A stretch of 64,000 bases of DNA from Pseudomonadales bacterium (GCA_963666465.1 OY762824.1:810112-874111); one strand, 5' to 3'; positions 1 through 64,000 are shown, counted from the stretch's first letter. The notes: generated by a model not told the origin, from the sequence alone. Numbers and translations are program-made.

Positions 1-1581
1 CACCTGGACCCGTTGGTAGGCGATCACCGTGATGAACAGATGGCCCTCGGCACGGCGCGGCTTGCGGTGATGGATGGGGCGCAGGCCCAGTTCGGATTTC
101 AGGGAACGGAACGCCGCCTCGACATCCGTGAGCAGGGTGAAGGTGCGCCACAGGCGCTCCTCGCTGAAGTCGGTCTCGTTGCTGCGCAGGCAATAGACGC
201 CCGGATGGGTGAGCATCGTCCCGGCCACCGGCGTGCGGAGGAAGGTCACCGCCACGGCCCGTTTGCCGCTCTCGTCGGTTGCCACCGCGATGTCGTAGTG
301 TTGGCCGACACCGCGGCTCTTCTCCACCAGCCGGCCGATGCGTTGCCAGATCTTTTCCGGCTTCTTCTGCGTGCGCGGCCGCGACAGCCCCTCGTTGATC
401 GCATCGAGATCCCGCTCCAGGCGTTGCGCAAACCGCTCGGCCATGCCGCGCTCCTTCTCGGCACGCTGCTCGGAGCAGCAGTACAGGCGCACCTCGCCCG
501 CCTCGGCGTCGTCCACCTTCTCCAGATGCACCACCCCGCCGCTGCGGGTGCGGTGGGCGAGTGCCGCCTCGGGCTCGAAGCGGCGCTTGCGCTCGCGCGA
601 GACCACGATGTAGCGGTACCCGTTCGCCTTCAGCCAGTCGACCTGTCGCTCGGTGGCGATGCCCCGGTCGAGCACCACCCGCGACCCCGGCGGTGCCCCG
701 AGCGCGTCCAGCATGCCGGAAAGCGTCCGGTCTTCCTTGACGTTGCCCGCGAACACCCGCGAACGCCGCACGAAACCACCCCCGTCCAGCACCAGCCCCA
801 GGGTGAGCAGCTTGCAGTCGCTGCGCTTCTCCTTCGAATGCCCCCGCCGCGCCTCGGGCTGATCCGCCACATCGCCCTCGTAATAGGTGTTGGTCAGATC
901 GTAGAGCGTCACCGTCGGCGCCAGGTCGAACAGGTCCATGGCGCTCTCGAACAGATGCGCCTCGATCGCTTCGCGGTGGGCAGCCAAGGCATCCGAGGCC
1001 CGGTACAACTGCATCGCCCCCATGGTCTCGAAGTCCACACCCAGCAACTCCCCCAAGGCACTGCGCTCGCGCAGCCAGGCGTGCGTGGCCCGCTCCGAGG
1101 CCGGGTACGCAAGCCGCGCCACGATCGAGGCCACCGCGGCCGTGCACGGCGACGCGTTGATGCCCAGGGTCGACAGCAACTCCATCAGGCCCAACCGCTC
1201 GACCGCCCACAGTCCCGCCTGCTCGACGCCCACGCTGCGCGGGCGCGTCAACTCGAGCGACGCCACGTCCACACGGACCGGATCACGCACCGCTTCGGCG
1301 TCCCCCGCCCGGCCGCGGGCCAGCAGTTGCGCCCCGATCCGTTGCGCTTCTTCCTCGACGGCAGCCGGCGCATCGTCGGTGAGCGGCGCCTGGCCGTTCA
1401 AGATCTCGTCGATGCGCCGGCACAGTTCCGGCCACTCCTCCACAGGCAGGTCGAAATCGCTGCCGAGGTTCAACAACGTGCGCTGGCGGACCTTGGCGCC
1501 GTCGCGCCGACTGTGCACGAGGCGGTGGGAGTGGTAGTCCTGGCCGCCGGTGCGGCGGGTGAGGGTACGGCGGATGAACAT
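1..1581 (-). CDS. IS1634-family DDE transposase, 3' end outside the window
   Basis: Same reading frame and sequence as the 603-aa transposase of copy 2 (offset 2092 nt). The start codon corresponds to 3673 in copy 2. Not in the ORF track because no stop lies inside the window. Confidence 0.9.
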   Translation of the reverse strand, partial: MFIRRTLTRRTGGQDYHSHRLVHSRRDGAKVRQRTLLNLGSDFDLPVEEWPELCRRIDEILNGQAPLTDDAPAAVEEEAQRIGAQLLARGRAGDAEAVRDPVRVDVASLELTRPRSVGVEQAGLWAVERLGLMELLSTLGINASPCTAAVASIVARLAYPASERATHAWLRERSALGELLGVDFETMGAMQLYRASDALAAHREAIEAHLFESAMDLFDLAPTVTLYDLTNTYYEGDVADQPEARRGHSKEKRSDCKLLTLGLVLDGGGFVRRSRVFAGNVKEDRTLSGMLDALGAPPGSRVVLDRGIATERQVDWLKANGYRYIVVSRERKRRFEPEAALAHRTRSGGVVHLEKVDDAEAGEVRLYCCSEQRAEKERGMAERFAQRLERDLDAINEGLSRPRTQKKPEKIWQRIGRLVEKSRGVGQHYDIAVATDESGKRAVAVTFLRTPVAGTMLTHPGVYCLRSNETDFSEERLWRTFTLLTDVEAAFRSLKSELGLRPIHHRKPRRAEGHLFITVIAYQRVQV

Positions 1582-1753
1582 GGCGGGTGACGGTAGCGGC
1601 GCCGGCCACCCATGTCAACCGACACCACCCCATTATGGCACTACATCGGTCGATCCACCCCACCAGGAACCGGAAAACAACGAGTTGCCGACCCCAAAAC
1701 CGTCAATCACCGCAAGATCGGGCGAAAATCACGGGGTTGTTGGTAAAGATGGG
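1..1753 (-). mobile_element. IS1634-family insertion sequence, copy 1 (far end lies outside the window)
   Basis: Matches positions 2093-3845 of copy 2 apart from 2 SNPs. Ends with the same terminal inverted repeat, gttggtaaagatggg, at 1739-1753. Confidence 0.9.
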
Positions 1754-1757
1754 CTAG

Positions 1758-3845
1758 CCCAAGTTTACCAACGAAAAAAATAAACTGTTGTATCTCAACA
1801 ATTTAGGTTGACCGAATCGCGCGCATGGCACTACATTCGTGCCCGACGTGATGGTTTCCCCTCAGACGACCGCCTGGTGTGTCCCCCCGGCTGAGGAGGG
1901 GATCCCCAAGGCATCGAGGATGGCCTTCTGCTGCGGTTCCGGGCGCGTCGCCTTGCGCACATGCAGCGTGCGTCCGTCGGCGCGCTTGAACGTCGCGGTC
2001 ACCCGCTGACGGCCGCCGAGAATCCGTTTGAGCGTCGTCCAGTTCGCCGTGCGCATCGGCCCGTCGCCGCGCTCGGCCAGACGGGTGCGAATCACCTGGA
2101 CCCGTTGGTAGGCGATCACCGTGATGAACAGATGGCCCTCGGCACGGCGCGGCTTGCGGTGATGGATGGGGCGCAGGCCCAGTTCGGATTTCAGGGAACG
2201 GAACGCCGCCTCGACATCCGTGAGCAGGGTGAAGGTGCGCCACAGGCGCTCCTCGCTGAAGTCGGTCTCGTTGCTGCGCAGGCAATAGACGCCCGGATGG
2301 GTGAGCATCGTCCCGGCCACCGGCGTGCGGAGGAAGGTCACCGCCACGGCCCGTTTGCCGCTCTCGTCGGTTGCCACCGCGATGTCGTAGTGTTGGCCGA
2401 CACCGCGGCTCTTCTCCACCAGCCGGCCGATGCGTTGCCAGATCTTTTCCGGCTTCTTCTGCGTGCGCGGCCGCGACAGCCCCTCGTTGATCGCATCGAG
2501 ATCCCGCTCCAGGCGTTGCGCAAACCGCTCGGCCATGCCGCGCTCCTTCTCGGCACGCTGCTCGGAGCAGCAGTACAGGCGCACCTCGCCCGCCTCGGCG
2601 TCGTCCACCTTCTCCAGATGCACCACCCCGCCGCTGCGGGTGCGGTGGGCGAGTGCCGCCTCGGGCTCGAAGCGGCGCTTGCGCTCGCGCGAGACCACGA
2701 TGTAGCGGTACCCGTTCGCCTTCAGCCAGTCGACCTGTCGCTCGGTGGCGATGCCCCGGTCGAGCACCACCCGCGACCCCGGCGGTGCCCCGAGCGCGTC
2801 CAGCATGCCGGAAAGCGTCCGGTCTTCCTTGACGTTGCCCGCGAACACCCGCGAACGCCGCACGAAACCACCCCCGTCCAGCACCAGCCCCAGGGTGAGC
2901 AGCTTGCAGTCGCTGCGCTTCTCCTTCGAATGCCCCCGCCGCGCCTCGGGCTGATCCGCCACATCGCCCTCGTAATAGGTGTTGGTCAGATCGTAGAGCG
3001 TCACCGTCGGCGCCAGGTCGAACAGGTCCATGGCGCTCTCGAACAGATGCGCCTCGATCGCTTCGCGGTGGGCAGCCAAGGCATCCGAGGCCCGGTACAA
3101 CTGCATCGCCCCCATGGTCTCGAAGTCCACACCCAGCAACTCCCCCAAGGCACTGCGCTCGCGCAGCCAGGCGTGCGTGGCCCGCTCCGAGGCCGGGTAC
3201 GCAAGCCGCGCCACGATCGAGGCCACCGCGGCCGTGCACGGCGACGCGTTGATGCCCAGGGTCGACAGCAACTCCATCAGGCCCAACCGCTCGACCGCCC
3301 ACAGTCCCGCCTGCTCGACGCCCACGCTGCGCGGGCGCGTCAACTCGAGCGACGCCACGTCCACACGGACCGGATCACGCACCGCTTCGGCGTCCCCCGC
3401 CCGGCCGCGGGCCAGCAGTTGCGCCCCGATCCGTTGCGCTTCTTCCTCGACGGCAGCCGGCGCATCGTCGGTGAGCGGCGCCTGGCCGTTCAAGATCTCG
3501 TCGATGCGCCGGCACAGTTCCGGCCACTCCTCCACAGGCAGGTCGAAATCGCTGCCGAGGTTCAACAACGTGCGCTGGCGGACCTTGGCGCCGTCGCGCC
3601 GACTGTGCACGAGGCGGTGGGAGTGGTAGTCCTGGCCGCCGGTGCGGCGGGTGAGGGTACGGCGGATGAACATGGCGGGTGGCGGTAGCGGCGCCCGCCA
3701 CCCATGTCAACCGACACCACCCCATTATGGCACTACATCGGTCGATCCACCCCACCAGGAACCGGAAAACAACGAGTTGCCGACCCCAAAACCGTCAATC
3801 ACCGCAAGATCGGGCGAAAATCACGGGGTTGTTGGTAAAGATGGG
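1758..3845 (-). mobile_element. IS1634-family insertion sequence, copy 2 (2088 bp)
   Basis: Terminal IRs cccaagtttaccaac (1758-1772) and gttggtaaagatggg (3831-3845) match 13/15. Subterminal direct 12-mer atggcactacat at 1825-1836 and 3727-3738. Flanked by ctag (1754-1757) and ttag (3846-3849). Confidence 0.9.
1862..3673 (-). CDS. IS1634-family (IS4-like DDE) transposase, 603 aa
   Basis: The N-terminus MFIRRTLTRRTGGQDYHSHRLVHSRRDGAKVRQRTLLNLG is typical of IS1634-family transposases. The ORF recurs 4 times in the window. Confidence 0.9.
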   Translation of the reverse strand: MFIRRTLTRRTGGQDYHSHRLVHSRRDGAKVRQRTLLNLGSDFDLPVEEWPELCRRIDEILNGQAPLTDDAPAAVEEEAQRIGAQLLARGRAGDAEAVRDPVRVDVASLELTRPRSVGVEQAGLWAVERLGLMELLSTLGINASPCTAAVASIVARLAYPASERATHAWLRERSALGELLGVDFETMGAMQLYRASDALAAHREAIEAHLFESAMDLFDLAPTVTLYDLTNTYYEGDVADQPEARRGHSKEKRSDCKLLTLGLVLDGGGFVRRSRVFAGNVKEDRTLSGMLDALGAPPGSRVVLDRGIATERQVDWLKANGYRYIVVSRERKRRFEPEAALAHRTRSGGVVHLEKVDDAEAGEVRLYCCSEQRAEKERGMAERFAQRLERDLDAINEGLSRPRTQKKPEKIWQRIGRLVEKSRGVGQHYDIAVATDESGKRAVAVTFLRTPVAGTMLTHPGVYCLRSNETDFSEERLWRTFTLLTDVEAAFRSLKSELGLRPIHHRKPRRAEGHLFITVIAYQRVQVIRTRLAERGDGPMRTANWTTLKRILGGRQRVTATFKRADGRTLHVRKATRPEPQQKAILDALGIPSSAGGTHQAVV

Positions 3846-3850
3846 TTAGC

Positions 3851-5458
3851 CTAGGAGTTTGTCGGTTTTGAGATTTTGAGGTCGCCGAAAGGGCGACCGT
3901 GAACTGGATATCATGCCAATGGACCGGGTCGGCGTGTTTCGATGTCGGCCACCTGACCGGTCTTGCGCCGCCCATGCACGCCAGATCGGAGTGGAAGCGC
4001 CGCCACAGTCCGATTCTGACGCAAAGGCGAGGGTTGCGGCCGCTCAGCTCAAGGCGTGCATTCGCTTCAGGTTCCAGGCCAGGCAGGTCAGCGTCCATTC
4101 GCCGCGAACCGCCTCCAGTCCGCGCAGGTGGAAGCGCCGAAATCCCATCGCCTCCTTGACGATCCCGAAGACCGTCTCCACCGTCGACTTGCGCCGCGCA
4201 TGCAACGCCCGGCCCTCCGGGGTCTGCAGCCGATGTGCCATGCGCGTTGCCGGATCCGCGTTCTCCGGACAGGGCGGCGGCGATGCGCCCCGCTCCGCCA
4301 GCGGCACGTTGTGCGCCTCGCGCCCCGTGGCGATGTGCGGTGTCAGGCCCGCGGCCTCGCAGTGCGCCACGTTCGCCCGGCTGAAGTGCCCCGCGTCGGC
4401 CAGCAGCCCCTCCGGCTGCCCCAGCGCCGCCGGCAACGCATCCAGCGCCTCGAGCGTCGGCGCCACCTCGCGCCTGTCGTTGCAGCGATCGACCACATCC
4501 GCCGTCACCGCCAGATGGCTTTCGACGTCCACGCCCGACTGCGCGTTGCAGGCCTGCTCGAAACCGTTCGAAGTCGGCATGATGCGGGACTCCGGGTCCG
4601 TCAGGTTCACCTGATCCGCATCCCTCGGCCCTGCCTGTGGCGCCTGGGGTGGACGACCACGGGGCTTTGCGCCCCGTCTTCTCCTCCTTCTCGCGCCGTG
4701 CCTCGAGCCTCTCCTCGTGGTCCGCCTGTTCCGCCGCGTGGCGTTCCTGCGCGCGCCGTTCGATCTCCGCCTGCGCCGCCTCGATCACCGCCAGCCGTTC
4801 CGCGCGACGCTTCAACTCCTCCGGAACATCCAGTTCAGGCTCCGAATCCTCTGCCTGCGCCGCCTGCCCGGGCAGCGCCGACACCTCGCCGCGCAACTGC
4901 TCCTCGAGGCGCTTCGCATGCCCCCAGCCGAGCGCCCTGTGCCGGCTCGCGTTCGCCTGAACCTTTGTCCCGTCCAGACTCGCGTTGCCCAGCTTCAGCA
5001 AACCCGTCTCTTGCGCGATCAACAGAATCCGAACGAACAGCCCCTGCAGGTCCTCGAGAAAACGCCTGCGGAAACTCGCAGTCGTGTCGTGGTCCGGATG
5101 CGAGTTCGCCGCAATGTGCCGGAACGCCACCGAATCGCAGGTCGCCCGCTCCAGCCTGCGGCTCGAAAAGACCCCCGTCGCGCAGCCGTGGAACAGCAGA
5201 CCCAGCAACAGCGACGGATGATGCGGATCCTTCCCGCCGCCACCGCATTGACGCTCCAGCGCGCTCAGGTCCAGCCGATCCACAATGTCCACCACAAACC
5301 GCGCCAGATGATCGTCCGGCAACCAGTCCTGCACCGACGGCGGCAGAAGGCAGGGCGTGTCACGATCCACTGGGCGAAACTTCGAGGACATCGGTCAGGC
5401 GTCCATCAACAACGGCAAACCAATTTTACCTGGATCGCCAAATCCGACAGGCTGCTAG
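3851..5458 (-). mobile_element. IS1182-family insertion sequence (about 1.6 kb)
   Basis: Imperfect terminal IRs ctaggagtttgtcggttttg (3851-) and caaatccgacaggctgctag (-5458) enclose the IS1182-type transposase. Confidence 0.7.
4044..5391 (-). pseudogene. IS1182-family transposase interrupted by a 1-nt frameshift
   Basis: The N-terminal part (LLPPSVQDWLPDDHLARF...SSRRLERA...PDHDT) is in the frame of ORF 3799..5391. The C-terminal DDE part (DADQVNLTDPESRIMP...) is in the frame of ORF 4044..4610. The frames meet at about 4661-4671 (ggggctttgcg). Confidence 0.8.
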
Positions 5459-6849
5459 CTGGCCCGCTCCCTGCCCTCGCCCGCACCGCCAACAGTCCGT
5501 TCACCGGGCGCCTGCAGGAGATCCTTCTCGCGCGTAACGTAGCGCACCGGACTTGGTAGGCTCTTCAACACGCTTTCCTCAACGAGACGCTGAACCCAAG
5601 CATCCGCCGTAGGCTTCGTTACCCCCAACGCACCCGCGATCTCCCTGGATTGTTTCGGTTCCGCGCAGAGCACGAACGCCAACGAACGCACCTTCTGGTA
5701 CAGATCTTCGGCGGGGTCGACATTCGCTTCCGCAGCCGCCTCACTCGTCTCTCGCCCGCACGAACTCACCACCGGAGCCGCCTCGCACGCCGTCCGGGAC
5801 GACTCGCGAGTTTCCTCCCCGGCGATGGTCAGCTCCGCTTGGACCTCCAGGTGTTCCGTGGCCGCATCGTCGCGCTGGCCCACCCTGTTGACGCATTCCA
5901 CGCTGCCCTGGATGTTGAACGCGGGGTCGCGGACCCCTTCCAGCCAGCGCCCTCCAAGTGCAACGAGGTCGGGATTGCCCGAGTCCGGCGCTTCGGTCCG
6001 CTTGACCCAAAGTGGCACCCATCCTTGCCTAAGGTTCTCGACCGCGCCCTTCCACGTTCCGCCGCTCTCCGTTGCACTGGTTACGACGATGGCGTCGTGG
6101 GCCAGGCAATAGATGTACTTGTTCCGCGCCATGGCGTTGCCCACCATGAAACGCGATTCGGGATTGAACGGCGAGACAAGTGCCAGATCGCCGGACATGA
6201 GGTGCTTGCGGTACCTCGTCGAAGTAGCGGCCCGCAGCAGGCCGTCGCCAAGTACGCCGATTGCGGTACCTTCGGCATGGAGAGCGCCGAACATGGCTGC
6301 CTGATCCACGCCCGCCGCGCCTCCGGACACGACCAACTCGCCACTCTCCGCCGCGTGGCGGCCGATACTCTCGGCGAAGTCGATGTCCGCATCGCCGGCG
6401 TGTCTTGAGCCAACCACAGCAATGCTGCTTGCGCCCAGGAGGTCCCGGTTGCCGCAGCCGAATAGGACCGCCGGCGCAGTCCTTCCGAGGAGCTGCTTCA
6501 GCCGGCGTGGGTAACCGGCGTCCGAACGCGTGACCACCCACAATCCTGCCCGCTGCCACTTCTCGAGCGCAAACCCGAGTGCCGCGCCCCGATTCAGCAG
6601 CGCCTGCACACGTGGAGTCGTCACCTTGCGATGGTCCCAATGTCCAAGCAAGGTCGTCAGGTCACTCTTGAGCAGATCGCCCGGCGCCAGGGCTTCGTCC
6701 TTGAGCCAACCCGCGAACTCGCCCCACTCTGTAGGCGTCAGGGGCCTGACTCCGCCGGCGCCACGCCTGCCAAGCGGCACCGTAAGCAGCATGACCGCCT
6801 CGGTCTCTCGGGTCACTTCCACCTCAGCCTCCGGGACTTCTCGTGGCAA
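5455..6849 (-). CDS. DprA/Smf-like DNA-processing protein (Rossmann/SLOG fold) with C-terminal winged-helix
   Basis: Shows ...IAVVGSRHAGD...VVSGGAAGVDQAAMFGAL...ARNKYIYCLA, typical of DprA, plus a C-terminal HTH-like stretch (SREIAGALGVTKPTADAWVQRLVEE). The stop TAG lies inside the CTAG at the IS1182 terminus. An alternative start is M20, at 6792. Confidence 0.8.
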   Translation of the reverse strand: MPREVPEAEVEVTRETEAVMLLTVPLGRRGAGGVRPLTPTEWGEFAGWLKDEALAPGDLLKSDLTTLLGHWDHRKVTTPRVQALLNRGAALGFALEKWQRAGLWVVTRSDAGYPRRLKQLLGRTAPAVLFGCGNRDLLGASSIAVVGSRHAGDADIDFAESIGRHAAESGELVVSGGAAGVDQAAMFGALHAEGTAIGVLGDGLLRAATSTRYRKHLMSGDLALVSPFNPESRFMVGNAMARNKYIYCLAHDAIVVTSATESGGTWKGAVENLRQGWVPLWVKRTEAPDSGNPDLVALGGRWLEGVRDPAFNIQGSVECVNRVGQRDDAATEHLEVQAELTIAGEETRESSRTACEAAPVVSSCGRETSEAAAEANVDPAEDLYQKVRSLAFVLCAEPKQSREIAGALGVTKPTADAWVQRLVEESVLKSLPSPVRYVTREKDLLQAPGERTVGGAGEGRERAS

Positions 6850-7255
6850 GCGCGAATGGCAACACCGCGGAACAGTCAGCTCGTCGGAGGAGGGCCGCCA
6901 CGACCGTGAGCGTCCATCCTGAGTTCACTACGTCGTCAACCAGCAGTACGGCCCCTTCCCGCACCGAGCGTTCAACGGCGAAAACGCCATCCAGATTATG
7001 GCACTGATGGAACCTGTTCTCCTGTTCCTTCTGGGCGCCGTTGCTCTTCACCTTCGCCACCACCGGCGAAAACGGCAGTGACAATGCTTCCGCGAGCCGA
7101 CTCGCGTAGTCCGGTACGAGGTTGGGATGACGACTCGACGGCACGCACGTGACCCACGTCGGCCAGGGGTCCGGCCGCCACCGTTCCGTGATCATCTCCA
7201 CCGCCGCCCCGACGAGTCCATCTCGAAATTGACCGGAGTGTTTGTCGTCCGCCAC
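6824..7255 (-). CDS. ComF/ComFC-type phosphoribosyltransferase domain (probably the C-terminal part of a RecQ-PRTase fusion; a GTG at 7255 is an alternative own start)
   Basis: WVTCVPSSRHPNLVPDYASRLAEALSLPF...NLDGVFAV...VLLVDDVVNSGWTLTV is a PRPP-binding loop of ComF-like PRTases. The frame is offset by 1 nt from the RecQ frame. Confidence 0.7.
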   Translation of the reverse strand: MADDKHSGQFRDGLVGAAVEMITERWRPDPWPTWVTCVPSSRHPNLVPDYASRLAEALSLPFSPVVAKVKSNGAQKEQENRFHQCHNLDGVFAVERSVREGAVLLVDDVVNSGWTLTVVAALLRRADCSAVLPFALATRSPGG

Positions 7256-8909
7256 GGCTTCCCCACCCGGAATCGCCCCACCAAGAGAGTACCTGTCCCG
7301 TCTCGGCGTGGAGCCTCGCGGGGAGATTCCCCGACCAGCCGTATTCGAGAAACGACCCCTTCGCAACTTGCCTGTTGCATGACAGCGGTATCTCCGCCTG
7401 CCGGAGAAACCGCGTGGCCGCAACCACGGTCTCGTGCGCAACCGCGGTGTTGACTATGGGGCTGCCCATGCACCGCGCGCATTTTCCGCACGGCTTCGGC
7501 TCGGAATCGTCCAGCGCCCTTGCCAGGAATTGCATGAGGCACCCGGGCTCGTCGACGTACAACTGCACCTGTTGCCATTCCGCTTCCCTCTGGGCCGTTA
7601 ACCGCCTGATACGCTCCGCGTCGATTCGATAGGGAACAGCAGTTCGCCGCCATCTGGAACCGTCCTTGACCACCGGGGCGGCATTCTCCACGGACAACAC
7701 CTTCACGACCTTCTCGATCTGCCGGTGGCGCAGGTTCAACGACTGTTCCAGGTCCCAAAGCGACATTCCCTCTTCGTTCTCAAGCGCACGCAAGACATCG
7801 GCCACCCATCGCTCCTCCGGGAAGGCGGTCCTGCGGAAGTACTCGTGGATCTCTCCGTCTTCGACACCCGACAACAGCACGCCGACGGCACGCCCGCACG
7901 CCCGACCTGCTTGGTAGTAGGCAATGATGGATCCCGGTGCCTGGAAGTGCACCACGAAGCCAAGGTCCGGCTTGTCGTAGCCCATGCCCAGGGCCGTCGT
8001 TGCGACCAACGCCTTCACCTCGTTGCGATCGAGAGCTAGTTCCAACCGTCGCCGGTATGCGTCTGAGTCCGGGCAATCTTCGTGGACGACATTCGCGTGG
8101 TACGGTCGTACAAGAATGCCGCGCTCATTCAGCCACGCCGAAACCTGTTCGGCGTCACGCGTGGTCAAGGTATAGACAATGCCCGTGCCCGGGAGCTCGA
8201 CGATGTATTCGGCGAGCCAGGCGAGTCGCTCCGCCTGCGTTGGCAGGCGTACGGTCTGCAGATGCAGGCTCTCGCGCAACAACGTCCCACGCTGGACGTT
8301 CAGCTCGCCCAACTGACGCCTTGCATCCTCGATGACGCGGTCATTGGCGGTCGCGGTGGTCCCGACGATCGGCACATTCGCCGGCATTCGCCGAAGCACA
8401 CTCGCAAGGCGCCGATAGTCGGGTCGGAAATCGTGTCCCCAGTCCGATATGCAGTGGGCCTCATCAACGACCAGCAGCCCAAGCCTGTCCGATACCGGCA
8501 GGAGCAGCTCATCCATGAAGTCCTCGTTGGCGAGGCGTTCCGGCGAGATCAGCAGCACATCCGCCTGGTCCTTCAGTACGGCCCGTCTCAAATCGGGCCA
8601 CTCAGGGCGGTTCGTGGAGTTGATGGTGAGGGCCCGGATGCCCATCCGTTCGGCTGCCGCAACCTGGTTCCGCATCAAGGCCAGCAACGGAGATACGATC
8701 AACGTCGCGCCTGAACCGCGGTCGCGAAGCATGCGAGTTGCGACGAAGTAGACCGCGCTCTTCCCCCAACCCGTTCGCTGGACCAACAGCAGCCGTTCGC
8801 GGCGGGTCACCAGGGCATCGATGGCCTCCCACTGACCGTTCCGGAACTCCGCCTGCGTGTTAGCAAGCAAGCGGCGCAGCAATGTCAGAGCCGTGGATCT
8901 ATCGGCCAT
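6996..8909 (-). CDS. recQ: RecQ-family ATP-dependent DNA helicase (meaningful sequence ends near 7262; the last ~85 codons are out-of-frame read-through)
   Basis: Walker A QRTGWGKS, DEAH box VVDEAHCISDWGHDFRPDYRRL, helicase C motifs ...ALVATTALGMGYDKPDLGFVVH..., and a Cys cluster CGKCARC. Confidence 0.85.
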   Translation of the reverse strand: MADRSTALTLLRRLLANTQAEFRNGQWEAIDALVTRRERLLLVQRTGWGKSAVYFVATRMLRDRGSGATLIVSPLLALMRNQVAAAERMGIRALTINSTNRPEWPDLRRAVLKDQADVLLISPERLANEDFMDELLLPVSDRLGLLVVDEAHCISDWGHDFRPDYRRLASVLRRMPANVPIVGTTATANDRVIEDARRQLGELNVQRGTLLRESLHLQTVRLPTQAERLAWLAEYIVELPGTGIVYTLTTRDAEQVSAWLNERGILVRPYHANVVHEDCPDSDAYRRRLELALDRNEVKALVATTALGMGYDKPDLGFVVHFQAPGSIIAYYQAGRACGRAVGVLLSGVEDGEIHEYFRRTAFPEERWVADVLRALENEEGMSLWDLEQSLNLRHRQIEKVVKVLSVENAAPVVKDGSRWRRTAVPYRIDAERIRRLTAQREAEWQQVQLYVDEPGCLMQFLARALDDSEPKPCGKCARCMGSPIVNTAVAHETVVAATRFLRQAEIPLSCNRQVAKGSFLEYGWSGNLPARLHAETGQVLSWWGDSGWGSRGGRQTLRSISRWTRRGGGGDDHGTVAAGPLADVGHVRAVESSSQPRTGLRESARGSIVTAVFAGGGEGEEQRRPEGTGEQVPSVP

Positions 8910-9191
8910 TCATACCTACGCAACTCGACCACTGCGGTACGCCACAGTCTAGCCCGACCTATTCACGAAGGTTGGATGTGGAGGTTCAGCAAGTCCCTGC
9001 CATGCCAGGTCCTACGAGGGGTGGGCGGACAGCGCCCCCCCCGAAGCGCACCAAAGGCACCCACGCAGAGGCGCCGGATCAACGCCCGCAAAATCCCTTT
9101 GCCGACGAAGCCAGCACCAAGGCGAGCCCGCCTGTCCACCAGCCCGACCCCTCTATAATCGCGGGCGAGCCAAGCCCAACAAGGACCCCAC

Positions 9192-10853
9192 ATGGAAGAC
9201 CAACCCCGCGAGTCCATGGACTTCGACGTCGTCATCGTCGGCGGCGGCCCCTCCGGCTTGGCAGCCGCCTGCCGCCTGATGCAGCTCGGCAGCGAAGCCG
9301 GACGTGAGCTTTCCGTCTGCCTCGTGGAGAAAGGCTCCGAGATCGGCGCGCACATCCTCTCCGGTGCCGTGCTGGCGCCGAAGTCGCTTAACGAACTGTT
9401 TCCGGACGCGGCGGCGAACGGCGCGCCGCTCGACAACCCCGTCACCGACGACCGCTTCTATTTCCTCGTTAACGACACCAACCGCATCCTGCTACCCATG
9501 TGGACGATCCCCGGCGAGAGCAAGAACGCCGGCAACTACGCACTCTCGCTCGGCAATCTCTGCCGCTGGCTCGGCACCCAGGCCGAGGAGCTGGGCGTGA
9601 ACGTGTTTCCGGGCTTTGCCGCTGCCGAGATTCTCTATGGCGACGATGGTTCCGTGCGCGGCATCGCCACCAAGGACATGGGCGTCGATGCGCGCGGCGA
9701 GCGCAAGCCGGTGTTCGAGCCGGGCTACGAGCTGCGCGCCAAGTACACGCTGTTCGCCGAGGGCTGTCGCGGGCATCTCGGCAAGGAACTCATGGCCAGG
9801 TTCGGCCTCGCCAAGGACTCCGCAACGCAGCACTATGCCATCGGCCTGAAAGAGCTTTGGGACGTGGACCCCGAACGTCACCAACCGGGCGCCATTGTGC
9901 ATGGCGTTGGCTGGCCGCTCGGCCGCGTGCGTGGAACGAGCGGCGGGTCGTTCCTCTACCACCTGCCCAACAACCAGGTTTCTCTTGGCATCATTGTTGA
10001 TCTGTCGTACCGCAATCCGCATCTGTCGCCATTCGACGAATTGCAGCGGCTCAAGCACCATCCCCTGTTCGCCGATGTGCTGCGTGGCGGGCGGCGCGTG
10101 GCGTACGGTGCCCGCGCCATCGTCAAGGGCGGCATCCGGGCACTGCCCCGCCTGACGGTGCCGGGGGCCGCATTGGTCGGCGACGACGCCGGCTTCCTGA
10201 ACGCCCTCAAGATCAAGGGCTCGCACACCGCGATGAAGTCGGGGATGCTGGCGGCGGAATCCGTTTTCGACGCGCTCGAACGGGGCGAGGAGAACACCGA
10301 GCTCGCAGATTTCAGCGACCGCGTGAACGACTCCTGGCTGGGCCGGGAATTGCACGGTGCCCGCAACATCCAGCCGGGGCTGCACAAGTTCGGCACGCTG
10401 TTTGGCGCCACCTATGCCTGGATTGACCAGAAGATCGCCCGCGGGCACATGCCCTTCACCCTCGCCGATCCCACGCCAGACCACGCGACCCTGATGCCGG
10501 CGGCGAAGGCGCCCACGATCGACTATCCGAAGCCGGACGGCGAACTCTCCTTCGACAAGCTCTCGTCGGTGTTCCTCTCGAACACCAACCATGAAGAGGA
10601 CCAGCCCTGCCACCTCACGCTGGCGGATGCCGCAGTGCCGATCCGCGACAACCTGCCGATGTTCGACGAGCCGGCGCAGCGCTATTGCCCGGCGGGGGTT
10701 TACGAGGTGATCGAGGAAGCCGGCGAATCCCGCTTCCAGATCAATGCCCAAAACTGCGTCCACTGCAAGACCTGCGACATCAAGGACCCGGCGCAGAACA
10801 TCACGTGGGTGGTGCCGGAGGGAATGGGGGGGCCGAACTACCCGAACATGTAG
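9192..10853 (+). CDS. Electron-transfer flavoprotein:ubiquinone oxidoreductase (ETF-QO)
   Basis: FAD motif DVVIVGGGPSGLAAA, a C-terminal 4Fe-4S motif CVHCKTCDIKDP, and a 553-aa length typical of ETF-QO. Confidence 0.95.
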   Translation: MEDQPRESMDFDVVIVGGGPSGLAAACRLMQLGSEAGRELSVCLVEKGSEIGAHILSGAVLAPKSLNELFPDAAANGAPLDNPVTDDRFYFLVNDTNRILLPMWTIPGESKNAGNYALSLGNLCRWLGTQAEELGVNVFPGFAAAEILYGDDGSVRGIATKDMGVDARGERKPVFEPGYELRAKYTLFAEGCRGHLGKELMARFGLAKDSATQHYAIGLKELWDVDPERHQPGAIVHGVGWPLGRVRGTSGGSFLYHLPNNQVSLGIIVDLSYRNPHLSPFDELQRLKHHPLFADVLRGGRRVAYGARAIVKGGIRALPRLTVPGAALVGDDAGFLNALKIKGSHTAMKSGMLAAESVFDALERGEENTELADFSDRVNDSWLGRELHGARNIQPGLHKFGTLFGATYAWIDQKIARGHMPFTLADPTPDHATLMPAAKAPTIDYPKPDGELSFDKLSSVFLSNTNHEEDQPCHLTLADAAVPIRDNLPMFDEPAQRYCPAGVYEVIEEAGESRFQINAQNCVHCKTCDIKDPAQNITWVVPEGMGGPNYPNM

Positions 10854-10900
10854 GGTGGGCGACGGGCGGAGCGGCTCGCACAGCTCTTCGGCGCGTCCTG

Positions 10901-10930
10901 CCCTCCCGAGACCTGAGGTTCTCGGAGGGG
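10901..10930. terminator. Imperfect GC-rich hairpin between convergent genes (possible bidirectional terminator)
   Basis: Sequence ccctcccgag-acctgaggtt-ctcggagggg, followed by a second small hairpin gctgcc-tgt-ggcagc at 10932-10946. No clear U-tract. Confidence 0.3.
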
Positions 10931-10964
10931 AGCTGCCTGTGGCAGCGGCGTCGCCGTGCCTCGC

Positions 10965-11507
10965 CTAATCGGTGGCCTGGCCGAGCACGAAGCGGGTGCC
11001 GGCACTCCAGATGCTCACCTCGCCGCCTGCCTCCGTTTCCGCCTCCTCCACCAGTCGGTAGAACACGCTGCGGGCGATCAGGGCTCGCAGGCCGTCGCGC
11101 ACTTCCACATAGGGGCGTGGTTGGTCGCGAGTGCCCTCCACCGTGATGGGATGTTCCGCATCCGCCAGCACGGCGTCGGCGAGATTGGTGGCGAAGACAA
11201 GGTGGCGGTCGCTGCCCTGCCCGCTCGACTCCATGTCCACGGCCACGAACGGCGCATCCTCCACCTCGATGGCGAGCTTCTCCGCCGGCGTCACCAGATA
11301 GTGCTGGCCCTCTTCGAGGCGCAGGATGGTGGAGAAGACCCGGGCGATGGCGACGCGGCGGATGGCGGCGCCCTCGTGAAACCAGGTGCCGTCGGCGGCG
11401 ATGCGGATGTCGATGCTGCCAACCCGTTCCGGGTGCCACAGATGCACCGGCGGCAGGCGACGGCCTTGCGCCGTTGCCAGCAAGCGCCTGAATGGGTCGT
11501 CCGCCAC
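10965..11507 (-). CDS. DUF1285-family protein
   Basis: PPVHLWHPERVGSIDIRIAADGTWFHEGAAI... resembles DUF1285 proteins. The first 31 codons of the ORF run into a repeat element, so a GTG at 11507 is the proposed start (uncertain). Confidence 0.65.
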   Translation of the reverse strand: MADDPFRRLLATAQGRRLPPVHLWHPERVGSIDIRIAADGTWFHEGAAIRRVAIARVFSTILRLEEGQHYLVTPAEKLAIEVEDAPFVAVDMESSGQGSDRHLVFATNLADAVLADAEHPITVEGTRDQPRPYVEVRDGLRALIARSVFYRLVEEAETEAGGEVSIWSAGTRFVLGQATD

Positions 11508-11634
11508 AATGGGCGCTTGTCCTAGCAGCCTGTCGGACTTCGGACGGCGTAAGCTGGCCGAATGCCGACAAGGGTGACAGGACGGCTGGGGCTGGGGCAA
11601 GAAGCGTTGCCGAAAGGCAACGGTTCTTGTGGCG

Positions 11635-11820
11635 CTAGCCCCGGATTGTCCATGAATGCCCTACTGCGGACGACGACACATTCGCTGTGGCTGTGCATGC
11701 TCACCCCAGCCGACTCGACATGGTGCGCAGCCATGCCTTCGCCGTCTTCCACTCCGCTCACACAGCCACAGCGGCGTCTCGTCGCCCTCGCTACGCGCAT
11801 TCATGAACAATCCGGGCTAG
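11635..11820. mobile_element. MITE-like element U2 (186 bp) with ~24-bp terminal inverted repeats
   Basis: Ends are ctagccccggattgtccatgaatgc ... gcattcatgaacaatccgggctag. There is an internal 12-bp perfect palindrome arm, gctgtggctgtg/cacagccacagc. Single copy in this window. Confidence 0.6.
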
Positions 11821-11983
11821 GAGTCTGCGCCGTAGAAACTTTTCCGGGGACATGCACCCTAATACGGCGAGAAAAATCCATCTTCTGGGAGGTCCTGTCC
11901 CTCGTCAGGAACGTTTCGGGGCGAGCAATGGGGGATCACACCACATTTTCGGCGCGAGATCGTCCTACGGCGCAGACTCCTAG
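11817..11983. mobile_element. MITE-like element U3 (167 bp) with 19-bp perfect terminal inverted repeats
   Basis: Ends are ctaggagtctgcgccgtag ... ctacggcgcagactcctag. A second, inverted and end-truncated copy lies at 61937-62098. Confidence 0.75.
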
Positions 11984-12181
11984 CGCGCCCTTGCGGGCGC
12001 GTCGGCAGTTCGCTTCGCGAACTGCTTGGCCTTCGGCTCGCATTCGCTCGCGCCTTCGGCTAGGAGGTAAGCGCCGTTCTACGGCGCTTACCTTGCATGG
12101 AAGTACGCCCCCAGCGATGGGGGAATTGCCGGTACTTCCTTACGCGTCAGCGGTCGGGGATGCTTCCCCGGCTGAAGGCTC

Positions 12182-13147
12182 CTAGCCACCGATGAACTTC
12201 ATCACGGTCACCTCGCCGGTGAACGACAGTGTCTGCTTGTCGCCCAGCGCCGCCAGCAGGAGGCGCTGCAGGCCGGCTCGGGCACCATCGTCCGGCAGTG
12301 CCAGCAGGTCCTTCATGTCGTGGCGGCGACTGCTGGACAGACAGCCGTAAAGAAAGCCGTTGGAGGAAAGGCGCAGCCGCGTGCAGGAGGCGCAGAACGG
12401 CTCCGACTCGTTGGCGATGATGCCGAACACCCCACGACCCGGCACCTCGAAGCGCACCGAGGTCGAGTCGAAGGCGGCATCGGTGCGGGCGTATTCATAG
12501 CGCGACCCGATCAGGGCCAAGATGTCCTCCATGCCGAAGAAATCCCGCGCGAACGAGGCGCCCTGCTTCAGGTGCCCCATGTTCATCAGCTCGATGTAGC
12601 GCAGTTCGATGGCGCGATCGAGGCAATAGTCGAGCATCGGCAACACTTGGTCCACGTTCGCCGTGCGCATGGGCACCATGTTCACCTTCACCTTGAGACC
12701 CGCCTCGATCATGAGGTCGATGCCGTGCAGCACGGTTGCGAGGTCGCCGCTGCGGGCGATGGCGTGGAAGCGATTGGGGTCCAGCGTGTCGAGGCTCACG
12801 TTGATGCGGCGCACGCCGGAGTCGATCACCGTGCGAGCCTTGCGCGGCAGGAGCTGGCCGTTGGTGGTGATGGATACGTCCGACAGCCCGAGTGCCATCA
12901 CCTCCGGCAGCACTTCCTCGAACTTGGGCGAAAGCAGCGGCTCGCCGCCGGTGATGCGCAGCTTCTCGATCCCCGCCGACTCGATGAGCAGCCGCACCGC
13001 CCGCACAAGCTCGCTGGCCGAGAGCTCGAGCGCGGCCGCTTGCAGGCGCTTGCCGTCCGGCACGCAATAGGTGCAGGCGTAGTTGCAGGCCGCGGTGAGG
13101 CTGAGGCGAAGATTGCGGAATCGCCGGCCTTGTGCGTCAACGATCAT
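12182..13147 (-). CDS. moaA: GTP 3',8-cyclase MoaA (radical SAM, molybdenum cofactor biosynthesis)
   Basis: Radical-SAM motif CNYACTYC and MoaA-like sequence throughout. The proposed ATG at 13147 (MIVDAQGRRFRNLRLS) gives 321 aa; the ORF extends to 13381. Confidence 0.9.
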   Translation of the reverse strand: MIVDAQGRRFRNLRLSLTAACNYACTYCVPDGKRLQAAALELSASELVRAVRLLIESAGIEKLRITGGEPLLSPKFEEVLPEVMALGLSDVSITTNGQLLPRKARTVIDSGVRRINVSLDTLDPNRFHAIARSGDLATVLHGIDLMIEAGLKVKVNMVPMRTANVDQVLPMLDYCLDRAIELRYIELMNMGHLKQGASFARDFFGMEDILALIGSRYEYARTDAAFDSTSVRFEVPGRGVFGIIANESEPFCASCTRLRLSSNGFLYGCLSSSRRHDMKDLLALPDDGARAGLQRLLLAALGDKQTLSFTGEVTVMKFIGG

Positions 13148-13289
13148 GGGAGGAGGTTGTTCATGGCCATGCGCGATCATACCTTGTCGGGCGCGCGCCA
13201 TGAAACCGATTCCGTGCATTACCTCGAGGTCCAGCATCGACGGTGCTATGTTGCGGCATGACTCGATCAAGAATTCGATGGAGGGAACC

Positions 13290-14384
13290 ATGACCGAACG
13301 TGGATGCCAGCTTCGCTTCGCCATCGCCAGCCTGCTTGCAGCGCTCGGTGTGGTTGCGCCAACGCAGGCGGAGTACATCACCGTGGTTTCCTGGGGTGGC
13401 TCCTACGCCCGCGCCTGTCAGGAGGCGATCATCAAGCCGTTCATGGCCGAGACCGGCATCGATGTGCGGCTGGAGGACTACAACGGCGGCCTCGCGCAGA
13501 TCCGCGCCCAGGTCGAGACCGGGGCGGTGCGCTGGGATGTCGTGGACATGGAAGTCGCGGACGCCGCCAGAGGCTGCGACGAGGGCCTGCTGGAGGTGGT
13601 GGACACCGACATCCTCGCCGCCTCCGCCGACGGCACGCCGGTGACGGAGGACTACCCGCCCGACACCATCGGCGACTGCGGCGCGGGCACAATCTTCTAT
13701 TCCACGGTCTATGCCTACAACGCCGAACGAATGGGGGAAGAGGCGCCGCAAACGATCGACGATTTCTTCGATCTCGAACGCTTCCCGGGTCGCCGCGGGA
13801 TGCGCCGCTCGCCACTCGGGAACATGGAGTTCGCGCTCATGGCCGATGGCGTGCCGCCGGATCAGGTGTATTCGGTGATGGACACCGACGAGGGCATTGC
13901 CCGCGCCTTTCGCAAGCTGGACACGATCAAGGATCAGGTGGTGTGGTGGGAAGCCGGTGCACAGCCGCCGCAAATGCTGGCGGACGGTGAAGTCGCCATG
14001 AGCACGGCCTACAACGGCCGCATCTTCAACGCCCAGGTGCTCGAAGGGCAGCCCTTCGTGATCGTCTGGGACGGACAGGTGTTGGACCACGGCGTGCTCG
14101 GTGTCGTCGCCGGCACGCCAAGGCTCGACGGCGCCCTCAAGTACGCGAGCTTTGTGTCGCGCCCGGAAATCATGGCAGCGGTCGGCAAGTACATCGCCTA
14201 CAGCCCAGCGCGGCGCTCCGCCCTTCCCTTCGTCTCCACCCACCTCGCCACCGGCGTCGACATGCGCCCACACATGCCCACGAGCCCAGAGAACGTGAGC
14301 AAGGCGCTGCACAGTGACTGGCAATGGTGGAGTGACAACGGCGACGAGATGAACGAACGCTTTGCCACTTGGCTGGCGCGGTAG
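13290..14384 (+). CDS. ABC transporter periplasmic substrate-binding protein (PotD/PotF-like family 1), no cognate permease or ATPase nearby
   Basis: Signal peptide LLAALGVVAPTQA and a family-1 SBP-like sequence. GGAGGG lies 6 nt upstream of the ATG at 13290. Confidence 0.8.
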   Translation: MTERGCQLRFAIASLLAALGVVAPTQAEYITVVSWGGSYARACQEAIIKPFMAETGIDVRLEDYNGGLAQIRAQVETGAVRWDVVDMEVADAARGCDEGLLEVVDTDILAASADGTPVTEDYPPDTIGDCGAGTIFYSTVYAYNAERMGEEAPQTIDDFFDLERFPGRRGMRRSPLGNMEFALMADGVPPDQVYSVMDTDEGIARAFRKLDTIKDQVVWWEAGAQPPQMLADGEVAMSTAYNGRIFNAQVLEGQPFVIVWDGQVLDHGVLGVVAGTPRLDGALKYASFVSRPEIMAAVGKYIAYSPARRSALPFVSTHLATGVDMRPHMPTSPENVSKALHSDWQWWSDNGDEMNERFATWLAR

Positions 14385-14497
14385 GGGCGGCGAGTAGCGC
14401 CTTGGGGCGAGAGGGCATCCTGGCCTCCCAACGCCCCCACAGGGGGTTGCAGCAAGCGGAATTTTCTTCCTAAACGCAGGCGGAATATCCTTCCTAG

Positions 14498-16609
14498 CCC
14501 AAGTTTACCAACGAAAAGAATAAACTGTTGTATCTCAACAATTTAGGTTGACCGAATCGCGCGCATGGCACTACATTCGTGCCCGACGTGATGGTTTCCC
14601 CTCAGACGACCGCCTGGTGTGTCCCCCCGGCTGAGGAGGGGATCCCCAAGGCATCGAGGATGGCCTTCTGCTGCGGTTCCGGGCGCGTCGCCTTGCGCAC
14701 ATGCAGCGTGCGTCCGTCGGCGCGCTTGAACGTCGCGGTCACCCGCTGACGGCCGCCGAGAATCCGTTTGAGCGTCGTCCAGTTCGCCGTGCGCATCGGC
14801 CCGTCGCCGCGCTCGGCCAGACGGGTGCGAATCACCTGGACCCGTTGGTAGGCGATCACCGTGATGAACAGATGGCCCTCGGCACGGCGCGGCTTGCGGT
14901 GATGGATGGGGCGCAGGCCCAGTTCGGATTTCAGGGAACGGAACGCCGCCTCGACATCCGTGAGCAGGGTGAAGGTGCGCCACAGGCGCTCCTCGCTGAA
15001 GTCGGTCTCGTTGCTGCGCAGGCAATAGACGCCCGGATGGGTGAGCATCGTCCCGGCCACCGGCGTGCGGAGGAAGGTCACCGCCACGGCCCGTTTGCCG
15101 CTCTCGTCGGTTGCCACCGCGATGTCGTAGTGTTGGCCGACACCGCGGCTCTTCTCCACCAGCCGGCCGATGCGTTGCCAGATCTTTTCCGGCTTCTTCT
15201 GCGTGCGCGGCCGCGACAGCCCCTCGTTGATCGCATCGAGATCCCGCTCCAGGCGTTGCGCAAACCGCTCGGCCATGCCGCGCTCCTTCTCGGCACGCTG
15301 CTCGGAGCAGCAGTACAGGCGCACCTCGCCCGCCTCGGCGTCGTCCACCTTCTCCAGATGCACCACCCCGCCGCTGCGGGTGCGGTGGGCGAGTGCCGCC
15401 TCGGGCTCGAAGCGGCGCTTGCGCTCGCGCGAGACCACGATGTAGCGGTACCCGTTCGCCTTCAGCCAGTCGACCTGTCGCTCGGTGGCGATGCCCCGGT
15501 CGAGCACCACCCGCGACCCCGGCGGTGCCCCGAGCGCGTCCAGCATGCCGGAAAGCGTCCGGTCTTCCTTGACGTTGCCCGCGAACACCCGCGAACGCCG
15601 CACGAAACCACCCCCGTCCAGCACCAGCCCCAGGGTGAGCAGCTTGCAGTCGCTGCGCTTCTCCTTCGAATGCCCCCGCCGCGCCTCGGGCTGATCCGCC
15701 ACATCGCCCTCGTAATAGGTGTTGGTCAGATCGTAGAGCGTCACCGTCGGCGCCAGGTCGAACAGGTCCATGGCGCTCTCGAACAGATGCGCCTCGATCG
15801 CTTCGCGGTGGGCAACCAAGGCATCCGAGGCCCGGTACAACTGCATCGCCCCCATGGTCTCGAAGTCCACACCCAGCAACTCCCCCAAGGCACTGCGCTC
15901 GCGCAGCCAGGCGTGCGTGGCCCGCTCCGAGGCCGGGTACGCAAGCCGCGCCACGATCGAGGCCACCGCGGCCGTGCACGGCGACGCGTTGATGCCCAGG
16001 GTCGACAGCAACTCCATCAGGCCCAACCGCTCGACCGCCCACAGTCCCGCCTGCTCGACCGCCCACAGTCCCGCCTGCTCGACGCCCACGCTGCGCGGGC
16101 GCGTCAACTCGAGCGACGCCACGTCCACACGGACCGGATCACGCACCGCTTCGGCGTCCCCCGCCCGGCCGCGGGCCAGCAGTTGCGCCCCGATCCGTTG
16201 CGCTTCTTCCTCGACGGCAGCCGGCGCATCGTCGGTGAGCGGCGCCTGGCCGTTCAAGATCTCGTCGATGCGCCGGCACAGTTCCGGCCACTCCTCCACA
16301 GGCAGGTCGAAATCGCTGCCGAGGTTCAACAACGTGCGCTGGCGGACCTTGGCGCCGTCGCGCCGACTGTGCACGAGGCGGTGGGAGTGGTAGTCCTGGC
16401 CGCCGGTGCGGCGGGTGAGGGTACGGCGGATGAACATGGCGGGTGACGGTAGCGGCGCCGGCCACCCATGTCAACCGACACCACCCCATTATGGCACTAC
16501 ATCGGTCGATCCACCCCACCAGGAACCGGAAAACAACGAGTTGCCGACCCCAAAACCGTCAATCACCGCAAGATCGGGCGAAAATCACGGGGTTGTTGGT
16601 AAAGATGGG
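14498..16609 (-). mobile_element. IS1634-family insertion sequence, copy 3 (2112 bp)
   Basis: Same IRs as copy 2. Perfect 4-bp direct repeat ctag at 14494-14497 and 16610-16613. Carries a 24-bp tandem duplication absent from copies 1 and 2. Confidence 0.95.
14602..16437 (-). CDS. IS1634-family transposase, 611 aa (8-aa EQAGLWAV duplication)
   Basis: Identical to the copy 2 protein except for the duplicated octapeptide and A->V (ALVAHREAIE). Confidence 0.9.
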   Translation of the reverse strand: MFIRRTLTRRTGGQDYHSHRLVHSRRDGAKVRQRTLLNLGSDFDLPVEEWPELCRRIDEILNGQAPLTDDAPAAVEEEAQRIGAQLLARGRAGDAEAVRDPVRVDVASLELTRPRSVGVEQAGLWAVEQAGLWAVERLGLMELLSTLGINASPCTAAVASIVARLAYPASERATHAWLRERSALGELLGVDFETMGAMQLYRASDALVAHREAIEAHLFESAMDLFDLAPTVTLYDLTNTYYEGDVADQPEARRGHSKEKRSDCKLLTLGLVLDGGGFVRRSRVFAGNVKEDRTLSGMLDALGAPPGSRVVLDRGIATERQVDWLKANGYRYIVVSRERKRRFEPEAALAHRTRSGGVVHLEKVDDAEAGEVRLYCCSEQRAEKERGMAERFAQRLERDLDAINEGLSRPRTQKKPEKIWQRIGRLVEKSRGVGQHYDIAVATDESGKRAVAVTFLRTPVAGTMLTHPGVYCLRSNETDFSEERLWRTFTLLTDVEAAFRSLKSELGLRPIHHRKPRRAEGHLFITVIAYQRVQVIRTRLAERGDGPMRTANWTTLKRILGGRQRVTATFKRADGRTLHVRKATRPEPQQKAILDALGIPSSAGGTHQAVV

Positions 16610-16726
16610 CTAGGCAAACGAGGAATCATGTTCCTAGAAATTAGGGATTTTTTCTCCTAGAGAAATGTTGCCATCTTCAAACAACGGGGTTAGATTTCGA
16701 CTTGGTGTCCTTACGGAGATGGCGAC

Positions 16727-17029
16727 ATGGGTGACTTCAGGAACTGGGTCTCAAGCCGAAAGCTGGTCTGTGGCGGCCTCCTTCTGGCCGCTGCCGGGTG
16801 TACGAGCGATTCGGGCAGCCAACTGGGCCAGCCGACCCATCATTGGGCTCGCGCCGACGTGTCGGTGGCGAAGTACAACTTCCACAACTCCCGCTGCCTT
16901 GGCGACACGCAGGTGAACATGCACGGAGCGCGACAAGACTCGGCGGAGTTCCTCGCCTATCGTGCTTGCATGGAAGGCGAGGGCTACGAGCTGATCGCGC
17001 TGTCGCCCTACGACCGGTACCCCGACTGA
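16727..17029 (+). CDS. Small hypothetical lipoprotein (100 aa)
   Basis: Lipobox LLLAAAGC after a basic N-terminus. A Shine-Dalgarno-like ggaga lies upstream. Confidence 0.5.
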   Translation: MGDFRNWVSSRKLVCGGLLLAAAGCTSDSGSQLGQPTHHWARADVSVAKYNFHNSRCLGDTQVNMHGARQDSAEFLAYRACMEGEGYELIALSPYDRYPD

Positions 17030-17030
17030 C

Positions 17031-17074
17031 CTGACCTCTGTAGCCTCTGTACCTGACCTCTGTAGCCTCTGTAG
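17031..17074. repeat. Perfect 2 x 22-bp tandem repeat cctgacctctgtagcctctgta
   Basis: Read directly. It is followed by the hairpin gggaggg-ttc-cctccc (17082-17098) between convergent genes. Confidence 0.8.
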
Positions 17075-17204
17075 TAGAGAGGGGAGGGTTCCCTCCCTAC
17101 AGATACGGGCCTCAGCCTTCCCGCACGACTGCCGGCATCCTTCGAAGGGAGGAGGGCATCCCTTTCCTGCGCCGCAAGGCGCGTTCTCGCCCTTCCGAGG
17201 CCCA

Positions 17205-18566
17205 TCAACCTTCCTGCAAGGCCGCCACCAGCGCGTCCACGAAGCCCGTGGCCCAGAAGATGCGGTTGGAACCCTTCACCAGGATCGTGTCGCCCGGCCG
17301 CAACGATTGCGCGCAAGAGGCGGCGAAGGCGGCGTCCGCGTTGGGCAGCCATTGCGCCTCGCCGACTGCGCCGAGTTCCTCATGCAGGGGCGCCATGCCC
17401 GAACCGATGCAGAACACTTGGTCCAATCCTTCGCAAGCGGCAACGAGATCCCGATGAAAGCGCTCGCCGTCGTCCCCAAGCTCCAGCATCTCGCCGAGTG
17501 CGGCAATCCTGCGCCCGCCGGGGTCAAGGGATTCGGCCTCGAGCGCCTCCAAGGCGGTCTTCATGCTGGCGGGATTGGCGTTGTAGCTGTCGTCAATCAC
17601 TGTCACGCCACCGGCCTCGATGCGGTTGCCACGTCCCTTCGGCAGTTGCGCCGTGTGGATCTCTTCAAGTTGCGCCAAGGGCATTTCGAGGGCCAGCAGC
17701 GCCGCGGCGCAGGCCGCAACGGACATGGCGCAGTGCTGCCCTCCTCCCGGCACCGGTGCGGCGACCATGCCTTGCGGAGTGGCGAGTCGGGCACGGTCGC
17801 CATCGAGGCGCAGCAGGCACACGTCGGCTGATTCCTCCCTGCCGAACGTGAGTGTCCGCGGGGCGTCCTTCAATGGCTGCACCTGCTCGTGCCGCACCAG
17901 CACCCCATCCGTGCCAACGCCTTCGGCGATGGAGAGCTTTTCCCGGCGAATGCCTTCGAGCCCATCGTCGAAGAACTCGATGTGCGCAGGGTGGACGTTC
18001 AGGACGATACCGACGTTCGGCGCCGCCAGGCGGCTGAGCGGTGCGATTTCGCCGGGGTGATTGGTGCCGATCTCGTACACCGCCGCGGTGGCATCCTGTG
18101 GCGTCGAAGCAAGCGTCCACGGTACGCCGATGTGGTTGTTGAGGTTGCCGGTGGTAGCGAAGGCACCTAGCGCATGGCACAGGAACTCCTTGCAGGTGGT
18201 CTTGCCGCTGCTGCCGGTGACCGCAGCCACGGGGCAGGCAAGCTGGCCGCGCCGATGGCGTCCGAGCGCCCAAAGTCCGTCCAGCGTATCGGCCACGCGC
18301 AACGTCGGCACGGGGTAGGTTTCGTCTTGATGCGCCAAGACGCCGGCGGCGCCGCGGCGGATCGCATGGGCGATGAAGTCGTGGCCATCCCGGTTCGATG
18401 CGGAACTGGCGCGAAAGCGTGGCCCCGGATTGCCTGGAAGCGCCACGAACAGGTTCCCCGGAGCGAGCTTCCGGGAGTCGATGGCAATTCCGTTGATGTC
18501 CGGCCCTTCCTCCGCCGGCAACCCCAAGGCCGAACGCAAGTCTGACCATCGCCACAAGGAACTCAC
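17205..18566 (-). CDS. murF: Mur ligase family protein, MurF-like (UDP-MurNAc-tripeptide:D-Ala-D-Ala ligase)
   Basis: ATP-binding motif GSSGKTTCKEF and MurF-like N- and C-domains. It is not within a dcw cluster in this window. Confidence 0.75.
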   Translation of the reverse strand: MSSLWRWSDLRSALGLPAEEGPDINGIAIDSRKLAPGNLFVALPGNPGPRFRASSASNRDGHDFIAHAIRRGAAGVLAHQDETYPVPTLRVADTLDGLWALGRHRRGQLACPVAAVTGSSGKTTCKEFLCHALGAFATTGNLNNHIGVPWTLASTPQDATAAVYEIGTNHPGEIAPLSRLAAPNVGIVLNVHPAHIEFFDDGLEGIRREKLSIAEGVGTDGVLVRHEQVQPLKDAPRTLTFGREESADVCLLRLDGDRARLATPQGMVAAPVPGGGQHCAMSVAACAAALLALEMPLAQLEEIHTAQLPKGRGNRIEAGGVTVIDDSYNANPASMKTALEALEAESLDPGGRRIAALGEMLELGDDGERFHRDLVAACEGLDQVFCIGSGMAPLHEELGAVGEAQWLPNADAAFAASCAQSLRPGDTILVKGSNRIFWATGFVDALVAALQEG

Positions 18567-18834
18567 TTTAACGACACTCCATAACCACTTGCACGACAGG
18601 ATCTGCCAGCCAAATCAGCCCCGCCAGGAGCCGGCGCCGTTCCACGGCGCTTGCATCCTAGCGCACACCAGCGCCACAGCGTGAAGGGCGAGATGCCGTC
18701 GCTGCAGCGTCCCTGGGAGGGACACGCCGTGCCGATGGTGCCGATGGCTGCGACGTACGTCCCTACGGCACTCCCACGGCACTTCCAATTGCCGCCCGGA
18801 GTTCCCACAATGGCAAATTCAGTCGCAAGCGACC

Positions 18835-20643
18835 GTGTCCATGTCCATGCACCGTGCCATCAGGCAGTTCTTCTCCGGCGTATCCCGTGCCTTTGCGTGG
18901 GGCCGCGCAGCCCTCGGCAATGCGCTGGTGCTCTTGGTCGCCATCGGCATCGCTGCCTTGCTCGTGTCTTCCGGCCCGTCCACGCCCAGCATCGGACTCG
19001 GCAGCGCCTTGGTGCTTGACCCGGCCGGGGCCATCGTCGAGGAGAGGGTTACCCCAACGGCCACCGAGGTGCTGGCCGGAGGGCCGCCCACCGGCCCGCG
19101 GCTGCGGGACATCACCGACGCTCTGACGGAGGCCGCCGGCGACCATCGCATCGCCGCCCTGTTCGTCGATGTGGAAGACCTTGCCTTCGTTGCGCCCGCG
19201 CATCTGCACGCCATTGGCGAGGCCCTAACCGCCTTCAAGGCGAGCGGCAAGCAAATCGTCGCCTTTGGTGACCACTTCAGCCAAAGCCAGTATTACCTGG
19301 CCAGCTTTGCCGATCAGCTGTTTCTGGCGCCCATGGGCGAGGTCAGCTTCCTCGGCTACGGCCTATTCGGCTTCTACACCAAGGATTTGCTCGACAAGCT
19401 GCGGGTGAATGTCCATGTCTTTCGCGCCGGCGAGTTCAAGGATGCGGTCGAGCCCTATACCCGCAACGAGATGTCCGAGAAGTCCCGCCGCAGCTACCAG
19501 GCGCTGGTGGACCAAACCTGGGCCATGTTCCTGAACCAGGTCGCCAGCAATCGCGGCATCGGCACCGATGCGCTGGCGAACTTCGCCGCCCGATACGACG
19601 AACATCTGGCCGCAGCGGACGGCGATGCCGCACGGACGGCGCTCGAAGCCGGCCTCGTGGACGAACTGCTCGATGCGAACGAAGTGCGCGCGCGTCTCGC
19701 CGATATGGCGGGCACGGATGGCGACGGCTATCGCAGCACCTCCTTCGCCGACTACCTGCGCCCTTCCTTGCCCTCGCCGGACGCACCCATCGCTGTCATC
19801 ACCGCGTCCGGGCTCATCCTTTCCGGTTCCGGCGACGACGGCATTCGCGCCGGCGACTTCACCCGACGCATTCACAACGTCCGCAAGGACGACTCCGTGA
19901 AGGCGCTCGTGGTGCGACTCGACACCGGCGGCGGCAGCGCCTTCGCCTCCGAGGCGATTCGACGGGAACTCGAGCTCTTGCGCATGAAGGGCAAGCCGGT
20001 GGTGGTTTCGATGGGATCGGCTGCGGCTTCCGGAGGCTATTGGATCGCCACCGCCGCCGACCGAATCGTCGCTTCGCCGTTCAGCATCACCGGTTCCATT
20101 GGCGTGTTCGCGCTGGTGCAGACGCTGGAGGAGAGCCTTGCCGGTGTCGGCGTCAACTTCGACGGTGTGGCGACGGGACCCTTGGCTGGCGGCATGAGCG
20201 TCTTCGATGGCGTCGGCGAACAGATGCAGCGGGTGCTGCAATCGAGCGTCGACTACACCTACCGGCAATTCATCAATGTGGTCGCCCGCGGTCGCGGCAT
20301 GTCGCCAGACGAAGTGCGGGCGGTGGCAGACGGCCGCGTGTACAGCGGCCAGCAGGCGGTGGAAGTGGGTCTGGTGGACGAGGTGGGCACCCTCGACGAT
20401 GCCATCCGCATCGCCGCCGAGCTTGCCGGAGTGGAGGACCCCGAAGTGCGTTTCCTGCACCGGCAGCTATCGCCACAGGAGGAACTGCTGCAACGGATGG
20501 TCGAGGAGTTCGCCGGTCTAGGCACACCAAGGCTGCCGGCGGCAGCGACCCGCCACATCGTCCAGGAGATGGATCGCCTGCTCCTCCTCAACGACCCCCG
20601 CCACGTCTACGCCATCTGCCGAACCTGCACGCCAGTGCTTTGA
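18835..20643 (+). CDS. sppA: Signal peptide peptidase SppA (67K type, duplicated S49 domains)
   Basis: An N-terminal TM segment and two S49 peptidase-like halves (..GSAAASGGYWIATAADRIVASP..). Confidence 0.9.
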   Translation: MSMSMHRAIRQFFSGVSRAFAWGRAALGNALVLLVAIGIAALLVSSGPSTPSIGLGSALVLDPAGAIVEERVTPTATEVLAGGPPTGPRLRDITDALTEAAGDHRIAALFVDVEDLAFVAPAHLHAIGEALTAFKASGKQIVAFGDHFSQSQYYLASFADQLFLAPMGEVSFLGYGLFGFYTKDLLDKLRVNVHVFRAGEFKDAVEPYTRNEMSEKSRRSYQALVDQTWAMFLNQVASNRGIGTDALANFAARYDEHLAAADGDAARTALEAGLVDELLDANEVRARLADMAGTDGDGYRSTSFADYLRPSLPSPDAPIAVITASGLILSGSGDDGIRAGDFTRRIHNVRKDDSVKALVVRLDTGGGSAFASEAIRRELELLRMKGKPVVVSMGSAAASGGYWIATAADRIVASPFSITGSIGVFALVQTLEESLAGVGVNFDGVATGPLAGGMSVFDGVGEQMQRVLQSSVDYTYRQFINVVARGRGMSPDEVRAVADGRVYSGQQAVEVGLVDEVGTLDDAIRIAAELAGVEDPEVRFLHRQLSPQEELLQRMVEEFAGLGTPRLPAAATRHIVQEMDRLLLLNDPRHVYAICRTCTPVL

Positions 20644-20786
20644 GCCACAGAACATCGCGGATGGGAAGATCCCGCGCCCCAAGGGCACATCAACCTCCGC
20701 CCAAGCGGGAAGAAGAGGTGGGAGCGCCCGCGCCGCGCCTCTCTGGGGGGCGTCTCGCCCTCCTCGCGCGCCGCAAGGCGCGTTAA

Positions 20787-22898
20787 CCCAAGTTTACCAA
20801 CGAAAAAAATAAACTGTTGTATCTCAACAATTTAGGTTGACCGAATCGCGCGCATGGCACTACATTCGTGCCCGACGTGATGGTTTCCCCTCAGACGACC
20901 GCCTGGTGTGTCCCCCCGGCTGAGGAGGGGATCCCCAAGGCATCGAGGATGGCCTTCTGCTGCGGTTCCGGGCGCGTCGCCTTGCGCACATGCAGCGTGC
21001 GTCCGTCGGCGCGCTTGAACGTCGCGGTCACCCGCTGACGGCCGCCGAGAATCCGTTTGAGCGTCGTCCAGTTCGCCGTGCGCATCGGCCCGTCGCCGCG
21101 CTCGGCCAGACGGGTGCGAATCACCTGGACCCGTTGGTAGGCGATCACCGTGATGAACAGATGGCCCTCGGCACGGCGCGGCTTGCGGTGATGGATGGGG
21201 CGCAGGCCCAGTTCGGATTTCAGGGAACGGAACGCCGCCTCGACATCCGTGAGCAGGGTGAAGGTGCGCCACAGGCGCTCCTCGCTGAAGTCGGTCTCGT
21301 TGCTGCGCAGGCAATAGACGCCCGGATGGGTGAGCATCGTCCCGGCCACCGGCGTGCGGAGGAAGGTCACCGCCACGGCCCGTTTGCCGCTCTCGTCGGT
21401 TGCCACCGCGATGTCGTAGTGTTGGCCGACACCGCGGCTCTTCTCCACCAGCCGGCCGATGCGTTGCCAGATCTTTTCCGGCTTCTTCTGCGTGCGCGGC
21501 CGCGACAGCCCCTCGTTGATCGCATCGAGATCCCGCTCCAGGCGTTGCGCAAACCGCTCGGCCATGCCGCGCTCCTTCTCGGCACGCTGCTCGGAGCAGC
21601 AGTACAGGCGCACCTCGCCCGCCTCGGCGTCGTCCACCTTCTCCAGATGCACCACCCCGCCGCTGCGGGTGCGGTGGGCGAGTGCCGCCTCGGGCTCGAA
21701 GCGGCGCTTGCGCTCGCGCGAGACCACGATGTAGCGGTACCCGTTCGCCTTCAGCCAGTCGACCTGTCGCTCGGTGGCGATGCCCCGGTCGAGCACCACC
21801 CGCGACCCCGGCGGTGCCCCGAGCGCGTCCAGCATGCCGGAAAGCGTCCGGTCTTCCTTGACGTTGCCCGCGAACACCCGCGAACGCCGCACGAAACCAC
21901 CCCCGTCCAGCACCAGCCCCAGGGTGAGCAGCTTGCAGTCGCTGCGCTTCTCCTTCGAATGCCCCCGCCGCGCCTCGGGCTGATCCGCCACATCGCCCTC
22001 GTAATAGGTGTTGGTCAGATCGTAGAGCGTCACCGTCGGCGCCAGGTCGAACAGGTCCATGGCGCTCTCGAACAGATGCGCCTCGATCGCTTCGCGGTGG
22101 GCAACCAAGGCATCCGAGGCCCGGTACAACTGCATCGCCCCCATGGTCTCGAAGTCCACACCCAGCAACTCCCCCAAGGCACTGCGCTCGCGCAGCCAGG
22201 CGTGCGTGGCCCGCTCCGAGGCCGGGTACGCAAGCCGCGCCACGATCGAGGCCACCGCGGCCGTGCACGGCGACGCGTTGATGCCCAGGGTCGACAGCAA
22301 CTCCATCAGGCCCAACCGCTCGACCGCCCACAGTCCCGCCTGCTCGACCGCCCACAGTCCCGCCTGCTCGACGCCCACGCTGCGCGGGCGCGTCAACTCG
22401 AGCGACGCCACGTCCACACGGACCGGATCACGCACCGCTTCGGCGTCCCCCGCCCGGCCGCGGGCCAGCAGTTGCGCCCCGATCCGTTGCGCTTCTTCCT
22501 CGACGGCAGCCGGCGCATCGTCGGTGAGCGGCGCCTGGCCGTTCAAGATCTCGTCGATGCGCCGGCACAGTTCCGGCCACTCCTCCACAGGCAGGTCGAA
22601 ATCGCTGCCGAGGTTCAACAACGTGCGCTGGCGGACCTTGGCGCCGTCGCGCCGACTGTGCACGAGGCGGTGGGAGTGGTAGTCCTGGCCGCCGGTGCGG
22701 CGGGTGAGGGTACGGCGGATGAACATGGCGGGTGACGGTAGCGGCGCCGGCCACCCATGTCAACCGACACCACCCCATTATGGCACTACATCGGTCGATC
22801 CACCCCACCAGGAACCGGAAAACAACGAGTTGCCGACCCCAAAACCGTCAATCACCGCAAGATCGGGCGAAAATCACGGGGTTGTTGGTAAAGATGGG
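20787..22898 (-). mobile_element. IS1634-family insertion sequence, copy 4 (2112 bp)
   Basis: Same IRs. Perfect 4-bp direct repeat ttaa at 20783-20786 and 22899-22902. Carries the same 24-bp duplication as copy 3. Confidence 0.95.
20891..22726 (-). CDS. IS1634-family transposase, 611 aa
   Basis: The translation is identical to that of copy 3. Confidence 0.9.
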   Translation of the reverse strand: MFIRRTLTRRTGGQDYHSHRLVHSRRDGAKVRQRTLLNLGSDFDLPVEEWPELCRRIDEILNGQAPLTDDAPAAVEEEAQRIGAQLLARGRAGDAEAVRDPVRVDVASLELTRPRSVGVEQAGLWAVEQAGLWAVERLGLMELLSTLGINASPCTAAVASIVARLAYPASERATHAWLRERSALGELLGVDFETMGAMQLYRASDALVAHREAIEAHLFESAMDLFDLAPTVTLYDLTNTYYEGDVADQPEARRGHSKEKRSDCKLLTLGLVLDGGGFVRRSRVFAGNVKEDRTLSGMLDALGAPPGSRVVLDRGIATERQVDWLKANGYRYIVVSRERKRRFEPEAALAHRTRSGGVVHLEKVDDAEAGEVRLYCCSEQRAEKERGMAERFAQRLERDLDAINEGLSRPRTQKKPEKIWQRIGRLVEKSRGVGQHYDIAVATDESGKRAVAVTFLRTPVAGTMLTHPGVYCLRSNETDFSEERLWRTFTLLTDVEAAFRSLKSELGLRPIHHRKPRRAEGHLFITVIAYQRVQVIRTRLAERGDGPMRTANWTTLKRILGGRQRVTATFKRADGRTLHVRKATRPEPQQKAILDALGIPSSAGGTHQAVV

Positions 22899-23152
22899 TT
22901 AACACTCTGGTTTGCGAGGGGTGCTGGGGGGCGAGGGCATTGAAGCCCTCGCTTGCGCCGCAAGGCGCGTCCGTGAGCGACGGAATGGCTGCATGAATCA
23001 ACTCTTCCTCTCGAAAGAAACCCTGGCCTCGGAGAGGGCGGCCCCCGGAGCGACCGCATCCTTTCTGCGGCAGGCCCGCGCCAGGAGGCGCCCACGAGGA
23101 CCGTATGAATGCTGTTCTCGAAGGGTGCCGCCCTTCTTTCGTTGGCACCGCG

Positions 23153-24424
23153 TTACAGGCCAGGCCGCGCGACGGAATGGTGCCCCGTCTCGAACCAACG
23201 TCGCATGCTGGGGATGGGGCAGTGGTATCTATCTGAGCCGGGCTTCTTCTGCAACATGCCGGCATGGGTCATTGCCTCCACGAAATCCATGCCGTTTGGG
23301 GCGTACTTGGAAGTGTTGGCAAGATGGATGTCGGCGGTCTCTGCCAAAGCGACTCCTTCACCGCCATCACGTTCCGCAGCTTCCTGCACCACGGCGCGGG
23401 TGGCGTCCCGATACCGGCCCCGGAACACGTTGCCATGTCGGCTCTGATAGTAGAGATTCCGCGACGCTTCGATGTGGCGACACACGGCGTCCGTATCGAG
23501 GTCGGCGAGGTCGCGTGAGTCCGCAGCCAGCAGTCCCTCCGCCACAGCCGCAACCTGCACGCGCAGGTGCTGGGGCCAATGATCTCCGCCCGCCACCATC
23601 CAATCCACCAGTGCCGTCACGGCACCCAATCTGCCCTGGGCGCCGAGGTAGTCCACGAGCATGTCGCGAACGTACTCGCGGCTTTCTTGGGGTTCGAGTC
23701 CCCCAAGCGTGAGGATGTTGGCGCCGTCAAGGCGCGTGATGCCGGCCTGTTCATTCAACACCGCCTGCGTGTCGGCCAACCCGGCGTACACCGGCACGAT
23801 GGACACGCAGCCGTCCGGTGGGCCTTCGTGGAGCGCAAAGGGGATCCTGTCGTGGTGGATGTCGCCGTGCTGGGTGAAGGTCTGCATTTCGTCCACGAAC
23901 AGAAGAATGGGCCGACCGGCAAGCTCCTCCCCATACAGATCCCGGATGGTGTGCCAAGGCACCATGCCTTCGCGTTCCGCCTTGACGGTGTCCGAGGGCA
24001 CCTCCGTTTCGACAGCATGGGACACACCGCCCTTGGCCACCAACGCGTTCGCTTCGGTCGAGAGAGCTTGGGATCGGGTCATTCGCTCCGCCGGAGCCTT
24101 GCCGAACACCTTGCCCAGTGCGGTCACAAACGCGGCTGGGCCCAGCAGGTCTCCCTGCAACTGAATCGGCACAGCTGCTTCCATGTCGCCGTAGCGGCGC
24201 ATGGCTTCGGCGATGAATGCGGACTTGCCCGCGCCCGGAGCCCCACCGATAACGATAGTCGTGCTGCCGGGTTGAAGCTTCACCTTCTCAATCATTGCCG
24301 CCACGCGTGCGAACAAGGCGTGACGGCCCACGAACACCGGCTCGACGTCGCGGTCACCCAGCAGGCAGTATTCCCTCAGGCGCCGTCGCCATTGTGCATC
24401 GTTGAGTTCCGTGGCAGGGGTCAT
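23153..24424 (-). CDS. Orphan P-loop NTPase (AAA/ORC-Cdc6-like ATPase domain plus uncharacterised C-terminal domain), 423 aa
   Basis: Walker A GGAPGAGKS and Walker B ILLFVDEMQ. I recognise no other domain. Confidence 0.65.
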   Translation of the reverse strand: MTPATELNDAQWRRRLREYCLLGDRDVEPVFVGRHALFARVAAMIEKVKLQPGSTTIVIGGAPGAGKSAFIAEAMRRYGDMEAAVPIQLQGDLLGPAAFVTALGKVFGKAPAERMTRSQALSTEANALVAKGGVSHAVETEVPSDTVKAEREGMVPWHTIRDLYGEELAGRPILLFVDEMQTFTQHGDIHHDRIPFALHEGPPDGCVSIVPVYAGLADTQAVLNEQAGITRLDGANILTLGGLEPQESREYVRDMLVDYLGAQGRLGAVTALVDWMVAGGDHWPQHLRVQVAAVAEGLLAADSRDLADLDTDAVCRHIEASRNLYYQSRHGNVFRGRYRDATRAVVQEAAERDGGEGVALAETADIHLANTSKYAPNGMDFVEAMTHAGMLQKKPGSDRYHCPIPSMRRWFETGHHSVARPGL

Positions 24425-24572
24425 GGCGTTCTCGGAAACGGCTCGATTCGGCTCCTTGGACCTCTACGGCCGAGTGAGCGGTTCCATTGTCGCACACGCC
24501 CGGCACCGCCGTCGGTGGGGCCACCTCGTCGTGCGGAATAAACAGCATGTGGCGAATGCAGCAAAGACACGG

Positions 24573-25286
24573 CTACCGCCAGAGGAAGCCTCGGCCTGTG
24601 GTGCGGTATTGGGTGGCTTCGGCGTTCGTGATCTTGATGCCCTCGGTGCGGAGCTTCTCGCCGAGAGCGAGGTGGTTCGGGTCTGTGGCGTGCTTCTCCG
24701 TGGCGGCGGCGTCTGTGCAGGCCATTGCGAACAGGAGGTCGCCTGCGGCCCACGGGTCGGAGTCTGGGAAGTCGGCGACCACGCCGCCGGCATAGACCAG
24801 CGTGTCAGGCTCGGCGTCCCAGCAATAGCGGGCGTGTTCGCGGCTCAGGTCGATGAATCGGTGGCGGTGGGTGGGGGTGGCGAAGCTCATGCCGAGTAGC
24901 GTCAGGGAGTGTTCGGTGCCCTTGGCTGACGGCGCCAGGTTTGGGCGCGACCACCAGCCGTAGTCCGGCACGTCGAAGGCGATGTTGACGAGGGAGCGGC
25001 GCTTGATCATGCGGCGGCTGCCCATGGCTTCGCCGATGGCTTTGTGGGACGGGCGTTCCATGTGGATCTGCAGGCTCGACAGGCCCCGTTCGTAGCGCTC
25101 GTAAACGAGCACGCGGGTTTCGTCTTCAACGTGGACCGCGGCCTCGTAGGCAGTGGTTTCCGGTTCGTGGTCGTAGGCGTCTTGGGCACGCTTCTCCCAT
25201 TCGTCAAGCCACTCGGTTGTGGTGGTGGTTTCGGTTCGAATCTCGAATTCCACGACGGCGATCATGGGGCGGTCGTCGTTGCTCAT
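24573..25286 (-). CDS. Protein with two ABM/Dabb-like (antibiotic-biosynthesis-monooxygenase fold) halves
   Basis: The first half (IAVVEFEIRTE...VLVYERYE) is clearly ABM-like; calling the rest of the 237-aa protein a second ABM-like half is my guess from length and pattern. Confidence 0.5.
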   Translation of the reverse strand: MSNDDRPMIAVVEFEIRTETTTTTEWLDEWEKRAQDAYDHEPETTAYEAAVHVEDETRVLVYERYERGLSSLQIHMERPSHKAIGEAMGSRRMIKRRSLVNIAFDVPDYGWWSRPNLAPSAKGTEHSLTLLGMSFATPTHRHRFIDLSREHARYCWDAEPDTLVYAGGVVADFPDSDPWAAGDLLFAMACTDAAATEKHATDPNHLALGEKLRTEGIKITNAEATQYRTTGRGFLWR

Positions 25287-25368
25287 TAGGGTGCTCTCGG
25301 TAAACTTGCATCCAGTTCATCATACGTCTGGCGAGTTGCCCAAGTGGCGTCAGTCGGAACCATACGAA

Positions 25369-25724
25369 GTGCCTGCGAGGCTGTCGCGCCTGCTTCGGGA
25401 AGCCGGGCGGAAGGCGATCCTGCGTTCCGAACTCGTCCCGCACGCCCCGGCGCACGCCTGCGATCGAGCGCTGCGCCATTTCTGCGACTCCGGTGAACTG
25501 ACGCGGGTTGGCCAAGGCATCTACGGCATCGGCGCTGCCAAGGTGTTCGAAATCGTGCCGGAAGCGATGCCGAGCTGGGCTATCGCATCCTGCCGGAGGC
25601 GCCGGTGCATGGGTATGGCCAGAAGTCGGGAGGCGCAGTCTGGCGGCTGGACCGACCCTGCCGTGGCTTCATCCGCAAGCGTGGGGTGCAGGCGATGTTC
25701 GAGACGCCGGATGGGAGGCCGGTC
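25369..25724 (+). pseudogene. Possible small winged-helix (AbiEi-N-terminal-like) gene, frameshifted near 25570-25580
   Basis: Frame 1 reads ARLSRLLREAGRKAILRSELV...RALRHFCDSGELTRVGQGIYGIG. The next frame continues with protein-like sequence, KLGYRILPEAPVHGYGQKSGGAVWRLDRPCRGFIRKRGVQAMFE. The family assignment is weak and from memory. Confidence 0.25.
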
Positions 25725-25812
25725 GCGAGCCAACAACAAGGAGGCAACGTGGAACCGATGCCGCCAGCGCCACGGCGACGAGACCGGTCGCAATCCGATG
25801 CACCGCCCAAGC

Positions 25813-27030
25813 TCAATAGCGGATGGAGGTGTCGAGCGTCACCCAACGGCCATCGCGCACCACCGAAAGCGCCGACTCGTCGACCCCCTTGTGGTCGTTC
25901 GGGCCAAAGACGATGGAGTAGCCGAAGATGTCGGTGTAGTCGTTGATCGACTCCATCGCCTCGATGAACTTCTCGCGGGTGAGGTCGCGTCCGGCGCGTT
26001 CGAGCGCCACCGCCACGAGATCGGCGCCGCGGTAGCCCTCCATCGCCGGCAACCCGGCCTCCTCGCCGTACCGTTCTCGATAGCGACGCATCCAGTCGCG
26101 CTGTTCCTCCGGCAGGGTCTCGTCGTCTTCGTAGATCTTGGCCATGTGGACGAAGGCGTAGTAGCCCTCGCCCGCGCCGCTCTCCTGATCGGCGATCACC
26201 TGACCGTAGGCGGCGTTATTGCCCACCCAAGCCACGTCGACATAGCCGAGCTTGCGCGCCGCCTCCAGGATGAGAATGGTATCGCGATGCACCGAGCCCA
26301 GCATCACGAGGTCGCAGCCGGCGTTGCGCAGGCGAATCACGGACGCGGTGAATTCGCTGTCGGTGATCTTGTGCGCCGCGGTCTCGGCGATCTCGATGCC
26401 CATCTCGGCGGCCTGGTCCTGGGCGCCTTCGAGAATCTCAAGGCCGTAGTCGTTGTTGAGGTACATCACGCAAGGCGTGGTCTTGCCCTCGTGCTCGACG
26501 AAATACTTCACGCCGGCGCGGATTTCGTCGTAATAGGTGCCGTGCTGGGAGAACATCAAGCGCTCGAACGGCTCCACCATCGCCCTCGCGCCGGTGCCGG
26601 GGAAGATGTTCGGCACGCCGGCGCGGAACTGCGTCTGCATCACGGCGTTGTTGGTGGGCGTGCCCACCGCCATCAGCATGGCGAAGATCTTGTCGCGATT
26701 GATGAGCTTGTTGGCGGCGGAGATGGCGCGAGGCACCTGATACTGCGTGTCTTCGACGATGTAGCGGATGGTGCGGCCATGCACGCCGCCGGCCTCGTTT
26801 ACCTCATCGAAGCGCATCCGGGCACCGTTGAGGACGCCCACGCCCCAGATGGCGATGGCGCCGGATAGGTCGGTATGGGTGCCGAACACCACTTCCGTGT
26901 CCGTCACGCCGTCCACCACCGGCGCTTCCGCGTCCGCCTCGGTGGCAGCCTCGCCGCAGCCGCCGAGGCCCAACGGCAACCCCAGCGCCAGAGCCAGTCC
27001 AATGGCAAGCGATCTCTTCCTGTGCGACAT
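25813..27030 (-). CDS. Branched-chain-amino-acid-type (LivJ/K family, type I PBP) ABC substrate-binding lipoprotein
   Basis: Lipobox LGLGGC and type I periplasmic binding protein sequence. Confidence 0.9.
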   Translation of the reverse strand: MSHRKRSLAIGLALALGLPLGLGGCGEAATEADAEAPVVDGVTDTEVVFGTHTDLSGAIAIWGVGVLNGARMRFDEVNEAGGVHGRTIRYIVEDTQYQVPRAISAANKLINRDKIFAMLMAVGTPTNNAVMQTQFRAGVPNIFPGTGARAMVEPFERLMFSQHGTYYDEIRAGVKYFVEHEGKTTPCVMYLNNDYGLEILEGAQDQAAEMGIEIAETAAHKITDSEFTASVIRLRNAGCDLVMLGSVHRDTILILEAARKLGYVDVAWVGNNAAYGQVIADQESGAGEGYYAFVHMAKIYEDDETLPEEQRDWMRRYRERYGEEAGLPAMEGYRGADLVAVALERAGRDLTREKFIEAMESINDYTDIFGYSIVFGPNDHKGVDESALSVVRDGRWVTLDTSIRY

Positions 27031-27287
27031 CTCGCGACGCTCCTCGTGTCAGCGTGCCAAGCGTGGCCCTGTTGGGGGCTTCAAATCAAGTCTGCGGGCG
27101 CGCGGCGCGCGCGGCCCCCATCGCCGGACGCGACCCCCATCGCTTCCCCACACGGAAGTGATGGGGAAGGCGCTCGCCGCTGCTCCTGTCGCTCCCTTCT
27201 TGGGTGGAGTCCGGAAACGGCCAAGGTTCCCGGAGGGTGGGCCGCCTCCCCGAGACGCCTGCCTCCGCCGGCACCCTTCATCGAAGC

Positions 27288-29126
27288 CTACCCCCCACGA
27301 TACATCGCCGTGATCAGATCGGCGTATTTCTCGTTCACCACCTTGCGCTTGAGCTTCTGCGTGGGGGTCAGTTCGTCGTCTTCCGGGTCCAGAAGCTGGT
27401 CGATCAGGCGGAAGCGCTTGATGGTCTCGACCTGAGCGAAGCGCTCGTTCACGCGCTCGATTTCGCTCCAGATCAAGTCCTCCACCTCACGGGTGTGGCA
27501 GAGGCTGGTGTAGTTGGTGAACGGCACGTCGTTGTCCTGGGCGAACTTGGTGACGTTCTCGTCGTCGATCATCACGAGGCATGTCAGATAGGGGCGCCGG
27601 TCCCCCACCACCACCGCGTCGGTGATGTAGGGCGAGAACTTGAGCTGGTTCTCGATCTCGCTCGGCGTGATGTTCTTGCCGCCGGCGGTGATGATGATGT
27701 CCTTCATCCGGTCCACCACATAGACGAAGCCGTCGTCGTCGATGCGCCCCACGTCCCCCGTGTGCAGCCAGCCTTGGCGGAAGGTCTCCGCCGTCTTCTC
27801 CGGCTTGTTCCAGTACCCCAGAATTACGCCGGGGCTCTGGATGACGATCTCGTTCTCGTCCGAAATCGCCACGTCCACCCCTTCGGCGGCCTTGCCGACG
27901 CTGCCGATGCGAAAGTTCCCGGGCAGGTTGGCGGTGGCAAGTCCGGCGCATTCCGTCTGGCCATAGACTTCGTACATCGGCGTGCCGAGGGCCCAATACC
28001 AGTCGATGAGCTCCGGCGCGATGGGTGCCGCGCCGGTGGAAAGCCAGCGGCAGCGATCGATGCCGAGCAGGCGGCGGATGTTCCGCAGCACCAGTCTGTA
28101 GGCGAGGAAGAACGCCGCCGCAAGGTGCCACGGTACCGCCTCGTCCCGCTTGAGACAGGCCGCCCGCCGTTCGCCGATGCCGATGGCGAGGCGATAGGCC
28201 AGCCTGCCGGTGGCGGTCGCCTCCTTGAGTTTGATCTGCACCAGCGAGAACTGCTTCTCCCACACCCTCGGCACGGCGAAGTGGATGGTGGGCGAGACCT
28301 CCTGCTGATCGTGGCTGGTGGTCTCGACGCTCTCCACCAGATTCACCACCGAGCACGTCTCGATGGGCGAGAAGGTGTAGAACATGCGCCCTGCCACGTG
28401 CGCCAGGGGCAGGAAGCCGAGCTGCTCGTCGCTGGCCTCGACGCCGTAGCACCGCTGCAGGAGGTTCATCATGAACAGCATGTTGCGGCCAGAGATCATG
28501 GCGCCCTTCGGTGCGCCGGTGGTGCCGGAGGTGTAGGTGAGAATCATCAGGTCGTCCGGGGCGGCGCCATCGATCTCCGCATCCCACGCTTGCGGATGCT
28601 CCTGGCCGTACTCTGCCCCAAGCTCCAGCAAGGCATCGAACGACATGCACATGGGGTCGTCCAGCGCCCGCAGCCCCTCCATGTCGAAGATGACGATGCG
28701 TTCGAGGGTCGGGCAGCGCTCCCGCACCTCCAGCACCTTGTCAAGCTGCTCCTCGTCTTCGGCGAAATAGAAGCGCGTGCCGCTGTCGTTGATGAGGTAT
28801 TCCACCTGCGGCGGCGCATCGGTGGGATAGACGCCGTTGCTGACGCCACCGGCGCAGATGACGCCGAGGTCCGCAAACAGCCACTCCTTGTTCACTTCCG
28901 AGGCGATGGAACACACCTCGCCGCGCTTGAGCCCCAGCGCCTTCAGGCCAAGCCCGGCACGCCGCGCCCGGTCGCCGTAGTCCGACCAGCTGTATTCGTT
29001 CCAGACTCCGAAGTCCTTCTCCCGGAACGCCACCTTGTCGCCCAGCTCCCGCACCCGCCGGCGGAAAAGCTGCGGCACCGTGGTGCAGCCGTCGATGGCC
29101 ACCTCGCTCTTCGCCGCAACGTTCAT
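27288..29126 (-). CDS. AMP-dependent (long-chain) acyl-CoA synthetase/ligase
   Basis: AMP-binding motif LTYTSGTTGAPKGAM and the C-terminal ...GWLHTGDVG...ITAGGKNI... The ATG at 29126 overlaps the livF stop (ATGA). Confidence 0.9.
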   Translation of the reverse strand: MNVAAKSEVAIDGCTTVPQLFRRRVRELGDKVAFREKDFGVWNEYSWSDYGDRARRAGLGLKALGLKRGEVCSIASEVNKEWLFADLGVICAGGVSNGVYPTDAPPQVEYLINDSGTRFYFAEDEEQLDKVLEVRERCPTLERIVIFDMEGLRALDDPMCMSFDALLELGAEYGQEHPQAWDAEIDGAAPDDLMILTYTSGTTGAPKGAMISGRNMLFMMNLLQRCYGVEASDEQLGFLPLAHVAGRMFYTFSPIETCSVVNLVESVETTSHDQQEVSPTIHFAVPRVWEKQFSLVQIKLKEATATGRLAYRLAIGIGERRAACLKRDEAVPWHLAAAFFLAYRLVLRNIRRLLGIDRCRWLSTGAAPIAPELIDWYWALGTPMYEVYGQTECAGLATANLPGNFRIGSVGKAAEGVDVAISDENEIVIQSPGVILGYWNKPEKTAETFRQGWLHTGDVGRIDDDGFVYVVDRMKDIIITAGGKNITPSEIENQLKFSPYITDAVVVGDRRPYLTCLVMIDDENVTKFAQDNDVPFTNYTSLCHTREVEDLIWSEIERVNERFAQVETIKRFRLIDQLLDPEDDELTPTQKLKRKVVNEKYADLITAMYRGG

Positions 29127-29887
29127 CGCCAGGTTTTCCTCTGCTTCCAGCGCCGCCGCCCGCGCACGCCCTGATCCTTCATGCCGAGATAGAACTCCTT
29201 GATGTCCGTGGCATTGCGGAGCCGCTCGCACGTGTCCTCCATGACGATGCGGCCTACTTCCATCACATAGCCATAGCCGGCGAGGTCCAGCGCCATGCGG
29301 GCGTTTTGCTCCACCAACAGCATGGTCACCTGCTGCTCCTGGTTGAGGCGTCCGACGATGCTGGCGATCTCCGCCACCAGCAGGGGCGAGAGGCCCAGCG
29401 ACGGCTCGTCGAGCAGCATCAGCTTGGGGCGCGCCATCAGGGCCCGGCCAATGGCAAGCATCTGCTGCTGGCCGCCGGAAAGAAAGCCTCCGGCGAGCTT
29501 GCGCCGTTCGGCCAGGGCCGGGAAGTAGCCATAGACGAGATCGAGGTCCTTGGCGACGCCGCCGTCCTTGCGGGCGAAGGCGCCCATGCGCAGGTTCTCC
29601 TCCACCGTCAGGAAGGGGAAGATCTCGCGCCCTTCCGGCACGTGGCCGATGCCGAGTCGAGCGACGCGGTCGGGGTCGCGGCCGGTGATGTCCTGATCGT
29701 CGAAGGTCACCTTGCCCTTCTGCGGCTCCATGGCGCCGCTGATGGTCTTGAGCACGGTGGTCTTGCCAGCCCCGTTTGCGCCCAGGATCGTGACGATGCT
29801 GGATTCGGCAACCTCCAGCGAGACGCCGCGGATGGCCATGACCGGGCCGTAGTAGGTCTCGATGTTGCGCAGGTTCAGAAGGGCCAT
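29123..29887 (-). CDS. livF: Branched-chain amino acid ABC transporter ATP-binding protein LivF-type
   Basis: Walker A GANGAGKTT, signature LSGGQQQML, Walker B LMLLDEPS. Confidence 0.9.
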   Translation of the reverse strand: MALLNLRNIETYYGPVMAIRGVSLEVAESSIVTILGANGAGKTTVLKTISGAMEPQKGKVTFDDQDITGRDPDRVARLGIGHVPEGREIFPFLTVEENLRMGAFARKDGGVAKDLDLVYGYFPALAERRKLAGGFLSGGQQQMLAIGRALMARPKLMLLDEPSLGLSPLLVAEIASIVGRLNQEQQVTMLLVEQNARMALDLAGYGYVMEVGRIVMEDTCERLRNATDIKEFYLGMKDQGVRGRRRWKQRKTWR

Positions 29888-29903
29888 CCGCGTGCGCTCC
29901 CCT

Positions 29904-30662
<759 letters not shown>

Positions 30663-30663
30663 G

Positions 30664-31740
30664 TCAGCGAACTCGCTCGGTGCGCAGATAGCTGCGCTGG
30701 CGCTTGTAGGTGGCCTTGCGGTAGAGCGGGAACTCGTCGAACCAAAGCCGAATCTTCACCCAGCGGCCGTAGATGCCGAGCGGCTCGAAGACCAGGAACA
30801 GCACCAGGATGAGGCCAAAGAGGCCAGGTTCGAGGCCCGGAATCTCGCCGATCCACGACGGCAGCGCATCGCGCCCGAAGGCGATCACCTGCGGCAAGAG
30901 GCCGAGGAAGATGGCACCGTAGATGACGCCGTGCAACGAGCCCAGGCCACCCACCACCACCATCAGCAGCAATTGGATGGAGGTCTGCACGGTGAAGGCG
31001 TCCGGGGCCAGATAGCCGATCTTGTGGGCAAACAGGCTGCCAGCCAGGCCCGTGAACGCGGCAGAGACGGCAAATGACGCGCACTTGGTACGGGCGAGGT
31101 CGATGCCCACGCTCTGTGCCGAGATTTCGGAATCGCGCACGGCGATGAAGGCGCGGCCCGTTGGCGAGCGCAACAGGTTGAGCGCGGCCAAGAGGCACAG
31201 CGCGAGCACCACCAGGCACAGGAAGTAGAAGGTGACCGGCGTATCGAGCGGCAATCCCAACACCTGCGCCTCCTGCACTCTCATGCCGAAGTGCCCGCCG
31301 GTGACGGATTCCCAGTGTTCGATCACCCAGGCGGCAATACGCTCGAAGGCAAGTGTGGCCACGGCCAGATAGATGCCGGTCATGCGCAGCGCCGGCAGGC
31401 CGACGACGTAGCCCACCAAGGCACAAAACGCCGTCGCCAGCGGCACCGAAACGAAGAACGGCACGCCCCGTTCCAGCAGCACCGCATGGGTGTAGGCGCC
31501 GATGGCGAGAAAAGCGGCGTGGCCGAGACTGACGAGGCCCGTATAGCCCACCAGCAGCATCAGACCGACGCCGGCGATGGCCCAGATATAGACGAGCGCA
31601 AGCTCGCCAAGATAGAACGCTTCCAGCCACAGCGGCGCCGCCAGCGCCACCAGCGCCAGCAGGCCATACCAGAACCGCTGCCCGCCGTGCAGGAAGAGGT
31701 TCACGTCCTGGCCGTAGTTGGTCTTGAGGACGAAACGCAC
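30664..31740 (-). CDS. livM: Branched-chain amino acid ABC transporter permease LivM-type
   Basis: Polytopic membrane protein. Motif GYTGLVSLGHAAFLAIGAY. Confidence 0.9.
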   Translation of the reverse strand: MRFVLKTNYGQDVNLFLHGGQRFWYGLLALVALAAPLWLEAFYLGELALVYIWAIAGVGLMLLVGYTGLVSLGHAAFLAIGAYTHAVLLERGVPFFVSVPLATAFCALVGYVVGLPALRMTGIYLAVATLAFERIAAWVIEHWESVTGGHFGMRVQEAQVLGLPLDTPVTFYFLCLVVLALCLLAALNLLRSPTGRAFIAVRDSEISAQSVGIDLARTKCASFAVSAAFTGLAGSLFAHKIGYLAPDAFTVQTSIQLLLMVVVGGLGSLHGVIYGAIFLGLLPQVIAFGRDALPSWIGEIPGLEPGLFGLILVLFLVFEPLGIYGRWVKIRLWFDEFPLYRKATYKRQRSYLRTERVR

Positions 31741-31746
31741 GGCGGT

Positions 31747-32628
31747 TCAGACCTTCTTCTGCTGCAAGGTGGCGAAGATGCCTTCGGGGCGCAGGAACAG
31801 CATTGCCAGCAGGATCACGAAGGCGCTCACCTCGGACATCCCGGCCGGCAGATACAGGCCGACGAACTGCTCGGCGATGCCGATGATGAGGCCGCCGACG
31901 ATGGCGCCGGGTAGGCTGCCGAAGCCGCCGACGATGGCGGCCGCAAACGCCTTGATGCCGACGAGCCCCATGAGCGGATCGATCAGCGACACTGGCGCCA
32001 CCAGAATCCCCGCCGCGGCGGCGATGGCCGCAGAAATCCCCCACACCAGCGAGAACACCCGCTTCACCGGAATGCCGACATAGAACGCCGCAAGCTGGTT
32101 CTGCGACGCCGCCTGCATGGCGATGCCGATGCGCGTGAAGCGGAAGAAGAGGTACAGCAGCAGGCACAGGATCGCGGTGCCGACGACTATGGCAATGTTC
32201 TCGTAGCCGATGATGAGACCGCGCAGCTCCACCACCTCCCCGGCGAAGGGCGAGTCGAGTGCCCGTGGCTGATTGCCCCAGATCGCTCCCGCAATGGCGC
32301 GGATGACGAAGCCCAGCCCAATCGTGAGCATCAGCACGGCAAACGGCGGCTCCCCGATCATGGGCCGCAGCAGGCCCCGTTCGAGCGCCATGCCGAGCCC
32401 CCCCATGATGACGAGCGTCAGCACGAACACCACCGCAAACGGCAGCCCCGCAAGGTTGCCAAGACTGAACGCCACAAACGCGCCCAGCATCATGATGTCG
32501 CCCTGCGCGAAATTGACCATTTCGGTGGCCTTGTATATCAGAACAAAGCCAAGCGCGATCAAGCCATAGACGCAACCTTGGGAAACGCCGCTGATGAGGA
32601 GCTGGAGGACTTCCATAAGGCGCGGCAT
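31747..32628 (-). CDS. livH: Branched-chain amino acid ABC transporter permease LivH-type
   Basis: MEVLQLLISGVSQGCVYGLIALGFVLIYKAT..NFAQGD. The start is uncertain (32628 or 32616); the ORF extends to 32721. Confidence 0.85.
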   Translation of the reverse strand: MPRLMEVLQLLISGVSQGCVYGLIALGFVLIYKATEMVNFAQGDIMMLGAFVAFSLGNLAGLPFAVVFVLTLVIMGGLGMALERGLLRPMIGEPPFAVLMLTIGLGFVIRAIAGAIWGNQPRALDSPFAGEVVELRGLIIGYENIAIVVGTAILCLLLYLFFRFTRIGIAMQAASQNQLAAFYVGIPVKRVFSLVWGISAAIAAAAGILVAPVSLIDPLMGLVGIKAFAAAIVGGFGSLPGAIVGGLIIGIAEQFVGLYLPAGMSEVSAFVILLAMLFLRPEGIFATLQQKKV

Positions 32629-32858
32629 GATACGACGGATTGTTGCCGACCAACCGGCAAGACCAAGGCGCGCACCACGGGCCAGATGGCTAGAGGCCCC
32701 CTCTGCTTGCCCCATGAGCACCTGTTAGCGCGCCTTGCGGCGCGTGGCGGGCAGGATGCAGCCTGGTGTTGGGGAGCGACCCCTCCCATCACTTCCCCCG
32801 TCGGGGGAGTCGAAGAAGCGCAGGCTTCTTCGGAAGGGGAGGGCCGCCGGCAGCGCCT

Positions 32859-33077
32859 TCAGTTCGCCTCCAACTCCCCCCGCAGACGGTGGGCGTTGGC
32901 GTTGAAGGTGTCGGCCAGGAAGCTCATGAACTCGTGGACTCGGGACACGGCCCGCAGGTCTCGGTGGGTTAGGCCCAGATTTGCGGCGGGGATCGGGTCG
33001 AGACCGGGCGCTCGCACCGAGCCGGCGCGCGCCAGGACGGCGAAGAGGCGCAGGTCGTCCCAGTCGAGTTCGTCCAC
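32859..33077 (-). pseudogene. LysR-family regulator remnant (N-terminal ~18 aa joined to C-terminal ~45 aa; internal deletion)
   Basis: LDWDDLRLFAVLARAGS is a typical LysR HTH start. It is joined directly to THRDLRAVSRVHEFMSFLADTF, a typical LysR C-terminal end. Confidence 0.5.
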
Positions 33078-33604
33078 GGGCGGAGTATGCGCCCCGCGGA
33101 CGCGTGCAGCAGCGCAACGGCGCGTTGCATTGTTACGCTTGACCACGGCGTTACCGAAAGTAACATTCCGTCCAAGCAGTGACTGTCGCTGTCCATCGAG
33201 GTGCCCTTCCAGCGACACGCCACGGACACCGCAAGAGGCAGGACAGGAAGCGGTTTCCGGGAACGTCCCAAAGGCGGGCGCGAACGGCAACCGGCGAAGG
33301 AACCCCTCCCCTCGTAGGCTGCGTTGGGATCACCCCCGATCCCACCAGCCTACACTTCCCCCTCTTCATGACCTCGCCCTCCGGCACGGCAGGCGCCGGC
33401 CAACCACCGAATTCGGCAACATCCATTGCCGCCCCGAGGCTGGACTGCTCCGCCATGCGGCCAAGCCGCCCATCGCGGCGCAGATGACACGCAGCGGTTC
33501 TCGCGCCAGCGAAAAACTGCCCCAAGCGCCGCCAGCGCCACAAGAACCTGCCTCCGAGGGAGACGGATCTGTCGACAACTGCGCCGCTCTACGGCACTTG
33601 CCTC

Positions 33605-34438
33605 CTACCCCACCTTCACCCGCGAGAAGTGTGGCGCTCGGCGTTCCACGAACGACGCCACGCCTTCCTTGAAATCGCCACGGGCGAGACTCTCGTCCAT
33701 CCATGCGTTGGATTCGTCCATGGCCCCGCGCAGTTCCGCGTTCAGGTGGCGGTAGATCTGCTTCTTCATCATCATCAGCGAGTTGGGCGCCGCGACGCTG
33801 GCGATTTCCTTGAGGTACGCCGCCGCATCATTGACGCACTCGCCCGGTTCGCAGACGCGGTTGGCAAGGCCGATGCGCCCCGCCTCCTCGCCGTCGAACT
33901 TGCGCCCCGTCCACAGGATGTCGAGGGAGTTGGCGGGGCCGATGAGCCGCGGCAGCATCCAGCTCACGCCATGCTCCGCGATTAGGCCGCGTTGCGAGAA
34001 TGAGGTGGCGAAGCGAGCGTTGCGATCGACGAAGCGAAGGTCGCAGAACACCGCGTAGCTGAAGCCAAGGCCGGCGCACGCGCCGTTGATGGCAGCGATC
34101 AAGGGCTTGCGCAAGCCCAGGAAGTAGCTCGCGCCCACCTCGAAATTGGGATCGTCATCCGGGTTGCCGGGGTCCGCCGCCAAATCGGCATAGCTGTCCC
34201 CAAGCCGCTTTCCGGCCTCGCTCATCGCCCCGAGCGCGTTCATGTCCACACCGGAACAGAACCCCCGCCCCGCCCCGGTCAGCACGGTGCCAATCACGTC
34301 TTCGTCGCGCTCGGACTGATCCAGCGCATGACGAATCTCGGCCTGCGTCCGATCCGTCAGCGCATTGAGCGTTTCCGGCCGGTTCATCGTGATGACCGCC
34401 ACGGAGTCGTCCACGTCGTAGAGAACCTCTTGATACAT
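33605..34438 (-). CDS. Enoyl-CoA hydratase/isomerase (crotonase) family protein
   Basis: VAVITMNRPETLNAL...GAGRGFCSGVD...AAINGACAGLG. Confidence 0.9.
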   Translation of the reverse strand: MYQEVLYDVDDSVAVITMNRPETLNALTDRTQAEIRHALDQSERDEDVIGTVLTGAGRGFCSGVDMNALGAMSEAGKRLGDSYADLAADPGNPDDDPNFEVGASYFLGLRKPLIAAINGACAGLGFSYAVFCDLRFVDRNARFATSFSQRGLIAEHGVSWMLPRLIGPANSLDILWTGRKFDGEEAGRIGLANRVCEPGECVNDAAAYLKEIASVAAPNSLMMMKKQIYRHLNAELRGAMDESNAWMDESLARGDFKEGVASFVERRAPHFSRVKVG

Positions 34439-34820
34439 TGCCCCTTCTCCCTCGAGTTGTCCACCCTGCGGGGTCCCGCCCGAACCGCTTGGCCGGCCCC
34501 CGTCCGGCCAATACTAACCGCCCGGCCTGCGAGTTTGTGGCCGGAGTCGTCCAACTCCTTCGCATGGTGCGCCATACAACACCGGCAGCGCCCCAATTGG
34601 CCTGCTGCAAGGCACTGGCATGATTGGCACGCTTTTCGCGAGTTTGTGGCCGCTTCCGCCCTCGCGCCCCTCGCGCTGCTGGCCATCTTCCTGCTTGCGC
34701 CTGGATCCGCGAACGGCGAGGCTCTTCCATCGTAGGTGAGCGGGCACGCGACGGATGTGCCTTGCGGCGCCATGGAGGGCAAAGATGCCCTTCCATCCAG
34801 AGGAGATCCGCGCGTCCCCA

Positions 34821-35723
34821 CTACACCAGATGCCCGTTCTCGTCGCGGATTTCCGGGCCGTTGACCCGCACGCGGCCGTCGCCGAACTTGCCGTCGCGTT
34901 CTCGCAAGGCATCGCGCAGGCCCTTCTCCGCCACCGCCTGGCGGAAGCCGGAGGCGGCCTTGGCGTTGTGGCCGCGCACATCGTTTTCGGCGGCCATGCG
35001 TTGCAGGGTGCGGGCGCCCATGAGTTCGAGGCCCATGTTGATGATGCGCTTGTTGGTGGAGAGGAGATCTGGGTCGATCAGGCAGAGGCGGTCGGCGAGT
35101 TGCTCCACCTCCGCTTCGAGGTGCTCCTTCGGCACCGCCTTCAGCACCAGTCCAATTTGCTGCGCTTCGGCGCCGGAGATCATGTCGCCGGTGAGCATCA
35201 GGCGCTTGGCCCATTGAGGGCCGACGTTGTAGAGCCACATGTTGTTCGGCAGCGCGCCGAGGTCGCGGGCTGGCGGGAAGCCGAACAGGGCGTCGTCTGC
35301 GCAGATGATCATGTCCGTGAGAAGCGCCACGTCGGTGCCGCCGGCGAGGCAATAGCCGTGTACCTGGGCGATGGTGGGCTTGTGCATGTCGAACAGCGCC
35401 ATGCGGTAGCGCTGGGCACGTTCGAGTTGCCAGGCGTCGTCGTCGATGCTGCGACCGCCGCGGTAGTTGTTCTCCTGCGACTGGATGCGAGAGACGGGGA
35501 TGTTGCCATCGGCACCGGTGAGATCGTAGCCAGCGGAGAACGCCCGCCCAGCCCCGCGCAGGATGACGCAGTGGACATCAATGTTGTTGTCCGCTTCCCA
35601 GAGCGCCTCGTTCAGTTCCGACTGCAGCTTGAGCGAGAGGGCGTTGAGCTTCTCCGGTCGGTTCAGGGTGATGCGGGCGCGACCGTCCTCCACCTCGTAT
35701 TCGATGCTGTCGAACCCACTCAT
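34821..35723 (-). CDS. Enoyl-CoA hydratase/isomerase (crotonase) family protein, 300 aa
   Basis: RARITLNRPEKLNAL...GAGRAFSAGYD...QVHGYCLAGG. The ATG at 35723 is preceded by aaggggag. The rest of the 712-aa ORF is spurious. Confidence 0.9.
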   Translation of the reverse strand: MSGFDSIEYEVEDGRARITLNRPEKLNALSLKLQSELNEALWEADNNIDVHCVILRGAGRAFSAGYDLTGADGNIPVSRIQSQENNYRGGRSIDDDAWQLERAQRYRMALFDMHKPTIAQVHGYCLAGGTDVALLTDMIICADDALFGFPPARDLGALPNNMWLYNVGPQWAKRLMLTGDMISGAEAQQIGLVLKAVPKEHLEAEVEQLADRLCLIDPDLLSTNKRIINMGLELMGARTLQRMAAENDVRGHNAKAASGFRQAVAEKGLRDALRERDGKFGDGRVRVNGPEIRDENGHLV

Positions 35724-35918
35724 GCTGACACTCCCCTTTCCGTCAAGTTGGCATTTTGCGAAGCTCGGCGAATGTAGCACAGCGCCACAGGAACCGCCGC
35801 CGCCCGGCACCCGTCTTGCTCCAGGGCCAAGCCGTCCCGTCAACCATCCGACTTCCGTCGCCGGCGGCCAGGTCGAACAGATTGATAGGATGGTGTGGCG
35901 GCTTGACGAAGCGAGACC

Positions 35919-37019
35919 GTGAGCGAAGAACCGACGAACAAGGCACAGCCCCCGCAGGCCAGCGGCTGGGCATGGCTGCCGAGCTGGAACTGGCGCATCT
36001 GGGTAGGCGCCCTGCTCACGACCGCATGGATGCTCGGTGGCCTCATCTACGTCGTAGCCGCCGGTGGCTGGAGCTTCTGGGATCAGGACGCCGCCACCAT
36101 CGGCGGCTTTCTGGAAGGCTTCTTTGCGCCGCTGGCGTTCCTCTGGCTCGTGGTGGGCCTGTTCATCCAGCAGGCGGAGTTGGCCGAGACACGCCAGGAG
36201 ATGCGGCACTCCAATGTCCTGTCGGCGCAGCAGGCCGAGGCTATCGAAGCCTCTGCGCACACGGCTCGGCAGCAGGCGGTCTTCCTCATCGCCGACAATG
36301 TGCGGCGCCAGACCGGCAACTTGCTCGGCGTGATACTTGCGAACGAAGGACGGGTTCACGAGAGCGAGATGGCACGCCACTGGGCGGCACATGCCGCCGG
36401 CGACCACGAATGCTTCGCCCGGTTGTGCCTGATGCGCGAGGAAGCCCTCCGGGAGGAGAACTGGGGCCGAATGGGCAAGGTCGCGGAACTGTTCTTTGGC
36501 ACGGAGCATCACCGGTCGCTGTCGGAGGAGTACATCCGCAGCTTTCGCCGGCTGCTGCGGCTCGCGCACGCATGCGACTGGGACGACGCCATCCGCGCCA
36601 CCATTACCCAGACGCCACACGGCATGGTGTACGCGAGCCTGTTGCGCTTCCTTCCGGCAGAGTTGGCATGGGTGGCGCTGCTCGACGACCCCCAGGGCCT
36701 CGAAGGGCCAAACATCGACCCCTCCGGCAAATGGGACGTGTATGTCGGGGGCTATGCCGATGTCGAATGCGACGGCACGGCGTTTCACCTCTCGCTGGCC
36801 GTCGAGGGGGACGACGTGACTGGAGTCGCCGAGTCGTCGCGTGGCACCACGCCCGTCCACGATGTCGCCGTGTCTGGCCGCGCCCTGTTCCTGCGCGTGG
36901 AGGAACCACAACTCACGCTCATCACCGCCACCATCGATGGCGACCAAATGCAGGGCCATATCGAGTCCACTCAGGGCGACACAACCCCATTTACGGCAAC
37001 CCGAAGGAGCAATGGGTGA
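35919..37019 (+). CDS. Hypothetical membrane protein (2 N-terminal TM helices, 366 aa)
   Basis: GTG start. Hydrophobic segments IWVGALLTTAWMLGGLIYVVA and FFAPLAFLWLVVGLFI. I recognise no domain. The stop overlaps the next gene's start (GTGA). Confidence 0.5.
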   Translation: MSEEPTNKAQPPQASGWAWLPSWNWRIWVGALLTTAWMLGGLIYVVAAGGWSFWDQDAATIGGFLEGFFAPLAFLWLVVGLFIQQAELAETRQEMRHSNVLSAQQAEAIEASAHTARQQAVFLIADNVRRQTGNLLGVILANEGRVHESEMARHWAAHAAGDHECFARLCLMREEALREENWGRMGKVAELFFGTEHHRSLSEEYIRSFRRLLRLAHACDWDDAIRATITQTPHGMVYASLLRFLPAELAWVALLDDPQGLEGPNIDPSGKWDVYVGGYADVECDGTAFHLSLAVEGDDVTGVAESSRGTTPVHDVAVSGRALFLRVEEPQLTLITATIDGDQMQGHIESTQGDTTPFTATRRSNG

Positions 37020-37699
37020 CAGGCAGACTTCAGGGCAAGCGGGTGCTGGTCACCCAGGCGAACGACTTCATGGGACCCATCACGGCGGAAGTGTTCCGGG
37101 AGGAAGGCGCGGAGGTGGTCGCAGATGCCGCCGCACTGGACACGGCGGAAGCCTGTCGAGACCTGATCGCGGCGAGCGGCACGATCGACGTGCTCGTCGC
37201 CAACCTCGCCTCGCCAAACTTCGGCGGCACGCCCGTCACGGCTCTTGCCGACGACGACTGGCGCACTCCCTTCAACATGATGGTGCATCCGCTGCACTGG
37301 CTCACCCAAGCCGTGCTGCCGCAGATGATCGAACGCCGCGCCGGCAAGATCGTCGTCTATGGCAGCGCCACGGCACTGCGCGGAATGAAGACAATAGCGG
37401 CCTACTCCGCCGCCCGTGCCGCCCAAGTGGGCTACGTGCAGGCCGTCGGGGTCGAGGTCGCACCCCACAACGTGCAGGTGAACCTGATTGCCCAGAACTA
37501 CGTCGAGAACCCCGACTACTACCCGCCCGAACTCATGCAGAAGGAAGCGTTCGTCGCCTCGCTCAAGCGCCAGGTGCCCGCCGGCCGCCTCGCCACCGCT
37601 CGCGAAGACGCCATGTTCGCCCTATTCCTCGCCAGCGACGAATGCGGCTTCCTGGTAGGCCAGGCATTCCCCTTCTCCGGCGGCTGGGTGCAGCGGTGA
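37016..37699 (+). CDS. Short-chain dehydrogenase/reductase (SDR) family oxidoreductase
   Basis: KRVLVTQANDFMG (atypical glycine-rich motif) and YSAARAAQ (YxxxK-type catalytic region with the K replaced). The GTG at 37016 is preceded by aaggag. Confidence 0.8.
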   Translation: MTGRLQGKRVLVTQANDFMGPITAEVFREEGAEVVADAAALDTAEACRDLIAASGTIDVLVANLASPNFGGTPVTALADDDWRTPFNMMVHPLHWLTQAVLPQMIERRAGKIVVYGSATALRGMKTIAAYSAARAAQVGYVQAVGVEVAPHNVQVNLIAQNYVENPDYYPPELMQKEAFVASLKRQVPAGRLATAREDAMFALFLASDECGFLVGQAFPFSGGWVQR

Positions 37700-37769
37700 C
37701 CCCTGCCCGAGCAGAGCCAGACCCAGGGAGATTCAACCGCGACTTGGCACTGCCCTGCGAACTGCGTGT

Positions 37770-38136
37770 CCACCAAGGCACGCAGCAGTGCCCTCCCCCA
37801 CTCCTCGAAGAATCCCTCCATGACCTTGAGATCCGTGACGCTCAGAGTCGTGAAGCGAGGAAGCGGAGAACGCCTGCATCCATCGAACGACGGCGGCAGG
37901 CGCCAAATGCCGCCACGGACCTCGCGCAGCGTGCGCTGTTCCACTGGCGAATACTCGACCAACCCATATGGCGGATCGGTCACTACCGCATGGATGCTCT
38001 GCGGCAGCTGCTGCCCCAGCCAATCGAAGCAATCGGCGGCACAGAGCCGCGCATTGCCAATCTTGATGGCAGGCGAAGAGCAATTCACAGCTTGAGCAGC
38101 AGCGGCCAGTGGACGCTCCGGAAGCGGCAGCTGCAT
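37770..38136 (-). pseudogene. Truncated N6/N4 DNA methyltransferase remnant (N-terminal ~120 aa only)
   Basis: IKIGNARLCAADCFDWLGQQLPQSIHAVVTDPPYGLVEY contains the DPPY catalytic motif. Similarity is lost after ...WGRALLRALV, and the ORF then runs into the 3' end of the SDR gene. Confidence 0.5.
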
Positions 38137-38439
38137 CCGCAAAGTGGAACCATACGCGAACGTGCCCTCCAAGGACATTCCTTCAAGGGCCGAGCCCGCA
38201 CCACGCTGCCTCCCATGCGCCGTCAGGCGCGTCGTGGTCGGGAATGTGGCTGGCACGACCTTGCGGTATGGCGTGGTACGATCATCGGGACTTTGACGCT
38301 CGATCCGAAGTCGCTCCTAACCGGAGTGGTGAACGGAGCGACCCGAAGGCCAGCAGTTGCTACGCAACTGCCTGGCGCGAAAACTGCGAAGGGAAGTACG
38401 CGACCGTTCTCCAACTCGACAGTTTTTACGGCGCTTACC

Positions 38440-38613
38440 TTGCATGGAAGCACGCCCCCAGCGATGGGGGAATTGCCGGCACTTCCTTGCGCGTCAGCGG
38501 TCGGGGATGCTTCCCCGGCTGAAGGCTTGCATGGAAGCACGCCCCCAGCGATGGGGGAATTGCCGGCACTTCCTTGCGCGTCAGCGGTCGGGGATGCTTC
38601 CCCGGCTGAAGGC
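38440..38613 (+). repeat. Two perfect tandem copies of the 87-bp intergenic element (type E)
   Basis: The unit ttgcatggaagcacgcccccagcgatgggggaattgccggcacttccttgcgcgtcagcggtcggggatgcttccccggctgaaggc occupies 38440-38526 and 38527-38613, followed by tcctag. Confidence 0.9.
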
Positions 38614-38647
38614 TCCTAGGCAGGACATAGAACAGGGATTGCAGATC

Positions 38648-39790
38648 GTGACGGATGCCATAGAGCCTTTCGAGATTCTCGTTCCCGATTCCGCCCTCCT
38701 GGACCTCAAGGAGCGGCTTGCGCGCACGCGCTGGCCGGAGGCGGAGACGGTGTCCGATTGGAGTCAGGGCATTCCGCTCGCCTATGTGCAGGAGCTTTGC
38801 GGCTACTGGCGCCACAGCTACGACTGGCGCGTGGTGGAGGCGCGCATCAACGCCCTGCCGCAGTTCGTCACAAGCATCGACGGCGTGGACATCCACTTCC
38901 TGCATGTGCGCTCGCCACGCGATGATGCGAAGCCGCTGGTGCTCACGCATGGCTGGCCTGGCTCCATCGTCGAGTTTCTGAAGGTGATCGGGCCGTTGTC
39001 CGATCCTGCTGCCCACGGTGGCGATGGGGCCGATGCCTTCCACCTTGTGGTCCCCTCCATTCCCGGCTATGGCTTCTCCGGCAAGCCGACCAGGACGGGC
39101 TGGGGGGTGCAGCGGGTTGGCCACGCCTGGGCGGAACTCATGGCCCGTCTCGGCTACGAAAGCTACTTCGCCCAGGGTGGTGACTGGGGTGCCGGCATCA
39201 CCGTCGCCATCGGCCTTCAAGACAGCGAACACTGCGCCGGCATCCACACCAACATGCCGACCGTGGGGCCGGACCGCGACACCATGGACGACCTCACCGA
39301 ACAGGAGCAGGACGCCATCCGTGCGCAGCAGTTCTATCAGGACTGGGATTCGGGCTACTCCAAGCAGCAGAGCACGCGACCGCAGACGCTCGGATACGGA
39401 TTGGTGGATTCTCCCGCCGGCCAAGCGGCGTGGATCGTCGAGAAGTTCCATCGGTGGACCGACTGCCAAGGCCACCCGGAGAACGTGCTGAGCCGGGACG
39501 AACTGCTCGACAACGTGATGATGTATTGGATCAATGCCTGCGGCGCGTCTTCGGCGCGGCTGTATTGGGAGAGCTTCGGGCGTGGCGGCGGCAGTGGCGA
39601 CATCACCGTGCCGTCGGGGGTGAGCATGTTCCCGAAGGAAATCTTTCGCGCCTCCAAGCGCTGGGTCGAGCGGCGCTTCAAGGACCTTCGCTACTACAAC
39701 ACGCTCGACCGGGGAGGGCATTTCGCGGCGTTTGAGCAGCCGGAGCTATTTGTCGGCGAGTTGCGCGCCTGTTTCCGCACCATGCGGTGA
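38648..39790 (+). CDS. Epoxide hydrolase (microsomal-EH-like N-terminal domain plus alpha/beta hydrolase)
   Basis: PFEILVPDSALLDLKERLARTRWP...IHFLHVRS...PLVLTHGWPGS..GGDWGA. A GTG at 38648 is proposed; the upstream part of the ORF is repeat sequence. Confidence 0.9.
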   Translation: MTDAIEPFEILVPDSALLDLKERLARTRWPEAETVSDWSQGIPLAYVQELCGYWRHSYDWRVVEARINALPQFVTSIDGVDIHFLHVRSPRDDAKPLVLTHGWPGSIVEFLKVIGPLSDPAAHGGDGADAFHLVVPSIPGYGFSGKPTRTGWGVQRVGHAWAELMARLGYESYFAQGGDWGAGITVAIGLQDSEHCAGIHTNMPTVGPDRDTMDDLTEQEQDAIRAQQFYQDWDSGYSKQQSTRPQTLGYGLVDSPAGQAAWIVEKFHRWTDCQGHPENVLSRDELLDNVMMYWINACGASSARLYWESFGRGGGSGDITVPSGVSMFPKEIFRASKRWVERRFKDLRYYNTLDRGGHFAAFEQPELFVGELRACFRTMR

Positions 39791-39814
39791 AAAGCGATGC
39801 AAGGAAGTCCCCCA

Positions 39815-40966
39815 ATGTCGGACCATTTTCAGAAACATGCACCTCACGCACATCAGGAGCCTCGCACGGAACTCCAGGCGCGGCTCGCGCGCATTCGCAT
39901 CCGCGGATTCCGCTCCCTCGCCGATGTGGAGCTCGACGAACTTGACGACCTGACTGTGGTAGTCGGCCCTTGCGGCGCCGGCAAGTCCAACTTCGTCCGC
40001 TTCTTCGACATGCTGAGCTGGATGCTGCGCTCGCGACGACTGGGCGAGTTCGTGGCCCGCTATGGCGGCGCCGACGATCAGCTCTTCGGCGGTGCCGACG
40101 AGACCATGCGACTGGAGGCAGATCTGAGCCTGCGCACCCAGGTCGGGCGCAACGACTATCGCTTTGCGCTCTCCCATGCCCATCCCGATCGCTTCGTCTT
40201 CGTCGAGGAGGCGTTCCGCTTCAGCCGCGACGGCCTGCCCACCGAGGCGAATTGGCGGCATCTGGGCGCTGGCCATCACGAAGCGCAGATCGTCGATGCC
40301 GGGCACCCCGGTGCCGAGCCGAGCGCCAATCGCACCACCGCCGCCACCATCGTCCGGCTGCTCCGAGGCTGCGCTACCTATCAGTTTCAGGACACCTCCG
40401 ACGAATCCAACTTCAAGCGGCGCTGGGATGCCGACGACAACCTGCGCCTGCGCCGCCACGGCGGCAATCTTGCGGCGCTGCTTTGGCGGCTGGAGGAGGA
40501 GGACCCGGAGGTCTTCGAGGAGATCTGCGCCCAGATTCGCCGTGCGCTCCCGGGCTTCGGCAAGTTCGAGGTGGACGAGCACTACGGCAAGGTGACGCTG
40601 GCATGGCGGGCCAACTGGAGCGAACGCCGCTTCACTACCAACCTCACCTCCGACGGCTCGATTCGCCTGTTCGCATTGCTGACGTTGCTGAACCTGCCGT
40701 CGGACCTGATGCCCAACGTGATGCTGATCGACGAGCCCGAACTGGGCCTGCACCCGGCGGCAATCGACGTGGTGGCGGATTCCGTGCACGCCTTGGAAGG
40801 CCGCAAGCAGGTCATCATCGTCACGCAGTCGCCGCGCCTGGTCGATGCCCTCGACGTAGACGACGTGGTGACCTTCGACTTCATCGAAGGTCGCACGGTC
40901 GCGAGACAGCGCGACCGCGGCGAGTTGCAGGCGTGGCTGGAGGAGGACTTCTCGAATCCCGGTTAG
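39815..40966 (+). CDS. Orphan ABC/SMC-head-like ATPase (AAA_15/AAA_21-type)
   Basis: N-terminal IRIRGFRSLADVELDELDDLTVVVGPCGAGKSN (Walker A). C-terminal VMLIDEPELGLHP (Walker B/D-loop) and IIVTQSP. aaggaag lies upstream of the ATG at 39815; an alternative ATG is at 39797. Confidence 0.8.
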   Translation: MSDHFQKHAPHAHQEPRTELQARLARIRIRGFRSLADVELDELDDLTVVVGPCGAGKSNFVRFFDMLSWMLRSRRLGEFVARYGGADDQLFGGADETMRLEADLSLRTQVGRNDYRFALSHAHPDRFVFVEEAFRFSRDGLPTEANWRHLGAGHHEAQIVDAGHPGAEPSANRTTAATIVRLLRGCATYQFQDTSDESNFKRRWDADDNLRLRRHGGNLAALLWRLEEEDPEVFEEICAQIRRALPGFGKFEVDEHYGKVTLAWRANWSERRFTTNLTSDGSIRLFALLTLLNLPSDLMPNVMLIDEPELGLHPAAIDVVADSVHALEGRKQVIIVTQSPRLVDALDVDDVVTFDFIEGRTVARQRDRGELQAWLEEDFSNPG

Positions 40967-41127
40967 GCGCGAAGCTGCTTGGGTTCAGGGAGGACCACCC
41001 CCCTCCGACGAAGCCGAGGGGCAGCTCCGCGCTCCAAGGGCGCGCATCCACCTTCCCCAAGGGGGAGTAACGGAGAGAGGAGGCCGCTCTCTGGAGGGCG
41101 CGCGGCTCGCCCGGCTCCTCGTCGCGA

Positions 41128-44115
41128 CTACTCGCCAAGCCTGTAGCGCAGCTTCACGACGAAGATGTCGGCGATCGGTTCTTCGAGGGCGTTGAGCAGA
41201 TGGTCCAGCTGGCCGTCGGCAAGCTCCGCGTCTGAGCCGTGGTAGAACTGATTGCCGCCGCGGGTATAGACCACGAAGAGGTCCGACAAGGGGGCGATCT
41301 GCCAGCGGTAGCGCAGTTGCGCCGTGAGTTGGCTCACGGCGAAGTCGTCCGATTCGTCGCCCTGGGGCCGTGGCACCACGCTGCCGTCCTCCGCGATCCG
41401 CCAGAACTCCTGCTCTGTGGCATCGATGCCGGCCCATTGCATCGTCAGCCGCAATTGCTGGCGGGCGGAGAGGAACAGGTCCATCGCCAGCCGGGGCTGC
41501 CAGTTGTTCGCCTCGAAGGTGGTCAGGTCACGATCTTCCTGATAGCGCAGCCAGCCGTCGTGGCCGAAGTAGTTGAGGTCGAAGTCGAGAGAGAAGCGGT
41601 CCAACGGCTTGTAGGTGAAGCCGGCGGCCGCCATGGCGGTCATGCCGCCGAGTTCTTCCTGCATCCCGCCACCCATGACGCTCCAACTGAGTGTCTTGCT
41701 CGTGTCGGTGCCGAAGCTCACATCCAGCCAGGCCCGCGCGTCCGCCTTGTAGGCGCCGTTGCCGCGGGTTTCGAGATCGTCCCACCGCTCTGGGAAATAG
41801 AACACCGAGGTGCGGACTTCGCTCAGATTGCTGAATGTGAGCGAATTGAAGATGAAGACGCCACTGCGCACGGGCTGCCCCTCGGCGTTCTCGTAGTAGC
41901 CCATGTTCACGTTGGTGGCCATGCGGCGCAGCCCAAGCACGTTCGGCTGGATGTACGACAGCGAATAGCGCCCGCCGATCATGTTGTTGCGCTGGAGGAA
42001 GCCGAGGTCGTTGATGTTCAGCTCGTCATCGAAGTAGTCGAGGGAGAGGTTGTGCATCAGGCCTTGACGCTGGGTGAAGTAGATGTCCGCCCAGCCGCCG
42101 TAACCGGTGCTGCTGGTGAGTCCGCCATGCTCGTTATCGCGACAATGCCACCATTGCCGGCCAGCACGCAGCGCGTCTGGATCGCAGCTCACGTCGCTCG
42201 CCAGCAGTTGCACGTCCGCCCGCAGCCGCCCGCTCAAGGCGAGATGGTGGGTGTCGATGGAATGAACGCTGGCGGTTTGCAGAGGATGGTCGAGCAGGGT
42301 TCCCATGTAGCCGACCGCCTGGCGCCCGGCGCCAGTGGTTTCGTAGAGCACCCTGGCGACGCCAAAGTCGCGCCCCATCCCCTGCAGCATCAGCTCCGCA
42401 TCGGCGTCGTCGGCGTCGTCCCACTCGCCTCGCAGCATGGGATCGTCCTCGAAGGCGGTGAGCACACCGTAGCGCAGCCCTCCCGTCTGGCCGACGATCT
42501 TTGCTGCCCCGAGAAGCTCCGTCGGCTGCGCCGCGCCGCTGCCGGCGACGCTCACGTTGTCCGGCACGTCCACCACCGGCGCCGCGCCGATGCGGCGGGT
42601 GTTGAGCACCGTAGATGGCGAACCGCCGAACGAACTCTGCGTGCGTCGGGAGCCGCCGCCGGAGGCGCCGCTGGCGTTGCTCGAACTGCTGCGGCGACTC
42701 GTGGAGGAACGTCCGGAAGTGACGAATATCTCGTTGCCCTCGAGGAAGAACAGCCGCTTCTCCGGGAAGAAGGTTTCGCGTGCGGTGAGGTTGATGATGA
42801 CGTCGTCCGATTCCACCGCCCCGAAGTCGGGATAGACGGCTGCGGTCACCTGGAAGTTGGACGACGGACGCCAGAAGACATCCGCACCGGCGCGGTAGCG
42901 ACTTTGGCCGCCCACGGTGTCGTGCGAGGCCGTGAGATACGGAAACACCGCCGTCTGCTGGCGCGGCGCCACCCTGGGCAGGAGCATCGGCTGCAATGCC
43001 GACATGAAGCGGGCACCGGTGAAGGGGAGTCCCGGCCAGCCCCAGCGCTCGTCGATGTAGGCCACCTTGCGATTGGTGAAGATGCCCATCGTTCGGTCGC
43101 CTTCCACCTGCGGCATCGTCATCATCGACCAGGGCAGGAAGAGCTCGGCAGACCAGCCGTCGTCAAGCTCCTGCGTGGCGCTGTCCCAGGGCCCGTCCCA
43201 TTCGCGGGAGAAATCGCGCTCCGGGGCCACCTTGCCATCCATCACCGAGCCGCCCAGATTGACGCTGAACCAGTAGCCGTAGAGACCCTGGCCGGAGGTG
43301 TCGATGGTGATGCCCCAGCCGTCGCGGTTGATGAAGTCGTCGCGGGACGACAGCCTGGCGATGAGAGTCTCCGGCGGCTGCTCGTTCCAGACACCGACAT
43401 AGAGCCCCTGTTCGGTGTAGATGTAGCGGGCGATGCTGCGAAAGCGCGCCGGCTGCAAGGTGTCCGGCTCCACCACCACCATGTTGTCGTAGCCGGGAAC
43501 CTCGCTCCACGCCGGCTCGCTCAGGTGGCCGTCGATGAGGATGTCCACGCTGTCGTATCGCGGCACGACGATGGCGTCGCCCACGTCGAGGCGCATTTGC
43601 CCATCCGAACTCGCCGACGCGACGGATTGGACTTCCACGTCTGCCGGCGCCTCGGTCTGCGCTTCTGCCTTGATCGGTGCCTGGGGGGCGGGCTGCGGGT
43701 CCGCCATCGGTTCGGCATCGGCGACCGCGGCAGGCATGGGTTGCGGCTCAGCCGGCGCGACTCTTGTGGGAGGAGCGACTGTGCGAGGAGCGACTGTGCG
43801 AGGAACGACTGTGGGAGGAGCGACGCCAGGCCAATACCACGCGTCCGGGAAGCCGGCGTCGCGGGCGCGAGCAAGGATGTTGCGCGCCTGCGCCTCGGTG
43901 CCCTCCTCGCCTGCCACCACCCGATAGCGACGCTCGCCATTGATGTCCACCGGCACCACCCGCACCGCCACATCGAGGCCGACAGCGACCCGCTCGCGCT
44001 GGGCGTCCGCCATGTCGCGATTGACAAAGCTGCCGAACACCACGCCGGCCGCGACGGCGTTCAGCGCCATCGATGTCAGGGCAAGCGCGATCAAGGGCGG
44101 CAGCAGCCGTCGCAT
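41128..44115 (-). CDS. Large secreted/outer-membrane protein: N-terminal SPOR-like domain, Pro-rich linker, CBM9-like/DUF5916-like beta-rich body
   Basis: Signal peptide MRRLLPPLIALALTSMALNAVAAG with a strong aaggag upstream. SPOR-like VVFGSF..RYRVVAGEEGTEAQARNILARARDAGFPDAWYW. DGHLSEPAWSEVP...DGWGITIDTSG resembles CBM9/DUF5916 proteins (from memory). Confidence 0.65.
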   Translation of the reverse strand: MRRLLPPLIALALTSMALNAVAAGVVFGSFVNRDMADAQRERVAVGLDVAVRVVPVDINGERRYRVVAGEEGTEAQARNILARARDAGFPDAWYWPGVAPPTVVPRTVAPRTVAPPTRVAPAEPQPMPAAVADAEPMADPQPAPQAPIKAEAQTEAPADVEVQSVASASSDGQMRLDVGDAIVVPRYDSVDILIDGHLSEPAWSEVPGYDNMVVVEPDTLQPARFRSIARYIYTEQGLYVGVWNEQPPETLIARLSSRDDFINRDGWGITIDTSGQGLYGYWFSVNLGGSVMDGKVAPERDFSREWDGPWDSATQELDDGWSAELFLPWSMMTMPQVEGDRTMGIFTNRKVAYIDERWGWPGLPFTGARFMSALQPMLLPRVAPRQQTAVFPYLTASHDTVGGQSRYRAGADVFWRPSSNFQVTAAVYPDFGAVESDDVIINLTARETFFPEKRLFFLEGNEIFVTSGRSSTSRRSSSSNASGASGGGSRRTQSSFGGSPSTVLNTRRIGAAPVVDVPDNVSVAGSGAAQPTELLGAAKIVGQTGGLRYGVLTAFEDDPMLRGEWDDADDADAELMLQGMGRDFGVARVLYETTGAGRQAVGYMGTLLDHPLQTASVHSIDTHHLALSGRLRADVQLLASDVSCDPDALRAGRQWWHCRDNEHGGLTSSTGYGGWADIYFTQRQGLMHNLSLDYFDDELNINDLGFLQRNNMIGGRYSLSYIQPNVLGLRRMATNVNMGYYENAEGQPVRSGVFIFNSLTFSNLSEVRTSVFYFPERWDDLETRGNGAYKADARAWLDVSFGTDTSKTLSWSVMGGGMQEELGGMTAMAAAGFTYKPLDRFSLDFDLNYFGHDGWLRYQEDRDLTTFEANNWQPRLAMDLFLSARQQLRLTMQWAGIDATEQEFWRIAEDGSVVPRPQGDESDDFAVSQLTAQLRYRWQIAPLSDLFVVYTRGGNQFYHGSDAELADGQLDHLLNALEEPIADIFVVKLRYRLGE

Positions 44116-44205
44116 GGCCTTCTCCTTGTGAGCCTTCGCAAACGCGCCGCTGACGCGGCGGCCGCGCACTTGCGCGGAGCGCACTGCCATGAAAGCGGCG
44201 AGGGA

Positions 44206-45501
44206 TTATAGGCCGCGATCCCGCGCTCGCAGTTCCTCGAGCCGTGCCGCCAGCCGCGCCTCCACGCCGCGATCTGCCGGGCGGTAGAACTGCACGTCGG
44301 GCATCTCGTCCGGCAGGTAGCGCTCGCCGGCGGCGTAGCCATCGTCTTCGTCGTGGGCGTAGCGATAGTCCTTGCCGTGGCCCAGCGACTCCATCAGCTT
44401 GGTCGGCGCGTTGCGAAAGCGCAGCGGCACCTCCCAGGAGGGATTCTCGCGCACGAAGGACATTGCCTCGCCGAACGCCCGCAGAGCCGCATTGCTCTTT
44501 GGCGTCGCCGCCAGGTAAATCGTCGCCTCGGCAAGGGCGAGTTCCCCTTCCGGCGAGCCGACGCGGCGATAGGCTTCCCAGGCGTCCATGGCGATCTGCA
44601 AGGCGCGGGGGTCCGCAAGACCGATGTCCTCGCTCGCCATGCGGGTGAGTCGCCGGGCGATGTAGGCCGGATCGCAGCCGCCGTCCAGCATCCGTGCCAG
44701 CCAATAAAGCGCTGCATCCGGCGAACTGCCGCGCACTGCCTTGTGCAGCGCGGAAATCTGGTTGTAGAAGGCATCGCCGCCCTTGTCGAAGCGACGGTGC
44801 GATTCCCCGCTCGCCTCCAGCACATGCCCGGCGGCGATGATGCCGTCGGCAAGCTGCGCCGCCACTTCGAGGGTGTTCAGGACGCGGCGTGCGTCGCCGT
44901 CGGCGAGGGCCACGAGTTCGGCGAGGGCGTCGCCGGCGATCTCCATGCCGCCCAGTTCCCGTTCCAGCGCTCGCCCCACGAGCTGCGCCAGGTCTTCCGC
45001 CGCCAGGGAGCGCAGCACGTACACCCGCGAACGGGACAGCAAGGCGGCATTGACCTCGAACGAGGGATTCTCCGTGGTGGCGCCGATGAAGGTGATCGTG
45101 CCGCGCTCCACGTGCGGCAGGAATGCGTCCTGCTGCGCCTTGTTGAAGCGGTGTACCTCGTCGATGAAGAGCACCGTCACCTCGGCACGGGCCTCGGCCT
45201 CGGCAATGGCGGCGCGTACCTCCTTGAGCCCGGACAGCACCGCGGACAGGCTCTGAAATTGCGCCCCCGCCGCCTCCGCCAAGAGCCGCGCGAGCGTGGT
45301 CTTGCCGACGCCGGGCGGTCCCCAGAGGATCATCGAATGCACGCTGCCAGCTTCGGCCAGGCGCCGGAGCGGTCGTTCGGCGCCCAGAAGGTGGCCTTGG
45401 CCGACGAATTCATCGAGGTGCAGCGGGCGCATTCGATGCGCCAGGGGCCGCCCCGCATCGCGGTCGGCAGAGCCGTCGCGGAACAGGTTCTTCTGGGCCA
45501 T
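44206..45501 (-). CDS. rarA: Replication-associated recombination protein A (RarA/MgsA)
   Basis: RMRPLHLDEFVGQGHLLG..LWGPPGVGKTTLARL..LFIDEVHRFNKAQQD. Full-length RarA pattern. Confidence 0.95.
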   Translation of the reverse strand: MAQKNLFRDGSADRDAGRPLAHRMRPLHLDEFVGQGHLLGAERPLRRLAEAGSVHSMILWGPPGVGKTTLARLLAEAAGAQFQSLSAVLSGLKEVRAAIAEAEARAEVTVLFIDEVHRFNKAQQDAFLPHVERGTITFIGATTENPSFEVNAALLSRSRVYVLRSLAAEDLAQLVGRALERELGGMEIAGDALAELVALADGDARRVLNTLEVAAQLADGIIAAGHVLEASGESHRRFDKGGDAFYNQISALHKAVRGSSPDAALYWLARMLDGGCDPAYIARRLTRMASEDIGLADPRALQIAMDAWEAYRRVGSPEGELALAEATIYLAATPKSNAALRAFGEAMSFVRENPSWEVPLRFRNAPTKLMESLGHGKDYRYAHDEDDGYAAGERYLPDEMPDVQFYRPADRGVEARLAARLEELRARDRGL

Positions 45502-45503
45502 CG

Positions 45504-46193
45504 CTATCGGGCTTCCAAGGTGGCGTTGGCTTGCAGCGCTCCGGCCTCGCCGATGAGATCCGAGCCCGGCGGGACCTCGAACTCGAACAGTTCGTCCGCA
45601 GGCGTGGTTGCCGTCGTGGCACTGGTGAAGTGGACGTGGGTGGTGCGATCCATGTGGTCCACGATCAGCAACGTGCGTGGCGCCCTGGCGGCGCCGGTGG
45701 CATCTGCCGCATCGAATTCGAGATGCAGCGCCCGATAGAGCGACCGTTCGCTTCGCGGCAGCAGACGGAAACGGCCATCGCCCTCGTCCTCGACGCCGAA
45801 GTGCGTGACCAATGTGCCAGGAGCTTCCAGCAGGAGCATCGCCGGGGTGCCTTCCAGGGCTCCGGCAAGCGGTCGCACCGTCACCTGTTCAAGATCTGGT
45901 TCGTGTACCCACAGCGACACGCCATCCGTCAGCAGGAGCTGCGGCCAGGGCTCGCGCACTTCCCAGCGCAGGCGGCCTGGGCGGCTCAGCGTCATCCGCC
46001 CCGTGGAGGTTTCGAGAGCGAGACCATCCGCATCCGTCACCACCTGCTCGAAGTCCGCCTCCAGCGTGGCGAGCGGGGCCAGCAGCGCCTCGAGGGCAAG
46101 TGCGGCATCATCCTCAGCCTCCGCGGCGTGTGGCATCCCGGCCAGGCCGAGGACGGTCACGACGACGATGGATTTCCTCTGCAAAGTACGCAT
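45504..46193 (-). CDS. lolA: Outer-membrane lipoprotein carrier protein LolA
   Basis: Signal peptide plus LEADFEQVV...GRMTLSRPGRLRWEV..P..QLLLTDG..LWVHEPDLEQV. Conserved lolA-rarA gene order. Confidence 0.85.
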   Translation of the reverse strand: MRTLQRKSIVVVTVLGLAGMPHAAEAEDDAALALEALLAPLATLEADFEQVVTDADGLALETSTGRMTLSRPGRLRWEVREPWPQLLLTDGVSLWVHEPDLEQVTVRPLAGALEGTPAMLLLEAPGTLVTHFGVEDEGDGRFRLLPRSERSLYRALHLEFDAADATGAARAPRTLLIVDHMDRTTHVHFTSATTATTPADELFEFEVPPGSDLIGEAGALQANATLEAR

Positions 46194-46297
46194 GGCTCCA
46201 AGAAAAGCGCGGCAAGCCCCAAGCATCGTAGCAGTTGCCGATGCACGGGTTCGGCCCCCTGATCCAGGCCCCTCGCTGCAGACAGCGAACATGGCCT

Positions 46298-46843
46298 TCA
46301 ACCTGCCGGCAAGCTGTAAATGGCCGATAGTTGCCGGAAGGCGCCGTTGCAGTCCATGCCGCGTCCTACCAAGAACTCGTCCGGCGCTTCGATTGCCGCA
46401 TGGTCGGCCGTCGCCTTCGCGTCCGCCACGTCCTTGTGCACCATCACCGCGGTAATCAACCGCTCTGGGCCCAGGCCACTCAGGCGTTGCTGCGTCGCAG
46501 CCATGGTGATGCCGGCATCAAGAACGTCGTCGAGCAGCACCACGGTGCGCCCCGCTACCTCGCGCTGCAGATCCCTCTCGAACCGCACCTCCCCGCCTAC
46601 GGCGCCTTCCGCGCCGGGCGCGGTGGGATAGCGTGTCGCATGTACGTAGTCCAGTTCCAGCGGGAAGTGAAATCGACGCAGCAAGTCGCCGGTGAACGGG
46701 AGCCCGCCGTTCATCACGCAAACGAGGATGGGATCGGCTTCCCACAGTTCCAGCGCCAGCACCACGGCCAGCCGGTCGATGGCCGCATCTACCTCGTCGG
46801 CGGAGAAAAGCAGTTTGGCGCCTTCTGGCAGCGCCTCCATCAC
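46298..46843 (-). CDS. hpt: Hypoxanthine/guanine phosphoribosyltransferase-like protein
   Basis: PRPP loop [14 protein letters not shown] and a C-terminal [10 protein letters not shown] typical of 6-oxopurine PRTases. Confidence 0.8.
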
Positions 46844-47946
46844 GCGCTCTCCCGGCCCGACTCGGCAGTCGCCTCCGGCAACCCCGCCACGTGGACAGTG
46901 CTGGTCGGGAAGGCCATCTCCGCGCCATGCCCTTCGACGATGGCGGCGATGCGCAGCAGCACATCCTGCTTGATGCCGTGAAACGTCACCCAGTCTGTGG
47001 TGCGGGTGAAGGTATACACCATGATGTTCACCGACGAGGCGCCGAACTCGAGCAGGTTGACGATGAGCGTGCGATCCGGGTCGATTTCCTCGTGCTGCCG
47101 AAGCATGGTGCGGACATCATCGACGATCCGCTTGACCACCGCCATGTCGTCGTAGCGCACCCCCACGGTCTCGCTGATGCGACGGTTGTACATCCGCGAG
47201 GGATTCTCCACCGTCAGGGTGGCGAACACGGAGTTCGGCACATAGAGCGGGCGCTGATCGAAGGTGCGGATGCGCGTCAGGCGCCAGCCAATGTCCTCCA
47301 CCGTGCCCTCGATCTGGCGATCGGCGGAGCGAATCCAGTCGCCCACGGCAAAGGGACGATCGAGGAAGATCATCAAGGCGCCGAAGAAGTTCGCCAGGAG
47401 GTCCCGTGCCGCAAAGCCGATGGCGACGCCACCGATGCCGCCGAAGGCAAGCACGCCAGTCACGGAAAAGCCCAGCGACTGCAACGCCATGAGCAGCACG
47501 GTGACGGCCACCGACGCTCGCAGCACCTTGCCGACAGCGGTCGCCGTGGCGCGATCGACCCGCCCCTTGCCGTACGTCGGGTCCGCAACATGGCTCTCCA
47601 GAAACGAGATGTAGCGGATGACGAACCAGCCGATGAGGACCATGGCCGCAACATCGCGCAGGGGATCGATGTAATCGAACAGTGCATTGTCGGTGCCGCT
47701 GCCGGCGACTTCGGCGGCGAACAGAATCCCGATGGTCCAGATGCCCCAGCCGAGCGGCCTTCGCACCGCATCGAGCACGGCGTCGTCGTGCAAGGTGTGC
47801 GTGCGGCCAAGATGCACCGCCACGCGGTACATGACGTGACGCACGAGATAGCGCGCCAGCAGGGTCGCGAAGACGATAAGGAAAACGTAGATGCCCTTGG
47901 GGTTCTCGGCGAATGTCCGCGTGAACCAATCGAGCGTTTCCTGCAC
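46840..47946 (-). CDS. Mechanosensitive ion channel (MscS family)
   Basis: TM helices followed by ...[19 protein letters not shown]...[26 protein letters not shown]. The GTG at 47946 is preceded by ggagagg. The rest of the 676-aa ORF is spurious. Confidence 0.85.
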
Positions 47947-48053
47947 CGTCCGTCCTCTCCCGGCCCTCGCGGCCTTCAGGTGGCCGCGAATCTTAAACCG
48001 TATGCGACCCCGCAACGGCGCACGCAAAATCAGGTCTGGACAAACGCGCATGG

Positions 48054-48069
48054 CTGGATAGAATCGCAG
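48054..48069 (+). promoter_or_regulatory. Candidate LexA (SOS) box CTG-N10-CAG upstream of lexA
   Basis: ctggatagaatcgcag lies 31 nt upstream of the lexA ATG. It fits the CTG-N10-CAG spacing of the gammaproteobacterial box but has a degenerate core. Confidence 0.3.
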
Positions 48070-48099
48070 GGCCCTCAAAGGATATGCACGAGGTGGTCG

Positions 48100-48795
48100 A
48101 TGGCGACGAATCCGGAGCAAGGGGCGCACGGGCCGGCGAAGGCAGTGCCAGCCGGCAGCGGCCGGCGCAGGAACGGGCGCGGTCGCAAGCGGGGCCTCAC
48201 CGTGCGGCAAGCCGAGGTGCTCGACTTCATCAAGCGGCACATCGAGGACACCGGCTATCCGCCGACCCGCGCCGGAATCGCCGCCGAACTCGGCTTCCGC
48301 TCCCCCAATGCCGCCGAGGAACACCTGAAGGCTCTCGACCGAAAGGGCGCCATCGAGATCGTCCGCGGCGCCTCTCGCGGCATTCGCGTGCTGCAAAAGC
48401 GGCCGCCCGGCTTGCCCATCGTCGGAAGGGTGGCCGCCGGCAATCCCATCCTCGCCGAGGAGCACATCGAGGACTACTGCGAGATGTCCGCCAGCAGCTT
48501 CCGCCCGGAGGCGAACTTCCTGCTCCAGGTGCGTGGCGACAGCATGATCGACGCTGGCATCCTTGACGGCGACCTTCTGGCCGTCCACAAGACCCCAGAC
48601 GCCAGAAACGGCGACATTGTGGTGGCGCGCATCGGAGACGAGGTGACGGTCAAGCGCCTGCAAGTCACCAACGGCGGCCAACTCATCCGCCTGCTGCCGG
48701 CCAACGAGGACTACGACCCGATAGAGGTGACCCAGGATTCGGACGCTTTCGCCATCGAGGGCTTGGGCGTCGGAGTGATCCGCCGACAGATGTAG
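48100..48795 (+). CDS. lexA: LexA repressor (SOS regulator, S24 peptidase)
   Basis: [34 protein letters not shown]..., cleavage-site region VAAG, and catalytic GDSM...VKRL. Confidence 0.95.
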
Positions 48796-48942
48796 GCGCA
48801 CATACTCGGCCCTTCGTATCTGCCCTCGCAGCGCGCCGCAAGGCGCGTCACGAAGGGCGCAAGGCCTCAAGTGCCGTCTATGGGTTGCGAAGGCCCGCTT
48901 GGAACGCCATTGGCCGCGCCGAGGACCTTGGTCAGGGCACCC

Positions 48943-51357
48943 TCAAACAATGACGCCGGAGGCAAAGACCGTGCTCACCTCTTCCTCGGAGAGACCGAGT
49001 ACCTCAGTAAGAACCTGGAAGCTGTGTTCACCCAGGAGCGGCGCCGGGCCGCAGGGTCCGTTGTCGTAGCCGGAAATCCGGTATTGGTGGCCGGCATACG
49101 CGACCGTTCCCATTTCCCCGTGTTCGTATTCGCGGTAGAAGGATCGGTGCTGGTATTGGGGGTCCTTGGCAAGGTCGCTCGAGCGCTGCACCTTGCCGGC
49201 GGGGACTCCCGCTGCCTGCAACAGCGTGGCGACATCCTCCGCCGCGCGCGTGGCCGTCCAGGCGGCGAGTGCCGTGTCGATGCCGTCGTGGGCGGCAAGG
49301 CGGTCTTCGTTGGTCGGATGCGCGCCAGCGTCGATGCCGGGCACGTTGGCGCAAAGCGCCTGCCATTGGTCGTCCGTCTCCACAGCAATTGCCACCCACT
49401 CGTCTTCGCCGGCACACCGATAGACCCCTTGCGGCGCCGTGAAGCGGCTGCGGTTGCCAATGCGCGTCACCGAGCGGCCGTGTACCTGATAGTCGAGGAT
49501 TTCCGGGGCAAGAAAATGCAGCGACGCTTCGAGCTGGGCGAGGTCGATGTAGCAGCCCTCCCCCGTTCGCCGCTTTCGGTCCAAGGCCGCAGCGATGATG
49601 GTGGAAACGAACCGCGGCGCGATGGTGTCGGTGTAGGCAGTCCACGGGCCACTCGGCGCCATGTCCGGCCAACCGGTCACCTCGTAGAAGCCGGCGATTG
49701 CGGCGGCGTGATAGCCATAGCCGGCCATGGCGCGCGCCGGCCCCGTCTGCCCCATCAGGCAGGTGCTCACCATGATGATGCCGGGATTGAGCTTTCGCAC
49801 CTCGGCATAGTCGAGGCCCATGCGCTGCACGGCGCCCGGGGCGAAACTCTCGATCATCACGTCGGACCAGGCGATCAGGCGCTTCGCCACCGCAAGCCCT
49901 TCGTCGCGCTTCATGTCGAGCGCAAGGCCGAGCTTGGATGTGTTGAAGTCGCCGAAGAACTGCGAACGGTTCCAGCCGGGCACGTTGTCCTTGAAGGGCG
50001 GGCCGCCGCGCAGCACATCGGGGCGGTTCTCCGATTCCACCCGCACCACGGTGGCGCCGTGGTCGGCCAGATACTTCGAAGAAATGGGTCCAACCCCGAC
50101 CCACGCAAGGTCCGCGACCTTGATGTCGGCAAAGGGCAGCTCCCCGTCTTGGGCCACCGGAACCGGCACCGTTTTGGCCGCGCGCAGGGACTCTCGAATC
50201 TCCCCCCCGTGGGCGTCGAGCGCCGGCGCGTTCCGCCGCACCGACAGCAGGGCTTCCGAGTCGGGTCCGGAGCGGGCCCACAAACCGGGCGCCTTGAGCG
50301 CCTCGTCACCGTGCACGAGTTCGCGCCAGTAGCGGCGCGCGGCGAGATGCTCAAGGCACAGCAGTTCCGACATGGTACCCACAGGCGCGAGCGTGATGTT
50401 GTGCTCAATGCCGAAGTCGAACAGTTCCCGCTTGCTGTGGCGGGCGAAGAAGGCGCGCAGCATGGCCAGCATCTCCGCCGCCGACCAGGGCGCCTCCACG
50501 GTCGGGTCCCGCAGCGACTGATCGAATGCCTCCCAGTCGGCTGTCCTGGCGGAGGCGTCAATGATCCCGTCTTCCACCATCCAGTCCAGCAGGCCAAGGA
50601 TCACCTGGGACATCGGCAAGGCGATGATGTGGCCGTCGCGGCAGGGATGGACGATCTCCACCCCAAGCATCCGCGAGTCGTCGCGCTCGAAGTCGAAGCC
50701 CTGCACGGCGTGCGCCCCCATCGCGTTCAGCATGGTCCACGTCATCACGCATTGGGCGGAGAGGTCCACGAACTGCGCTTCGCCGGTTCGACGCATCCGC
50801 GCATGCGCCACCAACGCGCTTGCGGCGGCTTCGGCGCCGGCATGCCGCCACACCTGCGGCACGCTGATGCGCAATGGCGCTCGTTCGCGTGGACCTTGCA
50901 GCGACATGGGCCCGCCCAGAGCCGCCACCACGAGATCGTTGCCGAGGTCGCCTGCCCGCGGGCCATCGCTCCCGAACGGAGAGATGCGCACGTGCACGAT
51001 GCGGGGATTGATCGCGCGCGCATCGGCGGGCTCGATGCCGAACGCTTCGAGCGTGCCCGGCGGCGACGACTCGAAAAGGAAGTCAGCCGAAGCGATCAGC
51101 GCCTTCAGCACATCGCGGTCCGCTGACCTGCCGTCCACATCGAGGGCGATGGAACGCTTGTTGCGGTTGAAGGCGCGAAACGAGAGGCTGGCGAGACCGT
51201 CCGAGTCGCCATCGCCGGCCACGGGCTTCGTCTGGCGCGCAGCGGTTCCGCCAGGCGGCTCCACCCGGATCACGTCGGCACCAAGATCGCCGAGCAGCAT
51301 GGGCCCAAGCTCGCCCCGCTCGTCCGTGAAGTCCAGCACCCGATACGGCTCCAGCAT
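48943..51357 (-). CDS. Fused double CoA-transferase family III (CaiB/BaiF) protein, 804 aa
   Basis: Two consecutive CaiB/BaiF-like halves: YRVLDFTDERGELGPMLLGDLGADVIRVE... and IKVADLAWVGVGPISSKYLADHGATVVRVE.... The ATG at 51357 is preceded by aaggaggg. Confidence 0.85.
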   Translation of the reverse strand: MLEPYRVLDFTDERGELGPMLLGDLGADVIRVEPPGGTAARQTKPVAGDGDSDGLASLSFRAFNRNKRSIALDVDGRSADRDVLKALIASADFLFESSPPGTLEAFGIEPADARAINPRIVHVRISPFGSDGPRAGDLGNDLVVAALGGPMSLQGPRERAPLRISVPQVWRHAGAEAAASALVAHARMRRTGEAQFVDLSAQCVMTWTMLNAMGAHAVQGFDFERDDSRMLGVEIVHPCRDGHIIALPMSQVILGLLDWMVEDGIIDASARTADWEAFDQSLRDPTVEAPWSAAEMLAMLRAFFARHSKRELFDFGIEHNITLAPVGTMSELLCLEHLAARRYWRELVHGDEALKAPGLWARSGPDSEALLSVRRNAPALDAHGGEIRESLRAAKTVPVPVAQDGELPFADIKVADLAWVGVGPISSKYLADHGATVVRVESENRPDVLRGGPPFKDNVPGWNRSQFFGDFNTSKLGLALDMKRDEGLAVAKRLIAWSDVMIESFAPGAVQRMGLDYAEVRKLNPGIIMVSTCLMGQTGPARAMAGYGYHAAAIAGFYEVTGWPDMAPSGPWTAYTDTIAPRFVSTIIAAALDRKRRTGEGCYIDLAQLEASLHFLAPEILDYQVHGRSVTRIGNRSRFTAPQGVYRCAGEDEWVAIAVETDDQWQALCANVPGIDAGAHPTNEDRLAAHDGIDTALAAWTATRAAEDVATLLQAAGVPAGKVQRSSDLAKDPQYQHRSFYREYEHGEMGTVAYAGHQYRISGYDNGPCGPAPLLGEHSFQVLTEVLGLSEEEVSTVFASGVIV

Positions 51358-51646
51358 CCTCGCCCTCCTTTTTCGCCGCCCTCGCGGCATGTTCTTCGCC
51401 AGGCGGCATTGTCCGCGAAACCCGCGACAAATGCGCGCCACATCCTCCCAACCGCACGCCATTCGGGCGTGATGGAGGCAGGATGCCCTCCCTGGCGCCC
51501 CAAGGCACGCTTCTCCGCAGGGCCGAGCGGACACTGCGACGCAAGCGTCGCAGGACGGCGCAGTCATGGGCACGGACTACCCCTCTCCGAAGAGGCGGTC
51601 CCCGGCTTCTTCGGAGAGGCGCCGCCCCGCAAAATCCCGCCCAAGC

Positions 51647-51821
51647 TTGCATGGAAGTACGCCTCCGGCGACGGGGACATGCCCGAACCTCCCCGCGCGT
51701 CGGCGGTCGGGGAAGCTTCCCCGGCTGAAGGCTCCTTGCAGGGAAGCACGCCTCCGGCGACGGGGACATGCCCGAACCTCCCCGCGCGTCGGCGGTCGGG
51801 GAAGCTTCCCCGGCTGAAGGC
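51647..51821 (+). repeat. Two tandem copies of the 86-bp variant (type E') of the intergenic element, 89-bp period
   Basis: Units occupy 51647-51732 and 51736-51821. They share the termini of type E (ttgca.ggaag.acgcc ... gtcgggga.gcttccccggctgaaggc) but have a different central segment. Confidence 0.85.
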
Positions 51822-51869
51822 TCCATAGGCTCGTCCATTGTTGGCCATTTTCGGTTACTTTGCGCGGCC

Positions 51870-53774
51870 ATGAAATGCAGAGCTGCACAACGCGCCGGTC
51901 TCCTTGCCGCGCTCGCCGCTGGCGTTTGTCTCGGCGGGGAGCAGGCGTTGCCGGGCGGTGGGGTGTACGACGCCTCCGGGCCAGGCTATCACCACGGCTT
52001 CTCGTTCTTCCGCGAGCTGCGCTATCCGCCCGAATACGAGCATTTCGACTACGTGAATCCCGATGCGCCCACCGGCGGCGATCTGGTGCTGCCGGTGGTG
52101 GGGACGTTCAACAGCTTCACGCCGTGGATTCAGAAGGGCATCAACCCGGCCGGTTACGGCTTCGTCGGCGCTGGCATCTACCTGTTCGACCGCATCCTGG
52201 AACCCGGCGACGACGATCCGTCGGCACAGTACGCCCGGCTCGGCGAAATGGAGGCGGCCCCCGACTACAGTTGGTTCAAGGTGCGCATCCACCCCGAGGC
52301 GCGCTGGCACGACGGCGTGCCGGTAACGCCTGCCGACATTCTCTACACGGTCAAGTTCGTGCGCGAGAACGCCTCGGCGGCCATTCGCACCGGCCTCGCC
52401 CACTTCGGCCGCGCCGAGCAGGTGAGCGAGCGCGAGGCGACGATCTACATCACGGACCCAGCCTTCCGCAATCCCGCAGCCGGCTTGAGCGTCGGCCACC
52501 TGCCTATCCTGCCAGCCCACTATTGGACGGAACGCGACATCACCAAGACCAGCGTCGAGCCGCCGCTCGGCAGCGGCCCCTACCGCATCTCGGACTTCGA
52601 GCTGGGCCGCCGCGTGGTGTACGAACGGGTGGACGACTACTGGGGCTGGGAGGTCCCGTCCGTGCGCGGCAAGTACAACTTCGAGCGCATCATCTTCGAG
52701 TACTTCCGCGACAACACCGTGGCGCGGGAGGCGGCGAAGAAAGGCATCGTCACATTCCGCGGCGAAGGCGTCGCCAAGGACTGGGCCACCTCCTACGAGA
52801 ACTTCCCGCCCCGCGACGACGGCTACTTCGTGCGGGAACTGGCGGAACGGCGCAACATCACCGCCATGGCGGCGGCCATCGTCATCAACACCCGGCGCGA
52901 GCGCTTCCAGGACCGCCGCGTGCGCAAGGCGCTGCTCCATGCCTACGATTTCGAGTGGATCAACCGCGTGCAGCACTTCGGCTTCTACCGCCGCGTGGAC
53001 AGCTTCTTCGACAACTCTGCACTCGAATCCGCCGGCATTCCGCAGGGCCTCGAACTCGAGCTCCTGAGCGAGTTCAAGGACGAACTGCCACCTGAACTCT
53101 TCACCACGCCGTTCGAGATCCCCACCTCCGACGGACTCGGCATGAACCGCACCAACATGCTGAAGGCACAGGCGCTGTTCGCCGAGGCCGGCTGGCATGT
53201 GGTGGACGAACGGCTGGTGAACGACGCCGGAGAGCAGTTCGAGTTCGAGTTTCTGGCGCGCAACCCTGCCGAAGAGCGCGCTGCCCTGCCCTTCATGGCG
53301 GCGCTGCGCCGACTCGGCGTGGACGCCAGCGTGCGCACGGTGGACCCGACGCAGTTCCGTTCCCGCCTGCGCGGATTCGCCTACGACGCCGCCATCAACG
53401 ACTATTGGGCGACGCCCACCCTCGGCACCTACCTCAAGTCGTTCTTCCACTCGTCCGGCGCCGACGCCCCGTTCACGGAAAACTGGGCTGGCATCCGCAG
53501 CCCGGCAGTGGACTCCTTCGTCGCGCGGGCACTCACCACCTATGAACGCGAGGAACTCTATGCCACCGGGCGCGCCCTGGACCGCGTTCTCCTGCATGGC
53601 TACTACATGATCCCGACGCAGATCGAGAGCGGCATGAGGTGGACGTATTGGGACCGCTTCGGGCGCCCCGCCCAATCCTCCCGCTACCGTCACCACTCGT
53701 TTCCGGAAACCTGGTGGATCGAGCCGGCCAAGGACGCCGCCGTCACCGAGTACCTGCGGACCCGCGAGGGCTAG
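51870..53774 (+). CDS. yejA: ABC transporter substrate-binding protein, family 5 (YejA-like, peptide/microcin C-type)
   Basis: Signal peptide. YejA-like N-terminus (HGFSFFRELRYPPEYEHFDYVNPDAPTGG) and length. Confidence 0.85.
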   Translation: MKCRAAQRAGLLAALAAGVCLGGEQALPGGGVYDASGPGYHHGFSFFRELRYPPEYEHFDYVNPDAPTGGDLVLPVVGTFNSFTPWIQKGINPAGYGFVGAGIYLFDRILEPGDDDPSAQYARLGEMEAAPDYSWFKVRIHPEARWHDGVPVTPADILYTVKFVRENASAAIRTGLAHFGRAEQVSEREATIYITDPAFRNPAAGLSVGHLPILPAHYWTERDITKTSVEPPLGSGPYRISDFELGRRVVYERVDDYWGWEVPSVRGKYNFERIIFEYFRDNTVAREAAKKGIVTFRGEGVAKDWATSYENFPPRDDGYFVRELAERRNITAMAAAIVINTRRERFQDRRVRKALLHAYDFEWINRVQHFGFYRRVDSFFDNSALESAGIPQGLELELLSEFKDELPPELFTTPFEIPTSDGLGMNRTNMLKAQALFAEAGWHVVDERLVNDAGEQFEFEFLARNPAEERAALPFMAALRRLGVDASVRTVDPTQFRSRLRGFAYDAAINDYWATPTLGTYLKSFFHSSGADAPFTENWAGIRSPAVDSFVARALTTYEREELYATGRALDRVLLHGYYMIPTQIESGMRWTYWDRFGRPAQSSRYRHHSFPETWWIEPAKDAAVTEYLRTREG

Positions 53775-54866
53775 GTGGGCCGCTACGTTTTGCGCCGGCT
53801 GGCGCTGATGGTGCCGACCCTGTTCGGCATCATGGTGATCAACTTCATGATCGTCCAGCTCGCTCCCGGCGGCCCCATCGATCTCATCATCGAGCAGATG
53901 ATGAGCGGTTCGAGCGGCGCGCTCTCCACCCGGGGCGCCGGCGCCGCCATGGAGATGGGCGGCAGCTCGCTCATGGACTCCGGCGGGCGCGATGCCGCGT
54001 CACGCGGGCTGGACCCAGACATGCTGGCGGACCTGGAGAAGCAGTTCGGCTTCGACAAGCCCCTGCACGAGCGCTTCCTGACGATGATGGGCGGCTACCT
54101 GACGCTGGACTTCGGCGAGAGCTTCTATCAGGACCGACCGGTGCTCGATCTGTTGCTGGAACGCCTGCCGGTGTCCATGTCGCTGGGGCTATGGTCGATG
54201 CTGCTGATCTACCTCATATCCATTCCGCTCGGCATTCGCAAGGCGGTTCGGAACGGCACCCGCTTCGACGCCTGGACCAGCGCGGTGATCTTCGTCGGCT
54301 ATGCGGTGCCAGGCTTCCTGTTTGCCGTGCTGCTCATCATCGTCTTCGCCGGCGGCAGCTATTTCGACTGGTTCCCCTTGCGCGGCCTCGTCAGCGACGA
54401 CTTCGCCGAGATGTCCCTCGCCGGCAAGATCGGCGACTACTTCTGGCATCTGGCACTGCCCATCGCCGCCCTTTCCATCGGCGGCTTCGCCACCCTCACC
54501 ATGCTCACCAAGAACTCGTTCCTGGAGGAGATCAGCAAGCAGTTCGTGCTCACGGCACGCGCCAAGGGACTCAGCGAGCAGCGCGTGCTCTACGGCCATG
54601 TCTTCCGCAACGCCATGCTGATCGTCATCGCCGGCTTCCCGGCGGCGCTCATCGGCATCCTATTCACCGGCTCCATGCTCATCGAGGTGATCTTCAGCCT
54701 GGACGGCATTGGCCTGCTCGGCTTCGAGGCCGTCATCTCGCGCGACTACCCCATCATGTTCGGCACGCTGTTCATCTTCACCATCATCGGCCTCATGCTG
54801 CAGCTTGCCGGCGACATCACCTACACACTGGTGGACCCGCGCATCGACTTCGAGGCGCGCGGTTGA
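53775..54866 (+). CDS. yejB: ABC transporter permease YejB-like
   Basis: [34 protein letters not shown], characteristic of YejB/DppB-type permeases. Confidence 0.9.
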
Positions 54867-54918
54867 TGGCCTCGGCGTGGCGTGACCCGGGCACGAACCC
54901 TGCCAAGACCGCTCTTCC

Positions 54919-55956
54919 GTGAACCTGACGCCTCTCACCCGCCGGCGCCTCGCCAGCTTCCGCGCCAATCGGCGCGGCTATTGGTCGCTTTGGATCTTCC
55001 TCGGACTCTTTGCCGTCTCGCTGATCTCGGAGCTGATCGCCAACGACAAGTCCATCGTCATGCGCCACAACGGCGAACTGTGGGCGCCGGTGCTGTTCAC
55101 CTACACCGAGCAGGAGCTCGGCGGCGAATTCGCCACCGAAGCGAAGTACGAAGACCCGTATGTGCAGAACCTGATCGCGGAAACCGGAGGCTGGATGCTG
55201 TGGCCGCCCATCCGCTTCAGCCACGACACCATCGATTGGTTCACCGAAGAAGGGGCGCCGGCGCCGCCCTCGGCACGCCACTGGCTCGGCACCGACGACG
55301 GCGCCCGCGACGTGGCCGCACGCTTGCTCTACGGCTTTCGCCTGTCGGTGAGCTTTGGCCTCGCGCTGACGGTTGTTGCCTCCGTCATCGGCATCGCCGC
55401 TGGCGCCGTGCAAGGCTATTTCGGCGGCAAGGTGGATCTCATCGGCCAGCGCCTGATCGAGATCTGGGCCGGGCTGCCCGTCCTGTTCCTGCTCATCATC
55501 CTGTCGAGCATGGTGGAGCCCTCGGCCCTGGTGCTGCTGGGCCTCCTCGTGCTGTTCAGCTGGATGACGCTGGTGTCCGTGGTGCGAGCGGAGTTCCTGC
55601 GCGCCCGCAATTTCGATTTCGTGCGTGCCGCCCTGTCGCTCGGCGTCGGCAACGCCACCATCATGCGCCGCCACGTGCTGCCGAACGCCATGGTGGCAAC
55701 CCTCACCTACCTGCCGTTCATCCTCAACGGCTCCATCACTACCCTAACCGCCCTCGACTTCCTCGGCTTCGGCCTGCCACCTGGCTCCGCCTCCCTGGGC
55801 GAACTGCTAGCCCAGGGCAAGGCGAACATCCAGACGCCCTGGCTCGGCCTCACCGGCTTTGCCACCCTGGCAATCATGCTGACCCTCCTGATCTTCGTGG
55901 GAGAGGCAGTGCGAGACGCCTTCGACCCACGACGAACCGAGGGCGTGCCCGCCTGA
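54919..55956 (+). CDS. yejE: ABC transporter permease YejE-like
   Basis: RRRLASFRANRRGYWSLWIF..., then HWLGTDDGARDV. DppC/YejE-type permease. Confidence 0.9.
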   Translation: MNLTPLTRRRLASFRANRRGYWSLWIFLGLFAVSLISELIANDKSIVMRHNGELWAPVLFTYTEQELGGEFATEAKYEDPYVQNLIAETGGWMLWPPIRFSHDTIDWFTEEGAPAPPSARHWLGTDDGARDVAARLLYGFRLSVSFGLALTVVASVIGIAAGAVQGYFGGKVDLIGQRLIEIWAGLPVLFLLIILSSMVEPSALVLLGLLVLFSWMTLVSVVRAEFLRARNFDFVRAALSLGVGNATIMRRHVLPNAMVATLTYLPFILNGSITTLTALDFLGFGLPPGSASLGELLAQGKANIQTPWLGLTGFATLAIMLTLLIFVGEAVRDAFDPRRTEGVPA

Positions 55957-56015
55957 CAGGGGCGACCCTTGAACGGAACCGCGTCCACGCGGCCTGTCCC
56001 CGCCAAAGAGCCACC

Positions 56016-58049
56016 TCACTCCCTCGCCGCGGTTTGCAGTTCGACGAAGTTGCGGTAGTGGCCATCTGGGCGGGCCATGAGTTCGGTGTGGCTGCCTTGT
56101 TCCATTACGCGGCCGTCTTCCAGGAAGACGATCTTGTCGGCGTGGGCGATGGTGGAGAGGCGGTGGGCGATGATGATCACCAAGCGGTCCTTGGCGGCTT
56201 CGTGGAGGGACCTGACCAGGTATTGCTCCGTCTCTGGATCGAGGGCGGAGGTGGGCTCGTCCAGGATCAGGATGCGCGACTCTCGCAACAGGCCCCGGGC
56301 GATGGAGATGCGCTGCTTCTGCCCGACCGACAGCTTGTTCGCCGCCGCGCCGCCGAGCTTGGTGTCGTAGCCGTCGGGCAGCGAGGCGATGAACTCGTGG
56401 ATGCCCGCGGTCCTGGCGACGTCCTCGACCTCCGCCATGCTCGCGCTCGGCTTCCCGTAGCGGATGTTGTCGAGGATCGAGTCGGAGAACAGCTGCGTCT
56501 CCTGGAAGACATATGTGACCTGTTCGCGGAGGCTTTCCAGCGTCAGGTCGTTCACCGGGTGTCCGTCAACACGGATCACACCTTCCGTGGCGGCGTGGTA
56601 GCGCGGGATCAGGTAGGCGAGGCTGGTCTTGCCGGCGCCGGTCGGACCGCAGAACGCCACGATCTCGCCGACGCTGGCGTCGAGGTCGATGTCGGCGAGC
56701 GCGCGCCGGCCGTCCGGGTAGACGAGGCCGACGCCGCGCATGGAGACGCCCTCGCGCACGGGCGGCAGCCGGGTTCGACCGATGTCGCCCTCGGCCGGCA
56801 GGTCCATCATCCGGAACACGCGGCGCATGCCGGCGACGTTGTCCTGGAAGCGGATCCAGAGGATGCCGAGCGAGCGCGCCGGGCCGATCAGGTAGCCCCA
56901 GAAGACGAACATGGCGGCAAAGTCGCCAGGGGTCATCACGCCACCGATGATGAGGTTGATGAGGTATACGAAGAACGCGGTCTGCAGGCAGGCGATGATG
57001 AACTCCCACACCCGGGGGATCAGCATCCACATCAGCGCCACGCCGCGGAAACGGCGGAACGACTCCTTGCTGTCGCCGTCGAAGCGGTCCCGTTCCGTGG
57101 CGTTGGCGCCGAGGCCTTGCACCGCCAGCACGTTGTCCATGCCCTCCTCGATGGTGCCGGTGGTGAGCGAGCCCGCCGCGCGCGCCGCCTGGCCGCGGCG
57201 GCGGACCATCCCCGAGAACAGGCTGGTGCCGATCACCACGCCGAAGAACACGCTCATCGACAGCCAGAACACCTCCGGCATGGTGGGGTAGGTGGCGAGC
57301 AGGGTGATGCCCGCCTGGATGTAGAGCAACGTGGACATGATCGGCGTGTGCGTGGTCTCGTAGAAGATCTCCTGCACCTGCGGCGCGTCGTACATGACGC
57401 GGTAGATGGAGTCGCCGATGCGCTGCTCTTCGAGCTGGGTCATCGACAGCGCGCCGATGCGGCTGAAGAGCTGTGCCCGCAACAGGTGGTTCAGGGCCTG
57501 CGTCATGCGAGAGTTGATCTTGAACTCGACGTAGCCCCAGACGCCGCCGAACACCGCACCACCGCCGTGGATCTGGTTCTCCACCCGGGTGGCGTAGTCG
57601 TGGCCTTCGGCGAGGCCGGCTTCCACGCCATCGTCATAGCCTGTGATGTAGCGTCCGATCAGGATGACCAGGGACACGCCCAGAACGGCCAGGAAGATCA
57701 GGATCTCGAACGGCGACCAGCCCTGCACCAGATCGATCACGGGTCGCCAATACGGCGGGTAGCCGGTGGCCTCGGCGATGGGCCGGCCGAGGATTACGTG
57801 GTCGGTCAGCATCTTTGCCGGCCACGGCAACATCCCCAGCGCGATCGCGTAGGCACCGAGTTTCATGGCGAACTTGGCCAGGTAGCGCCAGAAGAAGAAG
57901 CGGATGTAGCGCGTGCTGCGCAGGATGATGGCGAACGCCTCGGCGTTCGTGATGCGGGTGCTGGCATCGAGGCCGCTGGCGCGCGCGTCGAGGTCCCGCA
58001 ACGCCTTCTGCCGACGCTCCCGCCTCGTGCTGATCGCGGTTTCCGCCAC
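56016..58049 (-). CDS. ABC exporter, fused permease/ATP-binding protein (type I exporter fold)
   Basis: TMD followed by an NBD: Walker A GPTGAGKTS, signature LSVGQKQRISIARG, Walker B ILILDEPTSALD. The first ~36 codons of the ORF are repeat sequence, so a GTG at 58049 is the proposed start (uncertain). Confidence 0.8.
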   Translation of the reverse strand: MAETAISTRRERRQKALRDLDARASGLDASTRITNAEAFAIILRSTRYIRFFFWRYLAKFAMKLGAYAIALGMLPWPAKMLTDHVILGRPIAEATGYPPYWRPVIDLVQGWSPFEILIFLAVLGVSLVILIGRYITGYDDGVEAGLAEGHDYATRVENQIHGGGAVFGGVWGYVEFKINSRMTQALNHLLRAQLFSRIGALSMTQLEEQRIGDSIYRVMYDAPQVQEIFYETTHTPIMSTLLYIQAGITLLATYPTMPEVFWLSMSVFFGVVIGTSLFSGMVRRRGQAARAAGSLTTGTIEEGMDNVLAVQGLGANATERDRFDGDSKESFRRFRGVALMWMLIPRVWEFIIACLQTAFFVYLINLIIGGVMTPGDFAAMFVFWGYLIGPARSLGILWIRFQDNVAGMRRVFRMMDLPAEGDIGRTRLPPVREGVSMRGVGLVYPDGRRALADIDLDASVGEIVAFCGPTGAGKTSLAYLIPRYHAATEGVIRVDGHPVNDLTLESLREQVTYVFQETQLFSDSILDNIRYGKPSASMAEVEDVARTAGIHEFIASLPDGYDTKLGGAAANKLSVGQKQRISIARGLLRESRILILDEPTSALDPETEQYLVRSLHEAAKDRLVIIIAHRLSTIAHADKIVFLEDGRVMEQGSHTELMARPDGHYRNFVELQTAARE

Positions 58050-58065
58050 GGCTACTGGCCCCTCG

Positions 58066-58268
58066 CTAGGAGCCTTCAGCCGGGGAAGCATCCCCGACCG
58101 CTGACGCGTAAGGAAGTGCCGGCAATTCCCCCATCGCTGGGGCGTACTTCCATGCAAGCCTGCGCCGTAGAACGGTGCCGGCTCCTAGCCGAAGGCGCGA
58201 GCGAATGCGAGCCCGAAGGCCAAGCAGTTCGCGAAGCGAACTGCCGACGCGCCCGCAAGGGCGCGCAA
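58066..58268 (-). repeat. Inverted copies of repeat units U5 (with the 86-bp E element at 58072-58157) and U4, in the gap between two ABC exporter genes
   Basis: Reverse complements of 12060-12185 and 11980-12063. CTAG occurs at 58066 and 58185; the last CTAG has degenerated to caag. Confidence 0.85.
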
Positions 58269-58289
58269 GGCATGAACCGTTCCGGAGCG

Positions 58290-60685
58290 TCATGTGCTCA
58301 AGGCCCGGCTGGTGTCGGTGAGGGTGGACTCCGCCTGGACGAAGGAGCGATAGCGGCCGCCCTCCAAAGCCATGAGCGTGGCGTGGTTGCCGCTCTCGAC
58401 AATGCGGCCGCCGTCGAGATAGATGATGTTGTCGGCGCGGCGGATCGTTGAGATGCGGTGCGTGATCAGAAAGATCGCTCGCCGGGCACGGTCGTCGCCG
58501 CCGCTGGCCCAGTCCGCGAGGTTGCCCATCACGCGATGCTCGGTGACGGCGTCCAGCGCCGCCGTGGGCTCGTCCAAGACGAGGATTGGCGTGTCGCGGA
58601 CGACGGCGCGGGCGATGGACAGGCGTTGGCGCTGACCGGTGGAGAGCTTGCCGCCGCGGTCCGAGAGCACGGTGTCGAGGCCGTTCGGCAGCCCGTCGAC
58701 GTAGTCGTCCATGCCGGCCACACGGATGGCGGTGCGGATCTGTTCCTCCGTGGCGTTCGGCGCCACGTAGCGGATATTGTCGCGCACGGACATGGCGAAC
58801 AGGACGTTCTCCTGCAGGGCGATGGCGATGGCGGCGCGCAGGCTGGCGACCTCAAAGTCGCGCAGGTCGCGCCCGTCGATGGCGACGCGTCCGCTTTCCG
58901 GGTCGAAAAGCCTCAACAGGAGCGCCATGAGGGTGCTCTTGCCGGAGCCTGTCGGCCCGATGATGGCGGTGATGGAACCGGGCACGACGGTGAAACTCAC
59001 GTCGCTGAGCACCGGACGCTCGGGCTCGTAGGCGAAACTGACGCTCTCGAAGGCGATCTCCCGTTCCAGGCCAGCGAACGCCTGGGCGTTGGGCTTGTCC
59101 TGCACGTCCGGCTCGATGTCAAGAATGTCGAACACGCGGCGCAGGCCCATGGTGAGGTCCTGGGCCGTCATCCAGTCGCGCAGCAGCTTGCGGATGTCGC
59201 CGCTCGACTCGTGGAACTGATCGCGAGTCCACGAGAAGCTGCCCAGGTTCCAGACCACGAAGCTCAGGCCCACGAGGGCCAGCAACTCGACGACCACGTC
59301 GGCTCGCCCTGATAGGCCCACCAAGCCATGAAGGACGTGCCGCCGGCCATGAACACCGCCGCGACGGTGTACATGACGATGGTGACGATGGCGATCAGAT
59401 GCTTGACCCGGAATGCGGCGTTGAAGGCGACCACGGAGTCGTCTTCCAGGCGCTGCTGGGCACGCCCCGCGGTGCCGAAAGCCTTGATGAGCTTGATGGA
59501 GGAAAAGCTCTCCTGAATCGTCGAGGTGACGTCCGAGGTAGCCTCCCGATACACCAGAGCGCGCACGCGCATGCGCGGCATCGCCCACCCTGCCCACAGG
59601 AGGGCCGGCACTACCAGCACCCCGGCGGCGAGGCCCAGCCAAGGGTTCAGGATGGTGACCAAGACCACGCAACTGTAGTAGCTCATCATGGCGAGCGTCA
59701 TCCCGATGATGTGCCCCACCACGGCGGTGACCATGGCGCTGTCCTGATAGATGCGGAAGATCGAGTCGCCGGTGCGGTGGTCGCTGTGGTAGCTGAGCGA
59801 CAGCTGATGCCAGCGCGAGACGAGCGCCACCCGCAGGTCCTGGTTGATGCGCTGCATGATCCACATGTTGTAGTAGGGGTTGATGACCGACAGGGGCATC
59901 TGCAGCAGGTAAGACCCAAGTGCGACGTACACATACGACCACGTCAGCTCGCGGCGTTGGTCGTCCGTCAACTGCTCGATGCTCCCGGCGGCGAGCTCCG
60001 GGAAGCCGAGGAGTGCCGCGAGACCGGGGGCGAGCGGTTCCGCCTGGAGCAGGCTCTGGTTCAGCAGGTCCGCGAGGATCAGGCCGACGACGATGGCGAT
60101 CCCGCGCTGAAGGAAGTTGATGGCATAGAAGTACACAAGGTGCGTCCCCACGCGGGCGCGCAGTTGGATCTGGCCGGCCTGAACGCGGAACTGCAGCATC
60201 CAACCGGCTACGCAGGCAATGGTTACCGTCGCCGCCCAGAGACTCGACGCCATGCCGTCAACGAAGACGTTGCCGGCCACATTCACGCCGATGCCGCCGA
60301 GCAGCACCCCGACCGTGCCGACCATTTGCGAGCGCCCTTGGGTGAGGGCCATGAGGAACATCGACGCCACCGTCACCATGACAGGTGCGTAGAGGAGCCC
60401 CAGCGGCCACTCGAAGGTGCTCGGCATCCAACCCGACAGCGGGCCGAGAACGGCAACCGCCGCGACGAGGAAGGGCGCATAGCCAAACTGGTAGCCTCGG
60501 CCGCTCACCATGTCGGCGACTTCCGGACGGACGCCGCCGGGGCCCGGATACCACCAGTGGCCAAGCAACTGCGGGCGGATATAGGGCCACGAACGCAACA
60601 GCAGGAGCATCACGTCGAGGAAGCCGCTGTCGTCGGAACTCAGGGCACGATCACGCTCCGGCGGAATCGCGCCCTCCCGGAACAT
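58290..60685 (-). pseudogene. Second ABC exporter (permease/ATP-binding fusion) split by a frameshift near 59300-59330
   Basis: The TMD lies in ORF 59264..60844 (start M at 60685). The NBD lies in the frame of ORF 58290..60203 (GPTGSGKST, LSTGQRQRLSIARA, ILVLDEPTAALD). The frames join around ...MAWWAYQG / ADVVVELLALVG. Confidence 0.75.
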
Positions 60686-61074
60686 GGGCAGCGCCCGAGC
60701 GCGAGCCCGGTTGGCCTGGATGTCAGAAGGACTCACGCGGCTTGCCTTCCGTGCTGCCGCGCGAGGTGGCCGGGGTTCTTGCGGTGACCCCGAGGAACGG
60801 CAATCGCGGGCACAGGGCGCCGCCAAGCCGCACAGCGCGAGCACCAGCCCACCTTTCCGTCGCCCTTGTCGAGGACCACGCTACCCCCAAGACACAAGAT
60901 TGCCCGGGCAAATCAACCCACCCCTAGCTCCCTAGCTAGCCAAACGAAAACATGCCACGCACGGGCAAGCAAGCGTTTTTTCGGTTTTGGCTGGCGCCGG
61001 GACGCCGATGCGGGTTGCAGGCAGGGGCTGGACGTGTCACGTTGCGCACCTACTCACGCGGATGGGACAGCGCG

Positions 61075-61566
61075 ATGCCGGATGTGCAGATCGATGTGGT
61101 GGACCTTGCGGCGCAGCCGGCGATGGTGGTGCGGCGCACGGTGGACGTCATGCGCATGGGCGAGGCGTTCGCCGACATTTTCCCACGGGTGGCGCAGCAC
61201 ATCATTGGCTCCGGGCGGCAGCCCACCGGAATGCCGTTTGCGCGCTACTTCCACATGGACGGAACCGAATGCCAACTCGCCGCCGGCATGCCGGTGGCAG
61301 CGCCGTTGCCCGACTCTGGCGACATCGAGGCGCACGAACTCCCCGGCGGCCGAGCGCTCACTGCGTTGCACGTCGGCCCCTACGAAGGCGTCGGCGCCGT
61401 GTGGCAACGGGTATGGGCACGGGCGCGAGAGATGGGCTCCAGGGCCCAATTCGGCGGCTGGGACGTCTATGCCAACGACCCTGGCGAAGTGCCCGAAGAG
61501 AAGCTGGAAACTCGCATCTACCTACCCCTCGGCGACTGCCCCCCCAAGCCACCGTTGCCCCAGTGA
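61075..61566 (+). CDS. GyrI-like / AraC-effector-binding-like small-molecule binding protein
   Basis: 163 aa; ...MVVRRTV....F..IFPRVAQHI...G..P.GMPFARYF......C.LAAGMPV............ELPGGRALTALHVGPYEG resembles GyrI-like domain proteins. Confidence 0.6.
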   Translation: MPDVQIDVVDLAAQPAMVVRRTVDVMRMGEAFADIFPRVAQHIIGSGRQPTGMPFARYFHMDGTECQLAAGMPVAAPLPDSGDIEAHELPGGRALTALHVGPYEGVGAVWQRVWARAREMGSRAQFGGWDVYANDPGEVPEEKLETRIYLPLGDCPPKPPLPQ

Positions 61567-61649
61567 TGCCCTGCCGGGCGCCGAAGGGAGGGCGAGACGC
61601 CCTCACCTTCGCGCCGCAGGCGGTCACGACACGGCTTCGCGACGCCCGC

Positions 61650-62191
61650 TTGCATGGAAGCACGCCTCCGGCGACGGGGACATGCCCGAACTTCCCTGCG
61701 CGTCAGCGGTCGAGGAAGCTTCCCCGGCTGAAGGCTTGCATGGAAGTACGCCCCCAGCGATGGGGGAGTTGCCGGTACTTCCTTGCGCGTCAGCGGTCGG
61801 GGATGCTTCCCCGGCTGAAGGCTCCTAGCGCCACAGGAACCGTTGCCTTTCGGCAACGCTTCCTGCCCCAGCCCAAGCCGTCCTGTTACCCTGTCGGCAT
61901 TCGGCCAGCTTGCGCCGTCCGAAGTCCGACAGGCTGCCAGGAGTCTGCGCCGTAGGACGATCTCGCGCCGAAAAGGTGGGTGTGATCCCCCATTGCTCGC
62001 CCCGAAACGTTCCTGACGAGGGACAGGACCTCCCAGAAGATGGATTTTTCTCGCCGTATTAGGGTGCATGTTCCCGGAAAAGTTTCTACGGCGCAGACTT
62101 GCATGGAAGTACGCCCCCAGCGATGGGGGAATTGCCGGTACTTCCTTACGCGTCAGCGGTCGGGGATGCTTCCCCGGCTGAAGGCTCCTAG
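61650..62191. repeat. Second mosaic repeat array: hybrid E'/E unit, E unit, inverted U1, inverted truncated U3, E unit
   Basis: 61650-61735 (86 bp), 61736-61822 (87 bp), U1 at 61825-61940, U3 at 61937-62098, E at 62099-62185, terminal ctag at 62188-62191. Confidence 0.85.
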
Positions 62192-62243
62192 CCCTACCCA
62201 TGCCCCACAAGGGGCACGGGGCTTTTCGGCTGTTGCTGACGTT

Positions 62244-64000
62244 TCAGGTTTGCGGCTCCTTGGCGAGTCGATATCCGGTGCATGTGTCGACGAGGGTGGC
62301 GTCTCCGCGCCACATGACCTTGGTGCCTGGGGGCGGGCCGCGGGGTCGGTGGATGTGTCCGCCGAGCTGGGCGACCAGGCGCGCGGCGAGTTCCAGGGTG
62401 TCGGGAGCGGGGCGTCGGCGTTGTTGGGCGAACGCCTTGAGGAGCTTGATCTCGAGTTCGGAGAACAGCGTCTCGGGCGGCAGGTCGGGCTGTTCTCGGC
62501 CGAGCAGGGTCATGAGGAAGATGCGCCATGCGACGACGAGGTTGACGGCGGCGGCTCGGGCGAGGCGCGCGGCGGTGCGGTTGGCGAGTTCCTCGACCCT
62601 GCAGCCGGACTTGAGGATGCGGTGCCAGTCCTCGATGCGCCATCGGCGGGCGTGGTGTTCGACGACTTGGCGGCAGTCCTGCGGGGTGTCGGCGGCGAGC
62701 GTGGCGAGCAGCAGCCAGCGGATCGGCGCGGCGTCCTTCGGCGCGCGCTCCTCCTCGGCGAGCACGGCCTGCAGGCGCATCGGCGGCCTGTCGCGGTGTT
62801 CGCGCGCGGCGGGCGCGAGTTCGACGGTGTCGGCGCGCAGCGTCAGGGTGGCGGCGCGGCGGCTGCGGCCGGGTCGTTCCGGGCGCCTGCTGCGCTTGGG
62901 GCGCTCGCTCAGGCGGTCGACGGCGACCACGGCGCGGGCACGCGCCGGCGCGGCGCGCAGCGCGTCGAGCAGCGACCGTCCGCCGGCGACGCGGCGGCGG
63001 ACGTTGGCGCGCACCAGCACGTCCAGCTCCGGCTGCGCGCGCTGCGTCTCGAACACGCGGAAGTCGTCGGCCTCGCGATCCATCACGCTCACGACCCGGC
63101 CGGGGCCCAGCTCGCGAGCCAGTTCGGCGCAGTCCCGCAGCGCCTCGATCCAGCGCTCGCTCTTGCGCGAAGGCGACGCCGCGTCCCGATCCGCCTTCGG
63201 CACCGGCGCGTCGAAGCGCGCGTTGACCACCCCCAGCGGCAACCCCGACGGGGTCACCGCCAGCGTCGAGTGCAGATGCAGGCCGAGGCTGCGCGCGCCG
63301 GTCTGGTTGCCGCCGGTCACCCCCAGTCCGTCGCAGCCCGGACGGCTGGCGAAGTTGAGGTCCGTGCCGTCCTGCAGGCACAGCACCCGCGGCTCCGCGC
63401 GCATGCGCCGCAGCGTCCGCTCGCGGTGCGGGCGCAGGATGTTCTCCGGCGTCGCCGCGCTGTCGTCCGGACGATCCACGAACCGGCAGTGGCCCTTGAC
63501 CAGTGCCCGATCCCCCTTCGCCGCGGCCGGCAGAGAAGCCGTCGGAGCCGCCCCCCTGAGCGCCGCCACCCGCACCAGCCGGGCGCTCAGCCGGGCGCTC
63601 AGCCGGGCATCGCCCAGCGGCGCCCCGCCGAACTCGTTCGCCGCCCAGACGCCAGCCTCCAGCCCCTCCCAGGGCGCCAGCGGCGGCGCCGGGGACGGCT
63701 CCGCGCCCGCCCCCAGACGCCGACGCCAGTCGGCCGCCAGCGCGCAAACATACACCCGCTTGCGTCCCGCCGCCGCCGCGTTGCCCCGATCCTGCCGGCC
63801 CCGACCCGCGGTCTCGCCCAGCAGACGCCAGTTGGCCGCCCGCAGGCTGGTTCCCGAGTGCGTGCCGTCGACGAACGTCTCCACCAGGCACGGCGCGTAG
63901 CCGCAGCGCGCCTCGAAGTCCGAAGGCAGCCGCAGCAGCAGCCGACCAAGCACGCGCGAGGCCAGGTTCCGGCACTCCACGCCCGGACGGATCAGGAACC
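62244..64000 (-). CDS. Tn5/IS4-family DDE transposase with a DUF4338 (DruA-like) N-terminal region; 5' end outside the window
   Basis: N-terminal NLASRVL...LVETFVDGTHSGTSLRAANWRLLGETAGRGRQDR resembles DUF4338. It is followed by Tn5-type DNA-binding (GAPLGDARLSARLVRVA...TPENILRPHRERT) and DDE regions (LCLQDGTDLNF ... VSVMDREAD ... RWRIEDWHRILKSGC). The frame is still open at 64000. Confidence 0.75.
   Translation of the reverse strand, partial: FLIRPGVECRNLASRVLGRLLLRLPSDFEARCGYAPCLVETFVDGTHSGTSLRAANWRLLGETAGRGRQDRGNAAAAGRKRVYVCALAADWRRRLGAGAEPSPAPPLAPWEGLEAGVWAANEFGGAPLGDARLSARLSARLVRVAALRGAAPTASLPAAAKGDRALVKGHCRFVDRPDDSAATPENILRPHRERTLRRMRAEPRVLCLQDGTDLNFASRPGCDGLGVTGGNQTGARSLGLHLHSTLAVTPSGLPLGVVNARFDAPVPKADRDAASPSRKSERWIEALRDCAELARELGPGRVVSVMDREADDFRVFETQRAQPELDVLVRANVRRRVAGGRSLLDALRAAPARARAVVAVDRLSERPKRSRRPERPGRSRRAATLTLRADTVELAPAAREHRDRPPMRLQAVLAEEERAPKDAAPIRWLLLATLAADTPQDCRQVVEHHARRWRIEDWHRILKSGCRVEELANRTAARLARAAAVNLVVAWRIFLMTLLGREQPDLPPETLFSELEIKLLKAFAQQRRRPAPDTLELAARLVAQLGGHIHRPRGPPPGTKVMWRGDATLVDTCTGYRLAKEPQT

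Follow-up and report, generated by a model that had tools for sequence, protein, structure and literature searches.

The locus described here is very probably a decayed copy of the known PsyrTA/RqlHI toxin-antitoxin phage defense pair, with psyrT a pseudogene and psyrA intact. It lies in a 64,000-nt stretch of Pseudomonadales bacterium DNA (GCA_963666465.1 OY762824.1:810112-874111), referred to as the window. Given this identity, the locus is already known and is not a new system. A first-pass annotation had placed three minus-strand coding segments here, and all three were found where it had put them. Its three-gene operon nevertheless reduces to two minus-strand genes, psyrT followed by psyrA, the third apparent segment being the product of a frameshift within the single toxin gene. 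It had also named no characterized RecQ-fused version; this version has already been named and tested, as PsyrTA of P. syringae (Sberro 2013) and as RqlHI of E. coli F11 (Russell & Mulvey 2015, PMC4670107), and defense by PsyrTA has been demonstrated (Millman 2022, bioRxiv 10.1101/2022.05.11.491447). This literature describes a helicase-PRTase (phosphoribosyltransferase) toxin followed by a DprA-like antitoxin, PRTase-dependent toxicity, and antiphage activity; a growth-inhibitory toxin, a neutralizing antitoxin, and phage protection are known for other members of the family.

Results

The locus and its surroundings comprise the following features (window coordinates).

6824 to 8909, minus strand: psyrT (rqlH) pseudogene, RecQ-like SF2 helicase plus C-terminal PRTase in two frames (PADLOC, homologue alignment)
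8909 to 7263, minus strand: helicase part of psyrT (Pfam, PADLOC)
7261 to 6824, minus strand: PRTase part of psyrT, in a frame one nt further on (Pfam, PADLOC)
7896 to 7913, minus strand: psyrT lesions 1 and 2, +1 and -13 nt (DNA alignment with L081, L082, L083, L001, and L084)
7261 to 7262, minus strand: psyrT lesion 3, -2 nt (alignment with outgroups and L084)
6923 to 6925, minus strand: AAC codon of psyrT, Asn for Asp in the PRPP loop (comparison with 105 homologues)
5455 to 6822, minus strand: psyrA (rqlI), DprA-like antitoxin gene, 455 aa (PADLOC, alignment, structure model)
8910 to 9191, strandless: intergenic region of 282 nt between psyrT and the divergent ETF-QO gene
3850 to 5454, minus strand: IS1182-family-like element, transposase ORF 5391-3799 (NCBIfam, Pfam, inverted repeats)
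1 to 3849, minus strand: two tandem IS1634-family copies, 1-1753 (the first, cut by the window edge) and 1754-3849 (NCBIfam, self-BLAST)

The PADLOC check proposed in the first-pass annotation matched both genes, end to end, to PsyrT and PsyrA. Taken together, the two adjoining psyrT frames are homologous to PsyrT over its full length, from the helicase N terminus (profile positions 5-542, 740.7 bits, 3.7e-223) to the PRTase C terminus (positions 541-685, 175.6 bits, 3.6e-52), and the product of psyrA matches its profile at positions 4-396 of 398 (6.5e-133). The helicase segment is recognized by Pfam DEAD, Helicase_C, and ResIII, with a weak RecQ_Zn_bind match below the cutoff of that model, and passes the cutoff of the NCBIfam RecQ-family subfamily TIGR00614 (222 versus 219.8 bits). 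It carries the motifs TGWGKS and VVDEAHCISDWGHDFRPDY and the Cys cluster CGKCARC. The PRTase segment matches Pfam Pribosyltran (2.5e-8) and carries VLLVDDVVNSGWT. Homologues of about 699 aa are 84 to 65% identical to the window psyrT product; one from an E. coli plasmid is 54.7% identical over its full length, and its K49 and D148 correspond in number to the residues that were mutated in RqlH.

The DprA-like gene lies directly downstream on the same strand. Its start is a GTG at 6822 (MEVTRETEAV...), preceded by GGAGG and one base past the psyrT stop, rather than the TTG at 6849 assumed previously; this start agrees with PsyrA of the homologous loci L081-L083 and with the public gene call P0241, which is identical to the window PsyrA. 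The toxin-antitoxin order, with stop and start one base apart, is a further likeness to PsyrTA/RqlHI. PsyrA matches Pfam DNA_processg_A (5.7e-38) and SLOG cluster 4, and its AlphaFold2 model (mean pLDDT 75.6) predicts a SAM-like N terminus, a Rossmann domain (94-294), a disordered linker, and a C-terminal winged helix (370-430) with helix-helix-helix-strand-strand topology. As modeled, this DprA fold with a C-terminal HTH/winged helix resembles what has been described for RqlI, and the best Foldseek matches of the model are DprA 3MAJ, ShosA 8ZVA, and DprA 3UQZ. Pfam, NCBIfam, and AlphaFold2/Foldseek thus bear out the domains first read from the sequence, a RecQ-family helicase, a PRTase, and a DprA-like SLOG protein with a winged helix. 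PsyrA has a 16-aa C-terminal extension; an origin of this tail in the IS insertion was considered and rejected, as the IS-free sister contig L084 has the same tail and stop.

We compared the pair with the systems it most resembles. The window helicase shares with canonical RecQ the SF2 RecQ-family core and a Zn-binding Cys cluster, but it scores 237 bits against the 640.2-bit cutoff of the recQ equivalog TIGR01389, and it gave no match to an HRDC domain. PsyrA likewise has the Rossmann fold of canonical DprA but falls short of the cutoffs of TIGR00732 (89 versus 191.15 bits) and NF008007 (70 versus 495), and the PRTase differs from ComF/ComFC in the same way (TIGR00201, 26.2 versus 233.55 bits). 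Unlike canonical RecQ and DprA, PsyrT and PsyrA are encoded by a mobile, patchily distributed gene pair. DpdF, from the Dpd 7-deazaguanine DNA modification system, ranks second among the PADLOC families matching the helicase part (6.7e-80), but it lies about 470 bits below PsyrT, and there are no other dpd genes nearby. The M. smegmatis RqlH, as cited in PMC4670107 (its ref. 21), is a RecQ-like helicase with a PRTase but without RqlI; according to that account, its helicase activity was shown biochemically and its PRTase is dispensable for unwinding. The architecture is that of the window psyrT, whereas the window keeps the DprA-like partner and it is the toxin that decayed. Homologues in Gram-positive bacteria almost always lack a DprA-like partner.

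ShosTA (Rst_DprA-PPRT; Kimelman 2012, Rousset 2022, Nat Commun 2025 PMC11961720) also combines a DprA-like antitoxin with a PRTase-containing toxin, and the literature ascribes genotoxic, filamentation-type toxicity to both ShosTA and PsyrTA/RqlHI. ShosA (2.8e-25) and ShosT (2.5e-6) are the second-best PADLOC families, which upholds the kinship with DprA-like plus PRTase antiphage pairs suggested by the first-pass annotation, and among the structural matches of the PsyrA model, ShosA 8ZVA ranks second. In ShosT, however, the PRTase is joined to an N-terminal pyrophosphatase/hydrolase domain, whereas in the window toxin it is joined to a RecQ-like helicase; ShosT matches the PRTase part only, and the window toxin is not of the ShosT type (hydrolase/PPase plus PRTase, no helicase).

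The cutoffs given above bear directly on the possibility that the locus is a housekeeping or competence ssDNA-processing trio like ComFA/ComFC/DprA, its DprA-like gene being the transformation gene of the genome. The Pfam DNA_processg_A match and the weak matches of the PRTase to ComF-family models would fit such a trio, as would the synteny of the locus between two strains of the species within a core ETF neighborhood. PsyrA and the PRTase nevertheless lie far below the dprA and comF cutoffs (PsyrA reaches 89 of the 191 bits required of a dprA equivalog, in agreement with the earlier view that this is not a competence operon), the PsyrT and PsyrA defense profiles match at 1e-133 to 1e-223, close homologues stand in unrelated, mobile, or defense contexts, and a housekeeping helicase-PRTase would not decay independently in two strains. 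We regard a competence role as barely credible, the least so of all the readings weighed here.

The search gave 8,000 homologues; most of the best 120 consist of one ORF of about 699 aa, and the family is patchy across many phyla. Of 76 loci, which span many phyla, 72 have a PsyrA-like gene directly downstream of the psyrT homologue, so that the co-occurrence of the helicase-PRTase with the DprA-like gene, which had been put forward as a check, is borne out. The closest intact members are found near defense or mobile genes: they adjoin integrases, IS elements, PARIS AriAB, HEC-06/GmrSD, and proteins matching the Ppl and PDC-S11 profiles.

The window toxin gene differs from those of characterized PsyrTA/RqlHI systems in being decayed in motif VI, the PRTase frame, and the PRPP-loop Asp. 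Lesion 1 is an extra A at about 7912 and lesion 2 a 13-nt deletion at about 7897 (net -12 nt). Together, these +1/-13 indels turn motif VI, YYQQVGRAGRGIxRAVG, into YYQAGRACGRAVG, reducing its QQVGRAGR to QAGRACGR; across 105 homologues, the Q-V-G-R columns of this motif show 98% conservation or more. In the DNA alignment, both lesions are missing from all of L081, L082, L083, L001, and L084. Lesion 3 removes 2 nt at 7262/7261, within a G/A run (GGGTGGGG^AAGCC) that follows an invariant GWG; it throws the PRTase out of frame, and the helicase frame stops at 6998-6996 after 87 out-of-frame codons. Owing to this lesion, helicase and PRTase are not a single uninterrupted polypeptide in the window, and the sole long product predicted from psyrT is a 637-aa helicase remnant without the PRTase. 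The outgroups and L084 have two more bases at this site, so the deletion is derived in the window; because the outgroups and the sister strain are continuous here, the window locus is a decayed rather than an intact member of PsyrTA. The frame break seen in the first-pass annotation is this 2-nt deletion; the motif VI lesions had been missed.

The PRPP loop is altered by substitution. The last Asp of the block DD[VI]VDS (DDVVDS), present in 105 of 105 homologues, is replaced by Asn in the window; the change is window specific, and L084 keeps the Asp. With Walker A and DEAH retained and motif VI and the PRPP loop changed, the catalytic motifs of the toxin are not all intact. The changed Asp belongs to the four-residue block mutated in RqlH, in which a DIVD-to-EVME change abolished toxicity (PMC4670107). 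Equating it with RqlH D663 (mutant D663A) was considered and dropped, as D663 could be the first or the last Asp of DIVD, and exact equivalence is not claimed.

Taken alone, a 2-nt deletion in a G/A run could be an assembly error. Extending this to the whole locus, one might suppose that the system is intact and functional and that the frameshift, perhaps together with the motif VI change, is an artifact of long-read sequencing or assembly. Such homopolymer contexts are error-prone in some long-read chemistries, and the genome, which consists of one 5.83-Mb contig and keeps identical IS copies apart, is probably a long-read assembly. A 13-nt deletion with an adjacent +1 insertion is not a typical homopolymer error, however, the replacement of an invariant Asp by Asn is a substitution and not an indel, and the other large ORFs of the window are unbroken. 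The comparison of two independent assemblies argues further against an artifact. The sister contig L084 is 98.7 to 99.5% identical to the window and has the same gene order, and its psyrT carries 8 different derived indels, none in common with those of the window. Across the two strains, psyrT has 11 indels, whereas psyrA and ETF-QO have 0 each; at the psyrT rate, the absence of indels from psyrA plus ETF-QO (3,030 nt) has a Poisson probability of about 2e-6, and that from psyrA alone, 0.003. Since psyrT has different indels in the two assemblies and its neighbors have none, these indels are real mutations, and we consider an intact system highly unlikely. psyrT decayed independently in the two sister strains.

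We give still less credence to a new three-part variant, a helicase-extended relative of ShosTA in which helicase and PRTase are expressed separately or joined by programmed frameshifting. The three reading frames do abut, ShosT and ShosA are secondary PADLOC matches, and translation of a separate PRTase of 143 aa could in principle begin at the GTG at 7255. Yet the best 120 homologues are continuous through the site, where the GWG is invariant, with the exceptions of the window entry P0015 and the truncated P0058; the sister strain is unshifted at the lesion 3 site, which means that the frameshift is not conserved; and motif VI is destroyed as well. In E. coli RqlH, moreover, the PRTase domain alone is nontoxic, as is the form lacking the PRTase (PMC4670107).

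Judged from its sequence, psyrT is a true pseudogene, with several independent inactivating lesions and different ones in the sister strain, and not, as first thought, a gene whose frame merely needs repair; toxicity and defense would have been lost at this locus. psyrT also shows an excess of mismatches against L084 (1.16% versus 0.6%). Part of it is an alignment artifact, since L084 has a hidden +1/-1 indel pair, and the excess is not counted as primary evidence. By comparison with L084, psyrA has a dN/dS of about 0.35, similar to the 0.32 of ETF-QO; with 8 two-strain substitutions in psyrA and about 16 to 24 in psyrT, these values are indicative only. psyrA is probably under purifying selection.

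Another difference from PsyrTA/RqlHI is the setting: the cassette stands by itself as two genes in a core ETF neighborhood, between the ETF-QO and etfBA (ETF-beta/alpha) housekeeping genes, and lies outside any defense island. Its GC3 is 0.71 to 0.77, against 0.78 to 0.91 in core genes, and no flank homology was found between this locus and other psyrTA loci. Together with the mobile or defense context of the closest intact homologues, this suggests that the cassette was horizontally acquired. The psyrTA promoter presumably lies in the 282-nt region at 8910-9191, but a scan of 5300-9300 gave no site resembling a sigma-70 promoter or a terminator. The region at 8910-9191 is not homologous to the corresponding upstream sequences of L081-L083 or L001. 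The window contains no tRNA genes. In L081-L083, a divergent and seemingly conserved "gene" upstream of psyrT was discarded as a false call because it is Arg/Pro rich (GC2 0.67), unconserved in L083, and absent from the window.

The pile of IS elements noted beside the operon does exist, as one IS1182-family-like element and two tandem IS1634-family copies, but they inserted recently, occur in the window strain only, and do not belong to the cassette. The IS1182-family-like element starts directly after the psyrA stop codon, matches NCBIfam transpos_IS1182 (2.5e-48) over its N-terminal half as well as Pfam DUF772, and has terminal TGTCGGxTTTG inverted repeats; homology with L084, from which the element is absent, stops exactly at 5455. 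The tandem IS1634 copies (NCBIfam transpos_IS1634, 2.5e-75), also absent from L084, are 98.6 to 99.9% identical to two further copies at 14494-16613 and 20784-22898.

Discussion

We propose that a two-gene PsyrTA toxin-antitoxin, or abortive-infection, cassette was acquired horizontally and inserted between the ETF-QO and ETF-beta/alpha genes. According to the literature, intact PsyrT unites a RecQ-like 3'-5' helicase with a C-terminal PRTase in a single polypeptide, and the PRTase is the genotoxic effector that leads to SOS induction and filamentation. Intact PsyrA, with its SAM-like, Rossmann, and winged-helix domains, binds and neutralizes the toxin, which is thought to be released upon phage infection. 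In the window, psyrT is dead and psyrA intact, so that the locus would now supply an orphan antitoxin only; the IS elements arrived later, in this strain alone.

As an extension of this explanation, orphan PsyrA may be actively kept for a cross-protective or toxin-independent role, a possibility that we hold only tentatively. PsyrA may neutralize a second PsyrT or incoming PsyrT elements (anti-addiction), or it may act as a DprA/ShosA-like recombination helper. A second, intact PsyrTA pair seems to be present in the source genome: a 699-aa PsyrT (P0007, 80% identical) and a PsyrA (P0248, 71% identical) are listed on a contig of 5,831,812 bp, the length also given for the contig of the window proteins. 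This second pair, the contrast in indels between psyrA and psyrT (P = 0.003), the dN/dS of psyrA, and the requirement of ssDNA binding by ShosA for neutralization (PMC11961720) are in line with a retained function. On the other hand, the divergence between the two strains is small, and retention could partly reflect time; at 71% identity between the paralogous antitoxins, cross-neutralization is putative; and the translational coupling of psyrA to psyrT has been lost.

Whether or not its antitoxin is actively kept, the decayed PsyrTA pair raises no new mechanistic question. For annotation, it means that trios of RecQ, "ComF-like PRTase," and "DprA" beside IS elements are best interpreted as PsyrTA/RqlHI and as neither competence genes nor a new type of defense; automated pipelines mislabel the pair as "RecQ family helicase" and "DNA-processing protein DprA." As a small and clear-cut case of cassette decay, the locus shows the toxin lost first, independently in sister strains, and the antitoxin retained. 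The combination of a decayed copy and an apparently intact second paralogue in the same genome is a pattern that could be used for testing antitoxin cross-talk.

RESULTS

The three minus-strand coding segments picked out by the first-pass annotation, and every motif quoted for them, are present in the window (G+C content, 66%), subject to the corrections described further on, and with a matching Pfam domain in each:

8909-6996, minus strand: helicase ORF, 637 aa; Pfam DEAD, Helicase_C, ResIII and, weakly, RecQ_Zn_bind
7441-6824, minus strand, in a different frame from the helicase ORF: phosphoribosyltransferase (PRTase) ORF; Pfam Pribosyltran
6849-5455, minus strand: DprA-like ORF; Pfam DNA_processg_A and SLOG cluster 4

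These had been read as a three-part operon of a RecQ helicase, a ComF-type PRTase, and a DprA-like protein. All three parts score below the NCBIfam equivalog cutoffs for RecQ, ComF, and DprA. In PADLOC, both the helicase ORF (3.7e-223, profile positions 5-542 of 689) and the PRTase ORF (3.6e-52, positions 541-685) match the defense profile of a single protein, PsyrT, and the DprA-like ORF matches essentially the whole PsyrA profile (6.5e-133). With the frame-joined PsyrT as the query, 8000 homologues were recovered, and the best 120 of these (top identity, 84%) are mostly single ORFs of ~699 to 700 aa. A PsyrA-like gene lies directly 3' of the toxin gene in 72 of the 76 loci with sufficient downstream sequence, out of 80 genomic psyrT loci from phyla that include Pseudomonadota, Acidobacteriota, Chloroflexota, Cyanobacteria, Planctomycetota, Bacteroidota, and Actinomycetota. 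The locus is therefore the two-gene module PsyrTA, alias RqlHI, a system that is already known.

PsyrTA/RqlHI is a toxin-antitoxin pair that combines a DprA-like antitoxin with a toxin made up of a RecQ-like helicase and, at its C terminus, a PRTase; toxicity, seen as SOS induction and filamentation, requires the PRTase and is lost upon PRTase deletion (PMC4670107). Phage protection by the pair was shown by Millman et al. (bioRxiv 10.1101/2022.05.11.491447). The gene order is invariably toxin, then antitoxin. Rst_DprA-PPRT, the pair named in the first-pass annotation, corresponds to the sister system ShosTA; its toxin has a pyrophosphatase where PsyrT has a helicase. The second-ranked PADLOC families, DpdF for the helicase part, ShosT for the PRTase part, and ShosA for the DprA-like part, all score far below PsyrT and PsyrA.

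The true start of psyrA is a GTG at 6822 (MEVTRETEAV...), one base past the psyrT stop with a GGAGG ahead of it, in agreement with homologues and with the public gene call P0241, whose sequence is identical to window PsyrA. An AlphaFold2 model (mean pLDDT, 75.6) starts with a SAM-like helical N terminus, followed by a Rossmann domain; residues 304-368 form a disordered linker, and residues 370-430 form a winged helix at the C terminus. Its best Foldseek matches are three-domain DprA 3MAJ, ShosA 8ZVA, and DprA 3UQZ, and PDB sequence searches are consistent with this result.

Protein and DNA alignments with the closest intact homologues (L081-L083, ~80% nucleotide identity, and L001) place three derived indels in window psyrT:

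~7912, minus strand: lesion 1, an extra A
~7897, minus strand: lesion 2, a 13-nt deletion
7262/7261, minus strand: lesion 3, a 2-nt deletion directly 3' of the invariant GWG, which puts the entire PRTase domain out of frame

Lesions 1 and 2 together remove a net 12 nt and throw 16 nt out of frame, turning the invariant helicase motif VI, YYQQVGRAGRGI-RAVG, into YYQAGRACGRAVG. Furthermore, window PsyrT has Asn (codon 6925-6923) at the position of the final Asp in the PRPP-loop block DD[VI]VDS, an Asp present in 105/105 homologues. In RqlH, a DIVD-to-EVME change of this four-residue block abolished toxicity (PMC4670107), and the published mutant D663A alters either its first or its last Asp. Window PsyrT also carries 8 private deviations at near-invariant columns, the most among 106 aligned sequences (median, 1). 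As judged from these alignments, window psyrT is a pseudogene.

Indels of this kind might be attributed to sequencing error. A PsyrA search led to an independent metagenomic contig (L084) that encodes a 99%-identical protein. This contig is 98.7 to 99.5% identical to the window across ~16 kb, and its genes are arranged as in the window (Mpl, SBP, MoaA, DUF1285, ETF-QO, psyrT fragments, psyrA, etfB, etfA). With outgroups used to polarize the changes, none of the three window indels is present in L084; its psyrT remnant (L084 7881-9969) carries eight others (-1, -10, +1, -1, -1, +1, plus a +1/-1 pair), and no psyrT indel is common to both. Between the two contigs, psyrA (1368 nt) and ETF-QO (1662 nt) show zero indels, where ~13 would be expected at the psyrT rate (Poisson P ~2e-6; P = 0.003 for psyrA alone). 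The corresponding dN/dS values (psyrA, ~0.35; ETF-QO, 0.32; psyrT, 0.68) are indicative only because the counts are small. The psyrT indels are thus evidently not an artefact. Since they are not shared and psyrA is free of them, the comparison shows that the toxin gene decayed independently in two sister lineages, with the antitoxin gene remaining intact.

The compensating +1/-1 pair in L084 scrambles Walker A (GWGKSA to GLGEER) and parallels the +1/-13 pair in motif VI of the window; thus, in each strain, paired local frameshifts have eliminated one ATPase motif of the helicase. In the psyrT/ETF-QO intergenic region, a putative promoter region, a G-rich run (GGGGGA, ~9042) differs by 6 nt in length between the two contigs.

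The cassette is bordered by ETF-QO (9192-10853, plus strand) on one side and, in L084, by etfBA on the other; its GC3 (0.71 to 0.77) is below that of the window core genes (0.78 to 0.91), and its flanks have no homology to other psyrTA loci. The following elements of the window are absent from L084, which has no IS elements over the ~16 kb compared:

directly after the psyrA stop: IS1182-family-like element
1-1753 and 1754-3849, beyond that element: IS1634-family copies in direct tandem
14494-16613 and 20784-22898: two more IS1634-family copies

Given this absence, the elements are recent insertions confined to this strain, and the IS1634-family copies indicate a recent IS expansion. The four copies are near-identical, are flanked by 4-bp CTAG/TTAA-type duplications, and have transposase genes (603 versus 611 aa) that differ by a single unit of an internal 24-nt tandem repeat. 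A REP/MITE-like intergenic repeat of ~87 to 89 nt with internal palindromes (11520-12187, 38421-38624, 51638-51830, 58060-58172, and 61643-62193) is found as single units, in inverted arrangement, or as perfect tandem dimers; L084 has this repeat as well.

By the criterion set in the first-pass annotation, this context is that of a mobile defense module, not of a core competence operon. The closest intact homologues (80 to 81% identical) occupy unrelated genomic places, among tyrosine integrases, IS21, IS66, and Mu-like transposases, and beside fused PARIS AriAB, HEC-06/GmrSD, and proteins matching Ppl and PDC-S11 profiles. On the E. coli IncF plasmid NZ_OX030731.1 (33349-43469), psyrT/psyrA lie within a type I restriction-modification operon, with hsdS on one side and hsdR on the other; this pair is annotated "RecQ family helicase" and "DprA".

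DISCUSSION

The first-pass annotation thus identified the right family neighborhood, but the system had already been described, and the window's PsyrTA is a degenerate copy of it. A second PsyrTA, apparently intact, is very probably present in the source genome outside the 64-kb window and consists of a 699-aa PsyrT (P0007, 80% identical to the window copy) and a 440-aa PsyrA (P0248, 71% identical). The 637-aa window ORF (P0015) and window PsyrA (P0241) are assigned to a contig of 5,831,812 bp, and both members of the second pair to a contig of precisely this size with matching sources.

From the literature, the RecQ-like helicase of an intact system would restrain or target a PRTase effector harmful to DNA metabolism, and the toxin would be bound and neutralized by its DprA-like partner until infection relieves this neutralization. 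At the window locus, translation from the ATG at 8909 would instead yield a helicase remnant without motif VI, ending in an 87-aa nonsense tail and lacking the PRTase. By analogy with RqlH deleted for its PRTase, this remnant is presumably nontoxic. The locus should then provide neither toxicity nor defense, PsyrA being its sole contribution. Retention of psyrA because its product cross-neutralizes PsyrT, whether encoded by the paralogue or by newly arriving genes, is a tentative and somewhat doubtful explanation.
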